Program-made: the position numbers and the translations under genes | Shown here: one piece after another, positions 1-39,327 of the stretch | Numbering within the stretch: the first letter of the stretch is position 1 | Layout of the letters: each line of letters opens with the position of its first letter | NCBI GenBank assembly: GCA_033696785.1 | Contig: GCA_033696785.1_4550.1 | From: a phage | Length of the DNA stretch: 39,327 nucleotides | Strand: one strand, 5' to 3' | The notes under the pieces: generated by a model | Seen by the model: the letters and a program-made list of their open reading frames with translations, nothing else | Told to the model about the DNA's origin: nothing | The model's database searches: none

Positions 1-40
1 AAAAAAACCCCTCAAGCACCCGAAGGCACCCAAGGGGTTT
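1..40 (-). terminator. T-phi-like late terminator downstream of the capsid gene
   Basis: Minus-strand RNA CCCCUUGGGUGC-CUUCGG-GUGCUUGAGGGG followed by U7; the stem closes only with G-U wobbles on the minus strand. Closely resembles T7 T-phi as recalled. Confidence 0.8.
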
Positions 41-43
41 CAA

Positions 44-198
44 TTAGTTGTTGGACTCAGCCAGTTTAGCGGCCCTGTTCGCAGCACGAGTACGCGCAGC
101 TTTCTGTTGAGGAGTTAGAGTATCCTCTTCAGGTGCAGCCGCTACTGTAGCGACGTTAGGTTGGCTAAAGGTGCTTACGCCGCTGGACTGAAAACCAG
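44..198 (-). CDS. Minor capsid protein 10B C-terminal extension, reached by -1 ribosomal frameshift from 10A
   Basis: Slippery G GTT TTC (plus 190-196) lies 4 codons before the 10A stop. The -1 frame then stays open about 52 codons to a TAA at 44-46, just before the terminator hairpin; the other frame hits TAG almost immediately. Confidence 0.55.
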
Positions 199-1218
199 TG
201 CGCCAGCTGCTTCAGGACGCAGACCACCGTGACCCATAGCGTACTTACCAACAATCAGGTCGCCCTGAGCATCGACGTCACGGTCACGTTCCAGCGCCAA
301 GTCACGCAGTTTAACGGTACCCACAGCAGAACGGTGAGAGAACAGGCCCACAACGTTGTCAAGAGCAACTTTAACATCACCACCAGCGGTAGCTGGGAAG
401 GCGTGCTTCTGACCAGTCGCAATAGTGATACCATCAGCACCACGAGTTTCACCAGCACCGCCCTGAGTCAGGTGTGGAACTTCAACAACCACAAAGCCCA
501 TTACGTTACGGATGTTACCAGTTTCAGGATCAATTAGCGCAGCGTAGTTAGCAGCGTTAGGCATCAGAGCCGCCAGAATAGCGGAGTAGTTGTCCGGAGT
601 GGTGTAGAAGTAACGGTCGCCAGCAGGCACGTAGTTTGAAGTCAGCTTAGCACGTGCGATAGTCAGTTGACCGATGATTGCTTCACCCAGCTTAGCGGGA
701 GTGTCTAGGTCAGCTTTCTTACCAACTTCCAGTACGGAGGCAGTGCCTAGACCAGCAATGTTCTCGTTGGATGCAGCCGGAAGGTTGCACAGGATAGCCG
801 TTTCAGCTAATACCGCACCATCGGCAGCGATAGCCAGAGCTTCACCTAGCTGGTTGGAATACTCGCCAGCCACGTCATAGTGGTTCATAGCGTCTTCAAT
901 ATCGAAAATCATCACATCGGCAGTCAGCAGACCATCAATGGTAATCACTTTCTCGGTATGTTTGATGCCTTTGCGCTTATCGGACAGTCGCTCACCTGGA
1001 GCAAGATACACACCAGAGGTGCGACCCATTACCGGGAACTGAGCAGACTTACCGTTCTGAATGGTACGGACAATATGCTTGTCAGCCGTTACAGAGCGGC
1101 GAGTGAATGCGGTCAGGACTTCACCAGCAAAGACCTTCAGGAACAACGCCAGAGCGTCGGAACTAGATTTGCCTTTACCTTGGTCTGTACCAATTTTCTG
1201 ACCCGGAACGTTTGCCAT
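175..1218 (-). CDS. Major capsid protein (T7 gp10A homolog)
   Basis: 347 aa colinear with T7 10A (FLKVF..GEVLTAF, KVITIDGLLTADV, NVMGF.VVEVPHLT, KYAMGHGGLRPEAAG). Promoter at 1321-1343. Confidence 0.96.
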   Translation of the reverse strand: MANVPGQKIGTDQGKGKSSSDALALFLKVFAGEVLTAFTRRSVTADKHIVRTIQNGKSAQFPVMGRTSGVYLAPGERLSDKRKGIKHTEKVITIDGLLTADVMIFDIEDAMNHYDVAGEYSNQLGEALAIAADGAVLAETAILCNLPAASNENIAGLGTASVLEVGKKADLDTPAKLGEAIIGQLTIARAKLTSNYVPAGDRYFYTTPDNYSAILAALMPNAANYAALIDPETGNIRNVMGFVVVEVPHLTQGGAGETRGADGITIATGQKHAFPATAGGDVKVALDNVVGLFSHRSAVGTVKLRDLALERDRDVDAQGDLIVGKYAMGHGGLRPEAAGALVFSPAA

Positions 1219-1320
1219 ATGATAATTCTCCTATTCAATTGAAAGATAAAGTTTATTACTTACTGTACGCCCAATCCGTATGGACTGAAGTAATAGGGAA
1301 ACCTTGAGTCTGTCTCTTGG

Positions 1321-1343
1321 TCTCCCTATAGTGATAGTTTAGT
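1321..1343 (-). promoter_or_regulatory. Phage RNAP promoter (phi10 equivalent)
   Basis: Plus strand tctccctatagtgatagtttagt, i.e. minus strand ACTAAACTATCACTATA-GGGAGA (-17 to +6). Confidence 0.85.
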
Positions 1344-1344
1344 C

Positions 1345-2229
1345 CTACAGGCTAGATGCAGCTACCTTAGCGCGAACTTCCATCGTGTACTTAGCGTCAC
1401 GCAGGTATCGCGGGTCACTCATAGCCTTAATCATGTCAGCCTTGGAGCTGAATGCTTCGGTCTTAGGAGCCTTAGGGGCTACCACAGGTTTAGCCTGAGT
1501 GGTGATGGTACGCTGAGGTTTAACGCCCACAGCTTTACCCAGAGTCTTGCCAGCCAGATTCAACAGAGCTTTGGTAGTCGCAATGTCCTTACGAACGATA
1601 GCAGCTTCCAGTGCTTCACGAGTTGACGGGTCGGTTGACTCAAGGTGGGACAGGATGCGATTAAACTGTTCAGCTCCACCAGCGTAGCGAACCACACCAG
1701 CAGCATACTGTTCAGCCAGAGCTTCCTGACCACGGACAAACGAATCTACGAAACGCTTGGTGTAACCTGCTTCCTGTAACTTAGCGTAGGATGCGTCAGA
1801 CAGCTTACCGTCCTTGGCGTATTCAGCCTTGATAGCGGTAATTTCATCAGCAGTGACCTTGCCAGCTTCTACAGCAGAAGACACCATGTCGTCAAATGCA
1901 GCTTCGTTTTCATCCAGAGCGGTGACACTTTCGGTCAGCTCTCTAGGTGCATCACCCAGTTCGACGAACTCATGTTGTTCATCATCGGTCTCAGACTCTT
2001 CGTCATCTGACTCGTGGTCTTCACCACCCTCAGTCTCTTCGACGTTTTCGTCTTCTTCGGAAGCCTCTTCGTTTTCGTCTTCCAGTTGCTTGAAGGTAAT
2101 AGCGTCGTCGCCATCACGAACAGCTACGTCCTGTTCAAGCATAGACTTTTGGTGTTCGTTCAGGTCCTCAACGGAACCAGTGATTGCATTAGAGCTAACG
2201 CCGAACTCGGCATAAACTGATTGAGACAT
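1345..2229 (-). CDS. Capsid assembly (scaffolding) protein (T7 gp9 homolog)
   Basis: 294 aa, very acidic, with T7 gp9-like N terminus (VYAEFGV) and C terminus (KAMSDPRYLRDAKY). Confidence 0.92.
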   Translation of the reverse strand: MSQSVYAEFGVSSNAITGSVEDLNEHQKSMLEQDVAVRDGDDAITFKQLEDENEEASEEDENVEETEGGEDHESDDEESETDDEQHEFVELGDAPRELTESVTALDENEAAFDDMVSSAVEAGKVTADEITAIKAEYAKDGKLSDASYAKLQEAGYTKRFVDSFVRGQEALAEQYAAGVVRYAGGAEQFNRILSHLESTDPSTREALEAAIVRKDIATTKALLNLAGKTLGKAVGVKPQRTITTQAKPVVAPKAPKTEAFSSKADMIKAMSDPRYLRDAKYTMEVRAKVAASSL

Positions 2230-2326
2230 TGAGTCGTTCTCCTTTAAGTCGTTAATAGGTAAACACCTACTTGCAGTTTGGGACTAACGGCTACCATATG
2301 GTCGGCTTAGTCGCTCTTACTTTCGG

Positions 2327-2349
2327 TGTTCCTATAGTGATAGTTTAGG
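2327..2349 (-). promoter_or_regulatory. Phage RNAP promoter (phi9 equivalent)
   Basis: Plus strand cctatagtgatagtttagg immediately upstream of the scaffold gene. Confidence 0.85.
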
Positions 2350-3913
2350 CTTGAGCCATGTCCTCACCAGCTCCTTGACCTACAGCAGCGCCCATGTTAG
2401 CACCAGCAGCAGACGCACCGTTGACCACAGCTCCTTGAGCGGATTGTTCAGCCATACGTTGCAACTTCTCGTCCTGGGTCAGCAGCAAGCCAGCAGTATC
2501 AATACCTAAGGCATTCAGCAGTCGCAGCTTCAGGGTCGGCAAGTTAATGTCTGGGTCCTGTTGCAGAGGCTGTAGCCCGGTCATCATGTTGACTGCCTGA
2601 GTTAGCTTCTCTAAGTCTTGACCACGACCTAACGCTTCAAGACCAGTGGAGACCGTAGGCTCTACCGCTTCTTTCGGAAGGTCAGGAATCATGCCAGCAG
2701 ACTGAAGCTGGTTCATCAGCACACGGACGATAGGTAACTGAAGCTCTTGTGACTGCACTGAGTACACGCCACCTAAGGTCGCCTCCAGTTCGCCAGCAAC
2801 ATAACGAATCTCTTCAGCAGTGACCCGCTCGGCATTACGCTGAACAGCACTATTAAGAAGGAAGGCCCAGCCTAAACGTTGCTCTATAGCGTCAGCCACA
2901 GACTTAGCAATCGTAAAGTCCTGACCTTTCGTCAGTTGCAGGAAGTTGATGTCCTCAACGCGACCAGCCACGAACTCACCTGTAGCCGCCTTGTTCAGAC
3001 GTCGAGGTTGCGTGATGCCGTTCGGGTTAACGAGGCCAACCACCTTGGAGGCTACCTTAGCCATTTTTGTGATAGCTTCTGTAATTGTCTCTAGCGAGTT
3101 CAGGTCCCCAAGATACTCCTCGCAGTAAGAACGGCCATAGTCTTCGCCATCCAGTCGAACCATTCGTACCGGGATGTATGGACATGCAGTCAGCGGGTAG
3201 GAACCATCGGTCCCTGTAACCTCAATGCCTTCCACTTCCTCGTAGCGAAGATACTCGTCGTCCTGACGGTAGATGTGCGTATACACTTCAAGCTCGGTGT
3301 CAGGCTCATAGTCGTCTGCGTTGAGTTGAGACTTCACGTCTTCCGGTAGAGCACTAAACGCTACCTTGTCGAGAGTTACAATCTGCAAGATGTTACCGAA
3401 CGCATCACGTTGAACAACGTAAGACACTAAGCGATACATCCGCATCGGACTGTAGGTTCCTTGTTCTGGAGGAGGGATGTAGAGAAGGCAGTTACCTGAG
3501 ACGATAAGCTGCTTCAGCGCCTCGAATAATGGAACACGGAAACTGTTAGTCTCCATGTAGGCCATCAACACACGCTCTACCATAGCCAGCCCTTCGTCAA
3601 CACGAGCAGCCGCCTCTGAGTCCTGACTCAAGGTCTTTGCCTCATATTCGGAGACTGTAAGTCTCATCCACGGTGACTGAGGGAATAATGCCAACATCAG
3701 CTTTGCAGCCAAGTTGTTCAAGCAGCGAGCACCCACAGCTTGCCACGGAGTGGTGTACTCAGTAGACGAGTTGTCGGACTCCTTAGGAAACAGTGACGGG
3801 ATAGTGACAGCAGCACAGTTCTGAGCGCGTGTCTCATATGGCTGTCTACCGTTCTTCAGTCGGTCATAGACCGCTTTGGCCCCTTCAGCAGCGAACCCTT
3901 CACGTTCAGCCAT
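2345..3913 (-). CDS. Head-to-tail connector / portal protein (T7 gp8 homolog)
   Basis: 522 aa in the T7 gp8 position between gp7.3 and the scaffold gene. Confidence 0.93.
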   Translation of the reverse strand: MAEREGFAAEGAKAVYDRLKNGRQPYETRAQNCAAVTIPSLFPKESDNSSTEYTTPWQAVGARCLNNLAAKLMLALFPQSPWMRLTVSEYEAKTLSQDSEAAARVDEGLAMVERVLMAYMETNSFRVPLFEALKQLIVSGNCLLYIPPPEQGTYSPMRMYRLVSYVVQRDAFGNILQIVTLDKVAFSALPEDVKSQLNADDYEPDTELEVYTHIYRQDDEYLRYEEVEGIEVTGTDGSYPLTACPYIPVRMVRLDGEDYGRSYCEEYLGDLNSLETITEAITKMAKVASKVVGLVNPNGITQPRRLNKAATGEFVAGRVEDINFLQLTKGQDFTIAKSVADAIEQRLGWAFLLNSAVQRNAERVTAEEIRYVAGELEATLGGVYSVQSQELQLPIVRVLMNQLQSAGMIPDLPKEAVEPTVSTGLEALGRGQDLEKLTQAVNMMTGLQPLQQDPDINLPTLKLRLLNALGIDTAGLLLTQDEKLQRMAEQSAQGAVVNGASAAGANMGAAVGQGAGEDMAQA

Positions 3914-3924
3914 TCGTCACCTCC

Positions 3925-4173
3925 TTAAATAGAAATACCGCCACCAGAGGTGCGAGAGACCTGAAGGCTACGCTTACCGGAGCGCTTCACTTTCTTCTCG
4001 TCAGATGCGGTTGCTTCAGTATCCACATCCTCCACTTTGTCGTTCGGTACTTCCACTGGTGCTGCTGGGGTCTGAGCCTCAACAACCTTAGGTGCATCGT
4101 CAGAGCCAAGACCAACGGTCCCTAGCGTACTTTTCACCACTTTCTTGAAGGCCTTACTGATTGATTTACCCAC
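3925..4173 (-). CDS. gp7.3-like virion protein
   Basis: 82 aa starting MGKSISKAFKK and ending SLQVSRTSGGGISI, like T7 gp7.3 as recalled. Confidence 0.7.
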   Translation of the reverse strand: MGKSISKAFKKVVKSTLGTVGLGSDDAPKVVEAQTPAAPVEVPNDKVEDVDTEATASDEKKVKRSGKRSLQVSRTSGGGISI

Positions 4174-4570
4174 GATTAATCTCCTTAGTTGTTACGATGT
4201 CTACCGACCCGGAAACATGCTTGACACGAGAATACCAGCCAAGACCCCAACGCTTGCACTCTTCGTCTATGATGTGTCTGACAGTCTCAAGAACCTTGCG
4301 GGAGGACTGCGAGTCACGACGAATAGCGACGATTGAAAGGTCAAGACCGGGAGTCGGTCGGTGCCAAGATGTGGTAGCCAGCATGTAGAGATACGCTACT
4401 GGTTGACCTGAGACATCGTAGATTGTGTACTCTTCACCGTCGAACTCGTCAGCCATACGGTAAGTATGAGCCTTGAAGTCCTCGAATGACTTGAAGTTAG
4501 ACTGCCCGTCTTCCCAGAGGCGACAAGCGCACATGTGGCGACCTTCGCGTGAGTTGAGATATGGTAGCAT
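4166..4570 (-). CDS. gp7-like protein, assigned by position and size
   Basis: 134 aa between the gp6.7-like and gp7.3-like genes. No motif recognised. Confidence 0.5.
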   Translation of the reverse strand: MLPYLNSREGRHMCACRLWEDGQSNFKSFEDFKAHTYRMADEFDGEEYTIYDVSGQPVAYLYMLATTSWHRPTPGLDLSIVAIRRDSQSSRKVLETVRHIIDEECKRWGLGWYSRVKHVSGSVDIVTTKEINRG

Positions 4571-4574
4571 TGTC

Positions 4575-4799
4575 TTACCCCATGTTTACGCCAGAGGCTC
4601 GCATAGCGCGACTAACTGACGATTTATCTTTTGGTGCAGACTCCTTCTTAACCTTAAGGTCTTTGATACCTTTGGTCTCGTTGGTGTCTACATCCGATTC
4701 GGCCCCGATGTCAACTGACGCAACTTCCTCACTCAGAGGTGCTGGTTCAGGTGCTTGGACCGAAGGCTTCGGAGTGCTAATCTTTGGACTGAAACACAT
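4575..4799 (-). CDS. gp6.7-like virion protein
   Basis: 74 aa beginning MCFSPKISTPK, matching the recalled T7 gp6.7 N terminus. Confidence 0.7.
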   Translation of the reverse strand: MCFSPKISTPKPSVQAPEPAPLSEEVASVDIGAESDVDTNETKGIKDLKVKKESAPKDKSSVSRAMRASGVNMG

Positions 4800-4813
4800 A
4801 GTCCCTCCTACAG

Positions 4814-5086
4814 TTAATCGAACTGAACGGTATCTTTCAGCTCACGACGCATAGCAATCGCAGAGTCGAGAGTGTCAGAACAATACTGGAGACCCTTGAT
4901 GAACCCGGCAATGAACGCATCGCTGTAGCCTTGCTGCTTGAGGAGACTGATAGCTCCCATCTTCTCAGCGTAGCTTGCGTTGAACAGTACGTGCAGGAAC
5001 TGGATGGCAGACTGGGAGATGTTAGGGACATCAAGTCTTTCTTCCTGTAACTGCTTAACAACGTTTTCAATAGCATTAATCGCCAT
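4814..5086 (-). CDS. Hypothetical protein in the gp6.5 position
   Basis: 90 aa with strong RBS (AAAGAGGAGA) and promoter 5148-5170 just upstream. Confidence 0.55.
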   Translation of the reverse strand: MAINAIENVVKQLQEERLDVPNISQSAIQFLHVLFNASYAEKMGAISLLKQQGYSDAFIAGFIKGLQYCSDTLDSAIAMRRELKDTVQFD

Positions 5087-5147
5087 CTTGAATCTCCTCT
5101 TTAAGTTAAGACTAAAGTCTATCTTATAGTCATATCTTAGGTCCTAA

Positions 5148-5170
5148 AGTCCCTATAGTGATAGTTTAGT
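5148..5170 (-). promoter_or_regulatory. Phage RNAP promoter (phi6.5 equivalent)
   Basis: Plus strand ccctatagtgatagtttagtg. Confidence 0.85.
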
Positions 5171-5296
5171 GTTTCACCTATGGAGGACTGTTGGATTGAT
5201 AGGATATGACTATCGGTTAGACTCAGTGTTTAGGGCGGTTGTTCGACCCGAACCACTTATACATGCAGTAAAGGGCCAGAAGTCCGGCCCAGTAAA

Positions 5297-6217
5297 TTAC
5301 ATGGATGGTGTCCACAGGATGACCTCCTTGGACTTAGGGTCATAGTCAGAGGCTCGACAAATACGAGCGACCTGAGCTTGTACCAGAAGTTCCTCCTCGG
5401 TCATCCCCGCTTTAGCAGCCAGAGTCACCATGCAGTCCCACAGCGTCATGTCGTCGCGCTTTGGATACTTCTTCCACTCAGTCTTAATCTGGCCTTTGTT
5501 CTTGCCAGTCTTAAGCTCACGTCTCTCCTGCACGAAGTAGTACGGCTCGTCAAGGAACGCGCGAGTGGTGTCCTCACCCATCCCCGGAATCCCGCCATAG
5601 CCATCTGTAGTGTCACCCTTGATGGTCTGCTCCATGTGCCAGTAGTCTGCCTCAGCAGTCGTATGACTCAGGATTTCACCAGTGGTTAACCAGAAGAACT
5701 CACAGTTCGGTATGGTCTTGAAGTCCTTATCGCAGGACACCAGCACCGCATGGTCACAGCCGACAATCTGAGGTCTGGTCCCGATGATACCCATACAATC
5801 ATCGCCTTCAAGCGTAGGACGCAGGAAGCTGTTGAACCGTGGGTCAGCCATCACTTCGGCTACGAACTTCTTGTAACCTACAGGCTTGCGCGAACCTTTA
5901 CGGTTGGCCTTATAGGTAGGCAGGACGTCCTTACGCCAGTTGTTATCGTCAGTAAAGCACATCACAATCTTAGCGTCTTTCCACGCCTTGCGCTTCTTAA
6001 CGATTTCATCGATGGTGTTATTAAGGATACGACGAGCCTTCTCGTGGTCGCAGATAAGGGTCCAGATGTCATCACCCCAGTCTGTCTCGTCCTCGGCAGC
6101 AGCCATAGAAGAGAACACTAAGTAGTCACCGTCCAGCACCAGAGCTATTTTCTTTTCGCTCACAGGCAGCCTCCGTGTTGGTTCAGGAACTTGGTGCCAG
6201 CAGCGGTAATCTCCCAC
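5297..6217 (-). CDS. 5'-3' exonuclease (T7 gp6 homolog)
   Basis: 306 aa with LVLDGDYLVFSSMAAAE and PVGYKKF motifs. The annotated start overlaps the upstream gene by 58 nt, so the true start may be a downstream non-ATG codon. Confidence 0.9.
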   Translation of the reverse strand: MGDYRCWHQVPEPTRRLPVSEKKIALVLDGDYLVFSSMAAAEDETDWGDDIWTLICDHEKARRILNNTIDEIVKKRKAWKDAKIVMCFTDDNNWRKDVLPTYKANRKGSRKPVGYKKFVAEVMADPRFNSFLRPTLEGDDCMGIIGTRPQIVGCDHAVLVSCDKDFKTIPNCEFFWLTTGEILSHTTAEADYWHMEQTIKGDTTDGYGGIPGMGEDTTRAFLDEPYYFVQERRELKTGKNKGQIKTEWKKYPKRDDMTLWDCMVTLAAKAGMTEEELLVQAQVARICRASDYDPKSKEVILWTPSM

Positions 6218-6369
6218 GCACCGTTGTTACGCCCATCCATAGACAGGCAGCTTAGATGTCCACGACTCGCAGCTTCAGCCACAAGTGCAGCGTTGTTGCG
6301 CACATAGTTGGACTGAAAGGTCTTCGGGCAGGACTTAAGGGCCGCTAGGACCCGTAAGTATTCACTCAT
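6160..6369 (-). CDS. gp5.7-like small protein
   Basis: 69 aa with KSCPKTFQSNYVRNNAALVAEAASRGH..C and GAWEITAAGTKFL, matching T7 gp5.7 as recalled. Confidence 0.6.
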   Translation of the reverse strand: MSEYLRVLAALKSCPKTFQSNYVRNNAALVAEAASRGHLSCLSMDGRNNGAWEITAAGTKFLNQHGGCL

Positions 6370-6674
6370 CGTTTGAACTCCACCCTGAAGTTACCAAAGC
6401 TCGGCTGGTTAGAGTAGTTGCTCAGGTATTCTTTCAGACTGTCGACAATACCTTTCTTAAAGACAAGTTCGACTGCAGCTTCCAGACCTTCAGTCACACC
6501 AACCTCTACCATCTTACGTTCAAAACCAGTTGTCTTCTCTCCGTTGAGGACCTTACGGCTCAGCTCACATAGAGTCTTCTTGTAGTTCTCCACGTCTTCA
6601 GTTGACAACACAGCACCCAGCGAGTACGAAACTCGCATACGTTTGGTCATAGCCATTAGTGACACTCCTTCCAA
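6366..6674 (-). CDS. gp5.5-like protein
   Basis: 102 aa directly downstream of the DNA polymerase gene; internal MAMTKR may be the real start. Confidence 0.5.
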   Translation of the reverse strand: MEGVSLMAMTKRMRVSYSLGAVLSTEDVENYKKTLCELSRKVLNGEKTTGFERKMVEVGVTEGLEAAVELVFKKGIVDSLKEYLSNYSNQPSFGNFRVEFKR

Positions 6675-8824
6675 GTTGGTCCAATCTTACCTTCGGTATC
6701 AAGGACACATTTAAAGTTATAGAACTCACCCACCTTACGCATAGCAAGTTGAGCAATCTTGACGACTTCTTCGGCAATCTCCTGAGTACGACACGCAATC
6801 TGTAGCTCATCGTGAACCCAAGCCATGTACGCGAAGTCTCCTTCCCAGCCGTGGACATACCCGGCCTCTTCAAGCATACGTTCAGTCTCGACAATCCAGT
6901 GCTTACAGACAACCGCACCATCACCTTGAAGCAGAGCGTTAAGTGCTGAGTGTGGCGACCGGATGTGAATTCGCCGACCATCCAGACCTTTCAGCCAGCG
7001 ACGTTTCCACTTCACGATGTTTTCACCATCTACCCACTTCGACTCTGAGATGAGCGTGTTCTGCACAGCCTCTCGCAGGTCCTTGATCGCTGGTGTACCC
7101 TCAATGAATTTCTTCATCAGGGCTGCACCTTCCTTCTTACCACCACCAACTATCAGTCCAATCTTCGCGGCCCCTGCACCATACAGGAACGCATAGATGA
7201 ACGTCTTGGCGTTATTACGGAAAGCATCGTGGTCATGGCTCGACTTGTCGCGTGGGACGTTAGGTGCTAACCCAGCGTTGACTGCGTTGGCCCAGTGGAT
7301 GTCACCTTCGACCACAGTCTTCGCATAGTCGCCACCATCAAACGGAGCCGCTCGGTTCCCCAGACAACGAAGCTCAAGACCTGAAGCATCCACGCCTACT
7401 TGAATCCAAGGGTCTGGCTTACCGTCCTTCTTGTTCCACGCTGCACCGAAAGCACCACGGCAAGTCTCACCATACGGAGCACCGTTAGCCGGGACCTGAG
7501 CCATGTTTGGTGAACTATGGGTAGCACGTCCGGTTACTGCACCACATGGGTTGATTGAACCATGCATACGTCCGTCTGGACCTACAAGCTTCAACCATGC
7601 GTTCTTACCTTCAGCAGCCTGCCCGATGCGCTTCTGGACCACCAGATACTCACGGACCAGCTCTACGCAAGCCTGAGCCTCTGCGTCTGGTAACTTAACG
7701 TGTTCTAACGTCTCGTCATCAACTACAGGTTTCCCAGTGTCAGTGAAGTCCACAGGCTCCCAACCGCGCTCCATCAAGACTTTCGCTAAGTGGTCTCCGC
7801 TTCCCGGATTAAACTCAACGTAAGTGATTGGCGTGAATGGTGCTCCATCCATCGTGTCTCGCGTATCGCGTTCACAAGGTTCAAGACCTAAGCGTTGAGC
7901 TTTGTTCTTAGGTTTCTTAAAGATTCCACCGACCTTAGGATACACGACTCTCGGATACTTCGGAAGGTCCTTACCTGTCCGTGGATGCCTGAAAAACTCC
8001 TTGCCCCCCTTTGGTGCATACCAGCTACCAAAAGTAGAGCGCAGCTTGTCTAGTAACTCCGCACGTTTGACAGTGAGTTCACGATATAAGCCTTCGACCA
8101 TCTCGGTGTTCATCGGATAGCCGTTACGTTCCATCTTCGCACAGGTCCACGCAGCATCATGTTCCAGACGCAACGCATAAATCTGTTCGAAAGCGAACTG
8201 TTCAGACTGGAAGTAATACTTGTCAGTCAGGAACTTCTTGAACAACGCCAGTGTGACCACAACGTCCTGAACGTTATAGTCCAGCATCTCCTGAGACGGG
8301 AACAACCATTCGTCCCCAGACTTATATTCGATACCTTCGGCCTTGCACTTGGCAACGTAATCGTGTTTGTACTCACCCTTCATCTCACCGAGACGATAGC
8401 CCCAAGCCTCAAGAGACTGACGTCCCATCAGCTTAGGCGGCAGACGACCGGCTTTCACCGCGCCCATGTCTGAGAACTTAATGTTGGGATACATCAAGCG
8501 GCCCAGAACCAAGGTATCAATCATCTTGTGTTTCGGGAAGTTAAAGCGTTTCCCAAAGTACAGACGTTTCAGCTTGTCAATAGCCGGGACGTCGTAGTTG
8601 ATACCGTTATGGAAGACCAGCATACCCGTAGGCGTTGCAGCAATTTCTTCCACCTTCTGTACATACTCTTTGAAGCCACCGACGATACCGACCATCGGCG
8701 CTACACCATACTTAAGGGTCTCATTCGACTCGGCATTAATCAGGACCCCACAATGGAACTGGGACACGGTGTCAAGGAGACCGTTGGTCTCGATGTCGGA
8801 GCCATAAACGTTACTTAAATCCAT
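6656..8824 (-). CDS. DNA polymerase, family A (T7 gp5 homolog)
   Basis: 722 aa with an N-terminal 3'-5' exonuclease region (MDLSNVYGSDIETNGLL) and polymerase motifs (DASGLELR, FIYAFLYGAG). Confidence 0.97.
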   Translation of the reverse strand: MDLSNVYGSDIETNGLLDTVSQFHCGVLINAESNETLKYGVAPMVGIVGGFKEYVQKVEEIAATPTGMLVFHNGINYDVPAIDKLKRLYFGKRFNFPKHKMIDTLVLGRLMYPNIKFSDMGAVKAGRLPPKLMGRQSLEAWGYRLGEMKGEYKHDYVAKCKAEGIEYKSGDEWLFPSQEMLDYNVQDVVVTLALFKKFLTDKYYFQSEQFAFEQIYALRLEHDAAWTCAKMERNGYPMNTEMVEGLYRELTVKRAELLDKLRSTFGSWYAPKGGKEFFRHPRTGKDLPKYPRVVYPKVGGIFKKPKNKAQRLGLEPCERDTRDTMDGAPFTPITYVEFNPGSGDHLAKVLMERGWEPVDFTDTGKPVVDDETLEHVKLPDAEAQACVELVREYLVVQKRIGQAAEGKNAWLKLVGPDGRMHGSINPCGAVTGRATHSSPNMAQVPANGAPYGETCRGAFGAAWNKKDGKPDPWIQVGVDASGLELRCLGNRAAPFDGGDYAKTVVEGDIHWANAVNAGLAPNVPRDKSSHDHDAFRNNAKTFIYAFLYGAGAAKIGLIVGGGKKEGAALMKKFIEGTPAIKDLREAVQNTLISESKWVDGENIVKWKRRWLKGLDGRRIHIRSPHSALNALLQGDGAVVCKHWIVETERMLEEAGYVHGWEGDFAYMAWVHDELQIACRTQEIAEEVVKIAQLAMRKVGEFYNFKCVLDTEGKIGPTWKECH

Positions 8825-9216
8825 GTAGCACCTCCAATCGCTCGGGCTATTGTCCTATGCCCTACGCCGTATTTCTCTCCCAGAGAGCGGTGAGTCCATC
8901 CACCAGAAGCGTACAATCTCTTAGCCTCGGCTACAATTTCAGGTGTCAACTTGGCGCATCCCACTTTTACACCCTTTGCTGTACGTCCACGGACATCCCG
9001 GTCCTTAACGTTATCAGCTCGTGTCCCAAGCTCTAGGTGATCAGGGTTATAACATGACGGGTTGTCACACTTATGACGGACAACCAGTCCCTTTGGTATT
9101 GGACCATTAGCTTCCTCATACGCTATGAGATGTAGCCTACGGACTTTCCCATTGACCCTACGCATGCCATAGCCGAACTTATCTCGGCACCCGGTCCACT
9201 CAATACAGTCAATCAT
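8815..9216 (-). CDS. HNH homing endonuclease (paralog 1)
   Basis: 133 aa with CIEW..GYG and LVVRHKCDNPSCYNPDHLELGT core, between the primase/helicase and polymerase genes. Confidence 0.88.
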   Translation of the reverse strand: MIDCIEWTGCRDKFGYGMRRVNGKVRRLHLIAYEEANGPIPKGLVVRHKCDNPSCYNPDHLELGTRADNVKDRDVRGRTAKGVKVGCAKLTPEIVAEAKRLYASGGWTHRSLGEKYGVGHRTIARAIGGATWI

Positions 9217-9240
9217 AATGTCTCCTATAGTCTAATCATA

Positions 9241-9270
9241 AAGGCCACTCGAAGTGAATGACCTTGAGTC
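9241..9270 (-). promoter_or_regulatory. Candidate RNase III processing hairpin
   Basis: Motif AAGGCCAC-N12-ATGACCTTGAGTC (plus strand); minus-strand RNA pairs AAGGUCA with UGGCCUU. Same element at about 17020 and 25211. Confidence 0.4.
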
Positions 9271-9292
9271 TATCCTACAGTGATAGCTTAGT
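9270..9292 (-). promoter_or_regulatory. Phage RNAP promoter, CTGTAGG variant
   Basis: Plus strand cctacagtgatagcttag, i.e. minus strand AGCTATCACTGTAGG. Confidence 0.65.
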
Positions 9293-9452
9293 AGTCTGTA
9301 CGCAAGAAGTGATACATGAACTTCCGGTTAGCTTTCTTCCATGCCTCAGAGTTGAACCGCTGGTCTCCCAGAATGTTGGACAGGCAGGTTGCTTCATCGC
9401 TCCACCATTTGTACATGAACCTGTGGTAGCTGGCTTTAAGTTTCTTTAACAC
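9288..9452 (-). CDS. Small hypothetical protein (GTG start)
   Basis: About 54 aa hand-translated (VLKKLKASYHRFMYKWW...) with GGAGGA RBS, between the primase and HNH genes. Not in the ORF track. Confidence 0.3.
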   Translation of the reverse strand: MLKKLKASYHRFMYKWWSDEATCLSNILGDQRFNSEAWKKANRKFMYHFLRTDY

Positions 9453-9494
9453 TAACGGTCCTCCGTAAAATTCTTATAGTCAGCGATGTCCCGA

Positions 9495-11198
<1,704 letters not shown>

Positions 11199-11249
11199 TC
11201 ACTCCTTAATCACAAATGCGAACAGAGGGACAGGACTCACGGTCCCATC

Positions 11250-11267
11250 CCAAGGTGATAGTTTAGG
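11250..11267 (-). promoter_or_regulatory. Degenerate phage promoter-like element
   Basis: Plus strand ccaaggtgatagtttagg keeps -17 to -6 of the consensus but replaces the -5 to -1 TATAG block. Confidence 0.35.
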
Positions 11268-11478
11268 CTTTGAAGAACTGAGACAACTGGTCGGCTTTGG
11301 TGTCAGCCTGACGTGCCTTCATGCCAGCTTCCAGTGACGCGATGGTCAGCTTGTCAGCCAGAGCAGCAGCATCAGCCGCACCGTCAGCAGTCTTCTCTGC
11401 TACCTTTCGTTCCATAACCGCAGCACGACGATAACCACGCACCACCAGACGACCAAGAAATTCGATAAGTTTAATCAT
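11263..11478 (-). CDS. Hypothetical protein
   Basis: 71 aa, hydrophobic N terminus then Ala/Lys-rich helix, between the lysozyme and primase genes. No motif recognised. Confidence 0.5.
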   Translation of the reverse strand: MIKLIEFLGRLVVRGYRRAAVMERKVAEKTADGAADAAALADKLTIASLEAGMKARQADTKADQLSQFFKA

Positions 11479-11501
11479 TTAGTGTTCTCCTTTGTAGTTT
11501 A

Positions 11502-11969
11502 TTAACCGTGGTCGGAAGTGACCAGTTCATTGGTAGACAGCCAGCGTTGCAAGTCGAAACTTGGACACGCCTTTGGTGCTACGTCATGGTGTGCTTTTAT
11601 TTCTGCCTGAGGATACAGGACCTTCAGGTCAGCCAGCTTGTTGCGCAGGGAGTTCATCTGGGCTGGAGTGAAGCTAGCTTCAAACTTGCCCTTAGCGTCG
11701 ATTCCACCTACAAGGCAGACGCCTACGGACCGGGAGTTCCAATCCTTAACGTGTGACCCTACGACATTGACCGGGCGACCCTCTTCCACAGTACCATCGC
11801 GCTTGATGATAAAGTGGTAGCCTACGTCCAGCCAGCCTTGCTGCTTGTGCCACATACGGATGGTCTCTACCCCGATGTCCATCTCTGGCTTGGTAGCCGA
11901 ACAGTGAACGAAGATAGCGTCAGTCCGGGACCGTGGGTTGAACTGTACCTTACTTACCATTATTTCCAC
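11502..11969 (-). CDS. N-acetylmuramoyl-L-alanine amidase / lysozyme (T7 gp3.5 homolog)
   Basis: 155 aa with IFVHCSATKP, QGWLDVGYHFIIKRDGTVEEGR and HHDVAPKACPSFD, near-identical to T7 lysozyme. Confidence 0.95.
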   Translation of the reverse strand: MEIMVSKVQFNPRSRTDAIFVHCSATKPEMDIGVETIRMWHKQQGWLDVGYHFIIKRDGTVEEGRPVNVVGSHVKDWNSRSVGVCLVGGIDAKGKFEASFTPAQMNSLRNKLADLKVLYPQAEIKAHHDVAPKACPSFDLQRWLSTNELVTSDHG

Positions 11970-12329
11970 CTCTTGTGGTTCCTGATTCGGCTTATGGTCG
12001 CCTCACTCACTGAGTATTTTGCAGCCATAAACTTAAGGGTCTCGCTTGAGGTGCGAATCTCCTTAACGTCCTCTTCAGTTAGTTTTGAATTAAATGTCCT
12101 GCGCACTGAGCAGTCCATCATGTTTTCCGCTTGAGTCCCAAGCTCAAGGTGCTTGATGTTTACGCACGAGCGGTTATCACACTTGTGTCTTACGACAAGA
12201 CCTTCTGGTATGACACCATTGCCTCTAGCCAAGCGGCTCTATGAGCACCCATAGATTGACCACGGAATTTACGTCTTCCGTAGCCGCCCTTGTTGAGACT
12301 CTTAGTCCATTCTATGCAATCACTTTCCA
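11960..12329 (-). pseudogene. HNH endonuclease (paralog 4) disrupted by a 1-nt frameshift
   Basis: N-terminal 46 codons (MESDCIEWTKSLNKGGYGRRKFRGQSMGAHRAAWLEA) are in one frame; the C-terminal part (GNGVIPEGLVVRHKCDNRSC...) is the track ORF 11960..12232 in another, starting at TTG just after an in-frame TAG. Confidence 0.65.
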
Positions 12330-12778
12330 TTGTAAACAACGAGTTCTACGACCACTAGATTCAGGTGCTGGGTGAAGCGTTGTGCGTCCGTGGTGTGCAT
12401 CTGGAGGCGCTTATGGTTGAAGACGTGTGAGTTGCTGATCTTCACGTAAACTTCTTCAGGCTTTCCGTGGACGATGAACGTCTGGCCTACACCAATCTTG
12501 TCGATGGTCAGGACTTCACGCTTCACGGTCACAGGCGGTACGCTCGAAGCTGGTAGGACTTGAGGCTGGTCAACAACTTCTACACTGTATGTCTCGTGGC
12601 CATTCCAGCCGAAAGTCTCACCGATGTAATCCTCAGGATGCCACCCCTTCTCCACAATTACGCTATGGTCTTCTCGCTTTTCGAAAACAGCATCAGTGAA
12701 TCTGGGGTTATTCAGCAGGGTGTTCTTTGAGAATCTGTAACGTGTTCCAACTTCAAGGTCTTTACAGGTAGTCATCAC
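12320..12778 (-). CDS. Hypothetical protein, 152 aa, no T7 counterpart at this position
   Basis: Sits between the endonuclease I and lysozyme genes, which are adjacent in T7. No motif recognised. Confidence 0.7.
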   Translation of the reverse strand: MMTTCKDLEVGTRYRFSKNTLLNNPRFTDAVFEKREDHSVIVEKGWHPEDYIGETFGWNGHETYSVEVVDQPQVLPASSVPPVTVKREVLTIDKIGVGQTFIVHGKPEEVYVKISNSHVFNHKRLQMHTTDAQRFTQHLNLVVVELVVYNGK

Positions 12779-13224
12779 TTAACTCCTTTCTTCTTTGGGA
12801 TGAGTATACCTGAAGGCAGACGTACAGTCGCCTCTCGAAGCCACTCAACCGGGATAAACTTATCGGCATACTTATAGCCGTTCTTTTCGCACCATGCGCC
12901 ATACGTGGTCGGAGACCCTTTGTATAGCTTGGAGCGGGAACTTGAGAACACGAACCGTATGTCTAACTCTGGGTGCTGTTCTCGTACCAGAAGGTGCTTC
13001 TTACGGTCATCACTATCGAAGATACCTTTGGTCTCAACGATGATACCGTTAGGAAGGATAAAGTCGGGCGTGTAAAAATGATCGCTAGCAGGTACTACAT
13101 ACATAATTTTATATGCCTCATACTCAGCCCGTACCCCGTTCTTCTCCAGCCACTCTTGGTTCTTTGCTTCAAGCCCAGAGCGATACGCTCCCACTTTATG
13201 TCCTCGACTAATTGTTCTTGTCAC
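12775..13224 (-). CDS. Endonuclease I, Holliday-junction resolvase (T7 gp3 homolog)
   Basis: 149 aa with YTPDFILPNGIIVETKG and DRKKHLLVREQHPELDIRFVFSS. Confidence 0.95.
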   Translation of the reverse strand: MTRTISRGHKVGAYRSGLEAKNQEWLEKNGVRAEYEAYKIMYVVPASDHFYTPDFILPNGIIVETKGIFDSDDRKKHLLVREQHPELDIRFVFSSSRSKLYKGSPTTYGAWCEKNGYKYADKFIPVEWLREATVRLPSGILIPKKKGVK

Positions 13225-13657
13225 GCTTACGCCTCCAGTTAATAGCCTGTGGAGTAACTCCGAACATCTTAGCTAGCTCACTATTGGGCCGCGAGGACTT
13301 CAGGATGAACTCTACGTCTTCCTCGGTCAGCTTAGTCTTATTGTTAGCTTCTCCTATGAACACTGGAGGTTTCGACTTTCGCCCCCTCTCCATGCAGTCC
13401 CTCATGTTGTCCTTCTGCGTACCTAGTTCAAGGTGCTCAGGGTTACAGCAGCAGGGGTTGTCGCATTTATGTCTAACCAACATTCCATCAGGAATAGGAC
13501 CTATGAACTCCATGTATGACACACGATGTGCATAGTCCTGTTTCTGTCTTCCTATTGATATTCGACCGTATCCAGTAGGGAACCGGGAGCGTTGCCACTC
13601 CCAGCACCCGGAGGGAGAAACCTCAGAGTAATCCTCCAGTTTCTCTTTTAGATTCAT
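13208..13657 (-). CDS. HNH homing endonuclease (paralog 2)
   Basis: 149 aa with GCWEW..GYG and LVRHKCDNPCCCNPEHLELGT, plus C-terminal KLTEEDV helix. Confidence 0.88.
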   Translation of the reverse strand: MNLKEKLEDYSEVSPSGCWEWQRSRFPTGYGRISIGRQKQDYAHRVSYMEFIGPIPDGMLVRHKCDNPCCCNPEHLELGTQKDNMRDCMERGRKSKPPVFIGEANNKTKLTEEDVEFILKSSRPNSELAKMFGVTPQAINWRRKRDKNN

Positions 13658-14355
13658 TAGAAGTCGTAATCGCCACCAGAGTTGGAGTCGTCACCACCTT
13701 CGGAACCATCGTCACCAAAGTCATCAGACCCGAAGTCACCATCGGTTGACGCTTTGTAGCCGGTACCGAGGTCTTCATCATCGCCCCAGCCACCATCTCC
13801 ACCAGCACCATCACCTTTCCACTCCTTCAGTTCTACCAGAAGGCAGGACTCAAGCTGGAGCTTAACGCTTGCACCAGTCGCAGCGTTCCACTTGAACGGC
13901 AGGACTTTAAACTTGACCTTCAGCTTTGAGCCAGCGCCAATATTCGGGACGTCACGGATTAACTTAGCATCGGTGTCGTAGAACCGTAATACGATAGGCT
14001 CTGACTTACCATCCTTCAGGTAAGACGCGAAGCATTTAAACTTCAGGGTAACAGTACCGTCACCATTCTCAATCCAAGGCATGTCGCCTTCTCGTGGTTC
14101 AATAGGCTTCTTGCCACGCTGAACCTGAGGTGGGTTCTTCTCGTGGTCTGCGAGTGCTTTCGCATACGCATCGTCGTGAATCTTCTGTAAGACATCAATC
14201 ATCTTACGGACCTTCGGGTTGCTCAGGTCGAATGTCAGGTTAACCTTATGCTCACCACGCTCGTTAAACTTGGTGTCTGCTTTGTTCAGCCATGCGTAAG
14301 GCTCAACGATGCCAGCTACCGGAGTGGTGAAAGTCTTCAGTTGCTCTTTAGCCAT
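13657..14355 (-). CDS. Single-stranded DNA-binding protein (T7 gp2.5 homolog)
   Basis: 232 aa with GASVKLQLESCLLVEL and an acidic C-terminal tail ending DYDF (T7 ends DGDF). Confidence 0.95.
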   Translation of the reverse strand: MAKEQLKTFTTPVAGIVEPYAWLNKADTKFNERGEHKVNLTFDLSNPKVRKMIDVLQKIHDDAYAKALADHEKNPPQVQRGKKPIEPREGDMPWIENGDGTVTLKFKCFASYLKDGKSEPIVLRFYDTDAKLIRDVPNIGAGSKLKVKFKVLPFKWNAATGASVKLQLESCLLVELKEWKGDGAGGDGGWGDDEDLGTGYKASTDGDFGSDDFGDDGSEGGDDSNSGGDYDF

Positions 14356-14395
14356 TGGTGTAAATCTCCTAATTTAAAAGTTACGAACTGGACGT

Positions 14396-14418
14396 CTGTC
14401 CTACAGTGATAGTTTAGG
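14396..14418 (-). promoter_or_regulatory. Phage RNAP promoter (phi2.5 equivalent), CTGTAGG variant
   Basis: Plus strand tgtcctacagtgatagtttagg, overlapping the gp2 stop and upstream of the SSB gene. Confidence 0.75.
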
Positions 14419-14572
14419 TCTCAGGACGAATCCGTCCGACCACAAACCCAGCGTCCTCATACTCTTGTGACTTCAGGGTAGCCTCTTCAAGAGACTTTGC
14501 GTACAACGGAACCTCGAAGGACTGAACGCGACCCTCAAGCTCCACGATGTATTTCTTCTCAACCTCAGTCAT
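14414..14572 (-). CDS. Host RNA polymerase inhibitor (T7 gp2 homolog)
   Basis: 52 aa hand-translated: [52 protein letters not shown], with T7 gp2-like HSFEVP..AGFEV..R.RP. Not in the ORF track. Confidence 0.75.
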
Positions 14573-14688
14573 AGAATCTCCTTGTCGAGAATCTCTTCCA
14601 GCTTAACAAGTTCCTCTTCGGATAAATCAGTGAAGTCCACGAACTCCTTAATAAGCTGACACACAAAGTTAATCTGGTCTTGGTTCAT
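14569..14688 (-). CDS. Small hypothetical protein (39 aa)
   Basis: Hand-translated [39 protein letters not shown]; its stop overlaps the gp2 start (ATGA). Confidence 0.4.
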
Positions 14689-14766
14689 AAACCGCGCTCC
14701 TTCCATTGGTTGTATAACGTAATGTAGTCCGGGTTGAGAGTCTTCTCATACATCTCCCGGCACCAC

Positions 14767-15102
14767 TCACTCGGCAGCATAGCACTTACCTTTATGCAGG
14801 TCGAACAGCTCCTGATAGAAGGCTGCTTTGTTCAGGTCCTTCTCCATAGTCGCCAGCTCTGACTTCTTACCAGCCCGGAGTCGATACTTCAGGACGTTCC
14901 CCATGCAGAACCCACGGAACTCACTCACAGTCATTGACCGTGCGATAATCTCAATGGATTCCACGCCGTCAAAGACCTGATAGTGGGACGGCTTGCGGAC
15001 AGCGTCATCTTTAATATACTCGGCGTGGACTCCAAGAACAGCACCGCAGTCGCACGGACCTGAGCTGAGGACTGATCGGCACAACTCATGGTGCTTAGTC
15101 AT
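14767..15102 (-). CDS. Hypothetical protein, possibly DUF3310-like
   Basis: 111 aa with PSHY, GFCMGNVLKYRLRAGKK; family name is from memory and unverified. Confidence 0.55.
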   Translation of the reverse strand: MTKHHELCRSVLSSGPCDCGAVLGVHAEYIKDDAVRKPSHYQVFDGVESIEIIARSMTVSEFRGFCMGNVLKYRLRAGKKSELATMEKDLNKAAFYQELFDLHKGKCYAAE

Positions 15103-15355
15103 TGATCACCTCCTTCATGAATTCAACGAACAGACGAACTCGGGGCCACTTAGTGTATACCACAGGCACATTGGTCTCACGCTTCTGGCTAGCCTCTTCA
15201 GCTTTACCCGGAGTAATCAGAGCGAAGACTGTAGGTGACAGCTTAACGGCCTTCCCGAAGTAGCCCAGCTTCTCGTTGCACTTAATGCAAGCGAACGGGT
15301 TGTTGGACAGGTGGAATGTATTGGAATAACGGTTGAACATTAAGTTCTTAAACAT
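15095..15355 (-). CDS. Hypothetical protein
   Basis: 86 aa, cysteine pair (C..C), directly after promoter 15384-15406. Confidence 0.55.
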   Translation of the reverse strand: MFKNLMFNRYSNTFHLSNNPFACIKCNEKLGYFGKAVKLSPTVFALITPGKAEEASQKRETNVPVVYTKWPRVRLFVEFMKEVIND

Positions 15356-15383
15356 GGTCGGCCTCCTTAGGTCGAAGTTATTG

Positions 15384-15406
15384 TTGTCCTACAGTGATAG
15401 TTTAGG
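15384..15406 (-). promoter_or_regulatory. Phage RNAP promoter, CTGTAGG variant
   Basis: Plus strand gtcctacagtgatagtttaggg. Confidence 0.75.
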
Positions 15407-15442
15407 GTCAGGCTGGTGGCCCAGACGGTAGCTTGCTAGCAT

Positions 15443-15477
15443 AAGCAAAGAAACCCAGCAGTCCGAAGACCACTGGG
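15443..15477 (-). terminator. Intrinsic terminator after the ligase gene (TE-like early terminator)
   Basis: Minus-strand RNA CCCAGUGGUC-UUCG-GACUGCUGGG (10-bp stem, UUCG tetraloop) followed by UUUCUUUGCUU; same position as T7 TE. Confidence 0.7.
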
Positions 15478-15488
15478 TTGACGTTTAG

Positions 15489-16547
15489 TTAGCTCTTAAC
15501 GGTTGGATTGTCCTCAGTCCCTCGCCAGCACTTGAAGCTTGGATGGCGAAGGGAACCATCAGGGAACCGCTCCATGAAGAGGACTTCACACTGCCAGCCT
15601 TCGTATGGATTGATTCCACCGAGAATATATGTATCAGTGTTACAGGCTTCCGTAAACTCGTCCTTCTGTTCCTCAGTCAGACCGCAAGCATTAACCACCA
15701 TGCCATCCTCAAGCAGCACCTCAAAGCCAATCACCTTACCTTCGTTAGCCTTACCCGGAGTCCCCCACACGAGGCCACACACGGTCCCGTCGATGGTCTC
15801 CTCAGGCTTCATCTTCCACATGCCTGACTTCTTGCCACGCTTGTATTTACCAAGCGGGTCCTTGACTACCAGACCCTCGTGTCCTTCCAGACGCTTCTGT
15901 TCGTACAGGGAGTTGAGCGACTCAAGGTCATAGACCGTGTTTGACTCAGACAGAACCCAGTCGATTTCCGGGAAGTATTTCTGGAGGAGAGGGACGATAG
16001 CTTCGGCCTTCAGGCGGGTGACGCTATGGATTGGACCTTCGGCTTTCGGGTCAGCAATGGTTGTCATGTCGATAACACCGTAAACCACAACCTGAAGTCG
16101 TGACCGGGCGACCCAGAACGGGACCTTCTTGCCACGGCCAGGATAGCATTCAGCGAACTCCTCGTTGTTAGGCTTGAGCCACTTCGTTCGGATGAGACCT
16201 GAAGACGTATTGAAGTCAACGCCTTTGACCATGACCTCGCCATCAATCATTAGGCCGATACCTTCATAGCCAGCTTGACGAAGGAACCACCGCCAGTCAG
16301 CCTGAGTCCACGCATTGCCTAACTCAGAGTTCATCCATTCAAGTGCTGGCAGCGGTTTAGACTCACGGCTTAACCAGTAGGTCTCACCCTCTCGCAGCAC
16401 CGGAAGATTCAACCGGACACCATCATACTTCACTTCAGCTTCCAGCGACCCGGCAGCTTCCAGAGCCTTCTTAACGCCAGACTCAGAGTAATCTACAGCG
16501 CGGTGTGGGTTAGTTTTAATAGTCGTAGTCATTATGGTTTTCTCCAT
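15489..16547 (-). CDS. ATP-dependent DNA ligase (T7 gp1.3 homolog)
   Basis: 352 aa with the adenylation motif EVKYDGVRL. Confidence 0.95.
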   Translation of the reverse strand: MEKTIMTTTIKTNPHRAVDYSESGVKKALEAAGSLEAEVKYDGVRLNLPVLREGETYWLSRESKPLPALEWMNSELGNAWTQADWRWFLRQAGYEGIGLMIDGEVMVKGVDFNTSSGLIRTKWLKPNNEEFAECYPGRGKKVPFWVARSRLQVVVYGVIDMTTIADPKAEGPIHSVTRLKAEAIVPLLQKYFPEIDWVLSESNTVYDLESLNSLYEQKRLEGHEGLVVKDPLGKYKRGKKSGMWKMKPEETIDGTVCGLVWGTPGKANEGKVIGFEVLLEDGMVVNACGLTEEQKDEFTEACNTDTYILGGINPYEGWQCEVLFMERFPDGSLRHPSFKCWRGTEDNPTVKS

Positions 16548-16795
16548 GTGTCGAGTTGGTCAGCGAGACCGTTAAGGAAGTCTGTTGCAGTGTTGTACAG
16601 TACGTCTTCATCGTAGTGTGCGAAGGACTCAAGAGCGAATATGTTACCCGCGCGGTCCTCGACTTGAAGTCTCATGCACTCTTTCCGGAGATGCGCCTCG
16701 TACCAATCATGCTGTATCACGCAGAAGTCTAACTGATAGAGCCTGTTACACGCTGCTTTGAAAGCGTTTAGGTTGCCACTATAAAGTCGTCCCAT
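16532..16795 (-). CDS. gp1.2-like protein (host dGTPase inhibitor in T7)
   Basis: 87 aa beginning MGRLYSGNLNAFKAA, matching the recalled T7 gp1.2 N terminus. Confidence 0.7.
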   Translation of the reverse strand: MGRLYSGNLNAFKAACNRLYQLDFCVIQHDWYEAHLRKECMRLQVEDRAGNIFALESFAHYDEDVLYNTATDFLNGLADQLDTWRKP

Positions 16796-16799
16796 AGCG

Positions 16800-17027
16800 T
16801 TATGCTCCTACGAAATACTTCTCTTGGTTTACCAGAGAGTCTTTGCCTTCAGCGTTACGGAAAGCACCCTTGACACCACCGCCACGCTTGGTCTTGTTCA
16901 GCTTGCGGCCCTTCGGAATGTAATCTTCAGTCTGCTGACGTTCACGGATGCGCTCGAAGTTGATAGTGTTCTGATACATGTGGTTAAATCTCCAGTAGTT
17001 TACGTTAGGGTTAATCATGAAGGCCAC
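16800..17027 (-). CDS. gp1.1-like small basic protein
   Basis: Contains KGRKLNKTKR as in T7 gp1.1; the real start is probably an internal Met. Confidence 0.5.
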   Translation of the reverse strand: MAFMINPNVNYWRFNHMYQNTINFERIRERQQTEDYIPKGRKLNKTKRGGGVKGAFRNAEGKDSLVNQEKYFVGA

Positions 17028-17051
17028 GACTTTGAGTCATGACCTTGAGTC
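17020..17051 (-). promoter_or_regulatory. Candidate RNase III processing hairpin (R1.1 equivalent)
   Basis: AAGGCCACGACTTTGAGTCATGACCTTGAGTC just downstream of promoter 17052-17074. Confidence 0.4.
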
Positions 17052-17074
17052 TAATCCTATAGTGATAGTTTAGG
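17052..17074 (-). promoter_or_regulatory. Phage RNAP promoter (phi1.1 equivalent)
   Basis: Plus strand aatcctatagtgatagtttagg. Confidence 0.85.
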
Positions 17075-17148
17075 TTAACCTCTTCTTCGTTGGGTTAAAG
17101 TGAATACTGCGAGTGCTCCTAGCCACAAGGCCAGTAACTGTAAGTCTG

Positions 17149-17364
17149 TCATTTGGTCTGCTCCAGCTTGGACACTGCGTCTTTCAGGTATTTCTCGTGG
17201 CTGGATTCCACAAGATAGACGAGGGTCTTGAATGGTACGTTAAGCTGCTTTGACATTTCGGTAGGAATGACCGTGGTCTTCACCAGACCCTTGCCGTTGT
17301 GTTCTGTTACGGTCACGATTTGAGTCCCGCCCTTAACGCCAGCCTGCTTGTGTGCAAATTTCAT
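17149..17364 (-). CDS. Hypothetical protein, 71 aa
   Basis: Immediately after the RNAP gene. A 25-codon hydrophobic ORF (MTDLQLLALWLGALAVFTLTQRRRG) follows with an ATGA overlap. Confidence 0.5.
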   Translation of the reverse strand: MKFAHKQAGVKGGTQIVTVTEHNGKGLVKTTVIPTEMSKQLNVPFKTLVYLVESSHEKYLKDAVSKLEQTK

Positions 17365-17378
17365 AACTCTCTCTCCTG

Positions 17379-20060
17379 TTAAGCGAATGCAAAGTCTGAA
17401 GACAAGATGTCTTCGATATTCAGTTTACCTTTCTTCGGAAGCTCAGGCAACTTGTCGCGCTGGCTCTCGTGAAGCTGGTATTCAAACTGCTCGTAGAAGT
17501 CAAGCAGCACATCGTTGTCGCGGTAGGTCTCGACCATCGTCTCACGGACACCACGGAACAGATACTCAGCGTCAGCCGGGATGGTCCCGAAGCTATCGTG
17601 AATCACTGCGAACGACATCACGCCATACTTGCGGTGAGTGTGGACTACAGTCTTGCGGAGGTGGCTACCATCTTGTGAGTGGACGAAGTTCGGGCTAATG
17701 CCTGACTCCTGCTTGTGCTTGTCAAGCTCTTTCTTCGTTCCTTTGTTGACTGTAGGCTGAAGGTTGAATGACCCTAAGAACATCAGGTTCAGACGAGTGG
17801 TATCCTTCTTGCGGTATTCCTGCCATACCGGGAAGCCATCAGGTGTTACCCAGTGAACCGGAAGGCATGGCTTAAGGATTTCTCCAGTCTTCTTGTCCTT
17901 CACTTCAGCAGCCAGCAGCTTGGCGGCACCTTGAAGCCACTTCATAGCGTCTACCGCAGCAACTACGGTCACACTCACAGCTTCCCAAATCATCTTAGCC
18001 ATGAAGCGAGACGCTTGGCTTGGCTCGGTGAACATAGCGCCAGACCCTGAGTCAATCGCTGGCATCACGATGTCCTCATAAACTTGGTCTGCGAAGCCAT
18101 ACTCTTTCGACCCATAGGCCAGAGTCATGACTGAACGCTTAGTGACCTTGCGTGACATACCGTAAGTCAGCCACTGCCGGGCCAGCTCTCGTGTCCCCAG
18201 CTTGAGACGTTCGGTAATCTCACCAGTTTTCTTGTCCTCGTGAGTTACCATCTCGTTGTCCGTGCCGTTAACCAGCAGGACTTTAAGCTCTTCCTCAATG
18301 CGGTCTGACACGATTCGGTAGATGTCTTGGACCTTACCGGAAGGCGTCAGGTTTACTGCATGTCCACCGATGTGATCACGAAGCATTGCGCTAAAGTGCT
18401 GAATCCCAGAGCAGGACCCATCGAATGCTATCGGCAGCGAGCAGGAGTAAGACAATCCGTGATGCATTACGCCAGCATACTCGAAGCAGAACGCTAGGAA
18501 GCAGAACGGAGAGTCTAACTTTCCCCACCACTCAATGCTGTCCATCGGTGCCTTAGCGGTAGCCATGATGTTGTCGTGGTTATCTTCCACCCACTTGATT
18601 CGCTCCTCGAAGGTTACTTTATCAATGCCCGCACAGTTTGCACCGTGGACCTTCAGCCATTTGAAACCATCAGCACCAATAGGCTTACCGACTGCCAGAG
18701 TCAGAAGACCCTTTTGCATGTCGTTACCCTGAGGGTTGAACATCGGCACAGCGTAGACGCGACCGCGCCAGTCCATGTTGTACGGAAACCAGATAGCCTT
18801 GAACTGAGAGAACTTGTTCGCTTGGTTAACGATAAAGCTCAGTGACAATCTACGTGACTGCCGGGCCTTCTCTCGGCGGTAGATACCAGCAGCAGCCTTC
18901 TTCCATGCCTTGAGTTCCTCTTCAGTCTCACCCGCATAGTCTTCAGGCTTCAGTGGCTCCATCTGAGGGATGTCGTCAATAGGCGTGTTGTTCAACTTCT
19001 CGACCATGTTCACCACGTCCAGAACCTTCTTGTTCACTTTCCAAGGTGTATTCTGGATGATGTTGACAGCGTCATAGACTTCAGGCATGTACACGTCTTC
19101 GTAACGTGCCACCGCAGACTTAGACCCTAAGCGAATCAATGGTAACGGTCTGCGACCTTTGGCCCAGTACCCACCGCCTACGACACCCGTCCACGGCTTA
19201 GGTGGAACGACGCAAGGCTGATAGACTGGTGCGATACCCGCAAGGCTGAATCCACGTTGTGCCATCTTCTTGACCCAGAAGCCTGACAGGTGGACCATCT
19301 CAACATCAGCCGCTGCATTGCCAGCACCATAACGCTTAAGCTCGACAAGTTGTGTTGACTGGATGACAATCTCAAGCATCTTGATGCCAACATGGACCGC
19401 CTCGGTCGGACTCCAAGTTCCCCACGCATCTTCCAGTTGACCCTGCTCCAGCATGGAGGCCTCAACCGCTTGCATGTAGGCTTTCTTGTAGGATGACCCA
19501 GCTCGCTTGTTCAGGTTCTCAGCTATCGCCTTCTTGAAGTGCTCCTTCTCCTTGTCACGGATGCGACCGAAGCGGATTTCGTCCTCAAGTGTGCGACCTA
19601 TCGCTGAGGCCATCGGTGTAATCGGTATCCCTTCAGGCTTGACCAGCTTGGAGAGGATGACCTTCAGTATAATAACTGCAGCAGACTCGCAAGAGATACG
19701 CAGAGAGCGGTCCTTGACGGCCTTCTCTTCAGTGCTCAACATGGTGAACGCTACGCTAGGACGAGAGGTTGACAGCTTCCCGTCTGGACCTTCATGCCAC
19801 TCCCTGACGGCTTGCGCAATCTTAGGGACCAGAGTCTGCATCAAAGGCTTGGCTACCTGATTGTCTGCCAGTTCCCCGCGCTCAGTCTGTCGCTCAAGGT
19901 TTTTGATGAAACGTCGCTCGCCTTCAGTGTATGCCTCATGCTCAAGCTGAAGCTGTTTGACTGCAAGATCTTGCCCGTAGTGGTCAGCCAGCAGGTTAAA
20001 CGGCTCAATGGCGTTCGACACATCAGAGAAGTCGTGTTTGTCAATAGAGATGACGCTCAT
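17379..20060 (-). CDS. Single-subunit DNA-dependent RNA polymerase (T7 gp1 homolog)
   Basis: 893 aa colinear with T7 RNAP, including catalytic motifs and C-terminal FAFA. Specificity-loop region reads FNLQPTVNKGTKKELDKHKQ (T7: FRLQPTINTNKDSEIDAHKQ). Confidence 0.98.
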   Translation of the reverse strand: MSVISIDKHDFSDVSNAIEPFNLLADHYGQDLAVKQLQLEHEAYTEGERRFIKNLERQTERGELADNQVAKPLMQTLVPKIAQAVREWHEGPDGKLSTSRPSVAFTMLSTEEKAVKDRSLRISCESAAVIILKVILSKLVKPEGIPITPMASAIGRTLEDEIRFGRIRDKEKEHFKKAIAENLNKRAGSSYKKAYMQAVEASMLEQGQLEDAWGTWSPTEAVHVGIKMLEIVIQSTQLVELKRYGAGNAAADVEMVHLSGFWVKKMAQRGFSLAGIAPVYQPCVVPPKPWTGVVGGGYWAKGRRPLPLIRLGSKSAVARYEDVYMPEVYDAVNIIQNTPWKVNKKVLDVVNMVEKLNNTPIDDIPQMEPLKPEDYAGETEEELKAWKKAAAGIYRREKARQSRRLSLSFIVNQANKFSQFKAIWFPYNMDWRGRVYAVPMFNPQGNDMQKGLLTLAVGKPIGADGFKWLKVHGANCAGIDKVTFEERIKWVEDNHDNIMATAKAPMDSIEWWGKLDSPFCFLAFCFEYAGVMHHGLSYSCSLPIAFDGSCSGIQHFSAMLRDHIGGHAVNLTPSGKVQDIYRIVSDRIEEELKVLLVNGTDNEMVTHEDKKTGEITERLKLGTRELARQWLTYGMSRKVTKRSVMTLAYGSKEYGFADQVYEDIVMPAIDSGSGAMFTEPSQASRFMAKMIWEAVSVTVVAAVDAMKWLQGAAKLLAAEVKDKKTGEILKPCLPVHWVTPDGFPVWQEYRKKDTTRLNLMFLGSFNLQPTVNKGTKKELDKHKQESGISPNFVHSQDGSHLRKTVVHTHRKYGVMSFAVIHDSFGTIPADAEYLFRGVRETMVETYRDNDVLLDFYEQFEYQLHESQRDKLPELPKKGKLNIEDILSSDFAFA

Positions 20061-20129
20061 ACTTAAAGTCCTTGTTATTAGTCTTTCACTTAAAGTCTCT
20101 TTGGTCTTTCACTTGGAGTCTTAGACCTT

Positions 20130-20152
20130 GAGTCCTATAGTGATAGTTAAGT
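20130..20152 (-). promoter_or_regulatory. Phage RNAP promoter directly upstream of the RNAP gene
   Basis: Plus strand agtcctatagtgatagttaagt; +1 about 70 nt upstream of the RNAP start codon. Confidence 0.7.
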
Positions 20153-20157
20153 CAGAA

Positions 20158-20484
20158 TCACTTGCATATCAGTGGGTTAGCGTGAAGACGACTGAAGTCA
20201 CCATGAGTCGTGTGCTTGATGGATGACCGTTGGTCTATCGCCTTCCAGCCTGAGACCAGAAGTTTACCATCGTCAGTGATTGGTCGTCCACCATACGCCA
20301 GACACATCAGCTCGGACTTATGGCCCTCAGCCCGGAGTCTTGCTTGCAGTACCCGGTCCCTCTCCTGCTGTTGACGTGCGGAGTGACTTGACGTTCCGTG
20401 ACGATACCCGGTAGCCAGTAGGCTTAACATTTGCATGTCTGCGTCCATAGAGTGTACCAGATTAATCCCGTATGACTTGTTCAT
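20158..20484 (-). CDS. Hypothetical early protein, 108 aa
   Basis: Occupies the T7 gp0.4-0.7 region but has no kinase motifs. Confidence 0.55.
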   Translation of the reverse strand: MNKSYGINLVHSMDADMQMLSLLATGYRHGTSSHSARQQQERDRVLQARLRAEGHKSELMCLAYGGRPITDDGKLLVSGWKAIDQRSSIKHTTHGDFSRLHANPLICK

Positions 20485-20681
20485 TACAGTTTGCTCCCAA
20501 GAGTTGCTATATCCCAGACGTTCGCTAAGTTGCGCATGAATCGTCCGTTAGGTTGACGTACAGTCCAGCGGCCCAGACGTACATAGTTGAATTTGTAGAC
20601 TTTACGTGCCTTGTTGATGTCTCTCACTAGCACGTAGGCGATAAGTCCATAGCCTATGACTATCAATAGTGCAAGACTCAT
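20484..20681 (-). CDS. Small early membrane protein, 65 aa
   Basis: N-terminal hydrophobic helix (LALLIVIGYGLIAYVLV) then a basic tail. Confidence 0.5.
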   Translation of the reverse strand: MSLALLIVIGYGLIAYVLVRDINKARKVYKFNYVRLGRWTVRQPNGRFMRNLANVWDIATLGSKL

Positions 20682-20771
20682 AGTGATTTCCGTTTAATAC
20701 AGTCGTATATCCCATAGCCTATCATCCAGATAACTGGCGCTAAGCATACCCAATGTCCCACACTCATAGTT
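20682..20771 (-). CDS. Small early hydrophobic peptide, about 29 aa
   Basis: Hand-translated MSVGHWVCLAPVIWMIGYGIYDCIKRKSL with AGGAG RBS; stop overlaps the next start. Not in the ORF track. Confidence 0.3.
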
Positions 20772-20957
20772 AACTCCTATTAATGCAAGTGGTAATCTTT
20801 GAGGCCACCTATCAGTCGATGACCTCTAGTTTATCACTCGCGCAATTAGTAACCACCCGTCAGCGTTATGGTCAGGCTCTGGTGATTAGCCACGTAGCAA
20901 GCCCCGCGCCTCATCATCTCGTAGCACCCCCTCGTAAAACGCCTGCTCACTGCTATA

Positions 20958-21130
20958 AGTTATCTGGTACATGTGTACTTGTCCTCATCGTGTAAACTGT
21001 CGTGAATACGTTTGCGGCCCTCATAGACCGCCTTCAGGTGACGCATAGTCGCATCATGTTTTAACTGCCCGGTCTTGACCATAATCCGGGCGTTAGTGAC
21101 GTGGTGCTGGCAGAGACCATAAGTTACCAT
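20958..21130 (-). CDS. Small early protein, about 57 aa
   Basis: Hand-translated [22 protein letters not shown]...; start overlaps the Ocr stop (TGATGG). Not in the ORF track. Confidence 0.3.
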
Positions 21131-21462
21131 CACTCGCAGCCCTCTTCAGCCTCAAACCAGACCACATGAGAGCTATTAGACACATCGTTATACAGTGCCT
21201 CATAAATGCGAGCTTGCAGTATATGCGTCACGTCCTTGGTCTCAGGCATCATCCCAGAGTCCTCAAACTCGTGGTCAATACCATCAGCAGCCATTACCGT
21301 GAAAATCTCGTGGTAGTAGTGCGGAACCATATCGTCTACGACTTCATGCAGCGCATCTTGGTAGTCATCGCCTTCAGCTATTTCGTCGTACTGAATGCGC
21401 TCGTTAAATGCTTCAACAGTTGCAGCCAGCAGCTCATAGTATGCGTTAGCGTTACGTTTCAT
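21130..21462 (-). CDS. ocr: Ocr, DNA-mimic anti-restriction protein (T7 gp0.3 homolog)
   Basis: 110 aa, acidic, with [43 protein letters not shown] matching T7 Ocr. Confidence 0.88.
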
Positions 21463-21663
21463 TTGTATATCCTCTCAAAGTTGTTTGTGTATGTTAGTGA
21501 CTATCAGTCAGAGCCTTCAGATGTAGACTCAAAGACTCTGTAGTTAGTCGCTATCGGCGCACATTAAGAGTTTATCCAGATTGTTAAAGAGCATTCCCTT
21601 CAGTCAGAGGACTTCAGGTAGACCATTTCAGTGTTGGTCGTCACCGTTGTTTCGATGTGGTAC

Positions 21664-21693
21664 AGCTTACATCTTATAGTTACTGCTTGTCAA
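21664..21693 (-). promoter_or_regulatory. Candidate host sigma70 early promoter (T7 A2/A3-like)
   Basis: Minus strand TTGACA-N18-TAAGCT followed by GTACCACATCGAAAC, resembling the region after T7 A3. Confidence 0.45.
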
Positions 21694-21805
21694 CTACTTT
21701 CTGTCATCTGCCTGTTGTTCGTATGACTTATCAGGCTGTCTACTTAACCGGGATGACCCGGCGTCTTCACTATCCGGTTGTTGCCGTGTCGTGTTGACGG
21801 AAGCT

Positions 21806-21834
21806 ATTAAGCCATAGTCTAGACCTATAGTCAA
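21806..21834 (-). promoter_or_regulatory. Candidate host sigma70 early promoter (T7 A1-like)
   Basis: Minus strand TTGACT-N17-CTTAAT; the downstream AAGTAGACAGCCTGATAAGTC block is near-identical to T7 as recalled. Confidence 0.45.
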
Positions 21835-21944
21835 TAGGCAATCTTAAATAATATTGATTAAGCTATCGTCGGCCCCATGGTGTAAGAGGATATAGTCTTT
21901 GACTAACATGTCTTAGACCTTAAGTCTATAGCCTTGTGTCTATT

Positions 21945-22032
21945 AACTGTAGGTCTCTGACTGTAGGTAGCGGCATTACCGATGGTCGATGACTGTAGGT
22001 AGTTAGACTGTAGGTAGTTAGACTGTAGGTAG
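21945..22032. repeat. Short direct repeats (ACTGTAGGT core) in the terminal, non-coding region
   Basis: gactgtaggtag at about 21959, 21991, 22006, 22021 (last three tandem, 15-bp period), related copies at 21945, 22289, 22304, 22347. Analogous to the T7 ACCTAAAG arrays near the genome ends. Confidence 0.7.
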
Positions 22033-22487
22033 TGACTCAAGGTCTGATACAGATAGAGACTCAGAGAAGACCAATAGTCCCTACCTATCGTCCTGACCTC
22101 CAGCCATAGCCTAGACCTATCGTTTACCTAACGTCTTGACCATCGGTCCAACCTTATGATAGACTGGGGGTAGGGCCTTTGTCTGGACTGAAAGAGGGCC
22201 TATGGGGGGAGACTTGAGGTTCTTGAACTGTGAGATGTGGTCTCAAACTTTTGGTCCAAACTCATCGTCCCTGCCTTAAGGAACCAGCTACTGTAGGTCA
22301 AGGACCGTAGGTCTAAGACCATCGGATGACGACCAGTGAACCAATCAGTAGGTAGACCAGAAGTGAGAGCCTGAATGGTGTTACCTAAAGTCCTTGACTA
22401 CAGTAGCTAAGGTCAGTACGTGGATAAAGACTCACTCTACTGACCTTAGGTCTTCCGCTCATGAATCGTTACCATGATTGCGTTAAT

Positions 22488-22643
22488 TACACTGAGAGAC
22501 CAGAGAACATACGAGAGTCTCGACCCACCCGACCCACTTACTTCCAGCAGTAACGCCAGCAGCAAGTAGAACAGCAGCAAGAAACCTGTATGTAGCTCGA
22601 TTGGTCGCCAGAGCTTTAAGTACAGCTTTGGTCTTTGCCATAT
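22488..22643 (-). CDS. Small protein downstream of phiOR (gp19.5 position)
   Basis: About 51 aa hand-translated (MAKTKAVLKALATNRATYRFLAAVLLAAGV...) with GGAGGT RBS. Not in the ORF track. Confidence 0.35.
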
Positions 22644-22820
22644 GCTACATACCTCCTGTATCTATGGTCTTTACTATCTGTATTGGAGGGATTATGATTA
22701 ATATCACCCTCCTTCCATCGGTGCAAGCCTTAGGTAAGAACTCGGAGTCTACCTCCTAAGGTCTTGCATAAAGTCTGCATATGTATATTCACTACAGTAA
22801 TACTATAAGTAACCGGGGGT

Positions 22821-22843
22821 CTTCCCTATAGTGATAGTTAAGT
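22821..22843 (-). promoter_or_regulatory. Phage RNAP promoter (phiOR equivalent)
   Basis: Plus strand cttccctatagtgatagttaagt, about 95 nt past the terminase stop, firing toward the genome end. Confidence 0.8.
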
Positions 22844-22937
22844 CCAAACTCCTTGTAAAACAGTAGGTTAGGCTGGTAGTAACTATAGGTTACTAACTGC
22901 GTATTCATGCAGCTTTCACCTATAGTTATTCATTCAG

Positions 22938-24701
22938 CTAGTGGAACGTAACGTAGGACCCTAGCCCTAGCTCGTCGTCCGTATCATGAGTTACCCGGAC
23001 CCCATTGTCCCAGAACTCAGTGTGGATGGACTCGAAGCCTTTACGTGGGTTCTCCATCTGTTCCTCCAGCCACTCCTCAGTGACTTCACGTTCGCCTTTG
23101 TTGGCATCCTTAGCCATAGACTCAACGAAGAACTGTACACCGATAGCCAGCGCATCAAGTCGGTCATCGTGTGCCAAGGCTCCACGTTCGCGAGAGATAC
23201 GGGTCATCTGATAGAAGAGAGAGTAGATAGGGTTACGCACACCATCCTTGTCAGAGGCTGTCTGGTAGTCTTGGACGATAGCAGCAGCGTTAACGATAAG
23301 TCGGTGAGACCCCATGATAGGCTCCAGAACGTCACAGATGCGGAGTTCTTTCTGACCCTTACTCTTCACTTCAGTTACAGCAGCAGGATGGATACGGGCC
23401 GCTACAGGCTTGAATAGCTCAAGGTACATACCATCACCGAAGTTACCCTCAATGACGTATTCGTTTACCTTCCACTTACGACCAATCTTAGCCAATGCTT
23501 CCAGCGTAGAGTCTTCATAGCCACCTCGCATACCACCAACTTCCATAGCGAAGATGTAGCCGTTGAGCTGATACAGTACCGCATAGCCAGTTTCATCCTT
23601 ACCACGACCACTAGGGTCAATGACCAGAATCTTCTGGGTGTACGAACTGAAGGCAGAACCTACAGTCTGATACGTGTGGTATGAGTCACCCATGAGTCCA
23701 ACGTTAGGAACGTCCTCACGCTTGTTCTGAGGGTTTGGCAACCATTGGTAGACCATTGGGCTGGACGCTGGGTCCAAGTCGGCTACGATAAGGTCGCGGA
23801 GCTTCAGAGGGTACTTCTCAGCATCACTCAGGTTAGGGTTAAGCATGAACTGTAGAGCGAAGCCAGCTTTACCGTATGACAGCTCACGTTCCTTCAGGTC
23901 CGTATCATCGAATCGCACTTCATCGGTCGGACGCCAGTAGAAGGACTCAGGGTCCTCTTCCAGTTCTGCCTGAAGCATAGGCGCCAGACGGCCACCGTAA
24001 GACTGCCAGTCCTTCTTATCACGTGGATAACGAGCAGGCCAGATAGTAGTTGTGTACCCACGGCCTTCCAGCTCACGATACAGGGTCATCTCGTTCTGAG
24101 GAGTACCCAGATAGATGATTGTACCTCCCGGCTTCAGAATAGCGTCGAACTCTTTCACAAGCTCTGACAGACGGTCTCGTGCAGCCTGAGTCGCTGAGTT
24201 GTTTGGAACCTCCACGTCATCGGCAATCAGGATGTCAGCACGACTACCAGTCAACTGACCAGTGATACCAACAGACTTAACCGAAGGTGAGTGGTCTGGT
24301 TTGGCTGGTCCAACATCAAAGCTGATAACCGCATCTCGCTGCCCCTGCTTAGGTTTGAGTTCCTGAAGCTGAGGCATGAGGTCGATGATTCGCTTGATGA
24401 AGATGGAGTTAGCATCGGCTCGTTCCTTTGATGCCGACACAATCATGAACTTCAAGTCTGGGTTGTTCCATAGCTTCCAGACAACGAAGGCACACGTAAT
24501 GAAGGACTTCCCGATACCACGGAACGCCTGTAGGATGAAGCGCCTGTTGTCCCCAGCCGATAGTTTCTTCGCCATGTCAATCTGACAGCGAGTCGGGACT
24601 GGGAGTGACAGAGCTTTCCACAGGACGAACAGGAAGAACACGAAGTCTTCCTTCATACGTGTAGTCATTAGCGCCTGACGCGCCACTAAGTCTTTACTCA
24701 A
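22938..24701 (-). CDS. Terminase large subunit (T7 gp19 homolog)
   Basis: 587 aa with ATPase Walker A region (GIGKSF), DEAD-like ILIADDVE and a C-terminal nuclease domain. Confidence 0.97.
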
Positions 24702-25147
24702 TGCTTCACCTCCTTATCTTGCTGCAAGGCTCTCACAGTGTCCTGAAGGGCCGTAATCCACTTATCTCCTTTCAGTCCGATGGCGATAAGACGTTTAGCA
24801 TCTCGTTCGTCAAGTTCGGCGTAACCATCAATGACGCATCGACCGTCACTTTGCGTGGTTCCACTCGTAGGTTTGACTCGGATGCGCAACCGCTTATTGT
24901 CAGACTGAAGATCAGCAATAATCCTGTCAGTGCTGCCTTCCAGCGAGGACATCTCGTCCTGAAACCGTTTGGACACCTTGTTGACTTCAGCTTGGACAGC
25001 AAGCCTTGTATCCTCCGATGCCTTAAGATTCGAGGTGTATTCTGCATTGACCTTAGCCTCCCATTTATTGTTAGCGGTGTGGTAGCCACCAGCAAACATC
25101 AATGCTGCAAGTAACCACGGAGCCGCTCTCTTTAAAAATTCGAGCAT
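24698..25147 (-). CDS. i-spanin (T7 gp18.5 / Rz-like)
   Basis: 149 aa with N-terminal TM helix and [24 protein letters not shown] matching T7 gp18.5. Confidence 0.88.
24772..25095 (-). CDS. o-spanin lipoprotein (T7 gp18.7 / Rz1-like), embedded in the i-spanin gene
   Basis: Contains [25 protein letters not shown] (signal peptide plus lipobox Cys) and [14 protein letters not shown], as in T7 gp18.7. Real start is probably internal to the track ORF. Confidence 0.7.
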   Translation of the reverse strand: MLVATTPLTINGRLRSMQNTPRILRHRRIQGLLSKLKSTRCPNGFRTRCPRWKAALTGLLLIFSLTISGCASESNLRVEPRKVTVDASLMVTPNLTNEMLNVLSPSD

Positions 25148-25210
25148 AGTTGCCCTCCCGGTTTATCAGATTTAACGTAGAGTCTCCTCCACTAGTTAGT
25201 GTTAGACATA

Positions 25211-25242
25211 AAGGCCACTACATATAGTAATGACCTTGAGTC
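25211..25242 (-). promoter_or_regulatory. Candidate RNase III processing hairpin (R18.5 equivalent)
   Basis: AAGGCCACTACATATAGTAATGACCTTGAGTC between the small terminase and spanin genes; no promoter core here. Confidence 0.4.
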
Positions 25243-25257
25243 TAACACTTAAGAGAT

Positions 25258-25521
25258 TTACTGCACTCCATATCCAGTGTCATTATCCTCCGTAGCGGAG
25301 AGCACCTTATCGTACTCTGCGTTCAGGGCCTCCATATCAGCGAGCGTCTTCTCGTCAACAGACACCTTGCTTAGCACGAAGTTGTGACGAGCCAGTAGCT
25401 TCTCAATGGCGTTGTAAAGCTGAGGTGAACGCTTAGAGTCATCCCGCAGGTCTTGCAGCATGAGTCGAGCACGTTCAGTATCTAGCATTAAGAGGAACTT
25501 CTCTAAGTCCATCTGCGTCAT
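25258..25521 (-). CDS. Terminase small subunit (T7 gp18 homolog)
   Basis: 87 aa with FLLMLDT and RSPQLYNAIEKLLARHNF matching T7 gp18. Confidence 0.88.
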   Translation of the reverse strand: MTQMDLEKFLLMLDTERARLMLQDLRDDSKRSPQLYNAIEKLLARHNFVLSKVSVDEKTLADMEALNAEYDKVLSATEDNDTGYGVQ

Positions 25522-25712
25522 GTTTTACCACCTCCTTTAATCGTTTTGTAGACTAGCACACCAATCTGGACAACGGTGTACGCGATAGCTGCAACGTAGA
25601 ACCATTCGTTCAGTGTGAGTCCGAAGAAGAACCTACTGGCACCATCAGCCGCAGCGGTCCCGACGATAGGAGAGGCTTTAAGGACTTCATTCTTGAAGTC
25701 TAACTCAATCAT
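25518..25712 (-). CDS. Class II holin (T7 gp17.5 homolog)
   Basis: 64 aa with IELDFKNEVLKASPIVGT and NEWFYVAAIAYTVVQIG, near-identical to T7 gp17.5. Confidence 0.88.
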   Translation of the reverse strand: MIELDFKNEVLKASPIVGTAAADGASRFFFGLTLNEWFYVAAIAYTVVQIGVLVYKTIKGGGKT

Positions 25713-25754
25713 AAAACCTCCAGTTTAAAGCGGGTCGTCCGTGACCCAAGGTTA

Positions 25755-28337
25755 TTACCTAAGCGCAATCCGCACACGCTTAATCACCACATCTCCCCCA
25801 AATGTACTAGGAGATGAATACCCGAACTTAATCTTAGACAGGAGCTCAGATAATAGGCTGGTAATCGCGTGGGTGTTGGTGTTCCCAATCTTGAAGCCAT
25901 CCACAGTACGGAGAGCTGCAACCTTGGCCTTTAAGTCCACATCATGGATTAACGTGTAGTCTCGACCAGCAGTCATAGGGAAAGACGCTGAGGACGTTAA
26001 GTCCGTTGCTTGACCTGAGCTGGAAGTCGTGGCTCGAAGCTGTAGACCTGCCGTCACCTGATACATAGAGCGGTCCCCTGTAGTGGCCTCACCGAGGGAT
26101 AAGACGTGCGCAGCTCCAGACGGTGCATACATCTCAATCTCTACAGTCAGACGCTTGAAGGACAGCCCCGGTTCCATGTAGTCTGCCATGTCGATATACG
26201 CCCGGTTGTTTGACCCGAAGCGCGCCCCTATAACCACGTTCTCAGAGTCCCGCACATATTCTATTGCACCGTTGATGAAGGTCAGCTTGGTGAACAGGTT
26301 GTATACGCCTCCAGATTTTGGACTCAACTTGTTGGACACCGCAAGTGTGCCAGACCTGAAGTCGGCCTCGATGTCGAACTTGAGGGGCTCTGGACCTGCT
26401 GAGTTGAACCAGTAGTCCAATGGCGGTGGATAGATTCTGGAGCTGGCCTTAGCAGTAGGGTGATTAAGACCGTTACCGCCGTCTATACTCGTACTGTAGA
26501 TGTCGTAATCCGTGAGAGACGCAGCTACCGGAACCTCTAATCCAGCCATGATGTCCACCCTAATCTGGCCTGTGCCTCCAATCCTCGGAGTGAACTTACC
26601 ACCGAAACGGATAATGTTTCCAGAAAATATAGGCTTTGTGTTCTTCCCAATGAACACCGTCAGTACATCACCATTAAGGGACATATGAATCTCTTGGTCG
26701 ACCACTGGCGCTGGTCCATCTCCTAACACGTTAAGCGTCATCCCCAGAGATGTCCCAGTGTAGTGCTGTAAACGCCACTTCCCTAACGCGCTTTTATATG
26801 AAAGGGTGACGAAGTTGTTCGTTAAAGACGATAGGTACATCTGGATGCCATTAACAAGGACAGCAGGGTCCACTACAGTGAGTCGTACCGAGTAGCACGG
26901 AACTTTCGACGTATAGGTATACGGGAGGTCTACCAGAGTCGATATTGTGGAGCGACGGAAGCTAAATACGCAGGGGTCTACCCCATCACGCAGAGACTTA
27001 AAGTGGCGATGGATGTCTATGAAGCTATACCCCGCAAACTTAGCATACGAACGGGTCCATCCAGCAATAGCGTCGCGTCCAGACTGTTGTTCCTCTGTGG
27101 CAGTGGCCGGGTTAACGGTAGACGGTAAGATGTTCGTGCAGAACACCAGCTCAGGTTCACTAGAGATAGACCGAAGTTCTTCGACCATCTTGTAGAACAC
27201 TGGCTGCTGGAAGTTACCTACGTCCCATCCCGGACCATCGTTCATGCCGAACGCGATGAAGATTACATCAGGCTTGGCCTCTTCGATATACGACATCCAG
27301 CGACGTGATCTATCAGTGAACCACGGGTATCCATCGCCAAGTCTTGCAGGCGGCTCATCACGGCCTAAGTCATAATATCGCATCCCGCCGATGGCTCGGT
27401 TGATAAACTCTGCCGACGGATTAGTCTCGTGGACCTTGCGTCGAAGATATGACTCAAATAGGGACGTGATGTTTGCGGTGTCGATGTTGTAGAAGCTGCT
27501 CAGTGAGTCCCCAACCAGAAGGACACGACAACCATGAGTCGCTAATCTGGCCTTAGCCTTAGCTGTAGCCGTACCGAAGGACATCGGAGAGTCTTCTGCG
27601 TGAAGTGACTCAGCTAGGGTCTGACCAGTGGCTGTTCCAATTCGCCCAGCACCAGAGGTCTGACCGAGGTCACTACGGAGACTAGCGTCGGCAACATTAA
27701 CCCACTTACCAGCGCCGACCCCACCAGCGGTTGCTGGAGTCGAACCGGGAGCAACTACCTTAGGTACAGCCCCATCCCAGCGGTAATAACTGAGGTCGGC
27801 ATCATTCCAGAGAACCTCGTTCCACTCTTTGATTGTGTACCCTAATGTGAAGGATCCAACGGGCGGACGAACCGTTACATAACCACCCACGCCCATGTTT
27901 CGAATCTTCTCAGCGAGACGTGCGGCCTCATTCTCAGAAGCCTTGGCTTGGTTAGCAGACGTCAGGGCTGAGTCAGCATATTCCTTCGCAAGGTCTGCTG
28001 TCTGGTCGCGGCCCTCTTCAGCGATGTGGATTGCCTGAAGTTCTGCGTTGGTCAGGTCACTTGCGGTCAGTACCGAACCATCACGAAAAGCAACCACTAA
28101 GTCTGTTGCCGTCTGCCTACGAACCTGAACAACGTCAAATCCAGTCTGAGACACTAAGACCTCTATGGTCGTCGGGTTCAGGAACCTATAGTCTTTATTT
28201 GGAGTCAGAACCTTATTAAGGGCCTGATTACTAGTACGTACTAGGGTGACTACCACAAAGGACCGAGACAAGTAGTCAAACGGTATCTTGAACTGAGTTG
28301 GCCCTGACGGGTAGTTATTAATCGTAATCTTAGCCAT
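25755..28337 (-). CDS. Tail fiber protein (T7 gp17 N-terminal adaptor fused to an SGNH/GDSL hydrolase-like domain and C-terminal beta-rich region)
   Basis: 860 aa; first ~150 aa match the T7 gp17 attachment domain (KIPFDYLSRSFVVVTL, YRF, LTASDL, IHIAEEGRD). Residues about 270-450 carry RVLLVGDSLSS, IFIAFGMNDGP and FIDIHRHF. Confidence 0.9.
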   Translation of the reverse strand: MAKITINNYPSGPTQFKIPFDYLSRSFVVVTLVRTSNQALNKVLTPNKDYRFLNPTTIEVLVSQTGFDVVQVRRQTATDLVVAFRDGSVLTASDLTNAELQAIHIAEEGRDQTADLAKEYADSALTSANQAKASENEAARLAEKIRNMGVGGYVTVRPPVGSFTLGYTIKEWNEVLWNDADLSYYRWDGAVPKVVAPGSTPATAGGVGAGKWVNVADASLRSDLGQTSGAGRIGTATGQTLAESLHAEDSPMSFGTATAKAKARLATHGCRVLLVGDSLSSFYNIDTANITSLFESYLRRKVHETNPSAEFINRAIGGMRYYDLGRDEPPARLGDGYPWFTDRSRRWMSYIEEAKPDVIFIAFGMNDGPGWDVGNFQQPVFYKMVEELRSISSEPELVFCTNILPSTVNPATATEEQQSGRDAIAGWTRSYAKFAGYSFIDIHRHFKSLRDGVDPCVFSFRRSTISTLVDLPYTYTSKVPCYSVRLTVVDPAVLVNGIQMYLSSLTNNFVTLSYKSALGKWRLQHYTGTSLGMTLNVLGDGPAPVVDQEIHMSLNGDVLTVFIGKNTKPIFSGNIIRFGGKFTPRIGGTGQIRVDIMAGLEVPVAASLTDYDIYSTSIDGGNGLNHPTAKASSRIYPPPLDYWFNSAGPEPLKFDIEADFRSGTLAVSNKLSPKSGGVYNLFTKLTFINGAIEYVRDSENVVIGARFGSNNRAYIDMADYMEPGLSFKRLTVEIEMYAPSGAAHVLSLGEATTGDRSMYQVTAGLQLRATTSSSGQATDLTSSASFPMTAGRDYTLIHDVDLKAKVAALRTVDGFKIGNTNTHAITSLLSELLSKIKFGYSSPSTFGGDVVIKRVRIALR

Positions 28338-28386
28338 TAGGCCTCCTTAAGTGTTTTAATTAAAGGGAGACCTCTGTAGCGCCTCC

Positions 28387-28409
28387 CGTTTCCTATAGTG
28401 ATAGTTTAG
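28387..28409 (-). promoter_or_regulatory. Phage RNAP promoter (phi17 equivalent)
   Basis: Plus strand tttcctatagtgatagtttagtc, overlapping the gp16 stop. Confidence 0.85.
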
Positions 28410-31400
28410 TCCTTGATGTGGATACCTTGCTCCTCAAACGTTCCAAGAAGCAGCTTCTGGGTAATCGGGTCGTTCGGGACAAGTTCGCGGAACGTGTTAT
28501 ACATCCCAGTCATGTAGTCTCGCTCATTGACACGAGTATCTGCCTTGAGGTAGCCAGCCAAGTTGTAAGCCGAAGCGCCAACGTTAGCAGCATATCCGAA
28601 AGCTGGAACCTGCTCAAGGAAGTTACCGACCACGTTCATCACCGGGTCACTTTTCGCAGCGCCATAGGGAATAGCACGTTCAGGCTTCTCTGTAGGCGAA
28701 CGAGGTAGAATAGACGAACGGAGCATCTTAGTGTCCTCATACCCAGCGATGCCCCCCAGAATGTTAGCTACCCCAAGTGGTCCACCAAGGTGTGAACTAC
28801 GTGATAGAGCTGCATATCCAATCATAGTCGGGTCCAGAGCTTGCTTGAGGTATTCACGGTCTCTACCATCCTGCATAGCGTAAGCCTTGACGTGAGCCTG
28901 AGCCATGTAGTAGATACCAGCCAGACCCATAGACATCACGGTAGATAGAGCAGCATCCATCGCTCGGTTGTTCTTCGTGGCGTTATAGAAGGTACGCATG
29001 GTTCGCCCATTGATGGACTTGATGACGAAGTTCTTAAACTGAAGGACAGTCTTAGCTAGAGGGCCATAAGCCTTGGCATCCATGTTAGACAGCTTATGAG
29101 GTCGTAGTAACGTTTCATCAGCGATGGTGTCACCCATACGCCACAGGTCCATAGCCCTTGGGTCCTGACTGAACGACTTCTTATCCTTGATGGTGTACTT
29201 CCCGTCTGGGCCACGAGTCACTGACTCACGGATTAGGGACTTAATGCCCTTCCACTGCTCGTCAGAGATACCAGCGGTCTTCAGCCATCGGTCATCGAAC
29301 TTACGCTTACTACCAGTCAGGCTATGCTCCACGATGTCAGACAGGAAGCCTTGACGTCCAGCATCTAACAGGTAGTTGGTCGTACCGTTGAGGAGTTTAG
29401 TGAACGGAGAGCGTACTGCAAGTTCACCAGTGTAATACTTGGCAGTCCCCAGAGCTGTAGCTGTACCACGACCGAGGTCACTGTAAGACCGCAGACGGTC
29501 AATGACATCCTGTTTAGACGGACGGATTGAGTCATCAAGTTCCTTACCGAAGAGAACATTGTGAAGGTCCTTAATCTCTGAGGCTCCGACCTTCTTGTTA
29601 CGGAAGGCTAGGTCACGGAACATCGGGACTCCATGTAGCAGCGCCCGAACGTTACCACGAGCCAGCATACCACCAATCTCCGTTAAGTTCTGAACACCCA
29701 TGTAGGCATTCTTAGCGAAGAACGATAGGTCTGTCATTGTGCGCATCACGGTAGCGAAGGCCGCATCATCAGCACCATCACGTCGAGCACGACCAGTTAG
29801 AATCTTCAGAGTGTCACGTAAGGTAGATACTTCACCTTTCAACTTACCGTCATCCCCAGCCTTGTTCATCATGGTCTCAACCAAGTCCTTCATGTCCTTC
29901 GTGGTTTTGCCTGTACCAGCCATGATAGCAATATCTCCATTAACTCGACGGTTGTAGGCAGGGACAATCTTGTCCATGTCCCACTCACGAAGGTTGTTGA
30001 CACTGAAGGTCTGACCGTTAGGTAGGACGATTGACATATCGCTATCGAACAGGTTACGAGCCTCAAGGAAGCTGTTGTTCTCCAGACCAACCAGACCGTT
30101 GATGTTCTCTTCCATTACGGATGAACGTTCGAACTGCTCGGTGTGAGAGATACCGTAAGCCTTATCGTTGGCGTACTTATCGACCGCAGCAGCAAGTCCC
30201 TCTGGAGTCAACGTAGGGTCAGCCTCTAAGAGTGCCTCGTCCACGCGTTTCTTGACTTCAGGTCGAGACGCATAGCTGGTAAGCCATGACTTCTTGATGG
30301 CCTCCTGCAACGCCTCTGGACTCCCAAGCTCCTTGATGTACAGCTCCTTCATCTGTTTGCTATACACATGAGGGACGTATGTTCCCTTGAAGTGGCTACC
30401 CGGAAAGATAGACTGAGCGTCTGGGCGACCAAACATAGCTGGGTTCTCCATCATCTCACGCTTGGCGTCGAACTGGTTCTTCAGCAGGTCATAGACTTTC
30501 AGTTCTCCCGGAGTCAGTTCAGCCTTCAGGTTTCCGCTGCCATCTTCGATAGCCATAGACACGCGCTGGTAGATGTCCTGACGGAATGCTCCAGAGTCTC
30601 GCCAGAATGCTGTCTGGAAGTACGGGTCCTTTAGTGCCTCAGTAACCGCATTGTCGATGTCGTTGTAGAACCGATGGTCCACAGCACGAAGTCTCTCGAA
30701 CACGTCTGACGCAGTGGTCCCGATTTTACCTGAGGCCCCAGACTGCATACCAGTCGGTGAACGCACTAAGTCAGCAGCTACTCCACGAATCTCAGGGTTC
30801 TCAGACCGAAGCAGCTTCAGACCAATCTCGGTAAGTCCACCAAGGTTCACACCAGCAGCGGCACGTTCCGGCTCAATCACTTCGTCAAAGACTTGACGTG
30901 TCTTAGGGTTCAGAGGGTTCTCACCAATCAGGATTGAACCATCTTCTAATCGTACACTTCCCGGCTCATTCGGCACGTCAGCGAACTTAACGCCTTGGTG
31001 ACTAAAGGTCTCCTCTCCTTCACGGATTGGCATACGCGACAGGTCTTGACCATCAACATTACGTGCAGTCTCGCGAGCTTCCAGACGTATAGCTGGACCA
31101 GCGAACTCGTTAGTGTTGCGACCTAAGGCTCTGCCTAGTCCATCAGCTATAGCAGTCATACCACCACCGAAGAGAGCACCGCCAATAATGGCCTCAGCAA
31201 CATGAGCGTCCCCACCAGCAACTGAGGTTCTAGCAATCTCGGATGCCCCAGCCAGAGCACCAGACTGAGCAGCCACAGTGAACATCTTGTTGATTAGCTT
31301 CCCACCTTTACCTACCTGCCCAGCAATAGGAACGTAGGTCAGAGGGTCCACGCCAGCACCAATCACACCAGCCGCCAGTTGAGCGCCAGTCCCAGCCTTT

Positions 31401-32293
31401 GCCTTCTCTTGGTCCAACTTCTGGTTCTCAAGCGCCAAGTTAATCAGCTCTGTCAGATTCTGAGGAGAACCGCCAGTAATGACTCCGTAATACTGAGGCA
31501 GAACCCCAGCGTTACGAATCTGGTCCAGCTCCTCACGAGACCACTTATGGTTGTTCCATCGGGTTGGGTTGAACACATCGCCAATGACATCCAGTGAGTC
31601 CTCAGTCTGACCAGCTCGTATAGCCACGCCGACCATAGAGTTCTTCACTTCAGCTTCTGTAGCCGCACCGAAACCGAACCACGTAGAGCGGTCCTCTCGT
31701 TCCTGCATGGTCTCTCCAGTAGCCTTATAGAACATCTCACCGAACGATTCGTTGGGAGCTTCAGGTGCTTGACCCTCAATGTTCAGACCAGCAGCGGTCG
31801 GAAGGTTCTCACCCAGAGCCACTTTAGGTTTAGCCTTGAGTCCTTCCGTGAGTGCGTCAAATACGGTAGCGCTTACTGGTGGAGTCTTTGGGCTGATACC
31901 GTTGAGTGCTCTTGCTACCCCCTGTTGGTAGACTTCAGGGTCGTACCGGGAGCCTGTCTCGTGGTAGCCTATAGCCTCAGACAGAGAGGCGAGGACGTCA
32001 GGGTTCGTCAGGTCGAGACTTTGTGTTGCTGGAATGCCGGTCGCAGCCACAACAGAGTTGATGTAGGACTGAGTGTCATTCTCATTAGGCGGCGCCCAGC
32101 GGTTGATAATCTTCTCGATGGAGTCATAACCTTGGCGACCGTAGCTTTGAAGGTTTTTAGCTAAAGCTCGTACCCCAGATTCAGGACTATCGAATATAAC
32201 GAATGCACCATCATCCCCTACTGCACCTTCCCATTGGTCTTTGGACTTACGGATATTTCCCGGATTTGAATTTCTTACTCCACGTGTTGCCAT
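28406..32293 (-). CDS. Internal virion protein D (T7 gp16 homolog) with a divergent N-terminal domain
   Basis: 1295 aa; body colinear with T7 gp16 (SPTGMQSGASGK, KGTYVPHVY, NNSFLEARNLFDSD, AYNRRVNGDIAIM). The first ~130 aa (NSNPGNIRKS...WEG) lack the T7 transglycosylase motif I recall. Confidence 0.93.
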   Translation of the reverse strand: MATRGVRNSNPGNIRKSKDQWEGAVGDDGAFVIFDSPESGVRALAKNLQSYGRQGYDSIEKIINRWAPPNENDTQSYINSVVAATGIPATQSLDLTNPDVLASLSEAIGYHETGSRYDPEVYQQGVARALNGISPKTPPVSATVFDALTEGLKAKPKVALGENLPTAAGLNIEGQAPEAPNESFGEMFYKATGETMQEREDRSTWFGFGAATEAEVKNSMVGVAIRAGQTEDSLDVIGDVFNPTRWNNHKWSREELDQIRNAGVLPQYYGVITGGSPQNLTELINLALENQKLDQEKAKAGTGAQLAAGVIGAGVDPLTYVPIAGQVGKGGKLINKMFTVAAQSGALAGASEIARTSVAGGDAHVAEAIIGGALFGGGMTAIADGLGRALGRNTNEFAGPAIRLEARETARNVDGQDLSRMPIREGEETFSHQGVKFADVPNEPGSVRLEDGSILIGENPLNPKTRQVFDEVIEPERAAAGVNLGGLTEIGLKLLRSENPEIRGVAADLVRSPTGMQSGASGKIGTTASDVFERLRAVDHRFYNDIDNAVTEALKDPYFQTAFWRDSGAFRQDIYQRVSMAIEDGSGNLKAELTPGELKVYDLLKNQFDAKREMMENPAMFGRPDAQSIFPGSHFKGTYVPHVYSKQMKELYIKELGSPEALQEAIKKSWLTSYASRPEVKKRVDEALLEADPTLTPEGLAAAVDKYANDKAYGISHTEQFERSSVMEENINGLVGLENNSFLEARNLFDSDMSIVLPNGQTFSVNNLREWDMDKIVPAYNRRVNGDIAIMAGTGKTTKDMKDLVETMMNKAGDDGKLKGEVSTLRDTLKILTGRARRDGADDAAFATVMRTMTDLSFFAKNAYMGVQNLTEIGGMLARGNVRALLHGVPMFRDLAFRNKKVGASEIKDLHNVLFGKELDDSIRPSKQDVIDRLRSYSDLGRGTATALGTAKYYTGELAVRSPFTKLLNGTTNYLLDAGRQGFLSDIVEHSLTGSKRKFDDRWLKTAGISDEQWKGIKSLIRESVTRGPDGKYTIKDKKSFSQDPRAMDLWRMGDTIADETLLRPHKLSNMDAKAYGPLAKTVLQFKNFVIKSINGRTMRTFYNATKNNRAMDAALSTVMSMGLAGIYYMAQAHVKAYAMQDGRDREYLKQALDPTMIGYAALSRSSHLGGPLGVANILGGIAGYEDTKMLRSSILPRSPTEKPERAIPYGAAKSDPVMNVVGNFLEQVPAFGYAANVGASAYNLAGYLKADTRVNERDYMTGMYNTFRELVPNDPITQKLLLGTFEEQGIHIKD

Positions 32294-32724
32294 GTCTTTC
32301 TCCTCAAGATATTTCTAATAGAAACCGTACTCACTCCATATCGTTCCGCTAAGAGTGAAACCTTTAGGCCGCTGGACCTTATGTCTCTCACGATTTCTTC
32401 AGTGAGCTTAGATACTCCTATGGAGCATCCTGACGCTTGGCGACCTCTAGTCACCTTATCCTTTATGTTGTCAGCTTGGGTGCCGACTTCAAGGTGGCTT
32501 GGGTTTATACAGGACGGGTTGTCGCATTTATGACGAACAACGTATCCATCGGGTATAGGACCATTAGCAAGCTCGTAGGCAAGTCTATGTGCTCCATATT
32601 TCACCCTATTAATCATTATCCTTCCATAGCCGGATTTATCAATGCTTCCGGTGAATCGGATACAGCCAGACTCTTCGGCTACTGACAGTTCTGCCAGTCT
32701 CTCACTGGCTGTCCCGTTCTTCAT
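32275..32724 (-). CDS. HNH homing endonuclease (paralog 3) in the structural module
   Basis: 149 aa with GCIRF..GYG and YVVRHKCDNPSCINPSHLEVGT, between the gp15 and gp16 genes. Confidence 0.88.
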   Translation of the reverse strand: MKNGTASERLAELSVAEESGCIRFTGSIDKSGYGRIMINRVKYGAHRLAYELANGPIPDGYVVRHKCDNPSCINPSHLEVGTQADNIKDKVTRGRQASGCSIGVSKLTEEIVRDIRSSGLKVSLLAERYGVSTVSIRNILRRKTWQHVE

Positions 32725-32726
32725 GT

Positions 32727-35009
32727 TTACTCCTTACCGATTAAGGTGTTTGCGATACCCTCCAGTGAGACGTCATTATACATCCCACCGCGCTTCTCGA
32801 TGTTGGACTCTCGGTCAGCTCGACGTTTGTCACCAGCAGCTTTAGTCACGACGATACGCGCTCGCTTGTTAGCGTCACGTTCTGCCTGAGCGTATGCGGC
32901 ATCTTGTGCCTTCTGCTGTTGTTCGCGGTAGAGTTTACCTACAAGTTCTTTATCGTATCGAATACGAATAGTCCCCGTAGCGTCTTGGAGGAAGATAGAG
33001 CCGTTCTGTTCAACAACGGACAACTGAGAGTTCACTACCCAAGGGTTGGCCTTAATGAGCTGCTGACGAGCGGTGTCGATAATATCTCGACCCACCTGCC
33101 ACGACTCTGGGTTGTCCCCAACCATAAGCTGGTGCTTGGACACCATGCCGATTGACTTACCGTCAGAACCTTCAGACTGGAACGTTACTGTGTTCTCATT
33201 CAGCCAGCGTTGAGTCTGCTGAGTTGCAGCGTCAGCGTTACCTGTACGATAGTACCATGAGTCCCAGACCTTACGAGCACTTGAGTCCAGAGACGTTGGG
33301 AGACGAGACAACTGTGTGTTCTTGGAGTCGTTCTTCAACTCCTGCCACGCCTTGTCTGACTCCATGCGCATCTCACGGCTTTGACTTGCAGCTTGCTTAT
33401 CAGCTTCAATCATCGTCTGAGGGCCCAGACCCATCTTGTCCATCTGGTCGAACGTAGAGAACAACTGAGCTTGGTCAGGATACAGAGCTGCAAAACTTGA
33501 AGGGTCCTGAGTGTAGGCACGACGAAGAGACTCGAAGCGTTGCATCTTGTCTGGGTCGTACTGCCCACGGATGACCGCAGCTTGCCACTCACCAGCAGCG
33601 TCCTGAGTCAGCGTCTGGAAGGCATTACGGAACGGACCATTGTTAGTGTCAGCCCTTAACAATGCCACCTTCTGCGCGTCTTTAGCAGCCTCAGGGATGT
33701 CCATCTGGTCAATCTGCTGTAGCTTGGCAGCCGCATAGTTGTTCATGTCCGAACGTTTGAACTCGCCTGTAGCATCTGAGACCGGAAGGTCCTCATAATT
33801 GGTGGACACGTTGTCCCCAGCCAGACGTCGCTGATACACTTGGTCTATGACCAGTTGCTTGTTCTTGGTCTGGATTAACTTAGTGTTCTCCTTCGCCTGT
33901 TCAGCAGACTTACGCTTTACCGCTTCAAGCAAGCTGGCTTCGGCATTAATAAGCATCTGACGCTGAGGCGTGAGTTCTTCACCCGGTTGAAGCAGGTTGT
34001 TCTGCTCCTTGAGTTTCTGAATCTGGGCCAGACCGATGGTCGGGTCATCCTGAAGAATCGCAGACTGAACGCCTAAAGCCAAGTCTTCCTGATACTTAGC
34101 AACCAGCTTGTACTCAGTGCCTTGTGCCTCAACAATAGCAGCGTTGAAGACATCAGGTCCTACAATCTCTTCGACTGTAGCATCCACATCGTTAAGGGTG
34201 ATTCGCTCACCTCGTACTTGTTGTAAGAAGTTTGAGCCGCCCGACTTCTGGATTGCATCACGGACCGTCTGGGTAATGATCTCCCGTGCTCGCTGGTCCG
34301 AAGGGATAGCAGCAGTAGTCAGTCCATCACGGAGGTATGCCATGAAGGTCTTGCCGGACTCAGGTGAACGCATCAGGTCGCCATCGTTCAGGAATGAGTT
34401 CATCTCAATACGAGTGTTCAACATTGCTGTCTCTTCAGCCTGCTTGCTGAAATACTTATTGAAAGACCCGTAGATAGCGATGTTACGGTCTGTGATGTTA
34501 TCGTTGAACCCGCGCTGGAAGAACTCGTCTGTAGGGTTAATACCCGCCTCTTCAGCATAGGACTTAGCGGCGTCCTGAAGGCGCTGGTGACGATACTCTT
34601 CCATGTCCTGACGTGTACGGAACTCACCGTTCTGAATCTTAACGTTAATCTCGTCATCCACAGCAAAGGCAGCGTTACGACCTGTCTTGACTCGAAGTGC
34701 TTCCATAGCGTAAGGGTCATCCTGATACAGCAATGTTCCGTTCTGGATAGCCTCACGTCTTTGCTGAGGTGTCAGCTTACGGATAATCTCGTTAGACCGC
34801 TCGTCAGCTCTGGTCTTATCCTCTTCCTTGAACTGCTTGTACAATCCAGTCCCAGACTCAACGAAGTTGGTTAACGCACGAGCCAGACCGGAGTCGCCAG
34901 TCGGAGCCTGAACGCTGGCTGCTTGATAGTTGACGGCGATAGTTTTACCCGGCGCTCTGCCGCGACCCATAGTCCGATTAGTCAGAGCTGATTCAATATT
35001 ACTAGCCAT
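32727..35009 (-). CDS. Internal virion protein C (T7 gp15 homolog)
   Basis: 760 aa, alpha-helical and Gln-rich, in the gp15 position. Confidence 0.88.
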   Translation of the reverse strand: MASNIESALTNRTMGRGRAPGKTIAVNYQAASVQAPTGDSGLARALTNFVESGTGLYKQFKEEDKTRADERSNEIIRKLTPQQRREAIQNGTLLYQDDPYAMEALRVKTGRNAAFAVDDEINVKIQNGEFRTRQDMEEYRHQRLQDAAKSYAEEAGINPTDEFFQRGFNDNITDRNIAIYGSFNKYFSKQAEETAMLNTRIEMNSFLNDGDLMRSPESGKTFMAYLRDGLTTAAIPSDQRAREIITQTVRDAIQKSGGSNFLQQVRGERITLNDVDATVEEIVGPDVFNAAIVEAQGTEYKLVAKYQEDLALGVQSAILQDDPTIGLAQIQKLKEQNNLLQPGEELTPQRQMLINAEASLLEAVKRKSAEQAKENTKLIQTKNKQLVIDQVYQRRLAGDNVSTNYEDLPVSDATGEFKRSDMNNYAAAKLQQIDQMDIPEAAKDAQKVALLRADTNNGPFRNAFQTLTQDAAGEWQAAVIRGQYDPDKMQRFESLRRAYTQDPSSFAALYPDQAQLFSTFDQMDKMGLGPQTMIEADKQAASQSREMRMESDKAWQELKNDSKNTQLSRLPTSLDSSARKVWDSWYYRTGNADAATQQTQRWLNENTVTFQSEGSDGKSIGMVSKHQLMVGDNPESWQVGRDIIDTARQQLIKANPWVVNSQLSVVEQNGSIFLQDATGTIRIRYDKELVGKLYREQQQKAQDAAYAQAERDANKRARIVVTKAAGDKRRADRESNIEKRGGMYNDVSLEGIANTLIGKE

Positions 35010-35020
35010 TAGTCCTCCTC

Positions 35021-35608
35021 TTAGCTATGACCTGTAGGTGTACCTTTAGCAGTACTAATAGGTGCAGCACCACCAGAGCTTGAAGTCCCGGCGATAGACT
35101 TACCAGCAGCGTATCCCTGCATCCCTGCGTTAGCAACATTAAGTGCATGAGCCAGTGGGCTGGTCTTGATTATTTTACCTTGACCACGGATAGCAGACTT
35201 GGTGTTCTCAATGTTGGCGATACGGTTCCCGAAGATAGCCGCATAGTCGCGGTTGTAACTTTCGGTAATACCGGCTCTCTCCTTGACTGTGTCTCCCTCG
35301 ACCTGACGTTCAATCCTGTCCATAGAGTTACCTTCCAGACCAGACTCAGCTACCGCAGCTCTGACCATACCCTGATTGCGGATACCGTTTAACGTGGTCT
35401 CTGTCAGTTCAGCCATCTGCTGCTCCTTCAGGTCTCGCTCCTGCATATTCAGGTTGGCGTCAGAGTAGTTCATCTGCTTAACCATCTCCTGAGCCTGACG
35501 GTTCTGAGCGTCGATAGCAGCACCCTCAGCTTTGGCCTGACTAGAAGCGGACATAGCGGCACCAGCTACAGCCATAATACCCATGCCGATACTTACTGGC
35601 TCGCACAT
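35021..35608 (-). CDS. Internal virion protein B (T7 gp14 homolog)
   Basis: 195 aa beginning MCEP with a Gly/Ala-rich hydrophobic N terminus and an LEGNSMDRIER block like T7 gp14. Confidence 0.85.
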   Translation of the reverse strand: MCEPVSIGMGIMAVAGAAMSASSQAKAEGAAIDAQNRQAQEMVKQMNYSDANLNMQERDLKEQQMAELTETTLNGIRNQGMVRAAVAESGLEGNSMDRIERQVEGDTVKERAGITESYNRDYAAIFGNRIANIENTKSAIRGQGKIIKTSPLAHALNVANAGMQGYAAGKSIAGTSSSGGAAPISTAKGTPTGHS

Positions 35609-36063
35609 ACGTCCTCCTTAGAGATAGTGAATAGTTGAAAACGCTCACCAGTTACCGGGCTTACAGTCCAATCATCATGGAATTTAGCGCCAAGCAACTT
35701 CAAGAATTTAATGTGAGACTTATTGCCTGACCACACGTAGTTCCAGATGGTCCCGTATTGGTCTAACATTAAGTCCCTGTACTCAGAGATACGCTTTATG
35801 AACTCTCGCTTCTCTTTAGGTCTCAGCTTGTTGACCAGACCTGAAGTCAAGAACCATACGTTATCCCCTTGGTTTCCACCATAGGCAAACACTTCACCTA
35901 CACCGTTCGTTAAAACCACAGATGATGGAGATAGGTGCTTAAGCAGTCTCTCAGAGAGACCCACTGTTGACCCGTAGTTTGCTTTGCACTCATTAACGTC
36001 ATCTGCTGAAAGATGCCACAGAAAGTAGTGGACATCTGGTTCCGTAGCCTTGCGAATATACAT
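35593..36063 (-). CDS. Internal virion protein A (gp13 position)
   Basis: 156 aa, assigned by position between promoter 36102-36124 and gp14. Confidence 0.6.
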   Translation of the reverse strand: MYIRKATEPDVHYFLWHLSADDVNECKANYGSTVGLSERLLKHLSPSSVVLTNGVGEVFAYGGNQGDNVWFLTSGLVNKLRPKEKREFIKRISEYRDLMLDQYGTIWNYVWSGNKSHIKFLKLLGAKFHDDWTVSPVTGERFQLFTISKEDVCASQ

Positions 36064-36101
36064 AAAGTCTCCTATTAAAGTATTATAACTTAAAGGGCCT
36101 A

Positions 36102-36124
36102 TAGTCCCTATAGTGATAGTTAAG
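36102..36124 (-). promoter_or_regulatory. Phage RNAP promoter (phi13 equivalent) inside a 12-bp inverted repeat
   Basis: Plus strand gtccctatagtgatagttaagg, flanked by AAGGGCCTATAG (36092-36103) and CTATAGGCCCTT (36132-36143). Confidence 0.8.
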
Positions 36125-36150
36125 GTAAAATCTATAGGCCCTTCAATAAG

Positions 36151-38517
36151 TTAAACGGAACGAGCTTTCTTAGCTTTCTTAGCGTATGATGCCTCCCAGC
36201 CACACCCAACGATTGACACTGGGGTAGGATAGTTGGACTCTAAGGTTAGACTTGTGGTTAATGCGTTACCATTCATAGCGAAGCGATACTGCCCGTCACC
36301 AATGTTAGTAGTCCCTATAGTGTTCTGACCAAGGGTGTACCCGTTAAAGGTGTTCACGAACTCCCGCTCACCGTTTCTGACAATTAGCCTCAGAGCGCCA
36401 GTGTCTTTGTAGTTTACCCAAGCCCGACGAAGCTGTAGACGACCAGTGTCTTCAGACTGAGTACCACTACCGTCTTCAATCTTAATCAGGAACCGTGAGA
36501 ACTTGTAGGACATCAGATAAGCCCTTCCGATGAACACTGTGCGTCCTGACCAATCGCCGTTGAGGATAACCACAGTAGATATACTGGTTAATTCCCCGAG
36601 GTCCAAATAAGCACCCTGACTGTCAATCAGATAGTACCGACCGGGAGACGGAGCGTTACCGTCATAAGCAGTACCGATGTCAACCGTAGTCTTATTGGTG
36701 TCAGCATTAAACGAGCCAATTGGAATGACCATAGAAACCTTGGAGTCAACGTGCAGTCTATATGGCTCTGACGGTAAGTCAGTTGCCTCCTTGATGAACT
36801 TAAGGTGCTCAATGTCTACCCCTCCTTGGTGCTGACGAACTATGAACATGGTGGAGCCAATAGAAGCAGACGCCAGAATCCTATCATCTTTAGGGAACTC
36901 CCAGTGTGACCAAGAGGCTTGAAGCTGTACTCCGTCCTTAAACAAGAACTTGTAGATGTAGATTCGGTTGTATGCACCTGTAGAGTTAACGCAGATGTAG
37001 TTCTCAGTACCTGTACCTTGAATATCAAACACCCCGTTAGGGATGTAGGACAGTACGTGACCAGTTGTATCATCAGCATCCTTCACATCAGACACATCAT
37101 CTACAGCGAAGTATCGCTTAATGCTGGTGAATGACCCACGAGGGGCTGAGAAGAAGACTGAGCGTCCTACAGCGAACGGTCTGGCATTATCACCTAAGGC
37201 AAACTCTGAGCCTACATCAAGCTGGATAGACTTCGAGGTAAGGACTCCAGAGCTTGTCATCACGAACTGAACCTCATCCGACCAAAGTAGTAGCTGCTCG
37301 CTAAACGGAACGGCATACTTAAGGATTGAGATTCGAGGGTGACTTACAGCTACATCAATAGGGTCATCATCACTCAGTGTCGCCACACTCTTAGGGAAGA
37401 ACGCAAAGTAGCTGGCTGAACGGCTCATGATTACGTTCTCACCCGACAAGAACCCAAGTCTGTTCCTGTAGAAGAACACATCATTAATCGCAGCATCCAC
37501 GAAGCTAGGCATAGGGTTTGTGTCATCGTTGCCAGCACCACGCTTGGACCAATCCAGAGTCTTGAACTCAAAGGAGCCATCAGACTGTCTGACCAGAGCA
37601 TGTGGCATTGTGGTGACATCGAACCCAGTGACAACTCCCGGCTCCACTGTCTCCTTCCACGTCTTAGTGTTGGAGTCATACATCACGTAGTATTCATCGG
37701 CGCTACTGTTTGTCTCACCTTGAATCTTAATGATATACCCATTAGGAGCTGCAAGAGGTAGTTTAGAGATTGTCTGCACAGTGTCTAGGACTGGGCTTAT
37801 TAGCTGGTTAGCGTAGCCATCCTCAGTCTCCACTGAGTTAATGTCGGTCCCTGAAGGAGCTGTGATTAGCAGGAAGCCAGACCCAAGGTCAAACGTGAAG
37901 GTAGGATAGGCAGCAACAAGAAGGTCTCTCAGAGCTGCACCAATGGCTTGAGCGTCTACCTTAGGTGGGTCATTCTCGGCATCATTACCTGCTGGTAGCT
38001 TATGCGAGACCTTAACTCCACCGTTGATTCCCACCTTAAGGGTTCGACCATACTGTCCACCACGCAGGTTAATTAAAGCTCGTGCTTTGCGGTTATAACC
38101 AGAGTGTGACTTCTCGCTTCCACCTTTGACGACAACCTTACGGTTAACGACGAACGTATAGTCTGCCACGGTAACGACACGGATGTCATCTCGTGGGTTG
38201 GAGGACTTAACGTAATCTACCACACCGGAAACTGAGTATTGATTACCACTCAAGTCAACTACCTGAATGTTGGACCCGTTGAACACGATGTAATACTGCT
38301 CCTGCTCATCACGGTTAATCAGGTGGAACTTAGGGTTGCTCCCAACGTCTATGTTAAGACGTCGCTTGAAGACTGTAGGTGGACGCTTCTGGAGGCCATC
38401 ACTCTCTGATGACCAGCAGTTAACCTGTGCCTCGCCTTGGTCTGAGAACCTCAGTATATCAGGCTGTTGGCTAATGCCACCCTTAAGATTTTTTATGCTT
38501 TGCGTGATAAGCGGCAT
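36151..38517 (-). CDS. Tail tubular protein B (T7 gp12 homolog)
   Basis: 788 aa beginning MPLITQSIKNLKGGISQQPDILR, colinear with T7 gp12. Confidence 0.95.
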   Translation of the reverse strand: MPLITQSIKNLKGGISQQPDILRFSDQGEAQVNCWSSESDGLQKRPPTVFKRRLNIDVGSNPKFHLINRDEQEQYYIVFNGSNIQVVDLSGNQYSVSGVVDYVKSSNPRDDIRVVTVADYTFVVNRKVVVKGGSEKSHSGYNRKARALINLRGGQYGRTLKVGINGGVKVSHKLPAGNDAENDPPKVDAQAIGAALRDLLVAAYPTFTFDLGSGFLLITAPSGTDINSVETEDGYANQLISPVLDTVQTISKLPLAAPNGYIIKIQGETNSSADEYYVMYDSNTKTWKETVEPGVVTGFDVTTMPHALVRQSDGSFEFKTLDWSKRGAGNDDTNPMPSFVDAAINDVFFYRNRLGFLSGENVIMSRSASYFAFFPKSVATLSDDDPIDVAVSHPRISILKYAVPFSEQLLLWSDEVQFVMTSSGVLTSKSIQLDVGSEFALGDNARPFAVGRSVFFSAPRGSFTSIKRYFAVDDVSDVKDADDTTGHVLSYIPNGVFDIQGTGTENYICVNSTGAYNRIYIYKFLFKDGVQLQASWSHWEFPKDDRILASASIGSTMFIVRQHQGGVDIEHLKFIKEATDLPSEPYRLHVDSKVSMVIPIGSFNADTNKTTVDIGTAYDGNAPSPGRYYLIDSQGAYLDLGELTSISTVVILNGDWSGRTVFIGRAYLMSYKFSRFLIKIEDGSGTQSEDTGRLQLRRAWVNYKDTGALRLIVRNGEREFVNTFNGYTLGQNTIGTTNIGDGQYRFAMNGNALTTSLTLESNYPTPVSIVGCGWEASYAKKAKKARSV

Positions 38518-38645
38518 GTGCCCTCCAGATACTTAGCAGCGTTTAGTAGAATCTCACGGGAGTCCTTGAAGCCTCCTAGAGACTTATTGCAGTGCCTGCA
38601 GAGAAGACCTCTAACCTCGCCAGTTGCGTGGTTGTGACTAGCCAT
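38493..38645 (-). CDS. Endonuclease VII-like (HNH superfamily) mini-ORF
   Basis: About 50 aa hand-translated: MASHNHATGEVRGLLCRHCNKSLGGFKDSREILLNAAKYLEGTCRLSRKA. The H.H.TG.VRGLLC..CN..LG block is the Endonuclease_7 signature as I recall it. Not in the ORF track. Confidence 0.45.
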   Translation of the reverse strand: MASHNHATGEVRGLLCRHCNKSLGGFKDSREILLNAAKYLEGTCRLSRKA

Positions 38646-39211
38646 TAGTCCCTCCCGATGTCAGACATCATGTTGTAGCGACCAGTGTCCATCTCATACT
38701 CCATAACCTGCTGATAGAGTTCTGCTTCCTGCTCACGAAGGTATAGCTCTGACTCTGGGCTACCGAAGAACTTAGCGTTGAACTCACGGCTGGCTTTAGT
38801 GACGATGTAGTCCCTGAAGACCACAGGCATCTCAGAGAATGGTTTCATCTCCACAAGCTCTACCGTGATCGGGTCGGTGAAAGTGGTTGACTGAGTGGAT
38901 AGGTCGTACAGGTATCCACCCATGTTGCTGTAGTAGCTGGTGGCCCCAGCGGTCATTACACGGAGGTATGACGGCAGGAATCGAATCCTATTGTCTTGGA
39001 CATCAGGTGTCAGGACAGCAGCTTCGTTAATGTTAAAGTTCCATCCTTTAGCTTGGACCTGACGATTGACACGATGCAGGATACGTTGAGCATTCGAGAC
39101 GTCAGCGTTACCTTCGTCAAGCTGTAGTACTGCTGGTTCACCGATAGCAGCTAACATATCGTTGATGGCATCTAAGTCATCGTTAGCATTCAGTGGAATG
39201 TATTGAGACAT
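38645..39211 (-). CDS. Tail tubular protein A (T7 gp11 homolog)
   Basis: 188 aa with LAAIGEP, ANA.RIL, GYLYDL.TQST and FRDYIVTKASREFN matching T7 gp11. Confidence 0.95.
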   Translation of the reverse strand: MSQYIPLNANDDLDAINDMLAAIGEPAVLQLDEGNADVSNAQRILHRVNRQVQAKGWNFNINEAAVLTPDVQDNRIRFLPSYLRVMTAGATSYYSNMGGYLYDLSTQSTTFTDPITVELVEMKPFSEMPVVFRDYIVTKASREFNAKFFGSPESELYLREQEAELYQQVMEYEMDTGRYNMMSDIGRD

Positions 39212-39222
39212 AGGTTTACTCC

Positions 39223-39312
39223 TTAACGGTCATATGGGCTAGACGGTGAGCTGGGCAGCAGGTACGCCCAGAATAAGACGAATAGTGCTAACCCTGTGTA
39301 AATAAGGACCAT
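39223..39312 (-). CDS. Small hydrophobic peptide between T-phi and gene 11
   Basis: About 29 aa hand-translated (MVLIYTGLALFVLFWAYLLPSSPSSPYDR) behind a strong RBS (AAGGAGGGACT); its stop sits in the gene 11 RBS. Not in the ORF track. Confidence 0.35.
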   Translation of the reverse strand: MVLIYTGLALFVLFWAYLLPSSPSSPYDR

Positions 39313-39327
39313 AGTCCCTCCTTAAGC

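What the first reader, a model, noticed from the sequence alone, without database searches (positions are those of the whole stretch)
21900..22480. Window is a circular permutation of a terminally redundant linear genome; termini lie in a repeat-rich gap
The window ends join natively (terminator at 1-40, then RBS and gene 11 at 39212-39327), so it was opened inside the late region. The real ends should lie between the A1-like promoter (about 21834) and the gp19.5-like ORF (about 22488). That stretch is non-coding and full of ACTGTAGGT-type repeats, the counterpart of T7's ACCTAAAG arrays. A direct terminal repeat is probably collapsed to one copy.
Basis: inference. Interest (0 to 1): 0.45.

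Follow-up and report, generated by a model that had tools for sequence, protein, structure and literature searches.

The report
Collapsed terminal repeat of T7-like phage
The window is a complete K1F-like (T7-family) phage genome that an assembler closed into a circle and opened in the late genes; its real DNA ends and its single retained copy of the 181-bp terminal repeat lie at 22055-22235, which is the ordinary, already described arrangement for this phage group.

Summary
The window is a Kayfunavirus (K1F-like, T7 family) genome with every gene on the minus strand.

- **Permutation:** the two window ends join natively. An 828-nt query across the join aligns in one piece, at up to 98% identity, in 119 phage records.
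- **Terminal repeat:** window 22055-22235 (minus strand) is 92% identical to the K1F direct terminal repeat. It starts TCTCACAG at 22235 and ends GAGTCTCT, followed by ATCTGTA.
- **Boundaries in relatives:** the same boundaries appear where ends were mapped by run-off sequencing (SH3, SH4), predicted by PhageTerm (Penshu1, Peacock) or annotated (EcoDS1). T7 and T3 share the boundary motifs.
- **Copy number:** the window holds one copy, so the virion genome should be about 39,508 bp.
- **Short repeats:** ACCTACAGT occurs 10 times against 0.5 expected. Five copies sit directly after the repeat, where T7 carries its ACCTAAAG array.
- **Limit:** the ends rest on homology. No reads were available.

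Asides: a conserved hairpin after gene 19.5 is inverted only in this genome, the junction motif is ATCTGTA rather than T7's ATCTGTT, and the array length varies widely among relatives.

Novelty: already known. Interest is low.

The parts
22055..22235 (-). Single retained copy of the direct terminal repeat, 181 bp. The predicted left end of virion DNA is base 22235 (TCTCACAG...). The predicted right end is base 22055 of the second copy (...GAGTCTCT). The right boundary is uncertain by about 1-3 nt.
   Evidence: It is 92% identical to the 178-bp K1F repeat and unique in the window. Four left-end-defined records start at the aligned base. The right ends of relatives fall at GAGTCTC, GAGTCTCT, GAGTCTCTA or GAGTCTCTATCT. 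T7 and T3 end CCCT|ATCTGTT.
22048..22054 (-). Concatemer-junction motif ATCTGTA directly after the repeat. It is the counterpart of the T7/T3 class II RNA polymerase pause signal ATCTGTT and matches it at 6 of 7 bases.
   Evidence: TATCTGT occurs only twice on the coding strand of the whole window. TATCTGTA is present in 21 of 21 Kayfunavirus loci. It is annotated 'concatemeric junction' in EcoDS1 and PE3-1.
21940..22047 (-). Array of seven CCWWNRGT units, five of them exact ACCTACAGT, spaced 13-18 nt apart. It includes a perfect 15-bp tandem of 2.9 copies at 21991-22033. It is the positional counterpart of the T7 ACCTAAAG array to the right of the left repeat.
   Evidence: T7 layout. The array measures 67-247 bp and 3-14 units in relatives.
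22236..22482 (-). Non-coding interval between the gene 19.5 stop and the repeat (the unique right end). It holds four CCWWNRGT units, at 22450, 22311, 22297 and 22254.
22407..22449 (-). Conserved hairpin downstream of gene 19.5, with perfect 12-bp arms, a 19-nt spacer and a small inner stem. In this genome the whole palindrome-bounded segment is inverted relative to all relatives.
   Evidence: DNA fold -11.7 kcal/mol, z -2.6; arms present in all 27 relatives; 4 of 14 pairs with compensatory changes; none of 77 matching records has the window's orientation.
22483..22641 (-). Gene 19.5, 52 aa, the last gene of the genome.
   Evidence: phrog_2193 at E 1.7e-24. PE3-1 annotates its homologue as gp19.5.
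22823..22838 (-). Phage RNA polymerase promoter core (ACTATCACTATAGGGA) upstream of gene 19.5, in the position of T7 phiOR.
   Evidence: It is one of 10 minus-strand matches against 0.37 expected. T7 phiOR lies upstream of gene 19.5.
21798..21834 (-). A1-like host (sigma-70) early promoter, with TTGACT at 21834-21829. It is the first promoter after the left end.
   Evidence: It aligns at 98% to the annotated host RNAP promoter 469-505 of EcoDS1. The generic consensus scan did not pick it up.
21130..21462 (-). Gene 0.3 (ocr-like anti-restriction protein), the first gene of the genome.
   Evidence: phrog_2568 at E 9.5e-52.
22938..24701 (-). Terminase large subunit (gp19), the enzyme expected to cut at the repeat boundaries.
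   Evidence: phrog_38 at E 1.8e-131.
25258..25521 (-). Terminase small subunit (gp18).
   Evidence: phrog_1351 at E 1.1e-34.
1..40 (-). T-phi-like intrinsic terminator after the capsid gene. The window was opened right after its T run.
   Evidence: 16-bp stem, -23.5 kcal/mol, then seven T. The join is contiguous in relatives.

Best explanation
The window is the complete genome of a K1F-like (Kayfunavirus) member of the T7 family. It is written as the reverse complement and was opened arbitrarily between the capsid-gene terminator and gene 11.

Virion DNA of this phage is expected to be linear, about 39,508 bp, with a 181-bp direct repeat at both ends. The left end would start at window base 22235 (TCTCACAG...). 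The right end would finish with a second copy ending at the equivalent of base 22055 (...GAGTCTCT). Assembly merged the two copies, which closes the sequence into a circle. That circle is the same as the junction between genomes in a replicating concatemer.

By analogy with T7, the region would work as follows.
1. Replication gives head-to-tail concatemers with one repeat per junction.
2. Late transcription from the promoter at 22838-22823 runs through gene 19.5 and the repeat and meets the junction motif ATCTGTA.
3. Terminase (gp18/gp19) cuts at the two repeat boundaries during packaging, and the second repeat copy is made by DNA synthesis.
4. On infection the left end enters first, and host RNA polymerase starts at the A1-like promoter about 400 bp in.

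The short ACCTACAGT-type units flank the repeat as the ACCTAAAG units do in T7. Their function is not established in either phage.

What is shown here is the permutation, the single copy, the orthology and the conserved boundaries. What is inferred is the actual ends of this genome, pausing at the junction motif, and the cutting and duplication steps.
For: - **Gene order and orientation:** (ocr, RNA polymerase-size ORF, capsid, gp11, gp18, gp19 and gp19.5, all on the minus strand).
- **Closest records:** Kayfunavirus at 93-95% identity over 93% of 25 kb, colinear through terminase, gp19.5, the repeat and the early genes.
- **Native join of the window ends:**
- **Repeat homologue:** 92% identical to K1F's and unique in the window.
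- **Records that begin at query base 1 of the repeat:** K1F, EcoDS1, YZ1, LS2, LS3, ECG4, HC13, Penshu1, Peacock and PR_Kaz2018. Several carry a second copy at the other end.
- **Annotations of the repeat in relatives:** terminal repeat 1-178 plus a concatemeric junction in EcoDS1, and a 179-bp PhageTerm direct terminal repeat in Penshu1 and Peacock.
- **Ends measured on virion DNA:** run-off sequencing gave 183 bp for SH3 and 190 bp for SH4, and the same paper cites 179 bp for K1F (PMC4925675). Those genomes end at the aligned boundary.
- **Shared boundary motifs in T7 and T3:** TCTCAYAG at the start and CCCT|ATCTGTT at the end, with the same order of parts.
- **How common the collapse is:** more than half of the 60 best records hold a single internal copy, so collapsed and permuted deposits are usual in this genus. 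Loss of the repeat and opening in mid-genome in short-read assemblies of T7-like phages is described in PMC10438801.
- **The T7 concatemer and repeat-duplication model:** summarised in PMC4281155 and PMC10438801.
Against: - No reads or virion DNA data exist for this genome, so its ends and the second copy are not observed.
- The right boundary differs by 1-6 nt among deposited relatives.
- The junction motif is ATCTGTA. The class II signal of T7 RNA polymerase is reported as strictly ATCTGTT, so pausing there by this phage's polymerase is not assured.
- No phiOL-type phage promoter was found in the gap, so the layout is not identical to that of T7 and T3.
Confidence: 0.9

Rival explanations
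1. The genome has a direct terminal repeat, but in this phage its boundaries are shifted or its length differs from the homology-based 22055-22235. For example, the ends could lie inside the ACCTACAGT array or at the hairpin.
For: Repeat length ranges from 166 to 191 bp among relatives, and deposited right ends differ by a few bases. The region next to the repeat evolves fast, with arrays of 67-247 bp.
Against: The length differences come from indels inside the repeat. Both boundary motifs are identical in the window and in every terminus-defined relative and are shared even with T7 and T3.
Confidence: 0.06
2. The phage packages by the headful, so its genome is circularly permuted with no fixed ends, and the circular assembly reflects that and not a collapsed repeat.
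For: A circular-looking assembly with a single copy of every segment is what headful phages also give (one search shows no duplicated ends).
Against: The terminase is the T7 gp18/gp19 type. Relatives at 90-95% identity have fixed ends by run-off sequencing and PhageTerm. The repeat and its boundary motifs are conserved.
Confidence: 0.02
3. The window is not a full genome but a mis-joined or chimeric contig, so that the join between its ends, or the region around 22000, is an assembly artefact.
For: The 43-nt hairpin segment at 22407-22449 is inverted relative to all relatives, which could raise doubts about the local assembly.
Against: The end-to-end join and the whole stretch from gp19.5 to gene 0.3 are contiguous in many independent records. 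The 12-bp arms of the inverted segment are shorter than usual assembly k-mers, so an assembler would not flip it (inference).
Confidence: 0.02

Closest known systems
Direct terminal repeat and concatemer junction of Escherichia phage K1F and other Kayfunavirus (EcoDS1, PE3-1, Penshu1, Peacock, Citrobacter phage SH3)
   Same: The sequence is orthologous: 92% identity to the K1F repeat, the same first bases TCTCACAGTTCAAGAAC, the same last bases GAGTCTCT, and the same TATCTGTA after it. The neighbours match too, with gene 19.5 and a conserved hairpin on one side and an ACCTACAGT/CCATAAGT array followed by the A1-like promoter on the other.
   Different: The repeat is 181 bp against 178-191 bp, because of small indels such as a run of six C where relatives have four or five. 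The array is among the shorter ones (99 nt, 7 units, against 67-247 nt). The hairpin segment is inverted. In the window only one copy is written, and the genome is opened elsewhere.
Bacteriophage T7 terminal repeat (160 bp), its flanking short-repeat arrays, and the CJ class II pause site
   Same: The order of parts is the same: phiOR-type promoter, gene 19.5, short repeats, repeat starting TCTCACAG and ending ...CT, ATCTGT, an array of 8-9-nt units every 13-15 nt, then host promoters and gene 0.3. The unit differs by one base (CCTAAAGT in T7, CCTACAGT here). The early leader is partly conserved (AAGTAGACAGCCTGATAAGTC and CTCTTTAACAATCTGG are visible in both).
   Different: The interior of the repeat is not alignable to T7's. 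The junction motif is ATCTGTA and not ATCTGTT. No phiOL promoter was found. The conserved hairpin right after gene 19.5 has no sequence counterpart in T7, which has a different inverted repeat about 100 nt further on.
Bacteriophage T3 terminal repeat (231 bp)
   Same: The first 50 nt are recognisably homologous (TCTCATAGTTCAAGAACCCAAAGTACCCCCCCCATAGCCCCTCTTAAAG in T3, TCTCACAGTTCAAGAACCTCAAGTCTCCCCCCATAGGCCCTCTTTCAG here). Its right boundary is CCCT|ATCTGTT.
   Different: The T3 repeat is longer, it has phiOL, and its array uses CCTAAAG units.

Membership tests
T7-type (Studiervirinae) direct terminal repeat / concatemer junction | T7-like genome with a gp18/gp19-type terminase and colinear gene order from gene 0.3 to gene 19.5 | tested here: met
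T7-type (Studiervirinae) direct terminal repeat / concatemer junction | Sequence orthologous to repeats whose ends were mapped on virion DNA or from reads | tested here: met
   92% identity to K1F. Aligned with EcoDS1, Penshu1, Peacock and SH3/SH4.
T7-type (Studiervirinae) direct terminal repeat / concatemer junction | Conserved left terminus TCTCAYAG and right boundary ...CT followed by ATCTGT | tested here: met
   Window 22235 and 22055/22054. The same is seen in K1F, T7 and T3.
T7-type (Studiervirinae) direct terminal repeat / concatemer junction | Arrays of short 8-9-nt repeats flanking the repeat | tested here: met
   T7 counterpart.
T7-type (Studiervirinae) direct terminal repeat / concatemer junction | The repeat is present at both ends of linear virion DNA, seen as two-fold read coverage and fixed read starts | not testable with these tools
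   Only the assembled sequence is available, and it holds one copy.
Class II pause/termination signal of T7 RNA polymerase | Strictly conserved seven bases ATCTGTT in the non-template strand | tested here: not met
   The window and 21 of 21 Kayfunavirus loci have ATCTGTA, a 6 of 7 match. The signal may still work for this genus's own polymerase.
Class II pause/termination signal of T7 RNA polymerase | Preceded by A, C or T, and located at the right boundary of the repeat in the concatemer junction | tested here: met
   It is preceded by T, at 22055/22054.
Class II pause/termination signal of T7 RNA polymerase | The phage RNA polymerase pauses or terminates 6-8 nt downstream | not testable with these tools
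   This needs in vitro transcription with the Kayfunavirus polymerase.
Headful-packaged, circularly permuted genome (considered and rejected) | No fixed ends, and a terminase of a headful type | tested here: not met
   The terminase is T7 gp19-like, and close relatives have fixed ends.

The most novel reading that the evidence does not exclude
The conserved hairpin just after gene 19.5 (22407-22449) could be the DNA hairpin that primes synthesis of the second repeat copy during concatemer processing, a model long proposed for T7. On that reading, the inversion of the whole palindrome-bounded segment in this one genome would be a rare footprint of that hairpin folding back in vivo, a flip of the kind seen at hairpin-primed replication ends. 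The evidence does not exclude this. The fact that all 77 relatives with the same loop keep one orientation argues that any such flip is very rare. An ordinary template-switch mutation at a quasi-palindrome, or an RNA-level role for the hairpin, explains the data at least as well.
Probability: 0.05. Interest if true: 0.5.

Novelty: already known. Interest (0 to 1): 0.1.

Why it matters
The value is practical. With the ends placed, this genome can be re-oriented to start at 22235 on the minus strand, the 181-bp second copy can be restored, and the true length (about 39.5 kb) can be reported. That matters for comparative alignment, for engineering or rebooting the phage, and for correct annotation: several database relatives carry spurious 'hypothetical proteins' over this non-coding junction. 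It adds no new biology, because the T7-type terminal repeat, its collapse in assemblies and its boundaries in the K1F group are all already described.

Tried and rejected
- **Generic promoter and terminator scan of 21300-23000.** It found three promoter-like sites against 2.4 expected, which is no enrichment. It missed the A1-like promoter, which was placed by homology to the EcoDS1 annotation instead.
- **Direct short-BLAST of T7 A1-A3 against the window.** It gave only chance 11-mers.
- **Rfam search of 21300-22900 at E up to 1.** No match, so the hairpin is not a described RNA family.
- **phiOL-type phage promoter in the gap.** None found with up to 3 mismatches.
- **PHROG scan of the small ORFs in the gap.** Only 21694-21834 (minus strand) matched a family of unknown function (phrog_30192). 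I regard that family as probably spurious ORF calls over conserved promoter DNA. Part of the stretch (AAGTAGACAGCCTGATAAGTC) is shared with the T7 interval between A1 and A2, where the T7 record annotates no gene.
- **Flip-flop reading of the hairpin as a regular process.** Rejected, because all 77 matching records keep the other orientation.
- **Literature.** The K1F genome paper (PMC1317022) is not held, so its 179-bp figure is taken second-hand from PMC4925675. Two searches failed on term length. A search for 'pacB' returned PacBio papers only.

Full report
**What the window is.** All long ORFs lie on the minus strand. PHROG matches identify, in T7 order on that strand:
- an ocr-like gene 0.3 (21130-21462);
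- the major head protein (175-1218);
- tail protein gp11 (38645-39211);
- the small and large terminase subunits (25258-25521 and 22938-24701);
- gp19.5 (22483-22641).

The nearest records are Kayfunavirus (K1F-like Studiervirinae) at 93-95% identity over about 93% of a 25-kb query. They are colinear from the terminase through gp19.5 and the non-coding gap into the early genes. The window is therefore a new isolate or assembly of a well-known genus, written as the reverse complement.

**Is it a circular permutation?** On the coding strand, window 40..1 is a 16-bp-stem hairpin (-23.5 kcal/mol) followed by seven T. This is the terminator after the capsid gene, and the window begins right after the T run. 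The sequence that continues from 39327 downward holds a strong RBS, a 29-aa ORF (39312..39223), a second RBS and the ATG of gene 11 at 39211. An 828-nt query built across the join aligns in one piece at up to 98% identity, and 119 phage records cover at least 80% of it in one place. The join is therefore native.

**Where the ends are.** The K1F reference record begins and ends with the same 178 bases. The window's minus strand from 22235 to 22056 is 92% identical to that repeat and matches nowhere else in the window.

In a search with this 180-nt segment, many records start at their base 1 with query base 1: K1F, EcoDS1, YZ1, LS2, LS3, ECG4, HC13, Penshu1, Peacock and PR_Kaz2018. Several have a second copy at the other end. 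The annotations agree:
- EcoDS1 marks 1-178 as 'terminal repeat' and 177-184 as 'concatemeric junction'.
- Penshu1 and Peacock mark 1-179 as a direct terminal repeat predicted by PhageTerm, with the right-end copy not written.
- For the K1F-like Citrobacter phages SH3 and SH4, the ends were read by sequencing off virion DNA. This gave 183 and 190 bp, and the same paper cites 179 bp for K1F (PMC4925675). The corresponding contigs start the repeat at TCTCACAG and stop at GAGTCTCT or within a few bases of it.

In the multiple alignment, four left-end-defined genomes begin exactly opposite window base 22235, and all six sequences share GAGTCTCTATCTGTA at the other boundary. T7 (160 bp) and T3 (231 bp) start TCTCACAG and TCTCATAG and end CCCT followed by ATCTGTT.

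On this basis I place the repeat at 22235..22055 (181 bp), with the right boundary good to about 3 nt. Adding back the second copy gives a virion genome of about 39,508 bp.

More than half of the 60 best database records also carry one internal copy only. The loss of these repeats, and the opening of contigs in mid-genome, in short-read assemblies of T7-like phages is documented (PMC10438801).

**The repeats.**
- It occurs 10 times in the window against 0.50 expected, and none of 100 shuffles reached 10. Six copies lie in 21946-22298, all on the minus strand.
- With the looser unit CCWWNRGT, which also fits T7's CCTAAAGT, seven units fall in the 115 nt right after the junction motif. That is 61 per kb against 1.5 per kb outside the gap. 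Four more fall between gene 19.5 and the repeat.
- Three units form a perfect 15-bp tandem at 21991-22033.
- T7 has the same arrangement, with CCTAAAG units before, inside and above all after its repeat. 'Counterpart of the T7 ACCTAAAG arrays' is therefore a fair description.
- The arrays flank the repeat and do not form the termini. Among relatives, the array between the junction motif and the conserved anchor CAGTTAATAGACAC ranges from 67 to 247 nt and from 3 to 14 units. It is a fast-changing, copy-number-variable element whose role is not established, in T7 either (my knowledge of the T7 literature).

**Flanking landmarks.** A second TTGACA at 21693-21688 is followed by GTACCACATCGAAAC, which resembles the transcript start of T7 A3 (by eye). 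The phage-promoter core ACTATCACTATAGGGA occurs 10 times on the minus strand, including 22838-22823 upstream of gene 19.5, where T7 has phiOR. None lies in the gap, so no phiOL counterpart was found.

**How it most likely works.** This part is inferred from T7 and not shown here.
1. Replication gives concatemers with one repeat per junction.
2. Terminase cuts at fixed sites during packaging, and the second copy is synthesised. Strand-displacement and hairpin-primed models are both in the literature (summaries in PMC10438801 and PMC4281155).
3. In T7 the phage RNA polymerase pauses at a class II signal at the junction. That signal is given as a strictly conserved ATCTGTT preceded by A, C or T.
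4. Here, and in 21 of 21 Kayfunavirus loci, the motif is T-ATCTGTA. Position and context are kept, but the seventh base differs. Whether this genus's polymerase pauses there is open.

**Things seen in passing.** The main one is a hairpin starting 33 nt after the gene 19.5 stop (22407-22449).
- It has perfect 12-bp arms and a 19-nt spacer with a small inner stem.
- The arms are present in all 27 related loci examined. The most distant locus has two compensatory arm changes, and the inner stem also covaries, so 4 of 14 pairs show double changes.
- Three loop types exist among relatives. The window's loop is the exact reverse complement of the commonest type.
- A 67-nt query from the window matched 77 phage records only over the 43-nt arms-plus-loop segment and never through the flanks. 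No record covers 80% of the query. The strand of the match was checked against gene orientation for PE3-1 and for two reverse-written records only. I infer that the segment is inverted in this genome alone.
- A fixed inversion by template switching at a quasi-palindrome is the simplest reading. It does show that what is conserved is the structure and not the loop sequence.
- Rfam has no match.

**Verdict.** The feature is an orthologue of the already described K1F/T7 terminal repeat and concatemer junction, and the collapse is a routine assembly outcome. Interest is low. The only untested link is direct evidence from reads or virion DNA for this particular genome.

Noticed in passing
window 22407-22449 (minus strand): A conserved hairpin after gene 19.5, with 12-bp arms that covary in distant relatives, has its whole palindrome-bounded 43-nt segment inverted in this genome. 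Its loop is the exact reverse complement of the commonest loop type. None of the 77 phage records that match it aligns through the flanks, so none appears to share this orientation.
   Followed up: partly
window 22048-22055 (minus strand): The concatemer-junction motif is TATCTGTA in this genome and in 21 of 21 Kayfunavirus loci. T7 and T3 have ATCTGTT, which is reported as strictly required by T7 RNA polymerase. The pause signal of this genus's polymerase may therefore differ.
   Followed up: partly
window 21940-22047; loci L001, L002, L005-L030: The short-repeat array right after the terminal repeat is highly variable among close relatives: 67-247 nt and 3-14 units, with PE3-1 carrying five tandem AACCATAGGTCTCAAC units. 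The window has a perfect 15-bp tandem of 2.9 copies.
   Followed up: partly
window 39223-39312 (minus strand): A 29-aa hydrophobic ORF (MVLIYTGLALFVLFWAYLLPSSPSSPYDR) with a strong RBS lies between the capsid terminator and gene 11. It has no PHROG match. Some relatives annotate a hypothetical protein at that place.
   Followed up: partly
window 41-174 (minus strand): 134 nt lie between the capsid-gene stop and the terminator. One relative annotates a 'minor capsid protein' here, so this may be the frameshift extension equivalent to T7 gene 10B.
   Followed up: no
window 21694-21834 (minus strand): A 46-aa TTG-start ORF over the early promoter region matches phrog_30192 (unknown function, E 6e-27). 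Part of this DNA is shared with the T7 interval between promoters A1 and A2, where the T7 record annotates no gene. The family is therefore probably built from spurious ORF calls.
   Followed up: partly
window 22136-22165 (plus strand): A sigma-70-like site (TTGACC, 18-nt spacer, TG-TAGACT) points leftward inside the terminal repeat, reminiscent of the leftward A0 promoter annotated in T3 and T7. It is a weak consensus match at chance frequency.
   Followed up: no
window 21463-22482: No phage-polymerase promoter (phiOL counterpart) lies between the terminal repeat and the host promoters, unlike in T7 and T3.
   Followed up: partly
window 22204-22209 (minus strand), inside the terminal repeat: A run of six C varies in length among relatives (four or five C in K1F, EcoDS1, Penshu1 and Peacock; eight C in T3). 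This is a likely slippage or sequencing-sensitive spot.
   Followed up: no

What the first reader, a model, noticed from the sequence alone, without database searches (positions are those of the whole stretch)
25755..28337. Tail fiber carries an SGNH/GDSL esterase-like domain in place of the T7 receptor-binding tip
Only the first ~150 residues match the T7 gp17 attachment domain. Residues about 270-450 (nt about 26990-27530) carry a GDSL block (RVLLVGDSLSS), a G.ND block (IFIAFGMNDGP) and a D..H pair (FIDIHRHF), the layout of SGNH hydrolases; about 400 further residues are beta-rich. That suggests an enzymatic fiber that deacetylates or otherwise modifies a surface polysaccharide during adsorption, and it would set host range.
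Basis: partly seen in the sequence, partly recalled or inferred. Interest (0 to 1): 0.75.

Follow-up and report, generated by a model that had tools for sequence, protein, structure and literature searches.

The report
Esterase tailspike of a T7-like coliphage

Summary

One detail is wrong. 'FIDIHRHF' is the beta5 strand and following helix, not block V. H443 is Asn in 9/37 relatives, including active Possum gp66. The invariant histidine is H626 ('GGNGLNHPT'), about 180 residues downstream. The SGNH fold is split (267-452 plus 604-650) by an inserted ConA/LamG-like beta-sandwich (453-603), and a second lectin-like domain follows (651-860). The canonical Asp position is Gly623, so the site is probably a Ser-His dyad.

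The same architecture is already known in T7-like phages, including Vi-specific Kayfunaviruses (SASA esterase) and Pectobacterium Q19/PP47/PP81. Near-identical proteins are in databases. I rate it a new member of a known kind, of modest interest. The substrate is unknown.

The parts
25755..28337 (-). Gene 17 homologue: 860-aa tail fibre/spike (stop codon at 25755-25757)
   Evidence: ORF list. Lies between gp16 (28406-32293) and holin (25518-25712). An identical gene with the same neighbours is found in L004.
28388..28404 (-). Phage-RNAP promoter-like site CTATCACTATAGGAAAC immediately upstream of the fibre gene (phi17-like)
   Evidence: One of 11 sites of this consensus, all on the minus strand, against 0.07 expected by chance. 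Sequence read.
28342..28348 (-). Shine-Dalgarno AAGGAGG, 4 nt upstream of the ATG (which begins at 28337)
   Evidence: Sequence read directly.
27951..28298 (-). Residues 14-129: T7 gp17 N-terminal tail-attachment domain
   Evidence: Pfam PF03906, E 4.4e-21. PDB sequence hits include T7 gp17 7boz and 8e4g. 61-66% identical to other Kayfunavirus gp17 N-termini.
27687..27863 (-). Residues 159-217: Tail_spike_N module (the D2-type module of CBA120 TSPs and G7C gp63.1). The module junction lies just after it.
   Evidence: Pfam PF18668, E 2.8e-19. PDB hits 4oj5, 5w6h and 4qnl cover this stretch. Homology to the Vi Kayfunavirus gp17 ends at residue 217.
26982..27539 (-). Residues 267-452: N-terminal part of the SGNH esterase fold (beta1-beta5). 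Block I Ser278 (nt 27504-27506), block II Gly318 (27384-27386), block III Asn366 (27240-27242).
26529..26981 (-). Residues 453-603: ConA/LamG-like beta-sandwich inserted into the SGNH fold
   Evidence: All-beta in the model. Foldseek hits to tandem LG/galectin pairs span about 410-470 columns, and BFVD hits are ConA-like/LamG proteins. Diverges faster than the SGNH parts. No Pfam hit when tested alone.
26388..26528 (-). Residues 604-650: C-terminal part of the SGNH fold, with block V 'GGNGLNHPT'. Catalytic His626 (nt 26460-26462); Gly623 at the canonical Asp position (26469-26471).
   Evidence: G621, N622, N625 and H626 are invariant in 37/37. The Pfam match extends to 174/178 only when this segment is joined. 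H626-P aligns with TesA H157-P. The helix starts 3 residues after His.
25758..26387 (-). Residues 651-860: C-terminal ConA/LamG-like beta-sandwich (distal domain, probably glycan binding and/or trimer stabilisation)
   Evidence: DSSP. Fold hits. Least conserved domain, and replaced in distant homologues such as Possum gp66.

Best explanation
This is the receptor-binding tailspike of a Kayfunavirus (T7-like E. coli phage). The N-terminal approximately 150 residues dock it to the tail, as T7 gp17 does. A Tail_spike_N module and a short neck follow. The distal 600 residues form an enzymatic head. That head is an SGNH carbohydrate esterase whose fold is split by an embedded lectin-like beta-sandwich and is followed by a second lectin-like domain. 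The active site is Ser278 (nucleophile), Gly318 and Asn366 (oxyanion hole) and His626 (base). The canonical Asp position is Gly623, so the site is probably a Ser-His dyad, as in many CE2 esterases. The most likely mechanism is as follows. The lectin-like domains bind an O-acetylated surface polysaccharide (O-antigen or capsule). The esterase removes the O-acetyl groups without cutting the backbone. Repeated bind, deacetylate and release cycles bring the virion to the outer membrane, where the T7-type ejection machinery fires. Host range then depends on that acetylated glycan. What is shown here: the domain composition, the fold, the conserved catalytic residues, and homology to a proven deacetylase. 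What is inferred: the activity itself, the substrate, trimer formation, and the role in adsorption.
Against: No activity or substrate data exist for this protein or for any close (>50% identical) relative. The canonical block V Asp is missing, which could lower or change activity. The closest annotated phage relative, anhysbys, was propagated on O-antigen-less K-12, so an O-antigen substrate is not guaranteed. The trimeric state was not modelled.
Confidence: 0.8

Rival explanations
1. One reading: a contiguous SGNH domain at 270-450 whose triad is Ser278 with the Asp/His of 'FIDIHRHF' (D441 with H443 or H445).
For: The motif is present. D441 is invariant and H443 is His in 28/37 homologues.
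Against: H443 is Asn in 9/37 homologues, including the experimentally active Possum gp66, and H445 is variable. The spacing is DxH / DxxxH, not DxxH. The Pfam match ends at profile 155/178, before block V. 'IDI' occupies strand beta5 in the model. H626 is invariant and matches block V.
Confidence: 0.03
2. A binding-only spike: the SGNH fold is kept as a scaffold or lectin and no longer catalyses anything.
For: The canonical Asp of block V is replaced by Gly623. Two lectin-like domains could suffice for binding.
Against: Ser, Gly, Asn and His are invariant or nearly so across 37 homologues down to 22% identity. That argues for purifying selection on catalysis. Asp-less Ser-His dyads are active in CE2 esterases (PMC9487903). 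Possum gp66, which has the same GGNGINHP block (Gly at the Asp position), is active.
Confidence: 0.06
3. A virion-borne lipase or deacylase acting on lipid A, phospholipid or another acyl ester of the outer membrane, rather than an O-acetyl esterase of a polysaccharide.
For: The GDSL/SGNH superfamily includes lipases and lysophospholipases. TesA and PlaA are among the structural neighbours.
Against: The best structural neighbours are carbohydrate esterases (RiCE17, Ape1, acetyl-xylan esterases) and esterase tailspikes. The catalytic domain is flanked by ConA/LamG-like carbohydrate-type modules. The sequence-homologous Possum gp66 removes 2-O-acetyl from rhamnose in the O-polysaccharide.
Confidence: 0.05
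4. The esterase targets a conserved acetylated glycan (ECA, colanic acid or an N4-glycan-receptor-like polymer) rather than a strain-specific O- or K-antigen.
For: A 52%-identical module sits in the tail-fibre cluster of Phapecoctavirus anhysbys, which was isolated on O-antigen-less K-12 MG1655. The idea of 'key polysaccharides' is discussed in PMC10743462.
Against: The lectin-like domains diverge quickly between relatives (33-50% identity), as expected for variable glycans. Phapecoctaviruses carry several fibres, so the module need not act on K-12. No direct data are available.
Confidence: 0.1

Closest known systems
Pectobacterium phage Possum gp66 (Schitoviridae, Cbunavirus), polysaccharide-deacetylating tail fibre
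   Same: It is homologous by sequence over residues 264-640: the SGNH N-part, the inserted beta-sandwich and the 'GGNG[LI]NHP' block V (26% identity, E 5e-29; Foldseek E 1e-33 over 576 columns). It also carries a Tail_spike_N module. It is experimentally an O-acetyl esterase of the host O-polysaccharide.
   Different: Its virion adaptor is different (an N4-like phage, attached through gp67). Its C-terminal domain is unrelated. Overall identity is only 26%. Its host is Pectobacterium.
E. coli phage G7C gp63.1 esterase tailspike (PDB 4QNL)
   Different: HMMER detects no sequence similarity outside the Tail_spike_N module. G7C is N4-like and attaches the spike through gp66. Whether gp63.1 has the same insertion point could not be checked here.
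Vi-capsule-specific Kayfunaviruses of S. Typhi (e.g. CHRF_10022, species Kayfunavirus SH4); 'conserved acetyl esterase domain' of Pickard et al. 2010
   Same: They belong to the same genus and the gene is in the same position. The N-terminal architecture is the same (T7_tail plus Tail_spike_N, 61% identical over residues 5-217). The module junction is the same, and an acetylesterase head follows it.
   Different: Their esterase is of the SASA family (PF03629), not GDSL_2. There is no detectable sequence similarity after residue 217. The protein is shorter (671 aa).
Pectobacterium Studiervirinae phages Q19, PP47 and PP81: tail spikes with a T7-like N-domain and an SGNH domain (PMC7693777)
   Same: The same concept is already published: a T7 gp17 N-terminal part fused to a G7C-like SGNH hydrolase, acquired by horizontal transfer.
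   Different: Not detected by tblastn with residues 230-860 at E<=1e-5, so they are a different SGNH lineage. Their activity was predicted rather than measured.
Bacterial carbohydrate esterases RiCE17 (6HFZ), NmApe1 (4K3U/8GLD) and the CE2 family
   Different: They are not virion proteins. Sequence identity is 9-16%. The position of the accessory domain differs: here the insertion lies between beta5 and block V.

Membership tests
SGNH/GDSL hydrolase superfamily | Block I GDS(L) with the nucleophilic Ser | tested here: met
   G276-D277-S278-L279 is invariant in 37/37 homologues. It aligns with TesA GDSLS and Ser10.
SGNH/GDSL hydrolase superfamily | Block II Gly (oxyanion hole) | tested here: met
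   'NRAIGG': N313 is invariant and G318 is present in 36/37. It aligns with TesA 'NASISG' and Gly44.
SGNH/GDSL hydrolase superfamily | Block III GxND with the oxyanion Asn | tested here: met
   G364-M-N366-D367 is invariant. It aligns with TesA GGND and Asn73.
SGNH/GDSL hydrolase superfamily | Block V catalytic His | tested here: met
H626 is invariant in 37/37. The Pfam match reaches block V only when residues 604-655 or 619-655 are joined.
SGNH/GDSL hydrolase superfamily | Block V Asp three residues before the His (DxxH) | tested here: not met
   Position 623 is Gly here and in 30/37 relatives, and Asp in 5/37. Asp-less dyads are accepted members of the family (CE2).
SGNH/GDSL hydrolase superfamily | Three-layer alpha/beta/alpha fold with five parallel strands | tested here: met
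SGNH/GDSL hydrolase superfamily | Ser-His within hydrogen-bond distance; esterase activity | not testable with these tools
T7 gp17-type tail fibre | N-terminal tail-attachment domain (PF03906) | tested here: met
   Residues 14-129, E 4.4e-21. PDB hits to T7 gp17.
T7 gp17-type tail fibre | T7-type shaft and C-terminal receptor-binding tip | tested here: not met
   T7 gp17 (7boz, 553 aa) matches only query residues 14-119. The rest consists of Tail_spike_N, SGNH and lectin-like domains.
Esterase tailspikes of the Possum gp66 type (PHROG 17220) | Sequence homology across the SGNH N-part, the inserted beta-sandwich and the GGNGxNHP block | tested here: met
   BLASTP E 5e-29 over residues 264-640. 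PHROG 17220 matches at E 1.7e-141 over residues 218-857.
Esterase tailspikes of the Possum gp66 type (PHROG 17220) | Removal of O-acetyl groups from the host polysaccharide | not testable with these tools
   Shown for Possum gp66 by NMR. Not shown for this protein.
Vi-phage acetyl esterase tail spikes (SASA, PF03629) | SASA-family catalytic domain | tested here: not met
   The window protein has no PF03629 match. The Vi Kayfunavirus gp17 has one. Similarity between the two ends at residue 217.

The most novel reading that the evidence does not exclude
The module at residues 218-860 may represent a structurally undescribed subclass of phage receptor-modifying enzymes. In this subclass a ConA/LamG-like lectin domain is inserted into the SGNH esterase fold between strand beta5 and block V, and the block V Asp is lost. 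The unit moves as a single esterase-lectin cassette between podoviruses (Kayfunavirus, N4-like), myoviruses (Phapecoctavirus) and siphovirus-type prophages of Enterobacteria and Aeromonas. Its substrate might be an acetylated glycan other than O-antigen, because a 52%-identical copy sits in a phage grown on O-antigen-less K-12.
Probability: 0.15. Interest if true: 0.5.

Novelty: new member of a known kind. Interest (0 to 1): 0.3.

Why it matters
The spike very probably decides which E. coli strains this phage can infect, through an O-acetylated surface glycan. Resistance could therefore arise by simple loss of an acetyltransferase. That matters for host-range prediction and for the design of phage cocktails.

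The corrected active-site map is Ser278, Gly318, Asn366 and His626, with no block V Asp and an embedded lectin domain. It tells experimenters which residues to mutate. It also shows that domain annotations which stop at residue 450 miss a quarter of the catalytic fold.

The 92% identity of the module to an N4-like phage's spike documents recent exchange of receptor-binding enzymes between phage families. None of this changes current understanding of phage adsorption.

Tried and rejected
- **PDB sequence searches.** Searches with the whole protein, the family profile A1 and the spliced profile A2 matched solved tailspikes only through the N-terminal modules. They matched SGNH enzymes only through blocks I-III and never reached block V.
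- **hhalign against TesA.** hhalign of A2 against TesA covered only blocks I-III. hmmalign was uninformative. Only MAFFT L-INS-i placed H626 on His157.
- **Is invariant D451 the displaced block V Asp?** I tested whether 'RDGV', just before the insertion, supplies it, using Pfam scores on deletion constructs. The scores differ by 3 bits or less, so this is inconclusive. The five relatives with D at position 623 argue for 623 as the canonical position.
- **Pfam on the two beta-sandwich domains alone.** No hit, even at E 10.
- **Megablast of the module against 5,426 complete E. coli genomes.** No match. The more sensitive blastn found only two prophage copies, at 67% identity.
- **Literature.** A search for the nearest phage's host name 'BDX03' returned nothing. 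Prokhorov 2017 (G7C gp63.1) and Pickard 2010 (Vi phages) are not held, so their contents are cited only through papers that describe them.
- **RNA structure upstream of the gene.** The hairpin between the promoter and the SD is not better than shuffled sequence (z -0.6) and was dropped.
- **Second structure-prediction job.** Not used, because coordinates are not returned and it could not settle the geometry.

Full report
**Context.** The window is a circularly permuted genome of a T7-like E. coli phage of the genus Kayfunavirus. All genes lie on the minus strand. The backbone is 93-95% identical to many Kayfunaviruses. The nearest is BDX03P1 (OZ035794), at 96.4% nucleotide and 98.7% amino-acid identity over the fibre gene. 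The same genome also occurs as a 39.4-kb contig in an E. coli isolate assembly.

The finding's ORF (25755-28337, minus strand, 860 aa) sits between the gp16 homologue (28406-32293) and the holin (25518-25712). That is the gene-17 position. It has its own phage-polymerase promoter-like site (28388-28404). This is one of 11 such sites in the window, against 0.07 expected by chance. A strong Shine-Dalgarno lies just upstream of the ATG.

**Checking the observation.** Pfam gives four matches:
- Phage_T7_tail, residues 14-129
- Tail_spike_N, residues 159-217
- Lipase_GDSL_2, residues 275-448 (E 1.6e-13)
- Lipase_GDSL, residues 272-449

PHROG 17220, labelled 'unknown function', covers residues 218-857 at E 1.7e-141. 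The exact protein is already in NCBI and UniRef, as a hypothetical protein in the former and as a 'phage tail fiber domain-containing protein' in the latter. Relatives there are named SGNH/GDSL hydrolase family proteins.

**Fold.** I built an AlphaFold2 model of residues 218-860 from an alignment of 37 homologues. It is confident (mean pLDDT 88, pTM 0.82). Its DSSP string shows four parts:
- a five-strand alpha/beta unit (strands 271-276, 310-313, 358-362, 396-400, 438-440)
- an all-beta domain (453-603)
- a loop-and-helix segment (604-650)
- a second all-beta domain (654-859)

**The catalytic histidine.** In the 37-sequence alignment the following are conserved:
- G276, D277 and S278 are invariant.
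- N313 is invariant, and G318 is present in 36/37.
- G364, M365, N366 and D367 are invariant.
- G621, N622, N625 and H626 are invariant.

H443 is Asn in 9 sequences, and H445 is almost always something else. Possum gp66, an experimentally active deacetylase, has Asn at the position of H443.

The Pfam matches in this protein and in three relatives all stop at profile position about 155 of 178, before block V. I excised the inserted domain in silico. The matches then extended to 174/178 (PF13472) and 203-204/208 (PF00657), and the scores rose by 3-9 bits. A construct lacking the His-Pro segment and an unspliced control did not extend.

E. coli TesA, whose sequence I verified against PDB 1IVN, aligns S10, G44 and N73 with S278, G318 and N366 by hhalign. 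By MAFFT it also aligns H157-P with H626-P. His626 sits three residues before a helix, as the block V His does in canonical enzymes.

The position three residues before the His, where the family's Asp normally sits, is Gly623 here and in 30/37 relatives. Five relatives have the canonical D-I-N-H. The active site is therefore Ser278, Gly318, Asn366 and His626, probably working as a dyad. This is documented for many CE2 esterases (PMC9487903). 'FIDIHRHF' is strand beta5 plus the start of the next helix.

I could not measure the Ser-His distance because model coordinates are not exposed. Invariant D451 and D454 at the insertion junction remain possible surrogate acids.

**Relatives and mobility.** The two SGNH segments are conserved together (51-75% identity among close relatives). 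Both lectin-like domains diverge faster (33-50%). In distant homologues the C-terminal domain is replaced altogether.

The module is attached to different virion adaptors in different phage types:
- T7-type adaptor in this phage, and in P0025.
- A 1097-aa spike of a 72-kb N4-like phage, at 92% identity.
- The fibre cluster of Phapecoctavirus anhysbys, at 52% identity.
- Downstream of the TipJ tail-tip protein in an E. coli siphovirus-type prophage.
- Tail-collar fibres of an Aeromonas prophage.

In the window itself the flanks of gene 17 are about 95% identical to many Kayfunaviruses, while the gene is replaced. The N-terminal 230 residues are only about 64% identical to other Kayfunavirus spikes.

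**How it most likely works.** This rests on homology and on established work with esterase tailspikes. G7C gp63.1 deacetylates the O-antigen. That activity is essential for infection, and acetylation-deficient host mutants are resistant (PMC10743462). Possum gp66 removes a 2-O-acetyl from rhamnose in the O-polysaccharide (PMC9569702). Moo19 and B2 spikes hydrolyse pNP-acetate (PMC11654681).

I infer that six trimeric spikes bind an O-acetylated O-antigen or capsule through the lectin-like domains. They then strip the acetyl groups without cutting the chain. By repeated binding and release they bring the tail to the outer membrane. Activity, substrate and trimer formation are inferred, not shown.

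Rival readings are each given 0.1 or less.

**Comparison with what is known.** T7-like phages with an SGNH spike are already published, namely Pectobacterium Q19, PP47 and PP81 (PMC7693777). Within Kayfunavirus itself, the Vi-specific S. Typhi phages carry T7_tail plus Tail_spike_N plus a SASA acetylesterase. The junction is at the same residue (about 217), and the N-terminus is 61% identical to this protein.

The window's spike is therefore a new member of a known kind. It uses a different esterase lineage, the Possum gp66 type (PHROG 17220). Two features may not have been described for phage spikes: the split fold with an embedded lectin domain, and the missing block V Asp. I could not check them against the G7C, Moo19 or B2 structures. 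Interest is modest (0.3).

Noticed in passing
window 20130-20146 (minus strand): A phage-RNAP promoter-like site (CTATCACTATAGGACTC) lies in the 97-nt gap just upstream of the phage RNA polymerase gene (17379-20060). It could allow the polymerase to amplify its own transcription. The other ten sites of the same consensus start at 1321, 2327, 5148, 9270, 14396, 15384, 17052, 22821, 28388 and 36103, all on the minus strand.
   Followed up: partly
window 32275-32724 and 13208-13657 (minus strand): There are two HNH_3 homing-endonuclease ORFs of 149 aa each (Pfam E 2e-17 and 1e-16). The first is wedged between the gp15 and gp16 homologues and overlaps the start of gp16. The second lies between the gp2.5-position gene (13657-14355; annotated as ssDNA-binding protein in the related phage CHRF_10022) and endonuclease I.
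   Followed up: partly
L006 8001-11294 (Logan SRR31021117, 72-kb contig): An N4-like phage (Phage_N4_Gp1/Gp2, SU10 portal) carries a 1097-aa tailspike. Its C-terminal 643 residues are 92% identical to residues 218-860 of the window protein. This indicates recent exchange of the esterase-lectin cassette between phage families. A second Tail_spike_N protein (560 aa) follows it, as in G7C.
   Followed up: partly
L005 3798-5813 (Salmonella Typhi Kayfunavirus CHRF_10022, PQ336901): Its gene-17 product is T7_tail plus Tail_spike_N plus a SASA acetylesterase. It is 61% identical to the window protein up to residue 217 and unrelated after that. This pinpoints the module junction used for cassette swaps in this genus.
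   Followed up: yes
L003 8421-10769 (E. coli FDAARGOS_1250 chromosome): A 782-aa 'GDSL-type esterase/lipase' with the same module (67% nucleotide identity) sits directly downstream of the TipJ host-specificity protein of a siphovirus-type prophage next to yciB/ompW.
   Followed up: partly
window 21130-21462 (minus strand): An Ocr DNA-mimic anti-restriction gene lies in the early region (Pfam E 1e-30).
   Followed up: no
window residues 441-454 of the fibre (nt 26976-27017): D441, R444, D451, G452 and D454 are invariant in all 37 homologues, although they are not canonical SGNH catalytic residues. They flank the N-terminal junction of the inserted lectin domain, and their role is unexplained. 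They could form a structural hinge, bind metal, or act as a surrogate acid.
   Followed up: partly

What the first reader, a model, noticed from the sequence alone, without database searches (positions are those of the whole stretch)
31904..32293. Internal virion protein D has a non-T7 N-terminal domain
The body of the 1295-aa protein is colinear with T7 gp16, but the first ~130 residues (MATRGVRNSNPGNIRKSKDQWEGAVGDDGAFVIFDSPESGVRALAKNLQSY...) do not carry the lytic transglycosylase motif T7 has there. The ejected cell-wall enzyme may have been swapped for a different hydrolase or lost.
Basis: partly seen in the sequence, partly recalled or inferred. Interest (0 to 1): 0.45.

Follow-up and report, generated by a model that had tools for sequence, protein, structure and literature searches.

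The report
Enc34-type cell-wall enzyme on gp16
In this K1F-like relative of phage T7, the ejected internal virion protein gp16 has, in place of T7's lytic transglycosylase, a different and already characterised cell-wall-cutting domain (the Enc34 endolysin type), so the enzyme was exchanged rather than lost and the finding is a fairly ordinary domain swap.

Summary
The 1295-aa ORF (window 28406-32293, minus strand) is 54% identical to T7 gp16 from residue ~125 to the end. Its first ~125-130 residues have no similarity to T7's SLT lytic transglycosylase domain.

The N-terminus is neither lost nor of unknown type. It is a complete PHA02564/Enc34-type muralytic domain:
- It matches the crystal structure of the Enc34 endolysin catalytic domain (PDB 7Q47) by sequence at E = 4e-13.
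- The proposed catalytic signature is conserved (Trp66, Tyr77, Glu112 = Enc34 Trp79, Tyr95, Glu131).
- It is under purifying selection (dN/dS about 0.07-0.12).

The same N-terminus occurs in about 220 deposited Kayfunavirus genomes, in a PDB cryo-EM entry (9vvp) and in Minipunavirus gp16. The fold also occurs in many unrelated virion proteins.

The most likely function is local peptidoglycan cleavage in the periplasm during genome ejection, probably as a hydrolase (N-acetylglucosaminidase) rather than a lytic transglycosylase. GenBank labels such as 'lytic exotransglycosylase' on these proteins therefore look like unsupported transfers from T7.

One side observation: the DNA encoding exactly this domain is a local divergence island within the genus. 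It lies next to an HNH homing endonuclease gene inserted between genes 15 and 16.

Verdict: new member of a known kind; modest interest.

The parts
28406..32293 (-). Gene 16 homologue (internal virion protein D / ejectosome protein), 1295 aa
   Evidence: ORF, translation. 54% identity to T7 gp16 over residues 125-1295. phrog_342, E = 0. Full-length match to PDB 9vvp_L 'Gp29' (1295 aa) and to T7 gp16 chains 7eyb/7k5c/6yt5 from residue 125 on.
31898..32293 (-).
32249..32275 (-). Family signature motif R-N-x-N-P-G-N-I-R (residues 7-15, RNSNPGNIR)
   Evidence: N8, N10, N13 and I14 are invariant, and R7, P11, G12 and R15 are at least 90% conserved, in 36 diverse homologues. Coordinates.
32096..32098 (-). 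Trp66 codon, equivalent of Enc34 Trp79 (substrate-positioning aromatic)
   Evidence: Aligned (chain index is +1 relative to the paper's numbering). At least 90% conserved. Role as proposed in PMC8943055.
32063..32065 (-). Tyr77 codon, equivalent of Enc34 Tyr95
   Evidence: Invariant, aligned. Role as proposed in PMC8943055.
31958..31960 (-). Glu112 codon (motif Y-H-E-T-G), equivalent of the proposed catalytic Glu131 of Enc34
   Evidence: E112 and G114 invariant, H111 at least 90% conserved. Aligned to Enc34 R-H-E-N-G. Catalytic assignment by superposition in PMC8943055.
31676..31897 (-). Disordered linker plus the region colinear with the T7 gp16 'molecular tape' (window residues ~133-206, T7 ~157-228); homology to T7 resumes at residue 125
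   Evidence: pLDDT below 50 for residues 133-152. The BLASTP alignment starts at window 125 / T7 152. T7 domain limits (1-156 transglycosylase, 157-228 tape) from PMC8954989.
32275..32724 (-). HNH homing endonuclease ORF (149 aa) inserted between genes 15 and 16; its last 19 nt overlap the start of gene 16
   Evidence: Pfam HNH_3, E = 2e-17. phrog_59, E = 1e-38. Sequence overlap shown. Absent from K1F, P7124, SFP20, ASO2B, EcpYZU01, HC13 and RDN8.1; present in CR44b ('7.7C'), EFA-1, EPr2, CHRF_10022 and GA2A.
32727..35009 (-). Gene 15 homologue (internal virion protein C, periplasmic tunnel), 760 aa; carries no lysin domain
   Evidence: phrog_1339, E = 0. No Pfam family.
11502..11969 (-). Separate gp3.5-type amidase endolysin, showing that the gp16 N-terminus is not the phage's lysis enzyme
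   Evidence: phrog_822 amidase, E = 7e-80.

Best explanation
The first ~130 residues of this gp16 are an intact virion-associated peptidoglycan-degrading domain of the PHA02564/Enc34 type. It is an all-helical, circularly permuted, very distant relative of the lysozyme alpha-lobe, with proposed catalytic Glu112 assisted by Trp66 and Tyr77. It is fused to a T7-type gp16 body at precisely the boundary where T7 carries its SLT lytic transglycosylase domain. By analogy with T7, gp16 is packaged in the internal core and ejected through the tail at infection. Its N-terminal domain then sits in the periplasm on the outside of the gp15 tunnel and opens the murein locally so that the ejectosome can reach the inner membrane. 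The chemistry is probably hydrolytic (N-acetylglucosaminidase, GH73-like) rather than lytic transglycosylation. This is a non-orthologous replacement of one glycan-cleaving module by another. It is fixed in the genus Kayfunavirus and shared with Minipunavirus. SHOWN here: the absence of SLT, family membership by sequence and predicted fold, conservation of signature residues, purifying selection, and wide distribution. INFERRED: enzymatic activity of this particular protein, its bond specificity, and its role and conditional requirement during ejection.
Against: No enzymatic assay exists for any gp16-borne copy in the literature I could search. Pfam and NCBIfam have no model for it. In the sections of the Enc34 paper that I read, the catalytic residues were assigned by structural superposition and not by mutagenesis. 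Bond specificity is unsettled: M4Lys data were read as glucosaminidase plus endopeptidase, and one figure legend of that paper says muramidase. [quoted passage not shown] Some orthologues vary near-invariant positions (EcpYZU01 and Lilpapawes have Tyr for Trp66; SFP20, GA2A and Lilpapawes have Ile for Pro11).
Confidence: 0.85

Rival explanations
1. The domain is a lytic transglycosylase after all, as many GenBank records label it. It would cleave the MurNAc-GlcNAc bond with formation of 1,6-anhydro-MurNAc like T7 gp16, using a single catalytic Glu on a diverged scaffold.
Confidence: 0.12
2. The domain is retained only as a structural 'wing' of the periplasmic tunnel or as a core-packing element, and no longer cleaves peptidoglycan (functional loss, the reader's second option).
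For: [quoted passage not shown] There is no activity data for any gp16 copy.
Against: The residues that line the proposed active-site groove (W66, Y77, H111, E112, G114 and the NxNPGNI motif) are the most conserved positions of the domain across homologues that are free-standing enzymes. dN/dS is about 0.1. A purely structural role would not need the Glu/Trp/Tyr signature.
Confidence: 0.05
3. The domain is a dual-activity or endopeptidase-type enzyme that attacks the peptide cross-links, as suggested for M4Lys. This would give K1F-like phages a qualitatively different way through the sacculus.
For: The M4Lys muropeptide analysis showed loss of cross-linked dimers and a D-Glu-mDAP-cleaved product in addition to GlcNAc release.
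Against: The Enc34 structure shows no feature suggestive of a peptidase site, and the authors consider it unlikely. No Cys/His/Ser or metal-binding constellation is among the invariant residues.
Confidence: 0.05

Closest known systems
Hafnia phage Enc34 ORF39 endolysin catalytic domain (PDB 7Q47; CDD family PHA02564 'V virion protein') and Salmonella phage BSPM4 M4Lys
   Different: [quoted passage not shown] Here the domain is the N-terminus of a 1295-aa ejected internal virion protein of a podovirus, and a separate amidase endolysin does the lysis. The window domain is shorter; the Enc34 alignment needs several insertions.
T7 gp16 N-terminal SLT lytic transglycosylase domain (Pfam PF01464, catalytic Glu37; PDB 7K5C/7EYB)
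   Same: Same position in the same protein, immediately upstream of the conserved 'molecular tape' and body. Same presumed job of breaching the murein during ejection.
   Different: No detectable sequence or profile similarity and no SLT structure among structural neighbours. The proposed catalytic Glu lies near the C-terminal end of the domain (E112) instead of near the N-terminus (E37). The likely chemistry is hydrolysis at the GlcNAc bond rather than transglycosylation.
gp16 of Escherichia phage K1F and other Kayfunavirus; PDB 9vvp chain L 'Gp29'
   Same: Orthologues: same length (1295 aa), 94-98% identity in the body (residues 201-1295) for K1F, CR44b, P7124, ASO2B and SFP20 (88% for EcpYZU01) and 80-95% in the N-terminal domain.
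   Different: The window's N-terminal domain is a distinct allele. The best DNA match is 89.5%, against 93-95% for the whole gene. The window also carries an HNH gene upstream that K1F lacks.
Other virion-associated copies of the fold: Minipunavirus (Morganella phage Lilpapawes) gp16, Providencia phage PSTRCR_120 internal virion protein D, Uetakevirus BUCT554 842-aa protein, Pseudomonas Mu-like phage DMS3 'V', Vibrio phage NO16 GP11
   Same: The same domain is used as a virion-borne module.
   Different: Carrier proteins, position within the carrier (N-terminal, internal) and virus morphotypes all differ. Identity is 30-50%.
SP6 gp36 and phiKMV gp36 internal virion proteins with lysozyme domains
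   Same: Precedent that podovirus ejection proteins carry interchangeable muralytic modules (table in PMC5380687; 'mosaic' conclusion of PMC8954989).
   Different: Those carry classical lysozyme-type domains and are not colinear with T7 gp16 to the same degree. I did not compare them here.

Membership tests
PHA02564 / Enc34-type muralytic domain | Significant sequence similarity to the Enc34 ORF39 catalytic domain | tested here: met
   phmmer E = 4.4e-13 over query 3-122 / chain 7-139. 245 database homologues at E <= 1e-3, many named 'structural protein'.
PHA02564 / Enc34-type muralytic domain | All-helical fold of 7Q47 (helical bundles around a groove, no beta-lobe) | tested here: met
PHA02564 / Enc34-type muralytic domain | Conserved signature Trp79 / Tyr95 / Glu131 (Enc34 numbering) | tested here: met
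   W66, Y77 and E112 align to them (chain index +1). Y77 and E112 are invariant and W66 is at least 90% conserved in 36 homologues.
PHA02564 / Enc34-type muralytic domain | Peptidoglycan-degrading activity | not testable with these tools
   Shown for Enc34 ORF39deltaC and M4LysdeltaTMD only.
SLT / GH23 lytic transglycosylase (T7 gp16 N-terminus, PF01464) | Match to the Pfam SLT model | tested here: not met
   No Pfam family in the window protein even at E <= 1 (only a noise hit to HCNGP), whereas T7 gp16 gives SLT at E = 1.7e-31.
SLT / GH23 lytic transglycosylase (T7 gp16 N-terminus, PF01464) | Alignable N-terminal catalytic Glu (T7 Glu37) and homology to the T7 domain | tested here: not met
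   BLASTP finds no alignment for residues 1-124. hhalign probability 0.2%. tblastn of the T7 domain against the whole window finds nothing below E = 8.
SLT / GH23 lytic transglycosylase (T7 gp16 N-terminus, PF01464) | Goose-type lysozyme / SLT fold | tested here: not met
GH73 N-acetylglucosaminidase | Sequence-family membership (Pfam Glucosaminidase) and alpha/beta lysozyme fold with a beta-lobe | tested here: inconclusive
T7 gp16 / internal virion protein D (ejectosome) | Colinear homology of the body, including the C-terminal region | tested here: met
   54% identity from window 125-1295 to T7 152-1315. phrog_342 E = 0. PDB T7 gp16 chains matched from residue 125.
T7 gp16 / internal virion protein D (ejectosome) | Gene order 13-14-15-16-17 | tested here: met
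   gp13 PF11090, gp14 PF24072, gp15 phrog_1339, gp16, then tail fibre with PF03906. One HNH gene is intercalated between 15 and 16.
T7 gp16 / internal virion protein D (ejectosome) | Presence in the virion core and ejection into the cell | not testable with these tools
   Indirect only: the CR44b orthologue is annotated 'matches in mass spectrometry analysis', and a 1295-aa orthologue is in PDB entry 9vvp with 4 chains.

The most novel reading that the evidence does not exclude
The lysin module of gp16 is not just an ancient one-off swap but an actively exchanged cassette. Within Kayfunavirus, the DNA for codons 1-~130 is a sharply bounded divergence island. Divergence there is 11-17%, against about 7% in the next kilobase. 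For the window versus K1F, CR44b, P7124 and ASO2B, dS is 0.8-1.0 in the island, against 0.02-0.09 in the adjoining linker. The island has several allele classes, all under purifying selection. It abuts the insertion site of an HNH homing endonuclease gene whose 3' end overlaps the gene 16 start. Homing-endonuclease-driven gene conversion, or selection for cleavage-immune synonymous variants, could be what keeps this module mosaic. Alternatively, diversifying pressure from host cell-wall variation or inhibitors could maintain multiple lysin alleles. Either way the domain boundary would be a preferred recombination joint, which would explain how SLT and Enc34-type modules were exchanged in the first place.
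Probability: 0.3. Interest if true: 0.5.

Novelty: new member of a known kind. Interest (0 to 1): 0.3.

Why it matters
1. Annotation. Hundreds of K1F-like gp16 proteins are labelled 'lytic (exo)transglycosylase' by transfer from T7, although the T7 enzyme domain is exactly the part they lack. The correct assignment is an Enc34/PHA02564-type lysin, probably with different bond specificity.

2. Mechanism. The swap gives a natural experiment for the ejectosome field. Two closely related ejection machines (54% identical bodies) use unrelated-looking murein-cutting heads. Domain-exchange and E112 mutants could therefore test what the enzyme contributes to genome delivery, for example at low temperature or on stationary-phase cells.

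3. Application. Kayfunaviruses are used against K1 E. coli, Salmonella Typhi, Enterobacter and other pathogens. A small (about 130 aa), soluble, Gram-negative-active lysin module from their virions is a candidate for enzybiotic engineering, as is already being tried with the Enc34 domain (PMC11657235, title only).

None of this overturns current understanding. Mosaic exchange of muralytic modules in ejection proteins is already an accepted theme.

Tried and rejected
- Pfam and NCBIfam scans of residues 1-160 and of the full protein returned nothing usable. The only hit was HCNGP at E = 0.05, which I treated as noise.
- I looked for residual homology to the T7 SLT domain by BLASTP, hhalign and tblastn over the whole window, and found none. 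This also rejects the idea that the SLT domain had moved to gp15 or elsewhere in this genome.
- I considered that the HNH endonuclease insertion caused or accompanied the domain swap. I rejected this because K1F, P7124, ASO2B, SFP20, EcpYZU01, HC13 and RDN8.1 lack the HNH gene but have the same domain.
- I considered that the divergence island is strictly tied to HNH presence. The association is only partial. The HNH-minus phages K1F, P7124, ASO2B and RDN8.1 form one tight allele class (94-97%), but HNH-minus HC13 carries the allele closest to the window (89.5%), and HNH-plus phages differ among themselves by 7-22%.
- The K1F genome paper (my guess PMC1317022) is not held. No paper was found for PDB 9vvp. 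No paper in the library links Enc34/PHA02564 with gp16 or 'internal virion protein'. I therefore cannot say whether the swap has been remarked on in subscription-only literature.

Full report
**1. The observation**

The finding's interval (31904-32293) read on the plus strand gives only stop-ridden nonsense. On the minus strand it is codons 1-130 of a 1295-codon ORF, 28406..32293. The quoted peptide is its true N-terminus, preceded by a GAGGAG Shine-Dalgarno sequence.

The neighbourhood is a T7-type structural operon on the minus strand:
- gp11 (Tube) and gp12 (nozzle)
- gp13 (PF11090) and gp14 (PF24072)
- gp15 (phrog_1339)
- a 149-aa HNH endonuclease
- the 1295-aa protein
- a tail-fibre/tailspike gene

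Megablast identifies the window as a K1F-like phage of the genus Kayfunavirus, 91-95% identical over gene 16 to EFA-1, LNA5, CR44b, K1F and others.

BLASTP against T7 gp16 gives a single colinear alignment from window residue 125 (T7 152) to the C-terminus, 54% identity over 1182 columns, and nothing before it. Pfam finds SLT (PF01464) at residues 15-127 of T7 gp16 and no family at all in the window protein. hhalign of the N-terminal family profile against the T7 N-terminus gives probability 0.2%. tblastn of the T7 domain against the entire window finds nothing.

**2. What the N-terminus is**

Pfam and NCBIfam have no model for it, but the region is far from orphan.

It matches an internal module of several PHROG families annotated as endolysin, head protein, tape measure and 'tail injection transglycosylase'. 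tblastn finds it in 784 phage records:
- About 220 Kayfunavirus records at 80% identity or more.
- At 30-50% identity: Minipunavirus gp16, a Uetakevirus 842-aa protein, Mu-like Pseudomonas phages (DMS3 'V'), 9g/Seurat-like and Chi-like 'endolysins', non-tailed Vibrio phages and even Microviridae.

Against the PDB it hits two entries. One is 9vvp_L 'Gp29', a 1295-aa orthologue present as four chains. The other is 7q47, the catalytic domain of the Hafnia phage Enc34 endolysin, at E = 4.4e-13.

The Enc34 paper (PMC8943055) reports the following:
- The domain belongs to the CDD family PHA02564.
- It has demonstrated muralytic activity on permeabilised E. coli, P. aeruginosa and Hafnia.
- It has a proposed catalytic signature of Glu131, Trp79 and Tyr95, superimposable on GH73 and GH23 enzymes.

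The related M4Lys domain degrades purified peptidoglycan and releases GlcNAc (PMC7143992).

**3. Tests of membership**

*Conserved residues.* In the phmmer alignment (the chain index runs one ahead of the paper's numbering) the three signature residues align with window W66, Y77 and E112. In an alignment of the window domain with 35 diverse homologues (38-52% identity), N8, N10, N13, I14, W21, G23, F34, G40, R42, A43, A67, P68, N72, Y77, E112 and G114 are invariant. W66 and H111 are at least 90% conserved.

*Predicted structure.* An AlphaFold2 model built on that alignment is confident for residues 1-132 (mean pLDDT 84.6, most blocks above 90) and disordered for residues 133-152.
- Foldseek against the PDB finds 7q47 as the only significant hit (E = 7.5e-10, TM 0.72).
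- In BFVD the 18 significant neighbours are all 'virion protein', 'internal virion protein D' or similar.

The domain is therefore a member of the Enc34/PHA02564 family and fails every test for membership of the SLT family.

**4. Is it maintained?**

I computed Nei-Gojobori estimates against six Kayfunavirus orthologues:

| Region | dN/dS | dS |
|---|---|---|
| Codons 1-132 | 0.07-0.12 | 0.8-2.3 |
| Body (201-1295) | 0.04-0.09 | 0.19-1.12 |

The domain is under purifying selection as strong as that on the body, even though dS there is very high. Loss of function is therefore unlikely.

The window also encodes a separate gp3.5-type amidase (11502-11969, phrog_822, E = 7e-80). The gp16 domain is thus not the phage's lysis endolysin but a virion-borne enzyme. 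Several relatives support a virion location:
- The CR44b orthologue was detected by virion mass spectrometry.
- A 1295-aa orthologue is in the 9vvp entry.
- NO16 GP11 is a related protein that the NO16 paper lists in its virion structural atlas.

**5. How it most likely works**

In T7, gp16 residues 1-156 form the transglycosylase 'wings' on the gp15 periplasmic tunnel. Residues 157-228 are a 'molecular tape' that staples gp15 subunits, Glu37 is catalytic, and the activity is needed for genome internalisation when peptidoglycan is highly cross-linked (review PMC8954989).

In the window protein, homology to T7 resumes at T7 residue 152. This is exactly the end of that domain, and the tape and everything downstream are conserved.

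I therefore infer that the Enc34-type head occupies the same place and does the same job: local opening of the murein during ejectosome assembly. I also infer that it probably does so by hydrolysis, as an N-acetylglucosaminidase, following the M4Lys and Enc34 evidence, rather than by lytic transglycosylation. This last point is the least certain. A lytic transglycosylase (rival 1) or a dual glycosidase/endopeptidase (rival 3) is not excluded.

**6. Evolution**

The T7-type SLT head is found in 1139 phage records, spanning phages of Klebsiella, Escherichia, Yersinia, Pseudomonas, Pectobacterium and others. The Enc34-type head is the minority form.

Morganella phage Lilpapawes (Minipunavirus) gp16 aligns end to end with the window protein at 48% identity. 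Its head (48%) is as diverged as its body (50%). This fits an old replacement inherited vertically by both genera, rather than recent independent captures.

**7. An unexpected detail at exactly these coordinates**

Among 13 Kayfunavirus genomes, the DNA of gene 16 nt 1-390 is about twice as diverged (11-17%) as the following kilobase (about 7%).

For the window against K1F, CR44b, P7124 and ASO2B, identity is 60-90% up to nt ~390. It then jumps to 98-100%, and it is 95-97% in the last 300 nt of gene 15. dS is 0.8-1.0 in the head, against 0.02-0.09 in the adjoining linker.

The best database match to the window's head DNA is only 89.5%. The head is thus a sharply bounded mosaic segment with several allele classes.

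Immediately upstream, the window carries an HNH homing endonuclease gene (32275-32724) whose last 19 nt overlap the start of gene 16. It is present in only some relatives. The association between HNH presence and head allele is suggestive but imperfect: HC13 lacks the HNH gene yet has the allele closest to the window. I report this as an unexplained lead, not a conclusion.

**8. Comparison with what is known, and novelty**

- The domain family, its fold and its activity are published.
- The gp16 fusion exists in hundreds of deposited genomes and in a PDB entry.
- Modular exchange of muralytic domains among podovirus ejection proteins is an accepted theme.
- I found no paper in the searchable library that identifies the K1F-type gp16 head as an Enc34/PHA02564 domain.
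- Many records call it a lytic (exo)transglycosylase by transfer from T7.

The finding is therefore a correct, checkable observation about a new member of a known kind. Its value is mainly for annotation and for designing ejectosome experiments. I score interest at 0.3.

Noticed in passing
window 32275-32724 (minus): A 149-aa HNH_3 homing endonuclease with a C-terminal helix-turn-helix is inserted between genes 15 and 16. Its stop codon lies 19 nt inside gene 16. It is present in CR44b ('7.7C'), EFA-1, EPr2, CHRF_10022 and GA2A, and absent from K1F, P7124, ASO2B, SFP20, EcpYZU01, HC13 and RDN8.1.
   Followed up: partly
window 31904-32293 (minus), compared with L004-L015: The DNA encoding the gp16 lysin head is a sharply bounded divergence island within the genus. 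Identity to K1F, CR44b, P7124 and ASO2B is 60-90% for nt 1-390, then 98-100% from nt ~391, and dS is 0.8-1.0 against 0.02-0.09 next door. There are several allele classes, and the link with the HNH insertion is only partial.
   Followed up: partly
window 13208-13657 (minus): A second HNH_3 endonuclease ORF (149 aa, E = 1e-16) sits between the gp2.5 single-strand-binding protein gene (13657-14355) and the gp3 endonuclease I gene (12775-13224), overlapping both ends. This genome therefore carries at least two free-standing homing endonuclease genes.
   Followed up: no
window 25755-28337 (minus): The gene 17 product (860 aa) combines the T7 tail-fibre N-terminal adaptor (PF03906), a TSP1/Gp66 tailspike N-domain (PF18668) and a GDSL/SGNH esterase domain (PF13472), instead of the K1F endosialidase. 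This suggests a deacetylase/esterase-type tailspike and a host other than K1 E. coli.
   Followed up: no
whole window: The window looks like a complete genome of about 39.3 kb on the reverse strand, circularly permuted. The major capsid gene is at 175-1218 and gp11 at 38645-39211, with the RNA polymerase at 17379-20060 and the terminase at 22938-24701. The physical genome ends presumably lie between about 20.5 and 22.9 kb.
   Followed up: no
GenBank records of relatives (H5, H8, H11, H12, H26, L014, L015): Orthologues of this gp16 are widely annotated as 'peptidoglycan lytic exotransglycosylase' or 'peptidoglycan transglycosylase' (for example EPr2, citing EXLYS_BPT7), although they lack the T7 SLT domain. 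This is probably annotation transfer from the conserved body.
   Followed up: yes
L010 (MT350292.1): The closest full-length relative is deposited as 'Enterococcus phage EFA-1' (flagged UNVERIFIED_ORG, host E. faecalis), but it is a typical Kayfunavirus of enterobacteria. The host assignment is probably wrong.
   Followed up: no
L006 (EcpYZU01) and L007 (P7124), gene 16: In these two relatives the annotated gp16 CDS is 4458 nt (about 1485 aa), roughly 190 aa longer than in the window and K1F. The reading frame stays open beyond the usual stop, suggesting a C-terminal extension or a fusion with the downstream gene.
   Followed up: no
window 12320-12778 (minus): A 152-aa ORF lies between gp3 and the amidase gene. 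It has no Pfam hit and matches only PHROGs of unknown function (phrog_16385, E = 3e-51).
   Followed up: no

What the first reader, a model, noticed from the sequence alone, without database searches (positions are those of the whole stretch)
38493..38645. Endonuclease-VII-like mini-ORF wedged between the tail tube genes
A 50-codon ORF starting at the gp11 stop (TAATG overlap) and running 25 nt into gp12 encodes the signature H-N-H.TGEVRGLLC.HCN..LG. It is too short for a full enzyme and may be a remnant or a minimal nicking module. It is below the 60-aa ORF-track cutoff, so it is easy to miss.
Basis: partly seen in the sequence, partly recalled or inferred. Interest (0 to 1): 0.5.

Follow-up and report, generated by a model that had tools for sequence, protein, structure and literature searches.

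The report
Deletion scar of a phage homing endonuclease
The 50-codon ORF is real and truly Endonuclease-VII-like, but it is the leftover of a 527-bp deletion that fused the start of a neighbouring gene to the tail end of a selfish homing-endonuclease gene, so it is an ordinary dead remnant and not a minimal enzyme.

Summary
A 50-codon ORF lies on the minus strand at 38493-38645, shares TAATG with the gp11 stop, runs 25 nt into gp12, and matches Pfam Endonuclease_7 at E=7.9e-14, but only profile positions 43-81 of 82.

The window is a Kayfunavirus (T7-like). Most relatives carry gp11, a 75-aa ASCH/DUF3850 gene, then gp12. A few (Hafnia phage yong1/Ca, Escherichia phage KM02, two metagenome contigs) also carry a 146-aa Endo VII-motif endonuclease on a clean 418-nt cassette.

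The window ORF is ASCH codons 1-5 fused in frame to endonuclease codons 102-146. The join is a 7-nt direct repeat (CACAACC) present in both parent genes. Simulating that 527-bp deletion in KM02 reproduces the ORF of Kayfunavirus LI10P1 exactly (0/153 differences).

The deletion removed both N-terminal zinc cysteines, the metal-binding Asp and the whole N-terminal region. Mutating these residues kills T4 Endo VII and F-CphI.

The same gene was gutted in other ways elsewhere: a 273-bp internal deletion and replacements by foreign DNA.

Verdict: a degenerate free-standing homing-endonuclease gene, probably still translated but catalytically dead. Interest is low.

The parts
38493..38645 (-). 50-codon fusion ORF, the remnant (MASHNHATGEVRGLLCRHCNKSLGGFKDSREILLNAAKYLEGTCRLSRKA)
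38650..38656 (-). Shine-Dalgarno GGGAGGG inside the 3' end of gp11, 5 nt before the ORF's ATG. The same signal serves the ASCH gene in relatives, and gp12 itself in phages with an empty junction.
   Evidence: sequence; alignment A1 columns 1-91 invariant; YZ1 junction
38637..38645 (-). ATGGCTAGT: the first three codons, derived only from the ASCH/DUF3850 gene (start overlaps the gp11 stop)
38630..38636 (-). CACAACC: deletion junction, a 7-nt microhomology present once in the ASCH gene (codons 4-5, His-Asn) and once in the endonuclease gene (codons 100-101 of D-H-N-H)
   Evidence: copies 527 nt apart in yong1 and KM02; only 0.039% of random endpoint pairs share >=7 nt
38527..38629 (-). Surviving 3' part of the 418-nt endonuclease cassette (with the repeat, 110 of 418 nt). 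It encodes the second His, Arg, CX2C-Asn and the C-terminal helix.
38493..38526 (-). Backbone sequence that is not part of the cassette: gp12 Shine-Dalgarno GGAGG (38522-38526), gp12 ATG (38515-38517), and the borrowed stop TAA (38493-38495). It supplies the ORF's last 10 codons and the stop.
   Evidence: the same 34 nt are present in cassette-free ST31
38645..39211 (-). gp11, tail tubular protein A (upstream neighbour)
   Evidence: PF17212 Tube, E=3.6e-46
36151..38517 (-). gp12, tail tubular protein B / nozzle (downstream neighbour)
   Evidence: PF25675 Phage_nozzle, E=0

Best explanation
The ORF is a deletion scar, a dead remnant of a free-standing Endo VII-motif homing endonuclease gene. 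In the ancestral arrangement, still seen in Hafnia phage yong1/Ca, Escherichia phage KM02 and two metagenome contigs, the order is gp11, a 75-aa ASCH/DUF3850 gene, a 146-aa endonuclease on a 418-nt cassette, then gp12. A 527-bp deletion between two copies of CACAACC removed ASCH codons 6-75 and endonuclease codons 1-99 (shown). One copy lies at ASCH codons 4-5 and the other at endonuclease codons 100-101. Both copies are read as His-Asn in their own genes, so the join is in frame. The fusion therefore keeps the ASCH ribosome-binding site and start codon and the endonuclease's borrowed stop 25 nt inside gp12 (shown). The product keeps H, H, R, CX2C and N of the motif. It lacks the N-terminal CX2C zinc ligands, the metal-binding Asp (now Ser3) and the whole N-terminal region, so it should neither fold around zinc nor cleave DNA (inferred from mutagenesis of homologs). 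It is probably still translated as a by-product of inherited signals (inferred). The only working content of the stretch is gp12's ribosome-binding site and start. The deletion most likely arose by slipped mispairing or microhomology-mediated joining during replication or recombination (inferred from the junction). This is the degeneration stage of the usual homing-endonuclease life cycle.
For: 1) Alignment A1 and translations: the ORF's first 16 nt are identical to the ASCH gene start, and the rest matches the endonuclease 3' end. 2): CACAACC copies lie 527 nt apart in yong1 and KM02. The simulated deletion in KM02 gives LI10P1's ORF with 0/153 differences and the window's ORF with 6/153. 3): microhomology of 7 nt or more is expected at 0.039% of random endpoint pairs. 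4): only profile positions 43-81/82 match; full-length P0007 matches positions 3-81 at residues 58-137. 5): alignment to T4 Endo VII places C81/C84 at C23/C26, D99 at D40, H100 at H41, H102 at H43, C112/C115 at C58/C61 and N116 at N62. 6): C81, D99, H100, H102, R108, C112, C115 and N116 are invariant, and C84 is >=90% conserved, in 46 homologs. 7) PMC6083498: T4 C23S and D40N/A, and F-CphI C84S and D101N, are inactive. 8): the full-length model (pLDDT 90.1) has the Hpy99I / T4 Endo VII beta-beta-alpha-Me fold. The ORF starts at the last residue of the first strand. Alone it models poorly (pLDDT 60.9) and not as beta-beta-alpha. 9) The same gene was independently destroyed elsewhere: a 273-bp internal deletion (P0002; L009/L010) and core replacement by foreign DNA (L011, L012). 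10) The parent behaves as a mobile cassette. It is a clean 418-nt insert relative to ST31. It occurs in only 2 of 50,697 phage records. It sits at the same site in a 76%-identical homolog on a more diverged backbone. Its divergence is 1.4-2.2% against up to 12.3% in the flanks. 11) The window encodes T7-type endonuclease I, so it does not need an Endo VII resolvase. 12) Precedents: T4 I-TevIII is 'inactive on account of a large deletion' (PMC2988022), and a spontaneous 397-bp deletion of another homing endonuclease gene arose in Hafnia phage Ca cultures (PMC8861465).
Against: No experiment shows that the peptide is inactive or unexpressed. All five known sequence variants of the remnant keep an open 50-codon frame, although they were found by protein search, which cannot see broken frames. 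The substitution counts do not show relaxed constraint. Window vs LI10P1, in the 36 codons that do not overlap gp12, gives 3 synonymous and 1 non-synonymous change, too few to decide either way. The remnant occurs on two backbones that differ at about 36% of gp11 synonymous sites. This requires either recombinational spread of the deleted allele or two identical deletions.
Confidence: 0.88

Rival explanations
1. Minimal functional nuclease or nickase: the 50-aa peptide retains enough of the beta-beta-alpha-Me motif (H, H, R, CX2C, N) to cut DNA, perhaps as a dimer that pools cysteines to bind zinc.
For: H4, H6, R12, C16, C19 and N20 correspond to T4 H41, H43, R54, C58, C61 and N62. The ORF has a good ribosome-binding site and start. 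The frame is open in all five variants.
Against: It lacks C81/C84 and D99, which are invariant or nearly so in 46 homologs. Single substitutions at the equivalent residues inactivate T4 Endo VII and F-CphI, and the first-cysteine mutants (T4 C23S, F-CphI C84S) also lose DNA binding (PMC6083498). It lacks the first beta strand and all 98 upstream residues, which include the presumed DNA-recognition region. The peptide alone models at pLDDT 60.9 as a helical hairpin. None of the best 150 relatives among 1.84 billion representatives is shorter than 146 aa. Variants carry N5S and I32N.
Confidence: 0.02
2. Non-catalytic retained function. Either the translated ORF is kept because ribosomes reading through it support gp12 initiation (translational coupling), or the peptide interferes with the intact endonuclease of co-infecting relatives (anti-homing protection).
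For: Three independent rearrangements (window type, P0002, P0020) keep a start codon and read in frame to the same stop inside gp12. A free-standing endonuclease gene that carries expression signals for an essential downstream gene is harder to delete (argued for embedded promoters in T4, PMC2988022).
Against: The in-frame cases were found by protein similarity, which cannot detect out-of-frame remnants. L011, a 40.3-kb contig, reads the endonuclease 3' remnant out of frame and stops 15 nt before gp12's ATG, so read-through is not required. gp12 has its own strong GGAGG 4 nt upstream of its ATG, as in cassette-free ST31. Phages such as YZ1 have nothing between gp11 and gp12. In the overlap, the observed changes (H48R, R45H) are synonymous for gp12 and non-synonymous for the ORF.
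Confidence: 0.07
3. Artefact: a mis-assembly or sequencing deletion in this record, or a chance ORF with a spurious motif.
For: The ORF is short, and short ORFs are abundant (34 ORFs of >=20 aa in 2.8 kb).
Against: Pfam E=7.9e-14. The identical ORF occurs on at least 10 contigs from NCBI assemblies and Logan runs. The same junction is present in LI10P1 on a diverged backbone.
Confidence: 0.01

Closest known systems
F-CphI / 'DHHRN' Endo VII-motif homing endonucleases, and the related restriction enzyme Hpy99I (PMC6083498; PDB 3fc3)
   Same: The parent 146-aa protein has the Endo VII motif at its C-terminus (residues 58-137) with all the defining residues: CX2C, DHxH, R, CX2C-N. Its best sequence and fold matches are Hpy99I, then T4 Endo VII. 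It sits in a podovirus that has its own T7 endonuclease I, which is the situation that paper uses to call such proteins homing enzymes.
   Different: The window ORF is only the last third of such a protein. It has no N-terminal CX2C, no Asp and no upstream domain. No activity or target site has been shown, even for the 146-aa parent.
T4 I-TevIII, an HNH homing endonuclease gene inactivated by a large deletion, with an intact ortholog in phage RB3 (PMC2988022)
   Same: A phage HNH-superfamily homing endonuclease gene reduced to a defunct ORF by a deletion, while relatives keep the intact gene at the same site.
   Different: I-TevIII is intron-encoded. This one is free-standing in an intergenic slot, and its deletion also removed a neighbouring gene and produced an in-frame gene fusion.
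T4 endonuclease VII (gp49), Holliday-junction resolvase (PDB 1en7, 2qnc)
   Same: It shares the beta-beta-alpha-Me zinc-stabilised catalytic motif. The Pfam family is named after it.
   Different: In T4 the motif is N-terminal and is followed by dimerisation helices. Here the motif is C-terminal in the parent. The phage already has T7 endonuclease I, and the gene is dispensable and patchy. It is neither a resolvase nor a member of the resolvase clade.
Free-standing seg/mob homing endonuclease genes of T-even phages (PMC2988022)
   Same: A promoter-less cassette in an intergenic slot between conserved genes, in the same orientation as its neighbours, present or absent among close relatives, and entangled with the expression signals of the downstream essential gene.
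   Different: It belongs to a different nuclease family (Endo VII motif rather than GIY-YIG or classical HNH with a C-terminal DNA-binding domain). Homing has not been shown experimentally.

Membership tests
Pfam Endonuclease_7 / Endo VII-motif (DHHRN) nucleases | Significant match to the family profile | tested here: met
   51.8 bits vs cut-off 23.6, E=7.9e-14, but only profile positions 43-81 of 82. Homology is certain; the domain is incomplete.
Pfam Endonuclease_7 / Endo VII-motif (DHHRN) nucleases | N-terminal CX2-4C pair of zinc ligands (T4 C23/C26) | tested here: not met
   Absent. The equivalents C81/C84 of the 146-aa parent lie in the deleted part. C81 is invariant and C84 >=90% conserved in 46 homologs.
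Pfam Endonuclease_7 / Endo VII-motif (DHHRN) nucleases | Metal-binding Asp of the DHxH cluster (T4 D40) | tested here: not met
   The position is Ser3, contributed by the ASCH gene. D99 is invariant in 46 homologs. T4 D40N/A and F-CphI D101N are inactive (PMC6083498).
Pfam Endonuclease_7 / Endo VII-motif (DHHRN) nucleases | Two His, conserved Arg, C-terminal CX2C and Asn (T4 H41, H43, R54, C58, C61, N62) | tested here: met
   H4, H6, R12, C16, C19, N20.
Pfam Endonuclease_7 / Endo VII-motif (DHHRN) nucleases | Endonuclease activity | not testable with these tools
   Needs purified protein. Predicted absent.
Free-standing homing endonuclease gene (applies to the 146-aa parent cassette) | Discrete insertion between conserved genes, present or absent among close relatives | tested here: met
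   Clean 418-nt insert between the ASCH stop and the gp12 ribosome-binding site, relative to ST31. At this junction in 2 of 50,697 phage records.
Free-standing homing endonuclease gene (applies to the 146-aa parent cassette) | Same insertion site on diverged backbones, and the cassette less diverged than its flanks | tested here: inconclusive
   Same site in five full-length carriers, including a 76%-identical homolog. Cassette 1.4-2.2% diverged vs flanks 1.8-12.3%, but some pairs have equally similar flanks.
Free-standing homing endonuclease gene (applies to the 146-aa parent cassette) | Site-specific cleavage of cassette-free genomes and super-Mendelian inheritance in mixed infection | not testable with these tools
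   Requires nuclease assays and phage crosses.
T4 Endo VII-type Holliday junction resolvase | Motif at the N-terminus with C-terminal dimerisation helices, serving as the phage's only resolvase | tested here: not met
   The motif is C-terminal in the parent. The window has T7 endonuclease I, PF05367 E=1.6e-75. The gene is absent from most relatives.
Deletion-inactivated homing endonuclease remnant (as T4 I-TevIII) | Intact ortholog at the same locus in relatives, and a deletion that removes essential residues | tested here: met

The most novel reading that the evidence does not exclude
The fusion peptide is made late in infection and is kept because it does something non-catalytic. One possibility is binding the intact endonuclease of co-infecting Kayfunaviruses, or its DNA site, and so protecting the genome from cleavage and gene conversion: an 'anti-homing' peptide born from the element's own corpse. 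Another is acting as a zinc-bridged dimeric mini-nickase.
Probability: 0.04. Interest if true: 0.6.

Novelty: new member of a known kind. Interest (0 to 1): 0.2.

Why it matters
On its own it matters little. It is one more decayed homing-endonuclease gene, and it should be annotated as a remnant or fusion ORF, not as an endonuclease. It has three modest uses. First, it is an unusually clean, base-exact example of how short-repeat deletion removes selfish genes from T7-like phages and can create an in-frame gene fusion. Second, it marks the gp11-gp12 junction of Kayfunavirus as a small hot spot with at least seven states: empty, ASCH only, ASCH plus endonuclease, two different deletion remnants, and two foreign-DNA chimeras. 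Third, it shows that both the ASCH/DUF3850 gene and the endonuclease are dispensable, and that this slot tolerates inserts, which is useful for phage engineering.

Tried and rejected
1) Selection test: Nei-Gojobori counts on the remnant vs gp11 and gp12 gave only 3 synonymous and 1 non-synonymous change, so the test is inconclusive.

2) Wider DNA sampling found little. Three IMG/VR scans and one GTDB-genome scan with junction-specific or shared patterns gave 0 hits. The single metagenome scan gave one full-length carrier.

3) I considered whether read-through into gp12 is required. This was rejected because L011 terminates out of frame before gp12 and YZ1 has no intervening ORF.

4) I considered whether in-frame recurrence proves selection. 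This was rejected as ascertainment bias of protein-based searching.

5) I considered a recognised class of stand-alone ~50-aa Endo VII halves, prompted by the 65-position PHROG 17507. None of the best 150 representatives is shorter than 146 aa. The members of that PHROG could not be inspected.

6) A single-sequence AlphaFold model of the peptide had low confidence and is not informative on its own.

7) The promoter and terminator scan of 38300-39327 found nothing above shuffled expectation.

8) I looked for another Endo VII-type gene in the window that the peptide might partner with. tblastn and a motif regex found none.

9) A literature search for the classical T7 direct-repeat deletion papers did not retrieve them. 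That T7 readily deletes between short direct repeats is stated from my own knowledge only.
Full report
OBSERVATION

The ORF exists as described, but on the minus strand: 38493..38645, 50 codons, MASHNHATGEVRGLLCRHCNKSLGGFKDSREILLNAAKYLEGTCRLSRKA. Its ATG shares an A with the TAA of gp11 (38645..39211 -, Pfam Tube E=3.6e-46). Its stop lies 25 nt inside gp12 (36151..38517 -, Pfam Phage_nozzle E=0).

Pfam Endonuclease_7 scores 51.8 bits against a cut-off of 23.6 (E=7.9e-14), and three PHROG 'endonuclease VII' families hit at E<=1e-13. The match covers only profile positions 43-81 of 82, so only the C-terminal half of the domain is there.

WHERE IT COMES FROM

The window is a Kayfunavirus (Autographiviridae, T7-like), with all its genes on the minus strand. 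The gp11-gp12 junction differs among relatives:

- Empty: gp11 TAATG gp12 directly, as in YZ1 and Pipis.
- ASCH only: gp11, a 75-aa DUF3850/ASCH gene, then gp12. This is the majority state, for example ST31.
- ASCH plus endonuclease: the same with a 146-aa endonuclease added. It is seen in Hafnia phage yong1 (= phage Ca, PMC8861465, where it is ORF 37), Escherichia phage KM02, and metagenome contigs L006 and L013.
- The window's arrangement: shared with Kayfunavirus LI10P1 and with contigs in E. coli and Salmonella assemblies and Logan runs.

The endonuclease arrives as a clean 418-nt insert between the ASCH stop and gp12's GGAGG. It has no stop codon of its own. Its last 11 codons and TAA are read from backbone sequence that is also present in cassette-free ST31.

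THE DELETION

Alignment A1 shows that the window ORF's first 16 nt (ATGGCTAGTCACAACC) are the start of the ASCH gene (MASHN...). The remainder is the 3' end of the endonuclease gene (...DHNHETGEVRG...).

The heptamer CACAACC occurs at ASCH codons 4-5 and again at endonuclease codons 100-101, 527 nt apart, in both yong1 and KM02. Removing the interval in silico from KM02 gives LI10P1's ORF with 0 differences in 153 nt, and the window's ORF with 6.

Only 0.039% of random endpoint pairs in the parental region share 7 nt or more of microhomology. The junction therefore points to slipped mispairing or microhomology-mediated joining. Both repeat copies are read as His-Asn, so the fusion is in frame. 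The a priori chance of that is about one in three.

WHAT WAS LOST

Sequence alignment to T4 Endo VII pairs parent residues with T4 residues as follows:

- C81/C84 with zinc ligands C23/C26
- D99 with D40
- H100 with H41
- H102 with H43
- C112/C115 with C58/C61
- N116 with N62

In 46 homologs, C81, D99, H100, H102, R108, C112, C115 and N116 are invariant, and C84 is at least 90% conserved. The window ORF keeps H, H, R, CX2C and N. It has Ser where the Asp should be, and it lacks both N-terminal cysteines and all 98 upstream residues.

Published mutagenesis shows that T4 C23S and D40N/A, and F-CphI C84S and D101N, are inactive, and that the first-cysteine mutants (T4 C23S, F-CphI C84S) also lose DNA binding (PMC6083498).

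An AlphaFold model of the full-length protein is confident (pLDDT 90.1) and matches Hpy99I and T4 Endo VII by Foldseek at probability 1.00. The remnant begins at the last residue of the first beta strand. Modelled alone, it scores pLDDT 60.9 and is not beta-beta-alpha. A minimal nicking module is therefore very unlikely.

WHAT THE PARENT GENE IS

The motif lies at the C-terminus of the 146-aa protein (residues 58-137), and the closest solved relative is the restriction enzyme Hpy99I. These are the traits of the 'endonuclease clade' of PMC6083498, as opposed to the resolvase clade.

The window encodes T7-type endonuclease I (12775..13224 -, E=1.6e-75), so it does not need an Endo VII resolvase. 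The gene is rare: it is at this junction in 2 of 50,697 phage records. It always sits at the same site, including a 76%-identical homolog on a more diverged backbone. It is uniformly 1.4-2.2% diverged among carriers whose flanks differ by up to 12.3%.

All of this fits a free-standing homing endonuclease gene. Cleavage and homing themselves were not, and cannot be, tested here.

INDEPENDENT DECAY OF THE SAME GENE

- Contigs L009 and L010 carry a 55-aa ORF (P0002) made by a different, 273-bp in-frame deletion. It lies between imperfect CTGTAGRC repeats and joins residues 1-21 to residues 113-146. These contigs have no ASCH gene.
- Contig L012 carries P0020: endonuclease residues 1-36, a foreign Phage_phiTE_015-type segment, then the last 14 residues.
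- Contig L011 carries a longer foreign insert that runs into the endonuclease 3' remnant out of frame and stops 15 nt before gp12's ATG.
- The foreign DNA is about 90% identical to 46-kb coliphages such as C1 and S192.

These cases fit the standard homing-endonuclease life cycle of invasion, inactivation and loss (abstract of PMC13619312). T4 I-TevIII, 'inactive on account of a large deletion', is a close precedent (PMC2988022). A spontaneous 397-bp deletion of another homing endonuclease gene arose in cultures of Hafnia phage Ca (PMC8861465).

IS THE REMNANT KEPT FOR A REASON?

The evidence here is weak in both directions.

Points that might suggest retention:
- It inherits a good ribosome-binding site (GGGAGGG, 5 nt before the ATG) and is probably translated (inference).
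- All five known protein variants keep the 50-codon frame. However, they were found by protein search, which cannot see broken frames.

Points against, or neutral:
- Substitutions are too few to test: 3 synonymous and 1 non-synonymous in 36 non-overlapping codons.
- In the gp12 overlap, the changes seen (H48R, R45H) are silent for gp12 and replacing for the ORF.
- Read-through into gp12 is not needed (L011, YZ1).
- gp12 has its own GGAGG.
- No relative among the best 150 of 38,316 hits in 1.84 billion representatives is shorter than 146 aa.

The simplest account is recency, plus the fact that the stretch's last 34 nt are gp12's own translation start region.

One open point remains. The same junction occurs on two backbones that differ at about 36% of gp11 synonymous sites. 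Either the deleted allele spread by recombination, or the same deletion happened twice.

VERDICT

The ORF is a chimeric deletion scar of a free-standing Endo VII-motif homing endonuclease gene and the neighbouring ASCH gene. Confidence is 0.88. Novelty: a new (defunct) member of a known kind. Interest is low (0.2). The value lies in the base-exact reconstruction and in flagging a small mosaic hot spot.

Noticed in passing
window 13208-13657 (-): An intact 149-aa ORF with a Pfam HNH_3 domain (E=1.1e-16) sits between the T7-type SSB gene (13657-14355 -) and endonuclease I (12775-13224 -). It is probably another free-standing homing endonuclease of a different family, and it is still whole in this genome.
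   Followed up: partly
L009 1696-1863 and L010 1656-1823 (ENA metagenome contigs): A second, independent remnant of the same endonuclease: the 55-aa P0002, made by a 273-bp in-frame deletion between imperfect CTGTAGRC repeats. It sits in a junction that has no ASCH gene, with gp11's stop 11 nt upstream.
   Followed up: yes
L012 2501-2845 and L011 2501-2908: The endonuclease's catalytic core is replaced by a Phage_phiTE_015-type segment that is about 90% identical at the DNA level to 46-kb coliphages (C1, S192, gmqsjt-1). The replacement is in frame in L012. In L011 it runs out of frame into the old 3' end. This is DNA exchange between unrelated phage groups inside a dying gene.
   Followed up: partly
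L001 1984-2435 (yong1); equivalent backbone in window 38493-38526: The 418-nt endonuclease cassette brings no stop codon. The intact gene's last 11 codons and its TAA are read from gp12's ribosome-binding site and first 25 nt, and that sequence is also present in cassette-free phages such as ST31.
   Followed up: yes
window 36166-36183 (-), 3' end of gp12: A 9-nt tandem duplication (GCTAAGAAA x2) makes gp12 end in ...AKKAKKARSV (788 aa). Several relatives have ...AKKARSV (785 aa).
   Followed up: no
window ends (1-175 and 39211-39327): The window is a reverse-complemented, circularly permuted whole genome. The major capsid gene ends at 175 (-) and gp11 starts at 39211 (-), and the two ends together rebuild the ~290-nt capsid-gp11 spacer seen in L007. 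gp11, the remnant ORF and the first ~1.5 kb of gp12 are identical on a 39,438-bp contig of an E. coli assembly (GCA_013181095.1). The phage was therefore sequenced as a passenger in bacterial isolates. The nearest phage in the INPHARED collection is only about 92-93% identical.
   Followed up: partly
PHROG 17507 and 11865: Two small PHROG 'endonuclease VII' families (profile lengths 65 and 95) align from their position 2-3 to residue 3 of the ORF. Similar N-terminally truncated Endo VII ORFs may therefore have been called in other phages. Their members could not be inspected here.
   Followed up: no
window, gp11-gp12 junction: This phage lacks the DUF3850/ASCH 'RNA-binding protein' gene that most of the ~200 related records carry at this junction, as do the empty-junction phages (YZ1, Pipis). 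The gene is therefore dispensable for these phages.
   Followed up: partly
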